A stretch of 32,624 bases of DNA from a virus (taxonomy: Duplodnaviria; Caudoviricetes), in IMG/VR virus record IMGVR_UViG_3300033692_000021, positions 1 to 32,624 of that record; one strand, 5' to 3'. The position numbers and the translations under genes are program-made. Of this stretch, positions 1 through 32,624 are shown piece after piece. Each line of letters opens with the position of its first letter. Within the stretch, counting starts at the first letter, position 1. The notes beneath the pieces were generated by a model. It did not search any database. It was given only the letters and a program-made list of their open reading frames with translations, and had not been told where the DNA came from.

Positions 1-10
1 GTAAGGGGTA

Positions 11-93
11 CAAAACAAAACGTGCAAACCAAAAACACGCAAAACACTAAAAAATAAAGGATTACAAAAAAGCGATTCAAAACGAATTGTACA
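11..93 (+). repeat. Left-end putative transposase-binding sites
   Basis: CAAAACAAAACGTGCA (11-26) and CAAAACGAATTGTACA (78-93) each match 12/16 to the reverse complement of right-end motifs at 31563-31578 and 31541-31556. Confidence 0.65.
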
Positions 94-130
94 AAACTAT
101 TAAAAAAACATCATTTTCGATTCAATAACT

Positions 131-156
131 AAGGGCTTTTTGTAGCCCTTTTTTTA
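131..156 (+). terminator. Putative intrinsic terminator facing into the prophage
   Basis: AAGGGCT-ttttgt-AGCCCTT hairpin followed by a T run. Confidence 0.45.
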
Positions 157-519
157 TGCTACTTCAACAACCATTCAACTATACTGCAAAAGCCCGTCAA
201 ATAAGCGAAAACAAGCAATAAAGTAAGTCCATTATACACCCAAAAAACAACCAAATAAATACTCCTGGACAATTTGATAAAAACACGAAAGGACTTGCGA
301 AAGGGCTTACAAAAGGGCTTACAAAATTCAAACAAAAACAGTGTTTAGATATGGTAATAATATAAAGATATACGAATAAAAAGCGGGTTTATTGAAAATT
401 GCAAGGGGGATAATACCTATAAAAAACGCAACAAGACAACAGTGAAAAGCGCTTGAGTCGTTGTAATACAGCGCTTTAGTGAAGCTTCTGCGTGAAAAGT
501 AAAAGAAAAGTGTGTGTGT

Positions 520-942
520 CTATGGTTCTGCAACCTGCATGTTGTCGCTTTCTCCAGGATGATATCTGCGTTGCAATGAAGTTAAACGAGCCTTTAAACT
601 GCCGATCTCCTCAGCCATCTCTTTGATGTCCTGGTCTTTTTCTCTGAGGTATTCCATTAATAGACTGGGATGCACGGTTGTGTCTGGTTCTTCTTTCTTT
701 TTGTCGGCCATTTTCATGGGATCTTTTCCGGCAATCAACCATTCTAAGTTAATTTTTTCAGAAAATCCTGCATCAATGAATCTATAAAAAAAATCTGACG
801 ATGGTTTTGTTGAGCCACTCTTTATATCATAGATGGTTTGGGGCCTATCGTACCCTAGAAGCTTTGAAAATTGAGCCGGTTTCAGCTCAAGAAATTCAAG
901 CATTTCTGTAAAACGTGCAGATATTTCTAAATTTTTTGCCAA
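520..942 (-). CDS. Phage repressor (CI/XRE-like HTH); start may be the ATG at 903
   Basis: HTH-like FSKLLGYDRPQTIYDIKSG...KPS and INLEWLIAG; divergent from the early operon at the prophage left end. Confidence 0.8.
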   Translation of the reverse strand: MAKNLEISARFTEMLEFLELKPAQFSKLLGYDRPQTIYDIKSGSTKPSSDFFYRFIDAGFSEKINLEWLIAGKDPMKMADKKKEEPDTTVHPSLLMEYLREKDQDIKEMAEEIGSLKARLTSLQRRYHPGESDNMQVAEP

Positions 943-947
943 TATTA

Positions 948-979
948 TTTGATTTAATACAGAATATCCTGTAATATTG
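948..979 (+). promoter_or_regulatory. Putative early promoter overlapping a palindromic operator
   Basis: TTTG (948-951), 20 nt, TAATATTG (972-979), close to the Bacteroidota TTTG/TAnnTTTG consensus; overlaps TACAG-N6-CTGTA (958-973). Confidence 0.5.
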
Positions 980-1010
980 TAACAAGTTTAATACAAAACT
1001 ACGGCGAAAA

Positions 1011-1208
1011 ATGACAGAAAAACAAGTTTTAGAGCAAAAAAAGTTTGGCGACATAAACATAGTAGCTGAAATCATTGGGGAGACGAGGGGTAATACCAGC
1101 CAAATTCTAAGACGTCCGACTGCAAAGAAGCATAAGAAAGCAATGGAAGTACTCCGAAGACTTGTTGAATCTCGTCAGCAAATAGCAACTGAAATCAGTA
1201 CAGAATAA
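1011..1208 (+). CDS. Ner/Cro-like small DNA-binding protein
   Basis: 65 aa, HTH-like VAEIIGETRGNTSQIL; lies between repressor and transposase as Mu ner does. Confidence 0.65.
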   Translation: MTEKQVLEQKKFGDINIVAEIIGETRGNTSQILRRPTAKKHKKAMEVLRRLVESRQQIATEISTE

Positions 1209-1214
1209 TCTGTA
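1199..1214. promoter_or_regulatory. Second copy of operator-like palindrome
   Basis: TACAGAATAATCTGTA, 14/16 identical to 958-973, directly before the transposase ATG. Confidence 0.55.
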
Positions 1215-1218
1215 TTAT

Positions 1219-3261
1219 ATGCTGGAATATCACGATAACATATTATGTGTTGCGGGCGGCTGGCTTTATGGCGAAGGCGCCATCATGACCAAAGCCAATT
1301 ATGATGCCCTGGTTTCGCGCGACCGATTGCAAGTTGTGCGTAAGGGAGGTGGGCCTGGTCGTCCGGCATTGATAAAATACGAAAGCATTCCCGATAGATT
1401 CAAGGCGTTGATTGTAGCTAAGGAAGGAGATCCTTACAAAAAAGCACGTTTTAATGACTTTGAAAAATACATTATACCAGATCGTCATGCACGCGCTTAC
1501 TTTAGTGCATTCAAGTTGCCTGATGGCCGCAATCTTCCTGGGGAGGTGATTAACGAATATTCAACTAATGCTGATCTCCTTAATGCTGTTCACAGAGTGA
1601 TCACTAAAAGAACCGGTAAGAGAAAAGCCCTGGGTGGACGAACTTCTCATATATGGGAATCAGTTGCCGGGACAGTGGAGCAGCTTAAGTGTGATGAAGA
1701 CTTAAAGAAGAAATATAATCATACACTTCCATCTAATCCCAGGCGTTTGAAAGAACGGCACAAGAAGTACATGGAGGAAGGATATCACGCTCTTATACAC
1801 AGAGGTTATTGTAACAGCAACAGCAGGAAGGTGACTGCTGACATGGAGCGTCTTATCCTTTCCCTCTATGCTATGCCTAACAAGCCATTCTCTTCGAGCG
1901 TGCATGACTTGTATCTGCAATTCCTGAGCGGTGCTATAGATGTGGTTGATTACGACACCGGAGAGATTTACGACCGCAACGACTTCTTTGATAAAGATGG
2001 TGTGCCGGTAATGGTGAGTGAAAGTACTATCTGGAATTACATCAACAATCCTAAGAATCGTGTGATTGTAGATAAGGCCAGGAGTGACAGTCACGAATTC
2101 ACAAGTATTCGCAGACCACACCACCACCGTCACGCGCCCATGTTCTCGCTTAGTAAAATCTCGATGGACGACCGAGACCTTCCGCGCAAGTTGCCTGATG
2201 GCACACGTGTAAAAGCCTATTACGCTTATGATGTGAAGAGTGGTTGTGTGGTTGGTGCCTCATATAGCAGGCATAAAGACGAGGGACTATTTATTGATTG
2301 TGTTCGCGACATGTTCAAGTTCTTCGACTATCACAATATGAGCACGCCTGCCGAGGTGGAGGTGGAGCATCACCTGGTTAACAAGTTCAAAGACGACCTG
2401 ATGCAAGCCGGAATCATATTCCCATTTGTGCGCTGGTGTAATCCAGGGAACTCGCAGGAGAAGTATGCAGAGACAGGTAACCGCCTTAAGAAGTATGGTT
2501 ACGAGAAACGATATCAGGATGGTATTGGTCGCTTCTACTCAAAGCTTGAAGCCAACAGGCCGCGTCAGGAAAAAACGTGGGATGATGAAGGTATGAAAGT
2601 GAAGGAGAAGGCTTACACATTTGAGCAGCTTGTTGCTGATGACAGATTTACAATAGAGAAGTACAATAATAGCAAGCACCCTGATGAGAAGTATTATCCA
2701 AATATGACCAGAATGGATGTTCTTAAGAGATATCAGAATCCGGATCTGTTGGATATCGACCGCGCGCTTCTTGTTCGATACATCGGAGACCACACCGAAA
2801 CAAGTGTTCGTCGCTCGCAATATGTAACGGTGCAGTATGGTAAGTACCAGTTGCCTTCTCCAGAGGTGTTGCAAAAGCTTAAGCCAAATAACTACAAGGT
2901 GGATGCTTACTATCTGCCTGGCGAGGATGGAATTGAAGAAGTCTATCTCTATCAGGACCGGACATTTATTTGCAAAGCAGAGCTGATTAAGACCTACAAT
3001 ACTGCCACGGCTGAGCAAACAGACGATGATCGCAGCGCATACACCGAACAGGCCAAGTATGTAAGTCAGTTCGATAAGCTTGCCAAAGATGGCAAGGCGT
3101 CACTTTCAAAAATTCACATCATAGAGAAGGAAGAGCAGGAGGATGAAGTGATTGTGGAAACGGTGCCGGACATAGTGGAACCGGACGAGATTGAGACAGA
3201 CTTTGAAGACTACTCTGACGATGAAGATTTCAATATACAGAGAGCATTGGACTCTCTATAA
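1219..3261 (+). CDS. Mu-like DDE transposase (MuA analog)
   Basis: 680 aa; RNase H-like core (ISMDDRD...YYAYDVKSGCVVG...GNSQEKYAE); acidic C-terminal tail; followed by an AAA ATPase. Confidence 0.88.
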   Translation: MLEYHDNILCVAGGWLYGEGAIMTKANYDALVSRDRLQVVRKGGGPGRPALIKYESIPDRFKALIVAKEGDPYKKARFNDFEKYIIPDRHARAYFSAFKLPDGRNLPGEVINEYSTNADLLNAVHRVITKRTGKRKALGGRTSHIWESVAGTVEQLKCDEDLKKKYNHTLPSNPRRLKERHKKYMEEGYHALIHRGYCNSNSRKVTADMERLILSLYAMPNKPFSSSVHDLYLQFLSGAIDVVDYDTGEIYDRNDFFDKDGVPVMVSESTIWNYINNPKNRVIVDKARSDSHEFTSIRRPHHHRHAPMFSLSKISMDDRDLPRKLPDGTRVKAYYAYDVKSGCVVGASYSRHKDEGLFIDCVRDMFKFFDYHNMSTPAEVEVEHHLVNKFKDDLMQAGIIFPFVRWCNPGNSQEKYAETGNRLKKYGYEKRYQDGIGRFYSKLEANRPRQEKTWDDEGMKVKEKAYTFEQLVADDRFTIEKYNNSKHPDEKYYPNMTRMDVLKRYQNPDLLDIDRALLVRYIGDHTETSVRRSQYVTVQYGKYQLPSPEVLQKLKPNNYKVDAYYLPGEDGIEEVYLYQDRTFICKAELIKTYNTATAEQTDDDRSAYTEQAKYVSQFDKLAKDGKASLSKIHIIEKEEQEDEVIVETVPDIVEPDEIETDFEDYSDDEDFNIQRALDSL

Positions 3262-3280
3262 TTTCTAAAACGATTGAACT

Positions 3281-4162
3281 ATGATGACAACAGATTTAAA
3301 AAACAGAATTGTGGCAGCTATCAAAGAGCGCCGGAACAATTACTCAAGTGATGCTAAGATGGCCGTGGCCCTTGGAATCAGCTCTTCGCAATTTTCGCGC
3401 ATTACCCGCAAGGGAGACATGGACAATGTACTGGCTGATGCGAAGTGGATATCCATTGCCCGCCGGCTTCAGGTTGAGATTAGCGGACGCAAAGAATTGG
3501 TTACGGCTAAAACACCCGTCTTTCAATTTGTGACCGGGCAGCTGGCAGCTTGTAAGAATAACTCTTTGTCGGGGTTGCTTTGTGACAGTGCCGACGTTGG
3601 TAAAACTTACGCTGCTAAGTGGTTTTGCCGCAACAATAAGAATGCTGCATACATCGACTGCTCACAGGTAAAGACAAAACAGAAGCTTATCAGGGCCATT
3701 GCCCGCGAGTTTGGCCTGGTATCTATTGGCAGATACAGCGATGTATATGATGACCTGGTCTTTTATCTACGTTCCGTGCCTGCTCCTATTGTGGTGCTTG
3801 ATGAGGCCGGTGATTTGGATTACCCTGCTTTTTTGGAGCTGAAAGCTCTCTGGAATGCCACTGAGTATGCCTGTGGCTGGTACATGATTGGTGCCGATGG
3901 GTTGCGCAAAAAAATAGACAAGAATCTTGGTAACAAGAAAGTAGGATATACCGAGATATTCAGCCGTTACGGAAGCCGCTACCAGAAGATTACTCCTGAT
4001 GGAGGAGACGAGCTGAATAAATTCAACCGTCAGCAGGTGGCAATGATTGCAAAAGCGAACAACGTCCCCAACCCTCAGCAATTGTACAGCAAAACCCAAG
4101 GCAGTTTGCGACGCATATACACTGAGATTCAGAAGTTAAACCAGCAAGCACAGGAGGCATAA
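3281..4162 (+). CDS. MuB-like transposition AAA+ ATPase
   Basis: N-terminal HTH, Walker A variant SADVGKT, Walker B VVLDEAG; adjacent to transposase. Confidence 0.85.
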   Translation: MMTTDLKNRIVAAIKERRNNYSSDAKMAVALGISSSQFSRITRKGDMDNVLADAKWISIARRLQVEISGRKELVTAKTPVFQFVTGQLAACKNNSLSGLLCDSADVGKTYAAKWFCRNNKNAAYIDCSQVKTKQKLIRAIAREFGLVSIGRYSDVYDDLVFYLRSVPAPIVVLDEAGDLDYPAFLELKALWNATEYACGWYMIGADGLRKKIDKNLGNKKVGYTEIFSRYGSRYQKITPDGGDELNKFNRQQVAMIAKANNVPNPQQLYSKTQGSLRRIYTEIQKLNQQAQEA

Positions 4163-4797
4163 TGGCAAGAGCAATTAGTGTAACAGAGCTATATAACAAA
4201 AGACGCAATGTGATGCAATTCACCGGTAAGTGGAGAGAGTCTTTTGGAGACCCTGAAAGAATAGGTTCATGGATTATATGGGGGAATTCTTTTAATGGCA
4301 AAACGAGCTGTGCCGTAATGCTTTCAAAATATCTGACGAAGTTCGGGAAGGTCTTATATAACTCACTTGAGGAAGGTGGTTCCGAAAGCATGAAGACTGC
4401 GTTTATGAACTATCAAATGCATGAAGTAAAACATAGAATAACCCTTTTAGATCAAGAGCCGATTGATGAGTTGATTGTGCGTCTGGAAAAGCATAAGAGT
4501 GCCAATATTGTAGTTACGGATAGTGTACAATATAGTGACTTATCATACCCGGCATATAAAGAACTAAGAGCCAGATTTCCAAGAAAGCTTTTTGTGTGGG
4601 TTTCGCACGCAGATGGAAAGCATCCTGAAGGCAGGGTGGCGAGAAAGATAAGGTATGATTCTTTCGTCAAGATATGGGTTGAAGGTTACAGGGCTGATGT
4701 GTTGAGCCGATATGGTGGAGGAAAGCCATTAATTATTTACCCCGACGGAGCCGCACAATACTGGGGCGATGAAATACTCGAAGGCAATGGATATTAA
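4162..4797 (+). CDS. Second P-loop ATPase (RecA/KaiC-like fold)
   Basis: Walker A GNSFNGKTS, LYNSLEEG, Walker B-like IVVTDSVQ. Confidence 0.75.
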   Translation: MARAISVTELYNKRRNVMQFTGKWRESFGDPERIGSWIIWGNSFNGKTSCAVMLSKYLTKFGKVLYNSLEEGGSESMKTAFMNYQMHEVKHRITLLDQEPIDELIVRLEKHKSANIVVTDSVQYSDLSYPAYKELRARFPRKLFVWVSHADGKHPEGRVARKIRYDSFVKIWVEGYRADVLSRYGGGKPLIIYPDGAAQYWGDEILEGNGY

Positions 4798-5212
4798 GCA
4801 AAAACGAAGAGTCGCACACGCGCTCATGTACAAGGCAGGAGCCTTGCCAAACAAGCGCGATATACTAGCCGGGTACGGTGTGGAAAGCTCAAAAGACCTT
4901 ACCGACCGCCAGATGGATGAACTAATTGAACGGTTAAAAGAAGCTGTAAGCAAGCGAAAGACAACACCTCCTGATGTAAGGCAATGGCGAAGCAACGTTA
5001 TGACAATGCTCAATAAGTGTGGTGTCTATGCCGATCAGAACGACTGGCAGCGGGTTAACAAGTTCCTGTTGGATAAGCGCATTGCCGGGAAACTTCTCTA
5101 TGAGATGACCGTGCCGGAGATGAAGGAGCTCCACCGCAAGCTGGCGAGTGTTGCCCGCAAAAAAGAAATAGAGGCAAAGAATCAATTGTATAACGGAATA
5201 GCAATGAACTAA
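4787..5212 (+). CDS. Hypothetical protein, possibly GemA (Mu gp16)-like
   Basis: SSKDLTDRQMDELIERL and LYEMTVPEMKEL motifs and early-operon position; start placed at the ATG overlapping the upstream gene end. Confidence 0.5.
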   Translation: MDIKQKRRVAHALMYKAGALPNKRDILAGYGVESSKDLTDRQMDELIERLKEAVSKRKTTPPDVRQWRSNVMTMLNKCGVYADQNDWQRVNKFLLDKRIAGKLLYEMTVPEMKELHRKLASVARKKEIEAKNQLYNGIAMN

Positions 5213-5216
5213 AACC

Positions 5217-5609
5217 ATGAAACAAAATGCAAAAGCAATGGAAGCGCGCACCGTGTGGTGCGAAAGGGCGATAACCAATATGCTCGGATTAACGCCCGAC
5301 AAGTATCTGGAACTGATGTACGAGACAGGCTGCGAGTTTGTGGAAGAGCTCTTTCGCAACGATGGATACACGGGCAAGCGCCTCAAGCGTGCAGTGAGTA
5401 AGTACATAACCAGCGACCTGTACTGGTATTACTGGATGATAGAATGGGTGGACACCTGCGAAGCATTCCTTGACTGGGATTATTCTAAAAAGTCACTTGC
5501 CGACCTGCTGGATATGCAGATGCAGGCAAAGAGGCCCTGGGATCTTCTTCACAAGAAAATCATCGAAGAGAAAGGTCACACAGTGAAAGTGGACACATTG
5601 AATTCTTAA
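5217..5609 (+). CDS. Hypothetical phage protein
   Basis: 130-aa ORF tightly packed in the early operon. Confidence 0.7.
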   Translation: MKQNAKAMEARTVWCERAITNMLGLTPDKYLELMYETGCEFVEELFRNDGYTGKRLKRAVSKYITSDLYWYYWMIEWVDTCEAFLDWDYSKKSLADLLDMQMQAKRPWDLLHKKIIEEKGHTVKVDTLNS

Positions 5610-5628
5610 CTACAATAACAGTTGCAAT

Positions 5629-5847
5629 ATGAATAACGACAGGTCAATATCTCAAGGGGCAGGAGTAGATGCAGTACTACTGGCAATATTCGTAACACTG
5701 AAGCTGACAAACCAGATCGACTGGGCATGGTTATGGGTGCTTACCCCACTGTGGGCGCCAATTGCTTTGGGTGCATTGATTGCCACGCTCTTTCTCCTGG
5801 CATTAATTATCAAAGTGTTCAGAATAGTATTAACCAAAAACAAATAG
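5629..5847 (+). CDS. Small two-helix membrane protein
   Basis: Hydrophobic, with the IFVTLKLTNQIDWAWLWVLTPLW motif common in phage membrane proteins. Confidence 0.7.
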   Translation: MNNDRSISQGAGVDAVLLAIFVTLKLTNQIDWAWLWVLTPLWAPIALGALIATLFLLALIIKVFRIVLTKNK

Positions 5848-5852
5848 TAATC

Positions 5853-6542
5853 ATGAGTGTAGATGTAAAATCTTTAAGCCCCGAAGACAGGGCAGAATTG
5901 CTGAGACAATTGCAGCAGGATCAGGAAGCCGAAAAGGCTGAGAAAAAGAAAGCCCGCGAGGATTACCGGGAGAATGTGAATAAGGTTGTTGCCAGTAACA
6001 TTAAAGACCTTCAGGTGCTGAGTAGTTTCCTGAGTCAGAAAAAGGCAGAGGTATTTAACAGCCTCAATGCACTGCTCCGCCAAAAGAAAGACCTGTTCGG
6101 GTACAAACAGGGGCAGCAGTCGCACACCTTTACTGATAAGGATGGCAACTCTGTGGTTGTAGGCTTTCGGGTTATCGACAGCTGGGACGACACCGTAGAG
6201 GCCGGAATTGCGAAGGTGAACGAATACATCGACAGCCTCAGTACGAATGAAGAAACTGCGAAGCTTGTGCGTATGCTTCAGGGCTTCCTGAAGAAAGACC
6301 AGAAAGGCAACCTGAAGCCCAGCCGTGTGCTTGAGCTGCAAAAGATGGCTAAGGATATCAATGACCCATCGCTGACAGAGGCCGTGGATATCATTAAAGA
6401 TGCCTACAAGCCTCATCGCTCGGCCTTCTTCATTGAAGCAAGCATGAAGGAAAAGAAGACCGGCAAGCAGGTAGGTATTCCATTGTCGATCACTTCCGTT
6501 GATTTCCCGGAGGGTTCTGAAATCTCAACCGACGAGATATGA
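5853..6542 (+). CDS. DUF3164-like protein of Mu-like phages
   Basis: QQSHTFT...KGNLKPSRVLEL motifs; likely start MSVDVK at 5853 after the upstream stop. Confidence 0.7.
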   Translation: MSVDVKSLSPEDRAELLRQLQQDQEAEKAEKKKAREDYRENVNKVVASNIKDLQVLSSFLSQKKAEVFNSLNALLRQKKDLFGYKQGQQSHTFTDKDGNSVVVGFRVIDSWDDTVEAGIAKVNEYIDSLSTNEETAKLVRMLQGFLKKDQKGNLKPSRVLELQKMAKDINDPSLTEAVDIIKDAYKPHRSAFFIEASMKEKKTGKQVGIPLSITSVDFPEGSEISTDEI

Positions 6543-6676
6543 TTTATGTGCTGTGGGGGTTATGGCTGCTTGTAATTGTGCTGGTGGTTCGCAATGAACG
6601 AAAGACAAAGCAACAGCCACCCCAACACCATAGATACCACCGGCATCACTATAATAAACAATTAGAAAATCATTAA
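6539..6676 (+). CDS. 45-aa membrane peptide with His-rich tail (not in the ORF track)
   Basis: MIYVLWGLWLLVIVLVVRNERKTKQQPPQHHRYHRHHYNKQLENH; ATGA overlap with upstream stop; ends 3 nt before the next ATG. Confidence 0.6.
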   Translation: MIYVLWGLWLLVIVLVVRNERKTKQQPPQHHRYHRHHYNKQLENH

Positions 6677-6679
6677 GCC

Positions 6680-7102
6680 ATGTTAAAACAAGGAGATAAT
6701 GTAATAATTGACAATCTGCCTGCCGGCAGAAAGTTACCGGAATCGCTGAAGGGCGAAGAGTGCAGCGTGATTGATATGCACAGGTATGGGTCGTCTTTTT
6801 TCTACGACATAGAGCTGCTCAGCCCGGTAGAGGGAATTGATAAGCTGCCATTGTTCAGGGGCAATCTTCTCCGGGCTGTTGCTCCCAGACCTTCCAATAA
6901 GGAGCTGCAAAAGGCAGCGCAATTGAACACGGAAGCTGAAATCAGCCAGTCGATTAACGAGCTGAAGGATGAATTAAAGGCCTGGCCGCTTCCAAGGCAG
7001 TTTGATGAAAACAGTGAGATGTATAATCGGGTGTGGGTTCGCAGAATGAGACTGCATGGCCGTATTGCCACGATGATTAAGGAGTTGGGAGGTAAGGTAT
7101 GA
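6680..7102 (+). CDS. Hypothetical phage protein
   Basis: 140-aa ORF with ATGA coupling to the next gene. Confidence 0.7.
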   Translation: MLKQGDNVIIDNLPAGRKLPESLKGEECSVIDMHRYGSSFFYDIELLSPVEGIDKLPLFRGNLLRAVAPRPSNKELQKAAQLNTEAEISQSINELKDELKAWPLPRQFDENSEMYNRVWVRRMRLHGRIATMIKELGGKV

Positions 7103-7341
7103 AAGCAATATTAAAGAGCATTGCAAGCATCTTTCAACGCAGATGTAACCGCATTTACATTCTTACAAGACACAACGGCTCAGAGAAGCTGTTCTTTCAG
7201 TTCCGTAAGGATGGAGAAGACTGCTACTCTGTTAACCGTGCCGGAGCCTGGTACTTCGACAGCCCTGAACATGCCCGTGAGGCGCGCGACTTTCTTGGAT
7301 TAAAGAATGAATTGAACATCGAATCGTTTGAACGCATCTGA
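7099..7341 (+). CDS. Hypothetical phage protein
   Basis: 80 aa, translationally coupled. Confidence 0.65.
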   Translation: MKAILKSIASIFQRRCNRIYILTRHNGSEKLFFQFRKDGEDCYSVNRAGAWYFDSPEHAREARDFLGLKNELNIESFERI

Positions 7342-7343
7342 CT

Positions 7344-7877
7344 ATGAACAATTACGAGATACAATTCACAAAAGCCCGGTTTGTCGTTAGTTACTCACGC
7401 GGCAAGCTGCGCAAGGTTGAAGTAAAAAAAGGAACCCTCGACCTTGAGTTACTGGCCGAGGTGGTGCCCGACAAAGAGGACAGTATTGAGCCTCAGGATA
7501 GATTTGTAAAGATGGAGCCAAAAGCCAAAGACCAGTTCTTTGCACCTGCCCGAAAAGCATGGATGGAGTTCTACCGCAAGCAGTCGGGCCTGGATTACCG
7601 GTTTTTGGCTGCCGATGGCAAAGCACTCAAGGAAATAGGCAAGTACATGAAAGAGGTGAGCGGTAGCGATGAGGATGCCCTGGAGGCATGGAAATTTATC
7701 CTGCAACGATGGAACCGGCTCGACCCCTTCTATCGCAAGAATGCCGACCTCAAGTTTGTAAACTCACAGTTGAATAAGATAATTAACCAATTGAAGAATG
7801 GAACAAACACCGGCCAAACAGCGTCCCGCAATACTGCCGATGATCTCCGCAGGCGCTTCTCGGGTGGAGCTGGTTAG
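7344..7877 (+). CDS. Hypothetical phage protein
   Basis: 177 aa, in operon. Confidence 0.7.
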   Translation: MNNYEIQFTKARFVVSYSRGKLRKVEVKKGTLDLELLAEVVPDKEDSIEPQDRFVKMEPKAKDQFFAPARKAWMEFYRKQSGLDYRFLAADGKALKEIGKYMKEVSGSDEDALEAWKFILQRWNRLDPFYRKNADLKFVNSQLNKIINQLKNGTNTGQTASRNTADDLRRRFSGGAG

Positions 7878-8334
7878 AGCGTTTGCCAGACTTACCCCCG
7901 CGCAGATTGTCAGGGAGAGATATCCGGCAATGTCGTGGCTCAAGCGAAGACACGGGCTTGAGAAGGTTGAGGGTGTGTTGGCAGTGTTGCTTGTTGAAGC
8001 TTCCCAGGCATTCGCCACCCAGTTTGATGAAGAAACGGCTCTGGCAATGTCTGCTGAGATACAAAGCACTTTCTATTATTATTCCCTGGAGGATTGTTAC
8101 TACGTACTTCAGCAGATGAAGAAAAGCAAACAGTACGGCACACAGCTTACAGAGAATAAGGTGCTCTCGGCATTTGCCGATTACGAAAAGGAGCGAACCC
8201 AGGCAGCCGCTGAAATGAGCTACAACGAACACCTGTCGAACAAAGAGAACCCCAACGCCCACGACCGCAATGATAGTGTATTGAAAAGCAGAATATATCC
8301 AACGCAAAGAAACCCCAATGAACGCAAGAAATAA
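7798..8334 (+). CDS. Hypothetical phage protein
   Basis: 178 aa, overlaps both neighbours, helical composition. Confidence 0.65.
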   Translation: MEQTPAKQRPAILPMISAGASRVELVRAFARLTPAQIVRERYPAMSWLKRRHGLEKVEGVLAVLLVEASQAFATQFDEETALAMSAEIQSTFYYYSLEDCYYVLQQMKKSKQYGTQLTENKVLSAFADYEKERTQAAAEMSYNEHLSNKENPNAHDRNDSVLKSRIYPTQRNPNERKK

Positions 8335-8527
8335 ATACATAACCAAAGTAATTGCCTGCCCCGACTGCAAAGGGGCGGGTGAGATACTTAAAGACCCGGG
8401 CATCAGGAGTAACACCTACGATGTTGTGGAATGCCCGTCGTGCAAAGGCACAGGTCGCCTGATAAGAAAAACAAAGGTTGAATATACACCTTACGATAAG
8501 GATGTTAAATTAATGGTAAAGATATGA
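8318..8527 (+). CDS. DnaJ-type zinc-finger small protein
   Basis: CPDCKGAG and CPSCKGTG (two CxxCxGxG). Confidence 0.75.
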   Translation: MNARNKYITKVIACPDCKGAGEILKDPGIRSNTYDVVECPSCKGTGRLIRKTKVEYTPYDKDVKLMVKI

Positions 8528-8727
8528 TGGAAAGTCCAATTTACGCACTCGCCGAGCACCTGGATGAGTTAAAGCACATCCGGGATAATTACAAGGAGAT
8601 GGCTGCTGACAGTCCTAAGTTTCTGGAATTGTTTCAGAGAAAGGTAGCTCGCCTTAATAGTCAAATCGACAGCACCGAAAGGGCAATTAATGTCCTAATT
8701 AAATTACAAAAGGAGGCAAGCCGATGA
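8524..8727 (+). CDS. Hypothetical coiled-coil protein
   Basis: 67 aa, ATGA overlaps on both sides. Confidence 0.65.
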   Translation: MMESPIYALAEHLDELKHIRDNYKEMAADSPKFLELFQRKVARLNSQIDSTERAINVLIKLQKEASR

Positions 8728-9068
8728 GAGTGTATGTATCAGGAAAAATAACCGGCCTCCCCATGGAAGCCGTTAAAGAAAAGTTCGCCTGGCACTCTTC
8801 ATTCCTCCTTGCAAAGGGATATACACCCGTGAACCCAACAGAGGTAAGTCCTTATGAGAAGGGAAAAGCGTGGCACGATTACATGAAGGAGGATATTGCA
8901 GAGCTGCTTACCTGTGATGCCATATATATGCTTCGAGACTGGGGGCAGAGCAAAGGTGCCAGGGTGGAATATCAGATAGCCAGAGAGATGGGAATGTACA
9001 TTTTCTTTGAGGGTGAATTCAATGCTGACCGTTCTTTATTTCCGCAATTAAAAACAGAGAGCTTATGA
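8724..9068 (+). CDS. DUF4406 family (nucleoside 2-deoxyribosyltransferase-like) protein
   Basis: VYVSGKITG...VNP...CDAIYMLRDWGQSKGARVE. Confidence 0.85.
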   Translation: MRVYVSGKITGLPMEAVKEKFAWHSSFLLAKGYTPVNPTEVSPYEKGKAWHDYMKEDIAELLTCDAIYMLRDWGQSKGARVEYQIAREMGMYIFFEGEFNADRSLFPQLKTESL

Positions 9069-9289
9069 GTTGTATCACATTTACCCCCAACCAGTCAGTC
9101 GAGTTAATGCCGGTACATGGCGCCACAATTACCCAGGCACTTCAGGCAACCATGGATTTGATTTCAGGTACGACACTCAAATATGCCGACCTGGTGTACG
9201 ATGGCTTTACAATGTCTGTTTACCTGGATAGCAATATCAACCAATTGGCAATGGAGTATTGGAATTGGAAAAAGCAAAGGGTAATTTGA
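9065..9289 (+). CDS. Hypothetical phage protein
   Basis: 74 aa, coupled to upstream gene. Confidence 0.6.
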   Translation: MSCITFTPNQSVELMPVHGATITQALQATMDLISGTTLKYADLVYDGFTMSVYLDSNINQLAMEYWNWKKQRVI

Positions 9290-9310
9290 ATAACAATTAA
9301 ACAGTAAATA

Positions 9311-9727
9311 ATGATGAATATCAAGAGTTTAAAAGGCAAGACAATTAAGGATGTAAAGCAAAAGAAGAAGGCAGGCTTCGATGATGAAGGCTTCCTGGTT
9401 CTTTACTTTACTGACGGATCACAGGCAACAATCGTTGCCTCTTATGGCCCCTATACAGGAGATAGTATTGATGAATACCCCTCAAAGGTATGTGTTGTAG
9501 AAAAGGTTTGTGACCTTGAAGATGTTGAACGGGCAAACTGCCCTATATGTAACGATACCGGATCTTATACAACAGGTGGTTCTTTTGGTGGTGGCGTTAC
9601 AACCCATAAATGCGACTGCCTGACCGCTCAAGAAGAACCAGTCTGCGAACACCCCTACAAGTTCGTAAAGCAAAGCCAGGATAACGAATACCCTGACTAT
9701 TGCACCAAGTGTGAAAGCTATATTTAA
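9311..9727 (+). CDS. Hypothetical protein with Cys-rich C-terminal Zn-ribbon-like motifs
   Basis: CPICNDTG...CDC and CEH...CTKC. Confidence 0.65.
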   Translation: MMNIKSLKGKTIKDVKQKKKAGFDDEGFLVLYFTDGSQATIVASYGPYTGDSIDEYPSKVCVVEKVCDLEDVERANCPICNDTGSYTTGGSFGGGVTTHKCDCLTAQEEPVCEHPYKFVKQSQDNEYPDYCTKCESYI

Positions 9728-9744
9728 CCTCAAAAAACTTACCT

Positions 9745-10038
9745 ATGGAAATGACCGATTTAGACTATTCAGGAGTCGTTAACCGAATCCAAAACAGTGA
9801 GATTGAAGGTGCTCAATTTCTCGTTGAAATAGCTTTTGAAAAAGAGGCAGTTGAAGAGGATATTAAAAGCCATGAGGAATCCTTAAATGTATTAAGAAGG
9901 ACTCATGAAAGGCTGAATGATGCCGCCCACAACGTTTTACTACACCTTGGAAAGATAACCCCACTGGCGGTTAAGCGCGATGAATTTATTGTTGTTGTGA
10001 CCAGCAATAATATCTCAATAGAACGGAATGTGCTTTAA
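9745..10038 (+). CDS. Hypothetical phage protein
   Basis: 97 aa, in operon. Confidence 0.65.
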   Translation: MEMTDLDYSGVVNRIQNSEIEGAQFLVEIAFEKEAVEEDIKSHEESLNVLRRTHERLNDAAHNVLLHLGKITPLAVKRDEFIVVVTSNNISIERNVL

Positions 10039-10148
10039 TCTATATTGTTATGTATCTGGTGGTGAGTAGCAGGGGAGTTGTAAACCCCATTGCATAGACA
10101 ATGACAAACATTGGTGAAAACAGTGCAATATGCTTCCTCACCCCTTTT

Positions 10149-10249
10149 ACATAACGGTTTGGCGGTATGGTTAGTAAAGCCGTACCACACCGCTGAATTG
10201 AAGAACTAAACAACCTTACGGCTTTATTAATTATGACCGCTTGTTAGCA
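10149..10249. repeat. attC-like site 1
   Basis: ACATAAC ... arms 10162-10184 / 10217-10240 pair with G:T wobbles and one extrahelical G ... GTTAGCA. Confidence 0.7.
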
Positions 10250-10282
10250 TTAATTTTTGAGCGGTGGAAATACACTTAAAAA

Positions 10283-10627
10283 ATGAACGAATATTTAAAA
10301 TCACAAATTGAAGAGCATTGCCAAATGGTGCAACGCGGGGCAAAGCCATTAAGCCTACTTCCGCACCAAGAAAGATATTACTATGAGATTGTAGGCATAA
10401 TTAATAAACACAAACTACACTATTCATCAGAGCTTAATGGTGAGGGTTGGCGTACAATCTACATTTATAAAAATAAAGCACTTAGATATTTAATCGCAGA
10501 AATGCCAATGAAACCAGAAACCCCGAGCGAACACGCTTTAGTTGGCTACTTGCTTGGATATAGTACGGATTCAATTTGTGATTATATATTACAACATTGC
10601 CAATTAGAAGAGCCAAACTTGATGTAG
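10283..10627 (+). CDS. Cassette-borne hypothetical protein (weak resemblance to DUF2023)
   Basis: 114 aa; fills the payload between 14-bp IRs; AT-rich; VGYLLGY...IC motif. Confidence 0.7.
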   Translation: MNEYLKSQIEEHCQMVQRGAKPLSLLPHQERYYYEIVGIINKHKLHYSSELNGEGWRTIYIYKNKALRYLIAEMPMKPETPSEHALVGYLLGYSTDSICDYILQHCQLEEPNLM

Positions 10628-10648
10628 CTGTGTGCGTTGGCAAATTAA

Positions 10649-10778
10649 TGCTAACGGTAAATTGTAAGTGCAGACAGGGATTTGGGAACACTTTCCTGTC
10701 AAATGGCACAAACAATAATTAAAGAACAAATATTTGCATACAGAACATGCCCCTGTTTGCATTTACAAAATGTTATAG
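10649..10778. repeat. attC-like site 2
   Basis: TGCTAAC ... TTGTAAGTGCAGACAGGG (10662-10679) / CCCTGTTTGCATTTACAA (10751-10768), 18 bp with 2 G:T ... GTTATAG. Confidence 0.7.
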
Positions 10779-10800
10779 GGCGTTTTTAACTGATTTTATT

Positions 10801-11016
10801 ATGAAATACGAATTTAAAAGTAGACCGAGCGGGAAGTCATTTTCGCAAATGATTCAACTAAAAATGAATATTGAAAAAGGATTAAAATGTGCAGTAGCAA
10901 CACTTAACCCAGAAAAAACAAAAAGAGACTTTGAATATATGACAGGCGCAAAACTTAATTTAGAACCGTGCGATGGCGGGAAAGATGTTTACAACGCTTC
11001 TTTAAATGCCCTATAA
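10801..11016 (+). CDS. Cassette-borne hypothetical protein
   Basis: Likely start MKYEFKSRPSGKS at 10801; TAA stop lies inside the CTATAAC box, as is common for integron cassette genes. Confidence 0.65.
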   Translation: MKYEFKSRPSGKSFSQMIQLKMNIEKGLKCAVATLNPEKTKRDFEYMTGAKLNLEPCDGGKDVYNASLNAL

Positions 11017-11286
11017 CGTAAAAGCGGTATGTTGTCGGTTGCCGACAGGTACAGGACGGACGGTAATTAACGGAATACAATTCAATAACTTAAAATAGTG
11101 AGCGGATTATGAAAAATATTGATGAAGTATACAAAGATTGGTGCGGAGAGCATCATACAACAAACAGTGGATATCCAGTACATGATAGCGCGGAAGCACA
11201 AGATTTTGCAGAGTACTATCACAAAGAAATGTTAGCGAACGAAGGTCAAAAACCAGACAGCAACTGCAATATACAGCATGTTAGCG
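11011..11286. repeat. attC-like site 3 with long coding loop
   Basis: CTATAAC ... GCGGTATGTTGTCGGTTGC (11024-11042) / GCAACTGCAATATACAGC (11260-11277) ... GTTAGCG. Confidence 0.6.
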
Positions 11287-11417
11287 GTAGTGCGGTAATG
11301 CCTGAAGGATTTAAAGTATATAAATGTACTGATTGTGGGGCGGTAAATGTTAAAAAAGATAATGGGAATGTAAGGGTCGGTTTTTGTGATGAATGCGAAC
11401 ACCCATTATGGAACTGA
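11109..11417 (+). CDS. Chimeric hypothetical protein with C-terminal Zn ribbon
   Basis: 102 aa; reads through the hairpin arm and GTT core (CNIQHVSGS); CTDC...CDEC lies in the last payload. Confidence 0.7.
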   Translation: MKNIDEVYKDWCGEHHTTNSGYPVHDSAEAQDFAEYYHKEMLANEGQKPDSNCNIQHVSGSAVMPEGFKVYKCTDCGAVNVKKDNGNVRVGFCDECEHPLWN

Positions 11418-11466
11418 TTAGCATTACCGCTAACGCCATTATAACCCCACTTCAAAAAACTGAACC

Positions 11467-11700
11467 ATGCAGAAAGCAGAATTTGAGCGACGTCTGAAAG
11501 TAAACCTTCACAAATATGTGATGCAGGTTGATGATCCCAATGAGTTTTTGGTTCAAATTATTGAACTGGCCGGGGGCTATCTCAACCTTCAGACCATAGC
11601 CGACTATGCCAGGGAAAATGGAAAGACTTACAACGGAGTGAAGAAGTGCCGGGAAGTAAGGACAATCTTTAATACCAAATTTGTGATAGACAATGAATAA
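11467..11700 (+). CDS. Small putative DNA-binding protein
   Basis: LQTIADYARENGKTYNGVKK resembles an HTH followed by a beta wing. Confidence 0.6.
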   Translation: MQKAEFERRLKVNLHKYVMQVDDPNEFLVQIIELAGGYLNLQTIADYARENGKTYNGVKKCREVRTIFNTKFVIDNE

Positions 11701-12322
11701 ACGCCACTACTACACCGAAGCCGAACGCGACTACTTACGCAAGCATTACCCGCACCGCCCCACGCCCGAAATTGCAGAAGAGCTGGGACTGACAACCAGT
11801 AGCGTATGGAATCAGGCAAATTCCCTGGGGCTGAAAAAGACAAAGGAGTGTGTTGCAGAGATGTCGCGTAAGAACATGGAAGATCCCAACCACCCGGGCC
11901 GTAAGCACCAATTTAAAAAGGGGCAACGGGTTTGGAATAAGGGAATGAAAGGCTGGCATGCCCCGGGTGTTGAGCGAACCTGGTTTAAAAAAGGTAACGA
12001 GCCACATAACACCAAACACGATGGGCACACCCGAATAAGCAAAGACGGATACATTGAAATAAGGGTGAGCAAAGGAGAGTATAAGTTTCTGCACAGGGTG
12101 GTATGGGAGCGCGAAAACGGCCCCGTGCCCGATGGTTGCATAGTGATTTTTAAGGATGGCAACCCTGTGAATGTGCGCTTGAATAACCTTAAGATGATAA
12201 CCAGGGCAGAGAACATGAAGCGCAATACTTTCCTTAATCTGCCACCTGAGTTGCAGGAGCTGTTGCAAACAAAGAGAGTATTAACCAGGATTATTAACAA
12301 TAAACTAAACGAAGATGAGTAA
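11693..12322 (+). CDS. HNH endonuclease with N-terminal HTH
   Basis: EIAEELGLTTSSVWNQA; FKKG repeats; HRVVWE...GPVPDG...FKDGNPVNVRLNNL (HNH_3-type). Confidence 0.85.
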   Translation: MNKRHYYTEAERDYLRKHYPHRPTPEIAEELGLTTSSVWNQANSLGLKKTKECVAEMSRKNMEDPNHPGRKHQFKKGQRVWNKGMKGWHAPGVERTWFKKGNEPHNTKHDGHTRISKDGYIEIRVSKGEYKFLHRVVWERENGPVPDGCIVIFKDGNPVNVRLNNLKMITRAENMKRNTFLNLPPELQELLQTKRVLTRIINNKLNEDE

Positions 12323-12632
12323 AGTAACGTTTTCCGAAGTGCGCACCGAGGCACTCGACACCATTAAGATGCTGAAAGAAGGCAGAATTGAAGTGAAGCA
12401 GGCACAGGAGATCCGCGGACTGCTGGGCACAATTATCGAAACCGCCAAAACGGAGGTTGATTTTATCAAGGTAATTCCCGATGATGTAAAACGCCAGATG
12501 AGCGAAATACAGCTGAGGGCTATTGCCCCCACGGTAGAGGATAAAGAAACCGCCCTGGACGAATCGCTGAGAACGATAGAACACAACCGCAACCACTACA
12601 CACCCGACCAGAGCGCTGCCACAGCATTGTAG
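12315..12632 (+). CDS. Hypothetical phage protein
   Basis: 105 aa overlapping the HNH gene end. Confidence 0.7.
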   Translation: MSKVTFSEVRTEALDTIKMLKEGRIEVKQAQEIRGLLGTIIETAKTEVDFIKVIPDDVKRQMSEIQLRAIAPTVEDKETALDESLRTIEHNRNHYTPDQSAATAL

Positions 12633-12695
12633 CAACAGGGTGTGTGAGATTCGTGGAATTTTGTTAATTTTACGAAAACTAAACCCGGGGCGAAT

Positions 12696-12905
12696 ATGGC
12701 ATACAGTAGAAAAAACCACCTCAAGAAAGTGCTTAAAGTGCAGGAGATTTATCTGGAATACACCCGCAAGGGATGCACCAATGAGTACATCTTTGAAACG
12801 CTTATTCGCCCTCACTTCTTTATCTCACGCTCTACTTTCTACGAGTATCTGGCTATCCCTGCCGCTAAGGAGCTCAAGGGTATCAAATCTGAATCTTACG
12901 TTTAA
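12696..12905 (+). CDS. Small HTH regulator (putative Mor/C-like late activator)
   Basis: ISRSTFYEYL recognition-helix motif; last gene of the early operon. Confidence 0.6.
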   Translation: MAYSRKNHLKKVLKVQEIYLEYTRKGCTNEYIFETLIRPHFFISRSTFYEYLAIPAAKELKGIKSESYV

Positions 12906-12938
12906 ACATTATTTAATCACTCTTTAAATCGTATTGTT

Positions 12939-13529
12939 ATGAAAAAGTTTTTGATTAGCGCAATTCTTATTGCCTTTATTGCAACACCTATCTACTCACA
13001 GGAGCCTGTAAAAGCTTTCGGAGATATTACTTTTGGGATGACTAAAAGAGAAGTGAGTAAAACTGTTAGAGCTAACAGAGATGGCCATGAATTATATATC
13101 AATGATTGGGAGTTTGGCCCACTAGTGCCACACTCAGTATATGAAGGAGAAAACAAAGGATTAACCGGGTTGGTGCTTTCTGCCTTTCCTAAGCCGTTTG
13201 TACAAAACTTAGGCAAAAAGAATGCAGAAATTCTTCTAATGGATATAAAAAAAACATTTTTAGGAGCAGGATATGAACTTGTCACAGAGCATACATATTT
13301 TCCTAATCCATTATTATTGTGCCGTAAAGAGCCAGGTCTTATATTTATTAATGATAGCAAAGAACAGTATGTTGAAGTTACCGTTCCAAGCAAAATGAGT
13401 TTTCAGCACGTTGGAGACACTTACAGTATTCATATCAATATTTTTTGGACAAAATATGTAGCTGATTTGATGGACAAAAAAGACGATTCATTACAAGAAA
13501 GTGCAAAAAAAGTTGATGAATTGTTATAA
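12939..13529 (+). CDS. Secreted hypothetical protein (moron-like)
   Basis: Sec signal peptide MKKFLISAILIAFIATPIYS-Q; AT-rich relative to neighbours. Confidence 0.75.
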   Translation: MKKFLISAILIAFIATPIYSQEPVKAFGDITFGMTKREVSKTVRANRDGHELYINDWEFGPLVPHSVYEGENKGLTGLVLSAFPKPFVQNLGKKNAEILLMDIKKTFLGAGYELVTEHTYFPNPLLLCRKEPGLIFINDSKEQYVEVTVPSKMSFQHVGDTYSIHINIFWTKYVADLMDKKDDSLQESAKKVDELL

Positions 13530-13543
13530 ATCACATACATTTG
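13511..13543 (+). promoter_or_regulatory. Bacteroidota sigma-A-like promoter
   Basis: TACATTTG (13536-13543) matches TAnnTTTG; TTG about 20 nt upstream. Confidence 0.6.
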
Positions 13544-13548
13544 CTCTT

Positions 13549-13726
13549 GTCTTACAATTCAATTCACTCAGGAGCAATCCAATCTGAGTTTATTTTTTAA
13601 CATAAAGGCACTGCCCGCATGGTGGCCAAAAGCGAAAGCTGAGGCTGGTTCTTCGCTCCGCGATTGAATTGTAAGACGCACCTAAATGGGCAGTGTTCTT
13701 GTTATAACCATTTAACGTCTTACAAT
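13549..13726 (+). ncRNA. Structured leader / c4-CI-like antisense switch
   Basis: 13663-13677 is perfectly complementary to 13549-13563 (15 bp); 13668-13678 is complementary to 13716-13726 (11 bp, overlapping the ATG); enclosed by stem CACTGCCC/GGGCAGTG. Confidence 0.6.
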
Positions 13727-14372
13727 GGAAACAAAAAACAAAAAGCAAGTTACGAACTTGCAAATGATCGAAGTCGATCACAAAATGATTGCTATTGAAA
13801 AGATAGATGGCAATGTACATGTTAACCTTACCCAAATGTCAAAACCATTTGGAAAAGCGAAGAGACCAGATAACTGGCTAAGGTCTTCTGAAGCAAAGGA
13901 ATACATTGAAGCCTTGAGCGTTTCTCAGAAATGCGGATCGGCTGATCTCCTGAAAGTTAAGAAGGGTGGCAAAATTGGAGCGCAAGGAACCTGGGCAATG
14001 GATTACCGGGTTGCTATGCGCTATGCCCAGTGGCTGAGTCCTGAATTTAGTGTTGCTGTTGATGAAATGCTTGTAAAGCTAATGAGAGGCGATGCCGTAA
14101 TGGCTGAACCTCTTGGCGGTGTATGGCCGATTATTCAAAACGGGGTGGTAGGCTACCCACGTAAAGAGATTCTTGAAGCAGCAGGGTATAGCAGCAGTAG
14201 TGGCACCATTCATGTAATGCGCAAGCGACATCCGCAGGAACACTTCCAACTGTGTCGGGTGGCCTGCCTCTCTCCCCGCTTTGCAAAGCTTCGGTACGAG
14301 TCGGGCAAGGTGCGCCAACTGGCCCTTGAGTTTTACAGCTCGGTAAGAGCAGAAAAGAAAGGAGGGAAATAG
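13725..14372 (+). CDS. KilA-N domain protein (antirepressor-like)
   Basis: VNLTQMSKPFGK..RPDNWLR...QGTW...VAMRYAQWLSPEF. Confidence 0.88.
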   Translation: METKNKKQVTNLQMIEVDHKMIAIEKIDGNVHVNLTQMSKPFGKAKRPDNWLRSSEAKEYIEALSVSQKCGSADLLKVKKGGKIGAQGTWAMDYRVAMRYAQWLSPEFSVAVDEMLVKLMRGDAVMAEPLGGVWPIIQNGVVGYPRKEILEAAGYSSSSGTIHVMRKRHPQEHFQLCRVACLSPRFAKLRYESGKVRQLALEFYSSVRAEKKGGK

Positions 14373-14373
14373 T

Positions 14374-14577
14374 ATGGTACGCTTTGAAGAAAACAAGCTA
14401 ATCATAGAGATTAACAGTCCCGACCCAATTGATGAATGGATGCAGTTACAGACAGAGATATACAACCTGCTCAGGCATCAGCACGAAGAATCGACCCTCC
14501 AGTTTAATTGGATATTCTTATTCCTCAACGAGCTTCAACCGGCTTATGAGTGTGCAATGAGAATGAACGAAGAGTAA
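14374..14577 (+). CDS. Hypothetical protein
   Basis: 67 aa directly downstream of KilA-N. Confidence 0.65.
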   Translation: MVRFEENKLIIEINSPDPIDEWMQLQTEIYNLLRHQHEESTLQFNWIFLFLNELQPAYECAMRMNEE

Positions 14578-14578
14578 C

Positions 14579-14610
14579 AGAAAGCCCCGGGGATTCCGGG
14601 GCTTTCTTTG
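14579..14610. terminator. Bidirectional intrinsic terminator
   Basis: AGAAAGCCCCGG-ggatt-CCGGGGCTTTCT between convergent operons. Confidence 0.85.
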
Positions 14611-14638
14611 TATTACGGCGGATAGGAATCCACCGCAC

Positions 14639-15061
14639 CTATTCCCTAATCTTACACGTAAAGCTCACAAACGTAACCATCCAGCCTTTCCACCGGTGGT
14701 AATGCTGCCACTCCACATGCTTTAACCGTGTGGCAACCTGTGCACCCCACACAGGTACAAGTCCGTTTAAATTGTCTTTAATCTGCGTTGCAATTTCTTC
14801 GTTTTGTTGAATGGCGATATCGGGTACAGCAGTATCGTGCCGGCTTATTACCTTGCTTGTTACATGCACACGTATCAATACTTCGCCTTCGCTCAGGGTC
14901 TTGCTTATCTTATCCATCTCCAGAGGGTCGGGAAACTCCACAAATGCCACCGGGTGCGTGTGTATGGTGCCTTCGTACTGAGCATTGTACCACTGAACAT
15001 CTTCCAGTTCCGGTATCTTTTTCAGCTCTGCCTCTATTGCTTTATAAATCGGGAAATACAT
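14639..15061 (-). CDS. Putative head-tail joining / tail terminator protein (Mu gp37-like)
   Basis: 140 aa, QWYNAQY...PVAFVEF; follows the virion morphogenesis gene. Confidence 0.55.
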   Translation of the reverse strand: MYFPIYKAIEAELKKIPELEDVQWYNAQYEGTIHTHPVAFVEFPDPLEMDKISKTLSEGEVLIRVHVTSKVISRHDTAVPDIAIQQNEEIATQIKDNLNGLVPVWGAQVATRLKHVEWQHYHRWKGWMVTFVSFTCKIRE

Positions 15062-15064
15062 AGC

Positions 15065-15520
15065 TTATTTGTTTAAGATTTTGTCCATCAGTTTGTCCAC
15101 CTTCTTACCTATCATATCATCCAGCTTGCCGCTCTCGCCAATCATCTGCCGCTCGGGCATGGTAAAGCCACTGCCTCGCCCTGCCTTGCCGCCTTCGTTG
15201 TGTACTTCGGAATATGGGCGGGTGTTTTCAAAAATCACTTTGCCTGGCTTGGCCTTACTGTCCTGATCCCACGCCCGCCGCAAGTGGCCCCGGTCAACCA
15301 GTATGCTGCGGCCCTGCCTGCGCTTCTCTTTTTTGCTCTTTGGCGGCTTGCGGCTCTTCCACTTTTTCACACCCGAGCCTGTCTGGAAACCCTGCTGTGC
15401 AAAGTTGTCGCTGATGAATTGAAGTCCCTCACGCTTCACAACTCTCGGGAGATCTCTTTCAATCAGCTTTTCCATATCGCTTTGCACCTGTCGCAGCTTT
15501 GGTTGCAGTTTCTTTGCCAT
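15065..15520 (-). CDS. Phage virion morphogenesis protein (Mu gpG-like)
   Basis: ILVDRGHLRR...YSEVHNEGG...MPERQMIGES. Confidence 0.85.
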   Translation of the reverse strand: MAKKLQPKLRQVQSDMEKLIERDLPRVVKREGLQFISDNFAQQGFQTGSGVKKWKSRKPPKSKKEKRRQGRSILVDRGHLRRAWDQDSKAKPGKVIFENTRPYSEVHNEGGKAGRGSGFTMPERQMIGESGKLDDMIGKKVDKLMDKILNK

Positions 15521-15521
15521 A

Positions 15522-16448
15522 TCATATCAGTTTTATTGAGTCAAATACCAGCGTTCCCTGCACACTTTCAAAGGCTTTAATCACAAAGTTGATGCCTGCA
15601 TCGGTGCCTGTCCAGGTGTGAATATTGCCACTCACGGAGTGTACACCTGCTTTTATCAGCTGTTGCACGTTCTCGCTGTTGTGAAGCAATGCCAGGGCTT
15701 TGGTTCCTTTCTCGGCTGCGTTAATCTTTGCAGTTCTTTCGATGCCCGATTTTTCGAAGCTTACCTTCAGCTTACCACTTCGCACGAAGCGGTTACGGAG
15801 TTCGGTATGTGCCTGGCGAATCATCACATCTTTAATCAGCTCATCGGCCATGCCTTTTACCTGGTTGGCTTCGGTTACCGGCACATCGTAATAACCTGCA
15901 CTGTCGCTGAAGAGCTTACCTGTTTTGCCGGGGTTGTGGTCAAATCCGCTGCCCGGTTCCACGTCGGTGGTGCCTTTGGCAGGCTTATCGGTTTGCACCA
16001 CATCACATCGGCAACCCCAGTCAAGTGGCGGGTAGTGCCCATCCCAAAACGGATCATCAATGGGGCGAATGGTGCCGTTGAGTTTTGCATGACTGCTCCT
16101 GGTCTGGCTGTCCATTACGGCCACATACTCAAGATTGGGGTATAAGTCCTGGTCGGCTTTAAACCCGTTCCACTTCTTTGCCATCTCTGCCGAGCTCAGT
16201 GCCTGGTTGTGTTCTGTTGTCAGCCAGTTCTTGTTGTACTTCTCGGCTATTGGACCGGCAGCCTGCTTGAACTTACTGAACGATCGTACCTCGCCGTTTT
16301 CGTCAACCAGCAATGATACCAGTTCTTTCTGCTCCTGGTGGTTCTTGAATGCGGCAAATACCCCGGCGTTGTGAGTAAGCTGTTCGTTCAATGCCCAATC
16401 GCGGCTGTTGTAGGTAGTACTTACCAGACTGCCCATTTTTTCCGACAC
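15522..16448 (-). CDS. Mu gpF-like minor head protein; frame extends upstream past 16595
   Basis: YPNLEYVAVMDSQTRSSHAKLNG...DDPFW..HYPPLDWGCRC. Confidence 0.9.
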   Translation of the reverse strand: MSEKMGSLVSTTYNSRDWALNEQLTHNAGVFAAFKNHQEQKELVSLLVDENGEVRSFSKFKQAAGPIAEKYNKNWLTTEHNQALSSAEMAKKWNGFKADQDLYPNLEYVAVMDSQTRSSHAKLNGTIRPIDDPFWDGHYPPLDWGCRCDVVQTDKPAKGTTDVEPGSGFDHNPGKTGKLFSDSAGYYDVPVTEANQVKGMADELIKDVMIRQAHTELRNRFVRSGKLKVSFEKSGIERTAKINAAEKGTKALALLHNSENVQQLIKAGVHSVSGNIHTWTGTDAGINFVIKAFESVQGTLVFDSIKLI

Positions 16449-16544
16449 CGCTCCGGCCAGTTCCCGGTAGTTGCGTTCCCATATCTCCCGGTCAATTCCT
16501 TCCTGTCCCTGGTGTATGCGTTTCAGATACCCGCTGAATTCATC

Positions 16545-16595
16545 GCCGTTCTCACTTACCAGGGTAAGTCCTGTGAGACGGCTCTGCGCTTTTTT
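16545..16595 (-). promoter_or_regulatory. Programmed -1 ribosomal frameshift signal (portal to gpF)
   Basis: A_AAA_AAG in the portal frame (16595-16589), 6-nt spacer, GCCGT...ACGGC stem-loop; the -1 frame is the gpF frame. Confidence 0.75.
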
Positions 16596-17731
16596 ACAGG
16601 GCCGCGCGCCTGTGGTTGACCGGGCTGTGCCGGTGGCTCCGGTTCCTTCGGGTCGGGTGCCGGCTTGCGCTCCAGGTCGGTGAATTTAATCTTACACCCA
16701 TCGAGCGAATAACCGTGATATACCAGGAAAGGAATCAGCTTGTTGTTGACCACGTTGGTGCAACGTCTCAGCCTTGCCGCATGGAAGTCGTTGAGAATGC
16801 GCTCATGCACTTCGGCACTTCCTACAAAAGACTTCTCATCACTTGAGCCTGTCTGCCCGTTGATGCACTTCGATATCTGCTCATCGCAATACTGGGAGTT
16901 CTCCAGATAGATTTTGTAAAAATCGGTGTTCTGAGCCTGCTTAATCTCAATCTCATCGTCATGGTCGGTAATTACATAACCATTGGCGGCGAAGTTGGCG
17001 GCCATGCTTTCAATGCGATCAAGCTCTGCTTTATCGGTAGTGTCTGTCTTGATGCTCAGGTATGGCATTCCGTACTTTTCAGATGCCTGCGACCAATCGC
17101 TCCTTGCAAAGTTTTTCCAGATAACCTCACGGGCTATCAGTTCAAGACTGCCCAGCTTTTCGGCACTGCCCAGCTCTATGAAAAAGAAGTCTTCGGGCTT
17201 GAGGGTTCCCTCCTCATTGCTGTAAGGGATGTTGTTGCCGGGCGCATCGCTGTCGAAGCAGATAGCCTTTTTAAACGGCAATACGTTGCGGCGTGGGAAT
17301 GTAATCATATCAACGAACTCTCCCTCATCGTTAATGTCGCCAGCCTCCACAAGGGTATAACCCCACATCTCGCTGTCCAGGACAATGCTCAAAAACTTTT
17401 CGAACCACTCACGGCGCAGCAGTTCTGTTGCCTGCTCGTCTTCGCTGCCGTTGCGGGTAAGCACAAAAGGGCTGCTTGTTACTTTATTCCTGGCAATCTC
17501 CAGCTGAGCATGAACATGACTATCGCGCACAGAATTCTCATAGATGCCAATCAGGTCTATGCGGTCAGGGTTATCGGCATCCAGTGCATTCTCAATTGCC
17601 TGGCGGAGTGTTTTCATCTCCATTTTAATCCGGTCGGGGCTCTTCTTCTGTGCCTTCCGGCTGTGGCGTGTACCCTTTTCTGGGGTATTGTCCTGGGCTT
17701 TGAAGCCCTTCAATAAGTTGCTTAATTTCAT
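16556..17731 (-). CDS. Portal protein (DUF935 / Mu gp29-like)
   Basis: DSHVHAQLE...W...EKYGMP...CDEQISK.INGQT...SAEVHE. Confidence 0.9.
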   Translation of the reverse strand: MKLSNLLKGFKAQDNTPEKGTRHSRKAQKKSPDRIKMEMKTLRQAIENALDADNPDRIDLIGIYENSVRDSHVHAQLEIARNKVTSSPFVLTRNGSEDEQATELLRREWFEKFLSIVLDSEMWGYTLVEAGDINDEGEFVDMITFPRRNVLPFKKAICFDSDAPGNNIPYSNEEGTLKPEDFFFIELGSAEKLGSLELIAREVIWKNFARSDWSQASEKYGMPYLSIKTDTTDKAELDRIESMAANFAANGYVITDHDDEIEIKQAQNTDFYKIYLENSQYCDEQISKCINGQTGSSDEKSFVGSAEVHERILNDFHAARLRRCTNVVNNKLIPFLVYHGYSLDGCKIKFTDLERKPAPDPKEPEPPAQPGQPQARGPVKKRRAVSQDLPW

Positions 17732-18156
17732 GAGAAGTAAGGATTATGTGTTCGTGGATTGTTACTGCCCATTCGTATAGATGTGGCTGTCTCGCCATCG
17801 GCAGTAGTGTTTCTTTGCAGGCTGCATCCGTAACGTCCGCCAGCTATCTTATCAAGTTCCTTCAGGGTGTCGTCGTAATCTTTTATTACCCGTTCGGGAA
17901 TCTCTTCGTCGGGCACCCGTGCATATATGTAATAGAGTGAAAGGCTAATCATCCAGCGCATGAGACTCCTGTCTCTTTCGTCTCCTGTAAAGGCCAGTTC
18001 GGCCTGCACGTTGTACTTATCGCTCAGGCGGTCGGTAATGAGTGCGCCTGCATCTTTTTCGGCATCGTTCAACAGCTCATCATCGCCACCTGTAATCTGG
18101 TCAATGATGGATGTGGAAACCCGCGTTGCGTAATCTTCCTTCAGAATAAAGTCCAT
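17728..18156 (-). CDS. DUF1320 / Mu gp36-like head-tail adaptor
   Basis: Start MDFILKEDY (18156); IPERVIKDYDDTLKELDKIAGG; lies between terminase and portal. Confidence 0.8.
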   Translation of the reverse strand: MDFILKEDYATRVSTSIIDQITGGDDELLNDAEKDAGALITDRLSDKYNVQAELAFTGDERDRSLMRWMISLSLYYIYARVPDEEIPERVIKDYDDTLKELDKIAGGRYGCSLQRNTTADGETATSIRMGSNNPRTHNPYFS

Positions 18157-18157
18157 A

Positions 18158-19726
18158 TCAATCCCTCCTTGAATTATTGCGTTTGTAACCACCGCTGCGG
18201 GCACCCGATGCAGGGCCTTTGCGGCTGTGCTTTTTGTTGAGCATAAAGTGAGCACCTTCCACACTGTCGGGGCCATCGTCGTGGTCGGCATCGGGGAATG
18301 CCAGGAACTGCTCACGCAGTATCTGCATGTCGGGTTCCTGCTTCAGTTCCATGTTGAAGCGCAAAACGTGCTGTTCGGTAAGTGGTGAAAGGTTTTCGAT
18401 GCGTCCCTCTTTGTCGGGCTTCTTGCGGCGGTCGCCACGTATGGGCAGATAATTCCCTCCACGCTTGTCGCCTTCTTTATAATACTCTTCAATAAGTGTG
18501 TCCTGGATAAAGTTGGCTTCCATGTAATGGCGGCAATTGACATTCTGCGGAAGCTTATCGGCTATGTTGTAATGTCCTCGAACCATCTCGCCCGTGGTAC
18601 ACTGACGACAAAACACATCAATAACATCGAAGTACCTGCCAATGCGACCGACCAGAACAATAGACTTGTAGTCGTTCTTTTTGGTACCCTTGAAAGAAGG
18701 GTCGTTGTAAGTTACCAGCTTATCGTAAGTCGAGAGGTCGGGCAGCTGTGCCCATATCAGATCGTCTTCCTGGAATATGCGGCCAATAACCATGTGCTGA
18801 TGAAAGAACTCCCGAAGACCAAGCCGCCACCCCATGCGGGTCATCTTCTTAAGAATCATCTCACTGGTGTAGCGTTCTTTCCATGCGGGGCGGCCCGATG
18901 TGCTCAGGTCTTTTTGGTGGCGGTTGTTCTCAAGTGCATATACTTTAATATGAACGATGCCCTGACGTTTGGGATCTTCCGGTTCTACATCGCCTACCAG
19001 TTTAGCCAGGATGCTGGCCCGGTGAATACGGTTCCCTGCAATAATCAACCGGCTGCCTGTGTTGGGCATGGCTCCGTAGAAATCTCCCAGTACCCAGTCC
19101 ACAATTTCATTTACCCTGGCTTCGTTCTTAACTATCTGAGCATCGTCAATATCATCAACCACTCCGTAATTGGGTCGCTTGTCGCTTTTGCGGGTACCAC
19201 GGGGCGACTGTCCACGGCCAAAGGCCCAAAATCCCACACCATCTACAGTAGTAAAGTGACCATCCTGCCAGTTTCCCAGGCTAAACTGCTCGCCAAAGTC
19301 GGCAATAAAACGTTTGTTCAGCATCAACTCTGCCTGAACATCGCCCAGCAACCCTTTTGCTTTCTCGTTGTTGGCACTGGCAATCATCATTCCTGTAAGC
19401 TCGTTGCGTGCTTTCAGGAACATGGGGATCATGATATCAGCAAAGACAGACTTTGCATGTTCGCGGGGCCACTCAAGTACGGCAAAAAGGTCGGGGTTGT
19501 CCTGGATTTCCTTACCGGCTTTTTTGTGAAACCATGCAAAATCAGAATCCATCAGGTGGCTGAAGTAGTAATGCGCGAATTTTGAAAACGAAGAGGTAAG
19601 CTCTTTAATGCGCTTTTGCTTCTGGCGCAGTGTTTCGTGAACAGATGGTGCCGCACGTTGTATGCTCAACTTCTCATCGAGCCACTGCTGATACTCTCTT
19701 TTTGCTTTTACCGAGAGATCGCTCAT
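18158..19726 (-). CDS. Terminase large subunit (Mu gp28-like)
   Basis: WPREHAKS Walker A variant, VVDDIDD, YNDPS, HDDGPDS nuclease motif. Confidence 0.92.
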   Translation of the reverse strand: MSDLSVKAKREYQQWLDEKLSIQRAAPSVHETLRQKQKRIKELTSSFSKFAHYYFSHLMDSDFAWFHKKAGKEIQDNPDLFAVLEWPREHAKSVFADIMIPMFLKARNELTGMMIASANNEKAKGLLGDVQAELMLNKRFIADFGEQFSLGNWQDGHFTTVDGVGFWAFGRGQSPRGTRKSDKRPNYGVVDDIDDAQIVKNEARVNEIVDWVLGDFYGAMPNTGSRLIIAGNRIHRASILAKLVGDVEPEDPKRQGIVHIKVYALENNRHQKDLSTSGRPAWKERYTSEMILKKMTRMGWRLGLREFFHQHMVIGRIFQEDDLIWAQLPDLSTYDKLVTYNDPSFKGTKKNDYKSIVLVGRIGRYFDVIDVFCRQCTTGEMVRGHYNIADKLPQNVNCRHYMEANFIQDTLIEEYYKEGDKRGGNYLPIRGDRRKKPDKEGRIENLSPLTEQHVLRFNMELKQEPDMQILREQFLAFPDADHDDGPDSVEGAHFMLNKKHSRKGPASGARSGGYKRNNSRRD

Positions 19727-20166
19727 ATCATCTTGCGTTTTTCGTTCAGGTAGGCTTCAATGAATTCCACCAGTTCCTGAGCCAATTCAAGATTCTCAGC
19801 TTTCAGCCATTGCGAAAACTCCCTCAGCACTTTAATCATGGCACTCCATTCCAGTTCCTTTGCCTTCACTGTAGTGAATAGCTTTTGCAGAGCATCAATA
19901 TCTCCTTTGCTTATGAGCTTTGTGGCACCCTCTTTCTGGTACTCATCCTTAATGTTCTTGAGAGCAGTCAGCTGGTAGTTTATCAATTCCCACACTCCCT
20001 CTTCGGCAGTCTGCTTTTCAATAAGCGTTCGGCTCTTCTGCATCTCCCAGTTATCGTCCTGCTTCCATTTACAGATTGTCTTTTCAGACCTGCGCAGGGT
20101 TCGGGCAATTTCTTTTTGTGCCCAGCCGTCGGTGTACAGAATGCGTGCGGCATCTCTTTCCTTCAT
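19723..20166 (-). CDS. Terminase small subunit (N-terminal HTH)
   Basis: QKEIARTLRRSEKTICKWKQDDNW; coupled to terL. Confidence 0.8.
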   Translation of the reverse strand: MKERDAARILYTDGWAQKEIARTLRRSEKTICKWKQDDNWEMQKSRTLIEKQTAEEGVWELINYQLTALKNIKDEYQKEGATKLISKGDIDALQKLFTTVKAKELEWSAMIKVLREFSQWLKAENLELAQELVEFIEAYLNEKRKMI

Positions 20167-20223
20167 AATTCAACAGGTTTTGCCCGCAAGGTGCCTCGGA
20201 ATGCCCGTTAATTCAGGAAATAC

Positions 20224-20257
20224 TCCAAGGGCTGGACTAATTCGTCCAGACCTTGGA
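20224..20257. promoter_or_regulatory. Palindrome in divergent late intergenic region
   Basis: TCCAAGG-G-CTGGAC-taattc-GTCCAG-A-CCTTGGA. Confidence 0.5.
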
Positions 20258-20346
20258 TTGTGGTTATGGATCTGCCCGGCAATAGCTCACATTTGTATCT
20301 CAACAATGCCCGGAATACGAGCACGAACAATTGAACTTATAAGCCT

Positions 20347-21438
20347 ATGCAACTGAAAACACGCCATATCATTGCCCGCGACCGAAAGCAGATAACTTTC
20401 CTGCTGTATGGGCTTATTGGCGAAAAGATAGACGGCGATTACTTTGCCCAGGAACTTATGTATGCCGAGAAGGAGTACGATGAGATTGTTATTCGCATCA
20501 ATAGCGATGGTGGTTCTGTCAATCAGGGCCTCAGCATTGTGAGTGCAATGATGAGTTCCAAAGCTTTTATCATAGTTCAGGTGGATGGTGTGGCCGCCAG
20601 CATGGCCGCCACCCTCCTCCCCGCCGCCGACTTTGTGCGCATGAACGACTACGCACGCATTATGATCCACTCTCCCTACTACGAAGACGAAGAAGGTAAC
20701 AAGGTGCAAAACCTGAGCGCTAAGGATAAGAAGTCCCTGGAGTCGCTGAAGGGCATTATGGTTACTCTGCTGAGTAAACGTGGTAAGAGCGAGGATGACA
20801 TTAAGAAGCTCCTGAGAACAGACACCTGGTTTGATGCCAAAGAGGCCATTGAGGCAGGACTTGTTGATGAAGTTGTAACTACGGGTAAAAAAGAGTTGGC
20901 AGCCATGGCCCCTAAAAAGCTTGTGGCAAAGCTAAACGATGATGAATACCAACCAAAAAAAGCAAAACCAATGAAGAAAGTTATTGCAAGACTGGGCCTG
21001 CCGGAAGACAGCAATGAGGAGGCCGTATTGAAAGCCATGGATAAGCGCGAACAGCAGCTTGTTGATCGTCATATCGAAATGGCTAAGGATGTCATTACCG
21101 ATGACAATAAAGAGATGATGGCCAAGCTGGCCAAGCAGGATCTTGACCTCTTTACCGGGGTGGTAGATCAGCTTCGTGCTGCTGCCAAACCTGCCGAAGA
21201 GAAAGACACCGGCAAGGAGAAAGACGCCGGCAAGGAGAAAGACACCGGTAAGGATGGCAAAGGTGCCCAGGCACGTTTGAGCGACCTGGTAAAAGATGCT
21301 CAGGGAAAGAAAGACCCTAAGGCTGCCAAGTCTTTCGACTGGTATCAGCGTCACGACCCTCAGGCTTTGGCTAAGCTGAAGCAGGATGACCCCGAGAAGT
21401 TTGAAGAGTTGTACGATGAGTACGAAGCTTCTCTGTAA
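20347..21438 (+). CDS. ClpP-like prohead protease fused to scaffold region
   Basis: INSDGGSV...VDGVAASMA...IMIHSP...DTWFDAKEAIEAGLVDEV; charged C-terminal half. Confidence 0.9.
   Translation: MQLKTRHIIARDRKQITFLLYGLIGEKIDGDYFAQELMYAEKEYDEIVIRINSDGGSVNQGLSIVSAMMSSKAFIIVQVDGVAASMAATLLPAADFVRMNDYARIMIHSPYYEDEEGNKVQNLSAKDKKSLESLKGIMVTLLSKRGKSEDDIKKLLRTDTWFDAKEAIEAGLVDEVVTTGKKELAAMAPKKLVAKLNDDEYQPKKAKPMKKVIARLGLPEDSNEEAVLKAMDKREQQLVDRHIEMAKDVITDDNKEMMAKLAKQDLDLFTGVVDQLRAAAKPAEEKDTGKEKDAGKEKDTGKDGKGAQARLSDLVKDAQGKKDPKAAKSFDWYQRHDPQALAKLKQDDPEKFEELYDEYEASL
21199..21252 (+). repeat. 3 x 18-bp in-frame tandem repeat (EKD[T/A]GK)
   Basis: GAGAAAGAC(A/G)CCGG(C/T)AAG x3. Confidence 0.9.
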
Positions 21439-21472
21439 TCGTATTGTGTAACCCGATTTAAACCGCGATAAA

Positions 21473-21814
21473 ATGGAACCAATTGTAAAGTGGCCCTTCG
21501 GAGATGCTACAGTGACCCCGCTCACTGCCTCCGGCACTCAGGCCGTAACCATTCAGAACGAGATGACCATCATCGATGGTGTAAGCGTTCAGGCAACCGC
21601 AGCACGTACGATCAACCTGACTGTTGAGGACAGTGTGGGTGTTGGTGCTATCATGCTTGTAAAGAGTAAAACTGCTGCCACTGAAGCTACCAACTTCGGT
21701 ACCGGAATGCAGGGAAAAGCCCTGGTAGGTGTGGCCGGAAAGACCAAGACTGCAACTTTCATTTACGACGGCACCAACTTCGTTGAGGCTGGCGCAGATG
21801 TGCAGATCGACTAA
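21473..21814 (+). CDS. Structural protein (possible head decoration)
   Basis: 113 aa, T/G/A/V-rich, between protease and capsid. Confidence 0.55.
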   Translation: MEPIVKWPFGDATVTPLTASGTQAVTIQNEMTIIDGVSVQATAARTINLTVEDSVGVGAIMLVKSKTAATEATNFGTGMQGKALVGVAGKTKTATFIYDGTNFVEAGADVQID

Positions 21815-21848
21815 TTAACCAAGTTTCTAACCATTTATTAAAGAGACA

Positions 21849-22787
21849 ATGAGCGAAATCAGAACTACTGTATATTCCAAGGAGTTGCAGAAGCAATTGT
21901 ACCCTGACAACAGCTTCTATAAGAAGTCTGTTGCAGAGACCGGTGTGGCGGTTGATGCCGTATCGGTAGAGAAGCCCCAGCAGGGCTCTATCAATAAGGC
22001 GAAGAAGGGCGAGCCTGCGAGTTACCCTCTCAAAGTTGAAGCTGCCAACGACAGCAAGAGCACTTATCCGGTTGAGCTGGTATATGCCGAGCCTCTTCTT
22101 ATTCCTGCCGAGAGTGAGATCCTTACCAATTACAACAAAAGGCAAACCAAGCAGGCCCAGCAGGCTGCCGAAATCAACACCAAGTGTGCTGATATTGCTG
22201 TTGTAAACTGGGGGCCTCAGGTAAATACCAACCTGGTTAAGTCAAGCGGTAGCGCAAGGGCAACTAACGTGATTGGTCTTACCGGACAGCGCAAGGCTGT
22301 GACCAAGGCCGACATGCTGAAGATCTTCAATCTTCTGCTGCGTATGAATGTTTCCGGCTTGCCCGGCAACTGGTATGGATTGGTTACTGCCGATACCTAC
22401 ACCGACCTGTTGAATGAGCCTGACTTCGTGAACTACGAAAAGACAGGTTACACCTCCAAGCTTGAGGCAGGTATCCTTGGTAAGATTGCCGGAATGGAAA
22501 TCCTTACCCGCTCGACCGAGGCCATGCATACAGGTCTTCTGTATTCAAGTGCAGCCACCCCTGTTAAAAAGGCTCTTAATGAGCTTGCTGCCACCGACCG
22601 TCCTGGGAACTTGTTCTGGCACGATAAGATGGTTTGTCATGCCGAGGGTAATGCGCATGCGTCAATCAACGCAGATCAGGCAGCTTACCTGGGAGGAACC
22701 TTAATCAGTTCTTACACCCGATTTGGTGCAGCCATCAACCGCGAGGATGAGAAAGGCGTGGTCGCTCTCCTTGAGGATACTGTATAA
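21849..22787 (+). CDS. Major capsid protein
   Basis: 312 aa downstream of protease; GILGKIAGMEIL motif; followed by a strong hairpin. Confidence 0.8.
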   Translation: MSEIRTTVYSKELQKQLYPDNSFYKKSVAETGVAVDAVSVEKPQQGSINKAKKGEPASYPLKVEAANDSKSTYPVELVYAEPLLIPAESEILTNYNKRQTKQAQQAAEINTKCADIAVVNWGPQVNTNLVKSSGSARATNVIGLTGQRKAVTKADMLKIFNLLLRMNVSGLPGNWYGLVTADTYTDLLNEPDFVNYEKTGYTSKLEAGILGKIAGMEILTRSTEAMHTGLLYSSAATPVKKALNELAATDRPGNLFWHDKMVCHAEGNAHASINADQAAYLGGTLISSYTRFGAAINREDEKGVVALLEDTV

Positions 22788-22792
22788 CCCCA

Positions 22793-22831
22793 AAGCGATC
22801 AGAAGCAACATTGCTTCTGATCGCTTCTTTT
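22793..22831 (+). terminator. Intrinsic terminator/stabilising hairpin after capsid gene
   Basis: 16-bp perfect IR AAGCGATCAGAAGCAA/TTGCTTCTGATCGCTT followed by CTTTT. Confidence 0.8.
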
Positions 22832-22836
22832 AAGCC

Positions 22837-23082
22837 ATGAAAGCTATGTTACAAGAACACGGCAGGCTGCTCGGAGGGGTATTCAGTTTCATACTCGGAG
22901 TGTTCATAGAAATTATACCTACTGATATCCCCGAACTGGTAACATGGTTCCTTCAGAATGTTGCCTTTGTATTCACAATACTTGCAGCCTGGTACACCAT
23001 AAAACAAAAGATTCGCCATGAAAGAGAACTTCGCAAAATTCGTAAGAAAGAGCTGGAAGAGCATCAGGAAACACTGGAATGA
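22837..23082 (+). CDS. Holin-like membrane protein
   Basis: Two TM segments and a charged C-terminus, upstream of endolysin. Confidence 0.6.
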   Translation: MKAMLQEHGRLLGGVFSFILGVFIEIIPTDIPELVTWFLQNVAFVFTILAAWYTIKQKIRHERELRKIRKKELEEHQETLE

Positions 23083-23401
23083 GTACATCCCATTTGTGGT
23101 GGCACTCATAGTGTGGGCCTTTAGCGGCACCATCCTGAGAATGATAGATCCCACCGCCGGGGTTGACGATGCCGGATTGTTCCAGGCATTGGTATTCGGA
23201 CTGGTAATGTACTTCGCTGCAACCGCCTTTAGCTGGGTGGCACTGCGTATCGTGTTCCCCAACATCGGGAAGTTTGTGGACGATTACCTGGGGCAGATAT
23301 TCTCGGTGCATACCAACAACACCTTCCGGTTATGGTTCTCTCTGGCAATGTTTGCCGTGTACTTCTTCGGAGCAGTAATAGTACTTACAAGTGTTTTGTA
23401 A
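23018..23401 (+). CDS. Membrane protein (holin/antiholin candidate)
   Basis: Three hydrophobic segments; lysis cassette position. Confidence 0.6.
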   Translation: MKENFAKFVRKSWKSIRKHWNEYIPFVVALIVWAFSGTILRMIDPTAGVDDAGLFQALVFGLVMYFAATAFSWVALRIVFPNIGKFVDDYLGQIFSVHTNNTFRLWFSLAMFAVYFFGAVIVLTSVL

Positions 23402-23422
23402 AACCATTAAAAAACCATTGAA

Positions 23423-23950
23423 ATGAAAGGACTTTTGATATCTCTTCTTTTCCTGTTAGCAACCCTGATGGTGACGGATGGACAATCTGCCAGAGAGCAG
23501 GTTGTCCATACCTACACCGATGAGCTGGGCGTGCGTGAAGCAACAGGAAACAACGACGGTGCCGACGTTGAAAAATACCTGGCATCAGCAGGATTCGGAA
23601 AAGGCTATGCCTGGTGCGCTGCCTTTGTAAACTGGACACTTGAGACAAACGGAATAGACGGCCCCAAAGCGGCTGCCTGGTCTCCCGCCTGGTTTCCTAA
23701 CAGCAAGGTATATGACAGGCAGGAACGACCTCCACAACCGGGCGATGTGTTTGGGATCTACTTTAAATCTAAACAGCGAATTGCACATGTGGGCTTTATA
23801 GACAATTGGCGAGGTTCTACTGTAATAACTGTGGAAGGCAATACCAATGAAGCAGGAAGCCGCGAAGGTGACGGTGTATATCGAAAACGGCGCCTTGCCC
23901 GGCAGATTTACAAACTCTCAAACTGGATAGACGATGCTGACGGGACTTAA
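23423..23950 (+). CDS. CHAP-type endolysin with N-terminal signal peptide
   Basis: AWCAAFV (Cys), HVGFI (His), TVEGNT. Confidence 0.85.
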   Translation: MKGLLISLLFLLATLMVTDGQSAREQVVHTYTDELGVREATGNNDGADVEKYLASAGFGKGYAWCAAFVNWTLETNGIDGPKAAAWSPAWFPNSKVYDRQERPPQPGDVFGIYFKSKQRIAHVGFIDNWRGSTVITVEGNTNEAGSREGDGVYRKRRLARQIYKLSNWIDDADGT

Positions 23951-24197
23951 ACCCTGGCGGTTTATTGCCGCATTCTTGCTTGGCTTTACTCTTGGAGCCG
24001 GAGCAGGTACCTGGTTCTACAGTGCTATTCTGGATAAGCCTGAAACTCTGATGGAGATTGGCAAGCAGAAGATAAAAGGCAGAGAGAACCAGGGCACCTG
24101 GTCGAACGAACAGGAGCAGGCACCGGCTGAGGAAGAAGAGGAAAAAGACGGCTGGTGGATTTTTGGAAAACGTAAAGATAAGGAGGAAAAACAATGA
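23934..24197 (+). CDS. Single-TM protein (spanin-like position)
   Basis: N-terminal TM helix, follows endolysin. Confidence 0.5.
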   Translation: MLTGLKPWRFIAAFLLGFTLGAGAGTWFYSAILDKPETLMEIGKQKIKGRENQGTWSNEQEQAPAEEEEEKDGWWIFGKRKDKEEKQ

Positions 24198-24658
24198 GTG
24201 CAGTTACACATGGTGGCGATATAATGCTCTACTTCAATACAGGTACTTCCGCGGTGCCGGTATGGGTACCCGGGGCACACGCCACATCACACAGCATCTC
24301 CCACTCTATGAGCCCCAATGAGGTGAGCTCAAAGGAGACCGGGAAATATACCGAAATCAAGCCTGGAAAACATGGTGTTTCTACCATCAACATTTCAGGT
24401 CTTCACACCTGGGACGGGTTCGATTATTTCGACCTTAAGGAAAAGCACGATGCCGACGAGGTAATCATGTTTAAGCTTTCCGGCCGCCCGACTGATGATG
24501 AGTTCGTGGCCGAGCGTGCCGAAGAGGTGGGCGATAAGTACGAGGAAGGCAGCGGTTACATTACCGAAGTAAGCCGCGAAGCTCCTCACGATGGAAACAG
24601 CACCTACAGTGCCACCATAAGTATTATTGGTAAAACCGAGACTAAAACAGTATCGTAA
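24194..24658 (+). CDS. Tail tube protein (siphovirus type)
   Basis: HATSHSIS...EVSSKE...EGSGYITEVSREAPHDGNSTYSATISIIG. Confidence 0.8.
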   Translation: MSAVTHGGDIMLYFNTGTSAVPVWVPGAHATSHSISHSMSPNEVSSKETGKYTEIKPGKHGVSTINISGLHTWDGFDYFDLKEKHDADEVIMFKLSGRPTDDEFVAERAEEVGDKYEEGSGYITEVSREAPHDGNSTYSATISIIGKTETKTVS

Positions 24659-24966
24659 TGAAGCAGACAACTATCAAGGTAGCAGGGAAAGACTACCCGT
24701 TGTATAAGACAATGCGAGGGGTGGTTAGCTTTAACAGAAGCCAGTATGGGCAGAAAGACCTCGTAAAAGGGGACTTGGAAGCAATTCTTTACAGTCTTTA
24801 TTGCATGGTGCAAGGGGCTGCAATAAGAGAGAAGCGTCCTTTTGACTTTAGTTTCGATGAATTTGTTGACCAGGTGGAGCCGGATGCTTTGGAAAAGCTT
24901 TCGCAAGTTAACGAATCTGAAGACACGGAACCGCAAGACGATTCCGACACTAAAAAAAAAGGATGA
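24658..24966 (+). CDS. Tail assembly chaperone (gpG analog)
   Basis: Between tube and tape measure; ends AAA AAA AAA GGA TGA. Confidence 0.75.
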   Translation: MKQTTIKVAGKDYPLYKTMRGVVSFNRSQYGQKDLVKGDLEAILYSLYCMVQGAAIREKRPFDFSFDEFVDQVEPDALEKLSQVNESEDTEPQDDSDTKKKG

Positions 24967-25285
24967 CGACCTGACCATCGAGCAACTCACTGGAATTGCC
25001 ATAGGACAACTGGGGTTGGGTTTGGAGGATTTCCTTAACCTGACCCCTTTTGAGTTCAGAGAAACCTGGCAGGCATGGGTGAGGAATACAGAGCATAAAG
25101 AGAAGCAGCTGTGGGAGAGAACGAGGTGGCAGGTGTTCAGGTCTCTTTGTCCTCCTAAAGGTAATCAGTTAGGATTAACCGACTTCATTATTTTTCCCTG
25201 GGAAAAAGACAAGGTAGCCGCCAATGAGCCAAAGGAAAGTACGCAGGACAGATTTGAGGCGTTAAAAAACAAGTGGAATGGGTAA
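24953..25285 (+). CDS. Tail assembly chaperone extension (gpT analog), reached by frameshift
   Basis: LGLGLEDFLNLTPFEF...WERTRW; open in the +1/-2 frame from the A9 run with no ATG after it. Confidence 0.7.
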   Translation, partial: KKKDDDLTIEQLTGIAIGQLGLGLEDFLNLTPFEFRETWQAWVRNTEHKEKQLWERTRWQVFRSLCPPKGNQLGLTDFIIFPWEKDKVAANEPKESTQDRFEALKNKWNG

Positions 25286-27221
25286 CAGGTACAAGTATAT
25301 AGTCGATCTGAAGACCGACACCAGCAAATTCGAGAAGGGCACAAATAAGACAATGGGAATGCTCAAGAAGGTAGGTGGAGCTGCTGCTATTGCTTATGGT
25401 GCTAAAAAAGTATGGGACTTTGCAAAAGCTGCCTCTGAAGCTGCTGACGTTCAGTTAAAGGCGGAGGCCAAGCTGCTTACTGCTTTAAAAGGACGAGAGG
25501 ATGTCCAGCAAGCGTTGATTAAGCAGGCAGGTGAGCTACAGAAAAAAACATTGTACGGAGATGAGCAGACGATTGAAGCTGCTTCTTTGGTGGCTCCATT
25601 CGTCAAGCAGGAAGAGGCGTTAAAAAGGGTTATTCCATTGATTCAGGACTTCGCGTCAGCAAAGGGGATGGATTTAAAAAATGCTGCCGACCTTATTGGG
25701 AAGACACTTGGGAGTGAAACGAATGCCCTTAGCCGTTATGGACTTGAGGTTGAGGGGGCGGTAGGCAGCACTGAGCGACTTGACACACTTACCAGGTCTT
25801 TAACTGACGCCTTTGGAGGGCAAGCCGAAGCAGCTGCAAAAACCGGGCTTGGGCCTTGGCAGCAATTTCAAAACACAATGGGCGATGTAATGGAGTCGCT
25901 TGGCATGTTGTTTATTCCGCTACTTAACAAAATAGGTACTCTTTTGGCAAAGGTGTTCAATCCTGAGGTTATTGAAGATATGCGTCGTAAAGGGGTTGAG
26001 CTTGTGAATTGGTTTATTGATTTATACAACGAGTCAATGGTGTTTCGCGCCGCCGTTGAGTACATTAAGATGTCGTTTAACAACGTCTGGTTGACTGTAA
26101 AAGCTGTGTTTAAGCACATTTGGAATGTTCTAAAAACAACAGGAGAAGCCATAAAAAATCTGTTCACTTTTAATTTTTCCGAGTTAAAGAGAACTCTTGC
26201 AAACGGGTTTAGCGAGTCCTTGGGGATTGCTAAAGAACTTGGAGAAGGGGTTGCTGATAATTTTAAGACGGCAGTTGAAAACACGTTATCCAGGAAAAAA
26301 GTTGAATTTATACCCGTTGACGATGTAAAAAAACAGGCATCAACTGCTGGTGGAGAGGCTTCGGAGTCTTTTGCTCAGGCATTCACAGCTAAGCCTGTTC
26401 CTGTTCCTCCAATCGACTTGGAAAAATTAAGCTTTTCAGGAAATGCTGAACTGCCATCTCTTGAAGAGAACCTGTTCGACCCCGCCAGTGCACAGGGTAA
26501 CAAGAACCGACTCAGTGCCATGCTTGCCGAGCTTAATGGGGAGTTTTCAAAAGCCGGTGAGTTTGCAAAACTCTACGGTGACGAAATTACACTTTTCACT
26601 GATAAGCAGAATATACTTTCAGATAGTATCCAGACCCTTATTGACGAGGGTTACTCTGTGCAGGGCGAAGCTATTCAGGGGCTTATTAATATGCAGAATC
26701 AGCTGGCTGAAACCCAGGGAAAGAACATTGAACAGATGAAGTTAATGCAGGCATTCAGTACCGAGCTAGGAGATTCGTTGATGCAAACAGCATCTCAGGG
26801 GGCGGAAAGTTTTGCAGAGATGGGAAGCAATATCCTTAATACAATTCGCCAAGTAATTACCGGATACATTGCAAAAGGTGTTGCCGGAGCTGTATCAAAG
26901 GCTATTGGAGAATCAGTACTGCCGTTTCCTCTTAATATTATCGCTGCACCTACAGCAGCAGCTATGGCAACTACAGCATTTAACTCTCTGGTACCTCAAT
27001 TCGCTGACGGGGGTATGGTTTACGGCCCTACCATGGGGCTCATGGGTGAGTATCCTGGTGCAAGGAGTAACCCGGAGGTTATTGCTCCCCTGGATAAGTT
27101 GCGGGGGATCCTGAGAAATGACAGCAGCCCGCAAGGTGGTCAGGTAGAGTTTGAGATAAAAGGCGACCGACTGGTAGGCGTATTGAATAATCATAACCGA
27201 CGTACAAGCAGACAACGATAA
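25278..27221 (+). CDS. Tape measure protein
   Basis: 647 aa, Ala-rich helical; C-terminal FADGGMVYGPT..LMGEYPGA..NPEVIAPL motif. Confidence 0.88.
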   Translation: MGNRYKYIVDLKTDTSKFEKGTNKTMGMLKKVGGAAAIAYGAKKVWDFAKAASEAADVQLKAEAKLLTALKGREDVQQALIKQAGELQKKTLYGDEQTIEAASLVAPFVKQEEALKRVIPLIQDFASAKGMDLKNAADLIGKTLGSETNALSRYGLEVEGAVGSTERLDTLTRSLTDAFGGQAEAAAKTGLGPWQQFQNTMGDVMESLGMLFIPLLNKIGTLLAKVFNPEVIEDMRRKGVELVNWFIDLYNESMVFRAAVEYIKMSFNNVWLTVKAVFKHIWNVLKTTGEAIKNLFTFNFSELKRTLANGFSESLGIAKELGEGVADNFKTAVENTLSRKKVEFIPVDDVKKQASTAGGEASESFAQAFTAKPVPVPPIDLEKLSFSGNAELPSLEENLFDPASAQGNKNRLSAMLAELNGEFSKAGEFAKLYGDEITLFTDKQNILSDSIQTLIDEGYSVQGEAIQGLINMQNQLAETQGKNIEQMKLMQAFSTELGDSLMQTASQGAESFAEMGSNILNTIRQVITGYIAKGVAGAVSKAIGESVLPFPLNIIAAPTAAAMATTAFNSLVPQFADGGMVYGPTMGLMGEYPGARSNPEVIAPLDKLRGILRNDSSPQGGQVEFEIKGDRLVGVLNNHNRRTSRQR

Positions 27222-29443
27222 TGGCATACTACGGCATCAAATATAAAGCATACTTCTGGGATGAGGCAGACCATTCCCGTTATGAGATTCAGCTCAAGAA
27301 GCGGGATTATACGGGCGTGGTGTCTGAAGTAACTGCCGCAGCTGAGCCATACGTTAAGACGTTTCCCGGTGCCGATAAGTTTGCACCGGTAAAAGGTGCC
27401 GGGTGCGAGATACGTCTGTTTTCGGAAGAGGACAGGCAGTTTATCGACCTGTACACTGCCGATCATAAAGAGTGGCGGGTGGATGTATATAAGGATGGAG
27501 CCATTGACTTTATGGGCTACGTAGATCCGGAAACATACAACGAGCCATTTGACCTTGACAGCAACTACGATGTAACAATAAGCTGCAACAACGGCATCAA
27601 CGTTCTGGAGCGCGAGAATTATGTGGGCGAATGGGGTGAGAATTACAAGGGCCTTGCAACCATATATCAAGTGCTTTTAAAAGCTCTTGCAAAAATGGAG
27701 CTTCCTTTCCGCAATATCGTCTTTGCCTGCGACCTTCGTGTTAACCGAATGTGGACAGACCCGAATAAAATCATACTCCAATACCTAACCGTTAACCAGG
27801 ACAATTACATTGATGAGGATGATGTGGTAATGACCGCCCGCGAAGTTATTGAGAGCATACTGGCCCCCTTCACCCTCACCCTCTTGGTAGTTGGTCAGGA
27901 TGTCTGGATTGTTGATTATGAGTACCTGAAAAAAGGTACTATCAATATTCGCACTGCTGCGTATGGTGGCAGTGTATTCTCCACCTCACAGATCAACGTT
28001 GAGAAGGATATTGCGGGTATTGACCAGGTGAGTTCGAGTTTTCAGTTGGAGGGAGGAGTGAACTTCTATAAGTTGAAAAGAAACCGCCACGTTTTGGAGA
28101 TACTTGAGGAGATAGACTTTGATGACGATTCAAACTACACAGGAGGAGATGCCTCCAGTTATTCGAAGTATGGCACATGGGCTGATTATGATGTTGTCGG
28201 TGGGTTTTTGGGCGACTTTGGGCATGTGGGGTCTGATTTGTGGTTAATCAAATATCAAACATTCAGAGGGTTCGAGGTCAACACAAAAGAACAGTTGCCT
28301 AACTCTACCGATGCATACATGAAAGTAGCTCATCCGGGAGGGTATAAGGCAATAAAGGTAGTTGATAACGTGACAATAGCTCCGAATGAAGACGATGTGG
28401 ATTTTAATAATTACATCTTTATCAATAATCCATATAAAAAATTTGAGGACTATGTTTATCCGGACACATATTACTCGGGCGCGGACGCTGACCTCCCTTC
28501 CAGTTATGACATATTAAAGGAGGCGTTTAGATATGCAATGACCACACCTTTTTTATTCCCGTCAATCGAAACATTTATTCAAATATCTTTCATAGCGAGA
28601 ATGATGTCGGGAGGAGTTGGCTGGTCTGACGATGGCACGGTTCTATATTATCAACAGGCGGGAGCTAATGAATATAGTACGTTTAAGGGCTCAATCGGCA
28701 TCTACTTTAAAGACAATAATGGAAACATTGCTTTTTCGGTAACCGACAATGGAGCAGTTGACTCTCCTGAGTTGCAATACTCTTTAATTGCCGGGTCTCA
28801 TAAGACATACTACGTGATAGACGACATCAATGAGGCTGGGAACAAAGAGACAGTCTTGAATAAGGATATCGAAGTAAAGATGAATATTCCCGCTGATTTT
28901 GGCTCGATCTACAGGATGGAAGTGATCTGGTATAACGAATACTACAGAGTTAAAGATGGGGTTGAAATAGGTGATATAAAAGAAACAATACCTTATCTGG
29001 CAATCAAGGATGTAAACACCAATCTTACAGATATCCAGACGGGAGAAGAAAGAGACTTGAGTGATGAAGAGATGCAGTTCTTTCTATCTGATAAGTTTAA
29101 GAGTGAATCCATTACAGACGAGCTCACTACATACAGTGCCGACCCTCGCTACATCGCTGATGTGGCCGGAATAAATGTAGGTGCGGATTACATCGAATCA
29201 GCCTCAGCCAACGGCATTACTGTCCCAGATCTTGAGATGCTCAAAGGCGACAAGATGGTAAGGCAATACCAGGATAACCAGGTAGTGTTAACGATAAGTT
29301 TCCTGACCGATGACATCCCGTTGTATTCTCTCTTAACCAAAAGAGGTGATGCAAAATGGGGCAACAAGCAATGGATTATCACGGGCATGAGCCACAACGT
29401 AAAGGCCCGAACTATTGAGGTAACACTTGAAGAGATTAAGTGA
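27221..29443 (+). CDS. Tail tip / minor tail protein
   Basis: 740 aa directly after TMP; acidic, D/Y/N-rich. Confidence 0.7.
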   Translation: MAYYGIKYKAYFWDEADHSRYEIQLKKRDYTGVVSEVTAAAEPYVKTFPGADKFAPVKGAGCEIRLFSEEDRQFIDLYTADHKEWRVDVYKDGAIDFMGYVDPETYNEPFDLDSNYDVTISCNNGINVLERENYVGEWGENYKGLATIYQVLLKALAKMELPFRNIVFACDLRVNRMWTDPNKIILQYLTVNQDNYIDEDDVVMTAREVIESILAPFTLTLLVVGQDVWIVDYEYLKKGTINIRTAAYGGSVFSTSQINVEKDIAGIDQVSSSFQLEGGVNFYKLKRNRHVLEILEEIDFDDDSNYTGGDASSYSKYGTWADYDVVGGFLGDFGHVGSDLWLIKYQTFRGFEVNTKEQLPNSTDAYMKVAHPGGYKAIKVVDNVTIAPNEDDVDFNNYIFINNPYKKFEDYVYPDTYYSGADADLPSSYDILKEAFRYAMTTPFLFPSIETFIQISFIARMMSGGVGWSDDGTVLYYQQAGANEYSTFKGSIGIYFKDNNGNIAFSVTDNGAVDSPELQYSLIAGSHKTYYVIDDINEAGNKETVLNKDIEVKMNIPADFGSIYRMEVIWYNEYYRVKDGVEIGDIKETIPYLAIKDVNTNLTDIQTGEERDLSDEEMQFFLSDKFKSESITDELTTYSADPRYIADVAGINVGADYIESASANGITVPDLEMLKGDKMVRQYQDNQVVLTISFLTDDIPLYSLLTKRGDAKWGNKQWIITGMSHNVKARTIEVTLEEIK

Positions 29444-29772
29444 TGAATATAAAGAACATTGACACACCATACTGGCTCCGCAACAAGCGAGACACTGTAA
29501 GCCCCTCAGGTAAGAAGCTGAGAGGCTACGGCGGCCCGTCCCGCGCACTTGAGAAAGTGACCATTAGTGTGTCAGAGGCAATATACGACAGCGACGGCGA
29601 TGAGATACTGGACAGCAACGGCGAACCACTCATGGCCGAAGGTACAGAACAGCAATTCAGGCTCCTCACCGATGTCTTTTCAGTCCTCCAGGATAGCGAC
29701 ACTGATGAGATTGTTGACAGCGATGGGGAGCTGATACAGACTAAGAGTATTAACAGAACATTTTTGATATAA
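29440..29772 (+). CDS. Small tail-associated protein
   Basis: Repeated DSDGDEILDSNGE / DSDTDEIVDSDGE motifs. Confidence 0.6.
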   Translation: MMNIKNIDTPYWLRNKRDTVSPSGKKLRGYGGPSRALEKVTISVSEAIYDSDGDEILDSNGEPLMAEGTEQQFRLLTDVFSVLQDSDTDEIVDSDGELIQTKSINRTFLI

Positions 29773-29793
29773 AAACTTTAAAAATATAGTATT

Positions 29794-31533
29794 ATGGCTA
29801 AGACGTATGCGGATCCGGCGGTGTATAATGAGAGGGTTAATGTAAATGATTTAGATAGGTTGCTGTTGGCCAATAGTGACAATAATGCGACAGAATATGC
29901 AACAATAGGTAGTATATTGTCAAAGGCAGCAACTGCTAATGATATTGTGAAAATGCAAGCAGATTCGCATCATCTAACAGACCAATATAATTACAGCGCT
30001 GACGTTATTGAAGGTGCGTCAATATTATCCACAGGGGTCTTGGAATCGTATGCTGGTAGAGGATCGTTGTTTTTTCGTCTAAGCAAGGATGGGACAGCAG
30101 ATAAGATATACGGCTGCACTATTTTGACTTATCAATGGTATTCATCTGTTCTTGATCTCGATAGTGGAAGTGATAGTCTTGGAAGAACTACGTCAAATAA
30201 TCCTCCGGAGGGCGCGAAGTATTGTGGTTTGACAATTGATACAACCCTAGATTATTCTAATATTCTGATTCAGAAGACTGGGGAGTATAAATCGCGAGCT
30301 GATAATCATTTTTTATTAAATGAATATAATTACAGCGCTGACGTTGTTGAAGGTGCGTCAATACCCATAACAGGGGTCTTAGAATCGTATGCTGACCGAG
30401 GAGTTTTATTTTTTCGTTTGAGCAAGGATGGGACAGCAGATGAGATATCTGGCTGCACTATCTTAGCTTATCAATGGTATTCATCTGTCCTTGACCTTGG
30501 TAGTGGAAGTGATAGTCTTGGAAGAACTACCTCAAATAATCCTCCGGAGGGCGCGAAGTATTGTGGTTTGACAATTGATACAACTCTAGATTATTCTAAT
30601 ATTCTGATTCAGAAGACTGGGGAGATAGCGGATAATCTTTCAGTGTTAGGATCGACGTTGAACAACAGTGTTGGCGAGAATTGTTTTGCGAACAATCTCA
30701 GGACTGATTTGAAAATTCTTGGATTCGGCAACTCTTTCATGCGGAACTCTGTACATTACCTTAGTAAAATCGCCAGTTCTGGAATAACTGTTAATCTTAA
30801 AATTGGGAACCTGTACACCGGGGGTACGCAATTACATCAACATCTTGCAGCTCTTAATGATAAAACAACTCCTTATGTGTGGAACAAGTATGAAAATGGA
30901 GTTAATACTGAAACCCTCAACAATCAGACAGGAGAATACGGATTACTAAATGAAAGATGGGATGCAATCATACTACATCAGTACACGCCCTGGGATTATC
31001 CGTTCATGCCAACCTTGGGCTTGTTGATTGAAAAGATAATATCCATACTTGGGTATTGTCCTAAATTCTATTTAAACGCAACATGGGCTGGAAGTCTCGA
31101 CAATAACGTGACATATTATGGTTATGCTACGGAAATAGAAATGTGGGAAGCTGTAATGGACTACAATAAAGAAGCTTCTAGGAATAGTGGCGTTGTGAAT
31201 ATTATCCCAACTGGTACGGCGGTTCAGAATGCCCGAACATTATCTTTCGCAAATGACTATAATAGATTTGTGAATGCTCAGGGTGATTGGCATCACTTAA
31301 ATCCGGCAGGAGGGTTTATTGCTGCTTGTACAATATACGAGAAGATCGTTCGTCCATTGAATGGAGTTAGCTGTGACCAGACTTCTTTCCGTATACTTGC
31401 AGAAACAAGCTTAGCACCTTCAAGTATTATTGATTCTGGAATCTTAGTTACAGACACAAATTATCAAGTGTTGTGTAATTCAGCTATTGAGGCTGTGAAG
31501 AATCCAGCAGTCGTTACAACTATTACAGGGTAA
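29794..31533 (+). CDS. Putative receptor-binding/tail protein with duplicated domain and C-terminal SGNH (DUF4886-like) hydrolase
   Basis: KILGFGNSF...NLYTGG...WDAIILHQ...IIPTGTAVQNAR...DWHHLN; last phage gene. Confidence 0.75.
   Translation: MAKTYADPAVYNERVNVNDLDRLLLANSDNNATEYATIGSILSKAATANDIVKMQADSHHLTDQYNYSADVIEGASILSTGVLESYAGRGSLFFRLSKDGTADKIYGCTILTYQWYSSVLDLDSGSDSLGRTTSNNPPEGAKYCGLTIDTTLDYSNILIQKTGEYKSRADNHFLLNEYNYSADVVEGASIPITGVLESYADRGVLFFRLSKDGTADEISGCTILAYQWYSSVLDLGSGSDSLGRTTSNNPPEGAKYCGLTIDTTLDYSNILIQKTGEIADNLSVLGSTLNNSVGENCFANNLRTDLKILGFGNSFMRNSVHYLSKIASSGITVNLKIGNLYTGGTQLHQHLAALNDKTTPYVWNKYENGVNTETLNNQTGEYGLLNERWDAIILHQYTPWDYPFMPTLGLLIEKIISILGYCPKFYLNATWAGSLDNNVTYYGYATEIEMWEAVMDYNKEASRNSGVVNIIPTGTAVQNARTLSFANDYNRFVNAQGDWHHLNPAGGFIAACTIYEKIVRPLNGVSCDQTSFRILAETSLAPSSIIDSGILVTDTNYQVLCNSAIEAVKNPAVVTTITG
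29984..30624 (+). repeat. Two ~302-bp direct repeats (period 339 bp = 113 codons)
   Basis: 29984-30285 and 30323-30624 are highly similar. Confidence 0.95.
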
Positions 31534-31540
31534 GATTTTT

Positions 31541-31587
31541 TACACAATTCGATTTAAAAGTATGTGCGATTTGATTTGGGGATAATA
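31541..31587 (-). repeat. Right-end putative transposase-binding sites and terminus
   Basis: Tandem TACACAATTCGATTTA and TGTGCGATTTGATTTG, inverted relative to the left-end motifs. Confidence 0.65.
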
Positions 31588-32624
31588 AATGAGGATGGCA
31601 TTGGAGAAATGAGAAATTATATGATGGGGGGTAATGTACCTACTCGGGACTTGAAAATGATCAATAATTATTCTTATCAGCCTCCCGGAAGTATTGGTAA
31701 TGGTATGGTTATGGGGTATAATACGGATAGTGAATCTTGTGTTATAGAGGGGAATTATATTGCCAGAGGAAAGCGAGTTTTCAGTATTCAAAGGTTTAGT
31801 GAAGCAATAATACGTAATAACGTAATTATCGGAGAAGAAGATCAAGCTTTAACGTCATTGCTTTATCCAGATGAATTTCCTGTTAATGAATATGATTGGA
31901 ACCAAAATAAGTATTTTGGGGATACTCAGGTTTTCTTTAATGAAAACAGCAATGATAATTTGACTTTTTCAGAATGGAAGAATCAATTTGGTTATGATAC
32001 TAATAGTAGTTACCAGTCGGTTCGAGATTTGGAGAATCATGTCAAAGTAATTGCTAATGATTATGAATCGGGAAGAGCACATATTGTAGCCTATAACTGG
32101 AAAAACCTGGATTATATTTCAGTAGATTTGAGTGATATTCTTCCTGTAAACGAGGGATACCGTATTTATGATGTTGAAAATATTTTTGAGCCTATACTGC
32201 AGGGAACATATAAGGGAGGTTCTATTCAAATACCGATGCATCTCACCGAGATTATTCAACCTTCAGGAGATAATATTGACTTTTCAACGCCGCACACCGG
32301 CAAAGAATTTGGAGTTTTTCTGGTGAAAAGTGCAAAATCTGTTTCTTCTTCACCACTTCCGACAAATATTTCAGAAACAAATCATGAAGAGGAGGTAAAG
32401 GTGTATCCTAACCCTGTTCAGGATTTTTTAACCATCAGTTTCAATGCAACATCTTCAGAGAATGCAATGTTGTCTGTTTTCGACATGCAAGGGAGAAAAG
32501 TTTTTAATAAAGAATTGTCTGTATATATTGGAAATAACAACCTGGAGTTTGATCTTGTCCAATTAAAAAGTGGCTTTTATGTTGGCTTATTGGAACAAGG
32601 TTCTTCAAGACATACGTTTAAAAT
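31588..32624 (+). pseudogene. 3' portion of a host T9SS type A sorting domain protein, interrupted by the prophage; runs off the window
   Basis: Open frame NEDGIGEMRNYMMGG...; C-terminal VKVYPNPVQD...VFDMQGRKV...LKSGFY; in-frame stop at 31555-31557 inside the phage end; no signal peptide. Confidence 0.75.

Follow-up and report, generated by a model that had tools for sequence, protein, structure and literature searches.

Is the short array of inverted repeats and hairpins in the early region of a Mu-like phage a working locus for shuffling accessory genes, and if so, which enzyme serves it? The array lies in a viral record of 32,624 nt, which was analyzed over its whole length and is referred to here as the window. 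The initial annotation described it as an integrase-less, integron-like cassette array with non-canonical sites, embedded in a Mu-like prophage. Profile searches of the record support the Mu-like assignment, with matches for the MuA transposase, the MuB ATPase, GemA (below the cut-off) and the Mu-type portal, gpF and gp36 head genes (phrog_310, phrog_296, Portal_Mu, Phage_Mu_F and Phage_Mu_Gp36). No host flank was identified, so the term prophage is not supported and we refer to a phage, the host of which likely belongs to the Bacteroidota. MuA is the only recombination enzyme recognized in the record; as the initial annotation had it, a tyrosine recombinase is not found, given that a search of the whole record in six frames with PF00589 produced no match, but the record is 51% complete (CheckV), so a recombinase could sit outside the sequenced part. 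An Rfam search returned nothing meaningful (one irrelevant match, E = 1).

Recomputation recovered all four GTT...AAC box pairs reported for the array. The pair at 10047/10155 has 8 perfect matches and the pair at 10243/10655 has 14, whereas those at 10772/11017 and 11280/11434 each have 10 perfect matches, or 14 with one mismatch. Pairs with at least 13 of 14 matches occur in the 32.6 kb only as the three long ones; dinucleotide shuffles of positions 10000-11500 (n = 1000) contained no such pair in 992 cases and one in 8, and shuffles of the whole window (n = 100) contained none in 92 cases, one in 7 and two in 1. Each AAC box is complementary to the GTT box across its own payload, and the RYYYAAC and GTTRRRY boxes with their complementary cassette ends are those of integron attC sites. 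All three imperfect hairpins, each running from AAC to GTT, are present as well and pass the threshold of 24 on an arm-pairing score of our own; among 200 shuffles scored for hairpins, 197 had no site and 3 had one. Judged solely by folding energy, the first two hairpins are weak (z = -1.9 and -1.8, + strand). The three hairpins have little sequence in common (one 19-nt match at 74%), and no shared repeat of the PeSL type was found across them. Elsewhere, L009-L012 and 12 viral loci combine the hairpin 1 family with other payloads, and the arms of hairpin 3 enclose a different loop, with a different payload, in L177.

Table. Coordinates of the cassette array, its docking end and its left flank in the window (dot, no strand assigned).
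Feature	Positions	Strand	Remarks
97-aa gene (phrog_37199)	9745..10038	+	fixed left flank of array
Payload 1, non-coding, fixed remnant with GTT..AAC ends	10047..10155	+	identical in L001, L002, L003
att-like hairpin 1, 93 nt	10153..10245	+ (bottom-strand reading)	exchange at own AAC
Cassette A, 500 bp (hairpin 1 + payload 2)	10155..10654	+	exact 500-bp skip in run X2; missing from L002
Cassette A gene, 114 aa	10283..10627	+	
att-like hairpin 2, 122 nt	10653..10774	+	
Cassette B, 362 bp (hairpin 2 + payload 3)	10655..11016	+	
att-like hairpin 3, 268 nt	11015..11282	+	start of cassette C gene in loop
Cassette C, 417 bp (hairpin 3 + payload 4)	11017..11433	+	exact 417-bp skip in X2 and X3
attI-like docking site (AAC core + 16 nt, no hairpin)	11432..11450	+	
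Dyad 1 (TTCA-N6-TGAA type)	11451..11464	.	15-16 nt from AAC, just 5' of start codon
77-aa gene	11467..11700	+	sits where recombinase gene lies elsewhere
Dyad 2, inside 77-aa gene (codons V-Q-I-I-E)	11552..11565	.	101 bp from dyad 1

The array is genuine and it moves: single cassettes are exchanged within it. The sister phage L002, with flanks 96-99% identical to those of the window, carries five other cassettes (463, 570, 384, 231 and 353 bp; cassettes 1 to 5) between the same two AAC junctions. Contigs of three further samples from a single study (runs X2-X4) lack single cassettes or place them beside new neighbors, producing seven junctions that are absent from the window: payload 1 to cassette B, B to the docking site, 5 to B, payload 1 to 5, payload 1 to 1, 3 to the docking site and 5 to the docking site. 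All seven are located at AAC boxes and none at GTT boxes, so the crossover initially placed at the + strand G/TT is rejected; the two sides of each junction have 4-7 bases in common, the stretch to which the cut can be narrowed. At least eight cassettes circulate at this one locus. Several joints have short contig sides (24-30 nt), and the junctions come from contigs of one study, the campaign of which the IMG/VR sisters may share. Two contigs, one of 465 nt from X2 (depth 200) and one of 751 nt from X3 (depth 92), hold whole cassettes across junctions, and loose contig ends match cassettes assembled separately in L002. No back-joint of an excised circle appeared in four contig sets, where contigs drop rare forms. 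Of the initial interpretation, which holds in part, the integron-like, integrase-less shuffling locus with non-canonical sites is supported, and L002 and X2-X4 now demonstrate the exchange.

Because all junctions fall at the + strand AAC, the + strand corresponds to the 'bottom' strand of attC, and the cassette consists of a hairpin together with the payload downstream of it, bounded at AAC. The four units originally counted come down to three cassettes: payload 1, which alone folds into a strong stem (z = -4.9), is identical in the sisters and unmoved in sister contigs and runs, and the hairpin scan found no att hairpin upstream of it, so it is rejected for now as a mobile cassette. Runs X2/X3 place cassette B in three settings: behind payload 1, behind cassette 5 of the sister and immediately next to the docking site. 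The 97-aa gene to the left may itself be a decayed older cassette, since a homolog of it (45% identical) is a cassette payload in another phage (L181-L184). Pfam, PHROG and NCBIfam searches assigned no function to the three window cassette genes. The gene of cassette A matched only the DUF2023 profile, below the cut-off, and has a 58% identical homolog that is an ordinary phage gene outside cassettes. The cassette B ORF (10747-11016, with an alternative in-frame ATG at 10801) has its stop codon within the closing TAAC, and that of cassette C (11109-11417) crosses the GTT box. In integrons, a gene is followed by its own attC; here, the gene is inverted relative to this polarity in 56 of 57 classified viral cassettes but in 0 of 30 chromosomal ones, all 30 of which are canonical. 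Among the 56 inverted viral cassettes, 26 have an ORF that crosses the GTT box, and none has one that crosses the AAC box.

Far from being peculiar to this phage, the site family is found in numerous phages and also in chromosomes of Bacteroidota. Exchange at the bottom-strand AAC, seen at all new junctions, agrees with attC, which is cut within that triplet (PMC5027507). The AAC-first strand folds better in 81/91 viral and 40/49 chromosomal sites, and in hairpins 1 and 2 the bottom-strand reading is favored by 1.8 and 1.6 kcal/mol. The near-equal R and L spacers of attC are not seen: pairing of the arms is offset by 2-4 in 86/89 scored viral and 43/49 chromosomal sites, and at these offsets it exceeds that of shuffled partners (60 shuffles; related sites included), whereas the published aadA7 and TJE1_attC1 sites have an offset of 0-1 by our hand reading of Table S3 of PMC9892861. 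Nor do most of the sites carry the two or three extrahelical bases opposite AAC (G16 and a conserved T) that are central to strand choice in attC. Hairpin 1 has one additional G in its right arm, and a right-arm bulge was called in 13/91 viral and 4/49 chromosomal sites by an aligner that may under-call bulges. With the extrahelical bases mostly missing, a folded single-strand mechanism is less certain here than for IntI.

The array extends farther than initially proposed: its assigned right boundary stops short of a docking end that comprises an attI-like site, two dyads and a 77-aa gene. The docking site at 11432 is fixed, with cassettes C, B, 3 and 5 each adjoining its AAC in the window, the sister or the runs. 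It is thus a hairpin-free recombining site at one end of the array, as attI is in integrons, and it resembles the chromosomal sites beside recombinases. The site is coupled to the dyads and the 77-aa gene, its AAC, dyad 1 and the gene occurring together in 58 of 66 phage loci; background matches to dyad 1 numbered 3 in 1.18 Mb. Dyad 2 is conserved at the codon level, with Ile encoded by ATT in 56/56 cases, compared with 16/36 and 22/45 at two other conserved Ile positions. At period 10.5, the spacing of the two dyads in 51 loci yields a resultant of 0.66 (0.51 across the distinct spacings), and 0 of 5000 permutations reached it; related loci and a peak at 103-104 inflate this signal, so helical phasing is suggestive only.

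The modeled 77-aa protein consists of two helices followed by a predicted winged helix-turn-helix (pLDDT 92.5). Foldseek returned no match at E <= 0.001 and Atlas leads were under 0.9; Pfam and NCBIfam searches gave no match, and the only PHROG match was weak and to an unannotated family. The gene was not found in 401 sampled Bacteroidota genomes (its own record was found as the positive control), and we accordingly rejected it as part of the chromosomal system; tblastn found no match in a sample of 50,697 GenBank phage records. Nor was it found in the 20 viral loci identified by pattern, the sister excepted. Many phage arrays end without this gene, which is therefore not required.

The initial annotation invoked an IntI-like recombinase acting in trans. 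Service in trans is likely, but IntI proper does not fit, as the candidate enzyme lacks the IntI-specific insertion. This candidate is a recombinase family present in 111 of 301 Bacteroidota genomes. Among 40 fetched loci, 15 have a cassette linked to a site at most 300 nt from the gene and 25 have no direct link; in 11 of the 15 linked loci, array and recombinase gene share a strand, with the array on the 3' side. In score, the 15 chromosomal sites are close to the docking site of the phage (median -0.1 versus a background of -9.2); 7 of them exceed the 95th percentile and 8 fall below it, and of 136 hairpin arms, 0 exceed it. Family member P0149 lacks the IntI-specific insertion (I2 domain; PMC4792948, PMC4889954), with 27 residues spanning what takes 69 in VchIntIA (2a3v), and TIGR02249 matched all eight members scanned in two pieces, below the cut-off. 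One phage, L032, encodes a 276-aa recombinase in place of the 77-aa gene. A viral scan with this enzyme retrieved only itself, and it forms a long branch that cannot be placed in the recombinase tree (n = 37), in which seven short or upstream-type enzymes form one weakly supported group. PF00589 had no match in five other phages with the platform, four of them at least 90% complete. By association, the enzyme likely belongs to the Bacteroidota family without the IntI insertion.

We consider it likely, with good confidence, that the locus is a working gene-cassette array in which integron-type exchange occurs at AAC, probably catalyzed in trans by a recombinase without the IntI insertion from the host or a co-infecting phage. 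By analogy with attC, the + strand would fold as single-stranded DNA and be cut between A and C of AAC, by an enzyme of the Bacteroidota family that lies beside these sites in chromosomes as well as in one phage. New cassettes would enter at the docking site, the promoter-distal end, and their genes are presumably inverted because they are read by the rightward early transcription of the phage instead of an integron Pc. The 77-aa protein would bind the two dyads and repress its own gene, and it may loop the DNA, assisting or gating recombination at the docking site.

It is quite conceivable, although we lean the other way, that the 77-aa gene and its dyads constitute a self-regulating module that merely ends the array and has no part in recombination. 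Dyad 1 lies 1-5 nt 5' of the start codon, like an operator, arrays without the gene exist, and the dyad is rare at chromosomal recombinase loci (3/40, within 300 nt upstream or 200 nt downstream). Self-regulation alone, however, fits poorly with an AAC-dyad distance held at 15-16 nt in 58/66 loci with unrelated downstream genes, with hairpins lying upstream in 36/40 loci but downstream in 6/58, and with the four cassettes that adjoin the docking AAC in sister phages, which indicate that the site itself recombines. We regard it as unlikely that the dyads instead serve the recombinase as accessory sites comparable to DR1/DR2 of attI1: their occurrence follows that of the 77-aa gene (of the strict copies, 104 lie within the module and 16 elsewhere in 589 kb), and they are largely missing from chromosomal recombinase loci, even though the half-site starts with GTT or GTG as the core box does, a similar word occurs in L boxes of published attC (hand reading of PMC9892861, Table S3) and the constant distance from the core is compatible with such a role.

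If the locus were an ordinary CALIN on which a canonical IntI of the host or another element acted, this would account for the R boxes, the G.T pair beside the box and the attC-like bottom-strand bias, and IntI1 recombined five of six phage-borne sites (PMC9892861). This is nonetheless improbable in light of the arm offset and the scarcity of right-arm bulges described above; moreover, the single IntI1 failure was P12002L_attC1 (n = 1, assigned to the present family by our analysis), and IntegronFinder 2.0 lists a single complete integron for Bacteroidetes proper. We find it still harder to accept an exchange of modules through homologous or illegitimate recombination between repeats, with the hairpins functioning in RNA. 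The mRNA strand is the one that folds better, start codons often lie inside hairpins, and PeSL shuffling offers a phage precedent (PMC2839356, as far as its available text goes), but the dissimilar window hairpins and the few bases common to each junction, all at AAC, speak against it, as do the chromosomal genes that have the same sites behind them in the other polarity and the cassette-specific complementary ends, which need a circular or folded intermediate. Finally, we give hardly any credence to the idea that MuA, the sole recombination enzyme recognized, moves the units or that the junctions, some of which rest on short contig sides, are assembly artefacts: the platform recurs in phages with unrelated gene contexts, and the deep X2 and X3 contigs and the separately assembled L002 cassettes contradict it.

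Beyond the cassette array with an enzyme in trans, we tentatively entertain a bolder proposal, which may well prove wrong: Bacteroidota phages might run a minimal integron of their own, in which a movable ~270-bp docking unit, made up of an attI core, two dyads in helical phase and an excisionase-like 77-aa protein, recruits an I2-less host recombinase and draws on a phage-only pool of back-to-front cassettes derived from ordinary phage genes, the enzyme and its bulge-poor sites representing the missing intermediate between Xer recombinases and IntI.

These findings reveal a phage population reshuffling accessory genes cassette by cassette at defined sites. DNA methyltransferases are encoded by 7 of 57 viral cassette ORFs, so the arrays could provide a fast route to anti-restriction functions. 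Surveys have reported almost no integrons in Bacteroidetes and dismissed recombinases without the IntI insertion (PMC4889954, bioRxiv 2022.02.28.482270); the standard tool may therefore miss a widespread system. The origin of the I2 domain and attC has been posed as a chicken-and-egg problem solvable by intermediates (PMC4792948), and an I2-less enzyme acting on bulge-poor hairpins makes this question testable. For a recombination assay, the docking module supplies a substrate that is short and well delimited, along with a candidate accessory protein.

In a literature search, the phage CALINs of Qi et al. 2023 (PMC9892861) were the only match to this system; PMC13616975 and PMC8618304 contained nothing of relevance. 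In the available passages, they are integrase-less arrays of att-like sites in phages, often with DNA methyltransferases, and P12002L_attC1 of Polaribacter phage P12002L has the geometry of the present family; P12002L_attC2, by our own reading of that material, is not a hairpin of this family but the reverse complement of the array-end stretch. Those passages treat the sites as canonical attC and mention neither a separate recombinase nor inverted genes, a docking module or exchange among sisters. The position of the array 3' of the recombinase gene in linked chromosomal loci recalls the Treponema-group integrons with an inverted integrase (PMC4889954), but there the integrase is turned, whereas in the present system it is the cassette genes that run opposite to their own att site, and the candidate enzyme lacks an intI_Cterm-type insertion. 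The 77-aa protein is weakly excisionase-like or MerR-like, judging from its model: residues 39-77 align with Pukovnik Xis (Z 3.0, rmsd 1.9, 39 aligned), BldC (Z 2.7, rmsd 2.1, 39 aligned) and RdfS (Z 3.5, rmsd 5.9, 53 aligned), scores of 2.7-3.5 that equal the background level, and, unlike excisionases, it has two additional N-terminal helices and putative sites that are dyads. The PeSL cassettes of T4-type phages likewise shuffle accessory genes at stem-loops in a variable region, but these are promoter-terminator elements that recombine with each other (PMC2839356, available text), whereas the present sites differ in sequence, exchange at a fixed AAC and have a polar docking site.

The closest parallel is the integron itself, in its class 1 and sedentary chromosomal forms, and the array works like one without being canonical. 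Common to both are self-complementary cassette ends, bottom-strand AAC exchange, hairpin sites of variable length and a hairpin-free docking site at one end, toward which the sites have the same polarity. No intI lies beside the array in this half-complete record, and the candidate enzyme lacks ~42 residues spanning the IntI insertion. A Pc promoter at the docking site could not read the cassette genes, as they point toward that site; the Bacteroidota -7 motif was found on the + strand only at ~7500 within 300-12500. One spacer is 2-4 nt longer than the other, extrahelical bases are mostly missing, and the phage genes are inverted, often starting within the hairpin. At the position of the integrase, this system has a small winged-helix-like gene and two dyads.

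The initial annotation located its four GTT...AAC pairs and three hairpins correctly, although two of the repeats it measured at 14 bp carry one mismatch. No pairs in the window other than the three long ones reach 13/14 matches; among 1000 shuffles of the region, 992 contained no long pair and none contained more than one, and 197 of 200 shuffles lacked any hairpin-like site. Gene matches bear out the identification of a Mu-like phage, and the report of no tyrosine recombinase holds for the linear IMG/VR record, all of which the window covers; rated 51% complete by CheckV, it gave no PF00589 match in six frames in a search that matched all 14 control genomes.

Features of the cassette array and its docking end (positions on the + strand of the window)
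Feature	Position	Strand	Remark
Payload 1	10047-10155		Fixed remnant left of the cassettes
Hairpin 1	10153-10245
Cassette A	10155-10654		Hairpin plus payload behind it, 500 bp
Hairpin 2	10653-10774
Cassette B	10655-11016		Hairpin plus payload behind it, 362 bp
Hairpin 3	11015-11282
Cassette C	11017-11433		Hairpin plus payload behind it, 417 bp
Docking site	11432-11450		attI-like
Dyad 1	11451-11464
77-aa gene	11467-11700	+	146 homologs found
Dyad 2	11552-11565		Inside the 77-aa gene

Payload 1 is non-coding, with strong folding of either strand (z -4.9 and -4.3) and ends complementary over about 25 bp. Possible identities include a collapsed site, a non-coding cassette and a terminator-like element. 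An AAC..GTT hairpin at 13599-13703 (score 22), ahead of a KilA-N gene, has no linked cassette and carries the opposite strand signature; it is perhaps a terminator. Head and terminase genes (14639-20166) are encoded on the - strand, whereas the early and tail genes run the other way.

The array is real and mobile. In L002, a sister locus of the same phage (flank identity 96.0-99.3%), payload 1 is kept and followed by five unrelated cassettes (463, 570, 384, 231 and 353 bp), after which the window sequence resumes at 11432, with both junctions at AAC. We also compared contigs from four sequencing runs of one study (X1-X4; the window possibly comes from X1) with positions 9300-12400. One joint in X2 omits exactly 500 bp, corresponding to cassette A (depth 91), and another, present in X2 and X3 (depth 200 and 92), omits exactly 417 bp, corresponding to cassette C; a further X2 joint, from 10156 to 10653 (496 bp), also ends at AAC boxes but has a sequence gap between its sides and was excluded from the deletion count. 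Of 11 loose contig ends, seven coincide with array junctions and, compared by eye, agree with L002 cassette 1, 3 or 5; another three sit at 12397, beyond the array, and the last, from X1, resembles a library adapter. A 751-nt contig in X3 has the order cassette 5, cassette B, docking site. Altogether, the run contigs contain seven junctions that the window lacks; every one is at AAC, and the GTT boxes have none. This evidence comes from one study and from contigs rather than reads, some sides spanning only 24-30 nt; the cut position is confined to the 4-7 bases shared at each junction. These junctions refute the earlier proposal of a crossover at + strand G/TT, and exchange almost certainly takes place at AAC. 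The expected gain and loss of units at fixed sites among related phages was seen in both L002 and the run contigs. Outside the array, at about 8720, the window is shorter by about 180 bases than sisters L001-L003 (L002:2783-2961), and X2-X4 depart from the window at 12397 (a 142-nt loose end), with a variant HNH gene segment at 12135-12145.

In integrons, cleavage takes place on the folded bottom strand, within AAC and between its A and C (PMC5027507). The window + strand acts as such a bottom strand, with G.T pairs, better folding and junctions at its own AAC, and because it behaves as the cut strand, a cassette consists of a hairpin first and a gene second. We parsed linked cassettes in the window and the viral loci (L002, L008, L014-L017, L019-L032 and L035-L097; L001, L003-L006, L018, L033 and L034 repeat counted contigs and were dropped, and L007 was not included) and, likewise, in 40 chromosomal loci. 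Among 72 viral cassettes, 57 were classifiable and 56 of these have the gene inverted; all 30 classifiable cassettes among 37 chromosomal ones have canonical orientation. In 26 of the 56 inverted cassettes the gene runs across the GTT box, but in no case across the AAC box, which is what exclusive breakage at AAC would predict.

Cassette C is one such case, its ORF beginning within the hairpin 3 loop. Locus L177 repeats the arms of hairpin 3 and the linker peptide, but its start and end differ. Outside any cassette, ordinary genes in L175 and L176 are homologous to the cassette A gene and to the cassette C tail. Sequence comparison thus suggests that cassettes may be built by putting phage genes behind reusable hairpins. 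The 57 viral cassette ORFs include seven DNA methyltransferases and one each of RtcB, ASCH/DUF3850 and DUF7768; the other 47 have no Pfam match. An RtcB RNA ligase gene forms a phage cassette at L050:289-1656. Arrays of the window's type also occur on 2-4 kb contigs in Methanolobus (L010), Omnitrophota (L011) and Treponemataceae (L013) MAGs, inverted in 3/3 classifiable cases; these are most likely mis-binned phage fragments.

At the docking end, an alignment of 50 homologs of the 77-aa gene, used as query, yielded 65 viral loci, in which the genes 3' of it are unrelated. Counting the window, 58 of 66 loci have YAAC, 15-16 nt and a dyad ahead of the gene, a pattern occurring three times in the remaining 1.18 Mb of sequence; two of the eight exceptions are truncated and the others differ at one or two bases or have no AAC. 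Upstream hairpins are present at 36 of the 40 loci where the sequence extends far enough; downstream, they occur at 6 of 58. Because the dyad half-sites vary independently, protein binding on double-stranded DNA probably fits better than a stem. Codons in dyad 2 are constrained beyond the protein sequence: across 58 homologs, Ile is ATT in 56/56, Gln CAA in 51/51, Glu GAA in 57/58 and Val GTT or GTG in 55/56, against 16/36 and 22/45 (Ile ATT) and 14/48 and 33/50 (Val GTT or GTG) at control conserved positions. Spacing between the dyads (51 loci) clusters at 79-80, 90-95, 101-105 and 109-113 bp, about one helical turn apart by a statistic that ignores relatedness of loci. A one-mismatch dyad copy occurs at 11081-11094, in the hairpin 3 loop and 15 nt ahead of the start codon of cassette C; in AT-rich DNA it may have arisen by chance.

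The 77-aa protein has a confident predicted fold of two helices and a winged helix-turn-helix-like unit, with likeness to Xis, RdfS and BldC at background level only; a role in recombination is a tentative suggestion. The gene was not found in 401 sampled Bacteroidota genomes and is dispensable for arrays, as other phage arrays end in other genes. A second small helix-turn-helix-like family, of 58 aa, takes its place right after the array end (L182:2334-2560; also L181, L183 and L184).

A motif search of 97 loci returned a single tyrosine recombinase. It is encoded in L032, a phage locus, about 75 nt past the last cassette's AAC, the position of the 77-aa gene in the window. Its homologs bear PF13495 and PF00589; in 8/8 scanned, the XerA model scored highest and the integron-integrase model matched in two pieces, below cut-off. 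The family occurs in 111 of 301 sampled Bacteroidota genomes. Among 40 chromosomal loci, taken from the top of the list of family matches and chosen for long contigs, there are 15 in which a hairpin-free site no more than 300 nt from the recombinase gene (11 downstream, 4 upstream) is linked to a cassette, and L163, L173 and L174 show the classical divergent layout. These 15 sites resemble the phage docking site (median score -0.1 versus -9.2 for background), with seven above the 95th percentile of the background (7540 YAAC sites), a level exceeded by 0/136 hairpin arms. Five other phages with the docking platform (four at least 90% complete) lack a tyrosine recombinase. The simplest reading, and a likely one, resting on association, is a recombinase supplied in trans by this Bacteroidota family, which lacks the IntI-specific insertion I2. 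This corrects the earlier suggestion of an in-trans IntI-like enzyme in that the candidate is not an IntI proper, one member lacking about 42 residues relative to VchIntIA. We infer a Bacteroidota host, because the few named 77-aa homologs come from Bacteroidales and Flavobacteriales records and the hairpin-site family resides in Bacteroidota chromosomes. Chromosomal docking sites often sit between inverted repeats of their own, locus-specific in sequence, as just past the recombinase stop codon in L135, L147, L151, L152 and L153; these repeats may be terminators or accessory sites. In a chromosomal array of L174 (1689-1921, 3609-3793), there are two identical hairpins, and behind each lies an empty payload of 36 bp whose ends match perfectly over 12 bp.

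PMC9892861 reports 17 phage CALINs (att clusters without an integrase), including that of Polaribacter phage P12002L, whose attC1 was the only one of six tested sites not recombined by IntI1; by our assignment, attC1 has the geometry of the window's site family. By our comparison with the genome record, P12002L attC2 corresponds, reverse-complemented, to the array-end stretch. The P12002L genome has two copies of this stretch of about 70 bp, terminating two separate arrays (L178, about 29160 and 37000), and its cassette genes are likewise inverted. This cultured phage with a known host offers a ready experimental model. PMC4889954 judges recombinases near attC without intI_Cterm not to be IntI, and IntegronFinder 2.0 names one complete integron in Bacteroidetes proper. 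A literature search, with subscription papers mostly outside its scope, turned up no account of a Bacteroidota system lacking I2, of inverted phage cassettes or of the docking module.

Viral and chromosomal sites resemble attC in R boxes, strand bias and exchange point. Arm pairing is offset by 2-4 in 86/89 scored viral and 43/49 chromosomal sites, with a right-arm bulge in only 13/91 and 4/49; in two published attC sites (PMC9892861 Table S3, read by hand) the offset is 0-1 and a G is bulged. Since I2 accommodates attC bulges (PMC4792948), bulge loss in the sites matches I2 loss in the enzyme. A folded single-strand route is reasonably probable. The array works like an integron but differs from a canonical one in integrase, extrahelical bases, spacer symmetry, the cassette promoter Pc and gene orientation.

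Follow-up and report, generated by a model that had tools for sequence, protein, structure and literature searches.

Integrons are known for capturing genes, and their recombination site, which is short and for the most part without coding function, has a fixed place behind a gene; in the usual cassette the gene lies upstream of its own attC and on the strand that is not recombined. The domain that distinguishes the integron integrase IntI reads extrahelical bases. In-frame exchange of C-terminal protein parts behind an N-terminal part by site-specific recombination is known from shufflons and from hsdS of type I restriction systems, where a small fixed set is rearranged by inversion or local translocation.

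In the portions of the attC literature cited here, the recombined strand of a classical attC is the one richer in G:T pairs (1.24 versus 0.39) and is recombined at its own AAC, and deleting extrahelical bases shifts the preference towards the other strand (PMC5027507). The IntI-specific domain is given as about 35 residues near patch III (PMC4889954). Clusters of attC-like sites, called CALINs, have been described in phages, including Polaribacter phage P12002L, and IntI1 was able to recombine five of the six phage sites that were tested (main text of PMC9892861).

The window, by which we mean the whole stretch of DNA analysed here, is one entire linear virus record of 32,624 nt, estimated by CheckV to be 51% complete. 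A Mu-type transposase and a transposition ATPase (1219..4162, + strand; PHROGs matches phrog_310, E 2.5e-54, and phrog_296, E 2.8e-36), together with terminase, portal and major head protein genes on the same contig (PHROGs), make it a Mu-like transposable phage. Terminase, portal and several morphogenesis genes are on the minus strand (14639-20166), the subsequent head and tail genes run in the opposite direction, and a 579-aa ORF (29794-31533), probably a tail protein with a duplicated domain, holds a direct repeat at 29950-30588 (339-nt spacing, 85% identical). Judged by sequence relationships, the host is probably a member of the Bacteroidota, because one homologue of the protein head described below comes from a Bacteroidales genome and a payload match was found in Cellulophaga phage phi13:2. 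This isolated phage (NC_021803.1) gave the only payload match among 50,697 named phage records.

In the early region, within a low-GC patch, three hairpins bounded by AAC and GTT (H1, H2 and H3) alternate with payloads that have complementary ends. The array was compared with contigs from four runs of one study (X1-X4, of which X1 may be the source) and from four runs of other studies, among them X6 and X8. Its features are as follows.

10047..10155, + strand: probable relic payload; non-coding, GTT..AAC with 8-bp terminal complementarity, no hairpin detected upstream, constant up to 10156 in runs X2-X4
10153..10652, + strand: cassette 1, consisting of H1 (10153-10245) and payload 1 with ORF 10283-10627; skipped as a 496-500-nt unit in X2
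10653..11014, + strand: cassette 2, consisting of H2 (10653-10774) and payload 2; starts at 10652/10653 after foreign DNA in X3 and X8
11015..11017, + strand: AAC at the 5' foot of H3, the routine crossover; joint 11019->11437 in X2 and X3, foreign upstream DNA joined at 11014 in X6 and X8
11024..11042, + strand: left arm of H3; arm duplex of -12.2 kcal/mol on the coding strand and -7.9 on the other strand
11043..11259, + strand: loop of H3, 217 nt, with an A-rich leader, the start codon at 11109 and the first 50 codons, i.e. the head domain
11260..11279, + strand: right arm of H3 (to 11277) and a 2-nt spacer, translated into a linker; the arm reads SNCNIQH
11280..11282, + strand: GTT core, Val58; head/tail boundary that differs between phages and secondary exchange point
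11280..11434, + strand: payload 3, 155 bp, with a terminal inverted repeat of 13/14; encodes a 45-aa tail with CTDC..CDEC (zinc-ribbon-like)
11109..11417, + strand: head-plus-tail ORF of 102 aa (P0001), with GTT as codon 58 in frame
11432..11447, + strand: array end, an AAC with no hairpin behind it, in the AAC-N5-TATA spacing also seen before the recombinase genes of relatives

The ORF of payload 1 matches DUF2023 only weakly, below the cut-off, and payload 2 probably encodes ORF 10801-11016. A substantial read-through head is found in H3 alone; H1 lacks one, and the one in H2 does not exceed 8 codons and lies in another frame. A first-pass annotation made from the sequence had reported a loop of about 215 nt in H3 with a start codon and some 50 codons, and an ORF reading through the 3' arm and GTT into a 155-bp payload that encodes a zinc ribbon. 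Both statements agree with the coordinates given here.

With a geometry-fixed detector, no hairpin in the window scored higher than H1, H2 and H3 (43, 36.5 and 30; the next one 26). When the 3.5-kb region was shuffled 100 times by dinucleotides, a score of 30 was never reached (maximum 28.5). A first detector with a stricter 5-base seed had missed H3 and was replaced. Among 4750 GTT..AAC pairs lying 60-600 nt apart in the window, just three reach 13 of 14 complementary terminal bases, and these three are the payloads. When 11005-11295 was folded without constraints, neither strand gave the stem of H3 (z 0.64 and 1.43). This stem is weak, and the case for it is made by its geometry and by relatives whose arms pair better.

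Such relatives are numerous: we collected 169 unique hairpins in 51 loci, leaving out of the counts weak cases (L013-L015, L038, L039, L061, L062), duplicates (L028, L030, L035) and near-duplicates (L026, L027). They show the arrangement of attC, i.e. AAC..GTT cores, inner paired arms and unpaired spacers, the latter being 5-6 and 1-3 nt long in 158 of the 169, and all have T-GTT-[AG] in common. Hairpin sizes cluster sharply near 83, 109-123, 190 and 270 nt (loci L001-L103). Like a CALIN, the window array is a cluster of attC-like sites, three in 1.3 kb, with no recombinase nearby. Elsewhere, some hairpins are separated by very small payloads of 26-35 nt whose ends are complementary (L108:5345-5369, L108:8831-8855 and the array of G004). 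Furthermore, the unrelated heads of the window (11232-11259) and of the loops of the H3 type in L043, L058 and L064 share an A-N-x linker ending before the arm; its DNA resembles a payload-end core within the loop and may be a relic of an earlier insertion.

When G.T and A.C were scored alike in 103 stems, the coding strand carried 188 G.T against 21 A.C, and for all three window stems this strand gives the greater stability. The coding strand thus matches the recombined strand of classical attC sites, and crossover at AAC is therefore predicted. Crossover is indeed seen at the AAC of the better-folding, G:T-rich strand, with the cut base placed less finely than a single nucleotide. In a scoring that permitted one bulge only, the best stem needed no bulge in 126 of the 169 hairpins, and the extrahelical bases of the window are one on the 3' arm of H1 and one on the 5' arm of H3.

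The contigs of runs X1-X4 show which unit is gained and lost. The joint 11019->11437 (X2, depth 200; X3, depth 92) skips 417 nt, that is H3 together with payload 3 from AAC to AAC, and the joints 10151->10652 and 10156->10653 in X2 remove H1 with payload 1. Seven loose ends in X3 and X4, at 10156, 10157, 10653, 11430 and 11432, all lie at AAC, with foreign hairpins after or foreign payloads before them. The only other one (X1, 11316, 19 letters) is inside a payload and at no core. At the GTT cores 10243, 10772 and 11280 neither a joint nor a loose end was found in the contigs of these four runs of one study. Since joints occur at AAC and none at GTT, head and tail form one cassette in which the hairpin stands before the gene, and we regard this polarity, hairpin plus downstream payload, as very probable. 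It is not the order of integron cassettes, in which the gene precedes its own attC. The array end takes three different last payloads, joined at 11430, 11432 and 11437 (X2-X4), from which we infer an attI-like insertion site at 11432..11447. Cassette 1 is also present in X2 (10151-10640) as a minority form, at depth 28 versus 258 in the flank, on a 494-nt contig, perhaps a rare variant or else a circle that was excised.

Contigs from other studies add to this picture. In X6 head and tail are intact behind a foreign payload, with 3 differences over 11014-11415 (99% identical), and X8 contains H2 and payload 2, beginning at 10652. Low-depth contigs also show the right arm of H3 followed by a different payload in X6 and, in one contig of X8, the arms of H3 kept around 163 other letters between 11104 and 11254 in the loop. 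Joints within payloads in these studies (likeness 82, one side under 30) were not used, as they stem from terminal repeats common to other cassettes. Among 112 payloads, the close pairs from different phages (86-98% identical) retain the upstream hairpin (0.85-0.96) in five of five cases and have lost the downstream flank (0.32-0.58) in the same five; one pair at 76% identity has a changed hairpin. The same-phage pair L012/L089 was excluded from this count.

A second level of exchange becomes visible between phages. Searches with the head (residues 1-46) and the tail (residues 62-102), covering proteins of 56-179 aa, found 13 other proteins for the head and 14 for the tail. None of the 13 carries the tail half and none of the 14 the head half, so the two parts have unrelated partners, as the first-pass annotation had supposed, and homologues do not always hold both together. 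By eye, the tail homologues have V-S at the junction in 9 of 14 cases, a variant in 2 and nothing comparable in 3; for the head homologues a clear arm-like linker with V was seen in 3 of 13, a degenerate one in 2 and none in 8. At seven viral loci the head DNA lies once in the same hairpin (L002), once within a payload (L007) and five times in hairpin-free genes. For the tail, the inspection covered 4 of the 7 viral loci and 19 of the 24 from metagenomes. Seven had no such GTT core, and 14 with it were analysed alongside the window (n=15). Thirteen of the 15 have GTT in frame, behind nine different hairpin/head families, whereas L031 and L032 have a related tail in another frame. A search of genome contigs with the tail gave two weak loci, both unrelated.

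In this tail family the arms are unrelated until 2 bases before GTT, and payload identity reaches 97%, both inverted-repeat ends being intact; L012 and L024, for instance, have payloads 97% identical and unrelated hairpins. Over 18 related, non-independent pairs the identity is 0.17-0.33 at positions -4 to -6, 0.39 at -2 and 1.0 from -1 to +2, and therefore the break lies at GTT or at most 2 bases from it. One and the same tail occurs behind heads of about 17-65 aa with unrelated sequences. Conversely, the window and L002 share H3 at 84% between payloads that differ on both sides, and in the arm a one-base deletion and a one-base insertion cancel, so that GTT stays in frame. The left-arm pattern matched 21 times, mostly by chance; true H3-type hairpins were found at seven loci with six distinct sequences, L054 being unresolved. 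Their arms carry unrelated heads, even though the distance from left arm to GTT is kept at 251-266 nt. In the H3-type hairpin of L053 the frame of the head does not continue into the tail, which is otherwise open and rich in cysteine, owing to a frameshift or a sequencing error. At the level of sequence comparison it is shown that heads and tails assort independently across phages, with the break at GTT. As there is no GTT joint in the phage's own populations, the GTT event can be dated solely by comparison between phages. Exchange at GTT is rarer than at AAC, yet recent in the payload-3 family. Routine exchange proceeds at AAC, a rarer one at GTT, and replacement of heads within the loop is a third route.

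The reading frame across GTT is biased. We omitted 33 of the 169 hairpins, which had been chosen by our own patterns, and among the remaining 136 bystanders 56 read-throughs (head of at least 10 aa, tail of at least 25) fall into the three frames as 40 (GTT as Val), 13 and 3, or by arm family as 35, 12 and 2. For hairpins of at least 150 nt the split is 12, 0 and 2 of 20. A stop blocks one frame in 81 of the 169 cores. A fixed frame is thus rejected by the 13 and 3 read-throughs in other frames, and some random GTT exchanges would therefore be out of frame. The first-pass idea that exchanging payloads at GTT swaps C-terminal domains in frame and combinatorially holds for the reassortment between phages, the break at GTT and the predominant Val frame. 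It has to be restricted insofar as this is a rarer event of second level, the frame is not fixed and some heads are replaced within the loop.

P0001 itself has no match in Pfam or PHROGs. Atlas searches with each half gave matches all under 0.9, those of the tail giving only zinc-ribbon-like leads, and a single Rfam match was judged to be chance. A single-sequence structure model consists of two unpacked parts of low confidence (pLDDT 48.6), which is uninformative by itself. The head has 17 invariant columns over 14 sequences and occurs also at the starts of genes without hairpins; the tail has an internal ATG at codon 64. P0001 would most likely be an accessory protein, small and early, whose tail binds zinc. 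Long hairpins (L001, L059, L067, L069, L072, L079, L081, L100 and the window) are often followed by short tails rich in cysteine. Cysteine-rich short tails follow 11 of 21 long heads and 16 of 61 hairpins of 100-150 nt. The median head measures 48 aa and the median tail 36 aa in the long class, and the median head 19 aa in the 100-150-nt class. No Met occurs in the first 15 codons of 50 of 70 in-frame tails; the other 20 have one.

No PF00589 match was found in the window, so that an integrase gene next to the array is missing in this contig; being 51% complete, it leaves room for one elsewhere in the phage. Three of the five records behind related loci have a tyrosine recombinase, and G001 (complete) and G005 (66% complete) gave no PF00589 match. 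In G003 and G004, arrays of 16 and 27 hairpins stop just before a co-oriented gene for a 267-aa protein, the last payload ending in an AAC without hairpin about 55 nt before the gene start. Six loci found with this protein were compared, one of them G003. In five of them, 4-10 hairpins lie at most 4 kb upstream and none downstream (L113 having little downstream DNA), and these five arrays end at AAC followed by a TATA-rich site; the 28% relative has no hairpins. Altogether six related phage records have an array that ends before such a Xer/IntI-like enzyme. It has SAM_4 and Phage_integrase domains, and two of the enzymes score 147 and 158 bits against TIGR02249, below the integron-integrase cut-off of 265. 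Between aligned stretches they have 14 residues, compared with 64 in 2A3V (IntI4), that is about 50 fewer, and they lack the IntI-specific domain. Read on the minus strand, the loci show integrase, end site, payload and hairpin, which is the classical order with the genes reversed. The array of phi13:2 is followed by a 428-aa tyrosine recombinase (NC_021803.1 gp038, L104:8266-9552) unlike the 267-aa type, and this enzyme did not match integron-integrase models.

Taking these observations together, our main reading, to which we assign a probability of about 0.62, is an integron-like cassette built back to front, which is gained and lost at AAC and more rarely re-paired at GTT, likely by a Xer/IntI-like recombinase. 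The coding strand, as the counterpart of the 'bottom' strand of integrons, would fold, and a compact enzyme of this kind, reaching the window phage in trans, would cut the folded single strand at AAC. Because the stems are nearly symmetric and mostly free of bulges, the other strand would occasionally be cut at the GTT-side core. Such a cut would swap hairpin and head against payload and tail in frame, and the fused protein would be made and useful. The more specific version, a reversed integron in which one minimal enzyme cuts near-symmetric hairpins on both strands, so that cassettes move by one cut and heads and tails swap by the other, is tentative and has slightly less than even odds.

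Two other readings of the locus fare badly. That H3 is a chance hairpin and the fusion an assembly chimera would fit its failure to appear in free folding, but the top three scores, the three unique inverted repeats, the recurrence of the same cassette in the independent study of X6, the 169 hairpins in 51 loci and the payload in an isolated phage refute it, so that we give it practically no weight. If the polarity were classical, with GTT as crossover and the head belonging to the upstream cassette and becoming fused to the next one, then the assortment of halves and the between-phage junction at GTT would follow directly. However, all natural joints at cassette borders are at AAC, the skips of 417 and about 500 nt fit a hairpin with its downstream payload and not GTT-to-GTT units of 529 or 508 nt, the hairpin travels with the downstream payload in all five close pairs, and the payload upstream of H3 differs in L002, X6 and X8. 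This reading is very improbable, and routine GTT-to-GTT recombination is refuted by the AAC joints and loose ends of X2-X4. By the same evidence the first-pass annotation erred in taking GTT for the routine site and in placing the C-terminus in a next cassette, since H3 and payload 3 come and go as one unit.

Two further readings concern the re-pairing at GTT, its route and its use. The same hairpin-first cassettes could be re-paired by homology-driven or illegitimate recombination at 5-7 shared bases (TGTTAG) or in leader and arm. The T-GTT-[AG] of all hairpins offers the microhomology, the four sibling runs lack a GTT joint, and the replacement of heads within retained arms needs no cut at GTT. 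Yet arms that are unrelated to within 2 bases of GTT next to payloads of up to 97% identity leave little homology and point to one repeated breakpoint, and we consider this route unlikely. A larger share of doubt, though still short of an even chance, goes to the possibility that the fusion mainly supplies a leader and start codon to a start-less payload and that the shuffling is neutral, which is compatible with either recombination route. It would be expected from one tail standing behind unrelated heads of very different length, from the median head of only 19 aa in the 100-150-nt class and from a structure model whose two parts do not pack, a model that says little by itself. On the other hand, long heads are conserved domains that also occur in hairpin-free genes, and the compensated frameshift between the window and L002 maintains the frame from head to tail. 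We keep the back-to-front cassette with a rarer exchange at GTT as the preferred reading.

On this reading the recombination site comes ahead of its gene, carries the code for a conserved domain and is among the parts exchanged, and the array would therefore create new proteins beyond new gene orders. It would also account for the V-S-x-S linkers of small hypothetical phage proteins. The side of the crossover is fixed by natural contigs, free of any experiment. If cutting on both strands is true, the array would be a natural, open-ended domain-shuffling library under selection and would show new cassettes arising from pieces of ordinary genes. The 267-aa candidate enzyme bears on the origin of single-strand hairpin recombination from Xer-like enzymes and on the genesis of cassettes, and programs that detect attC sites after training on the classical polarity may interpret arrays of this kind wrongly.

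No description of cassettes that begin with the hairpin and encode domains in its loop, or of reassortment of heads and tails, was found in the literature searched, mostly open-access main texts. Phage CALINs share with the window a cluster of attC-like sites in a phage lacking an integrase, but in section 3.4 of PMC9892861 there is no account of heads encoded in loops, of a reversed polarity or of heads and tails being re-paired, and the main text of that paper does not mention 'in-frame', 'start codon' or 'Bacteroid'; sites of the same type may be listed in its supplementary tables. Translation that begins in or before a site and enters, or is coupled to, a cassette gene is known from ORF-11 of attI1, short attC ORFs and gcuF1-blaOXA-28 (cited portions of PMC8876359). 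Those are, however, short leaders or single fusions, often with the attC lost, whereas here an intact hairpin carries a conserved domain of 50 codons in many head/tail pairings. The Treponema integrons with inverted integrase (PMC4889954, as far as cited) likewise have integrase and cassettes outside the usual divergent layout, but there a true IntI is turned relative to attC, while here the relation of recombinase and site reads as classical and the genes are turned. Unlike shufflons and hsdS, the locus draws on an open pool of cassettes that are gained and lost; no inversion joint is listed among the contigs, the joints being skips and replacements, and no recombinase that could act as an adjacent invertase was found in the contig.

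The closest relatives are the attC cassettes of integrons, in the portions of PMC5027507 and PMC4889954 cited. In both, an imperfect hairpin lies between AAC and GTT, the ends of the cassette are complementary and the crossover falls at AAC on the better-folding, G:T-rich strand, and relatives of the window also have a Xer-like tyrosine recombinase that starts beside an end site without hairpin. In contrast to integrons, the hairpin here comes before the gene and is formed by the coding strand, the genes point at the recombinase, loops of up to about 220 nt encode protein heads, the terminal complementarity amounts to 13-14 bp, most stems are bulge-free, the enzyme is without the IntI-specific insertion, and hairpins and payloads reassort at GTT as well. 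Summarizing, the array works like integron cassettes and falls outside the integrons by its polarity and its integrase; what it adds are natural contigs that place the crossover at AAC, along with cases in which the same payload was swapped recently on the GTT side.
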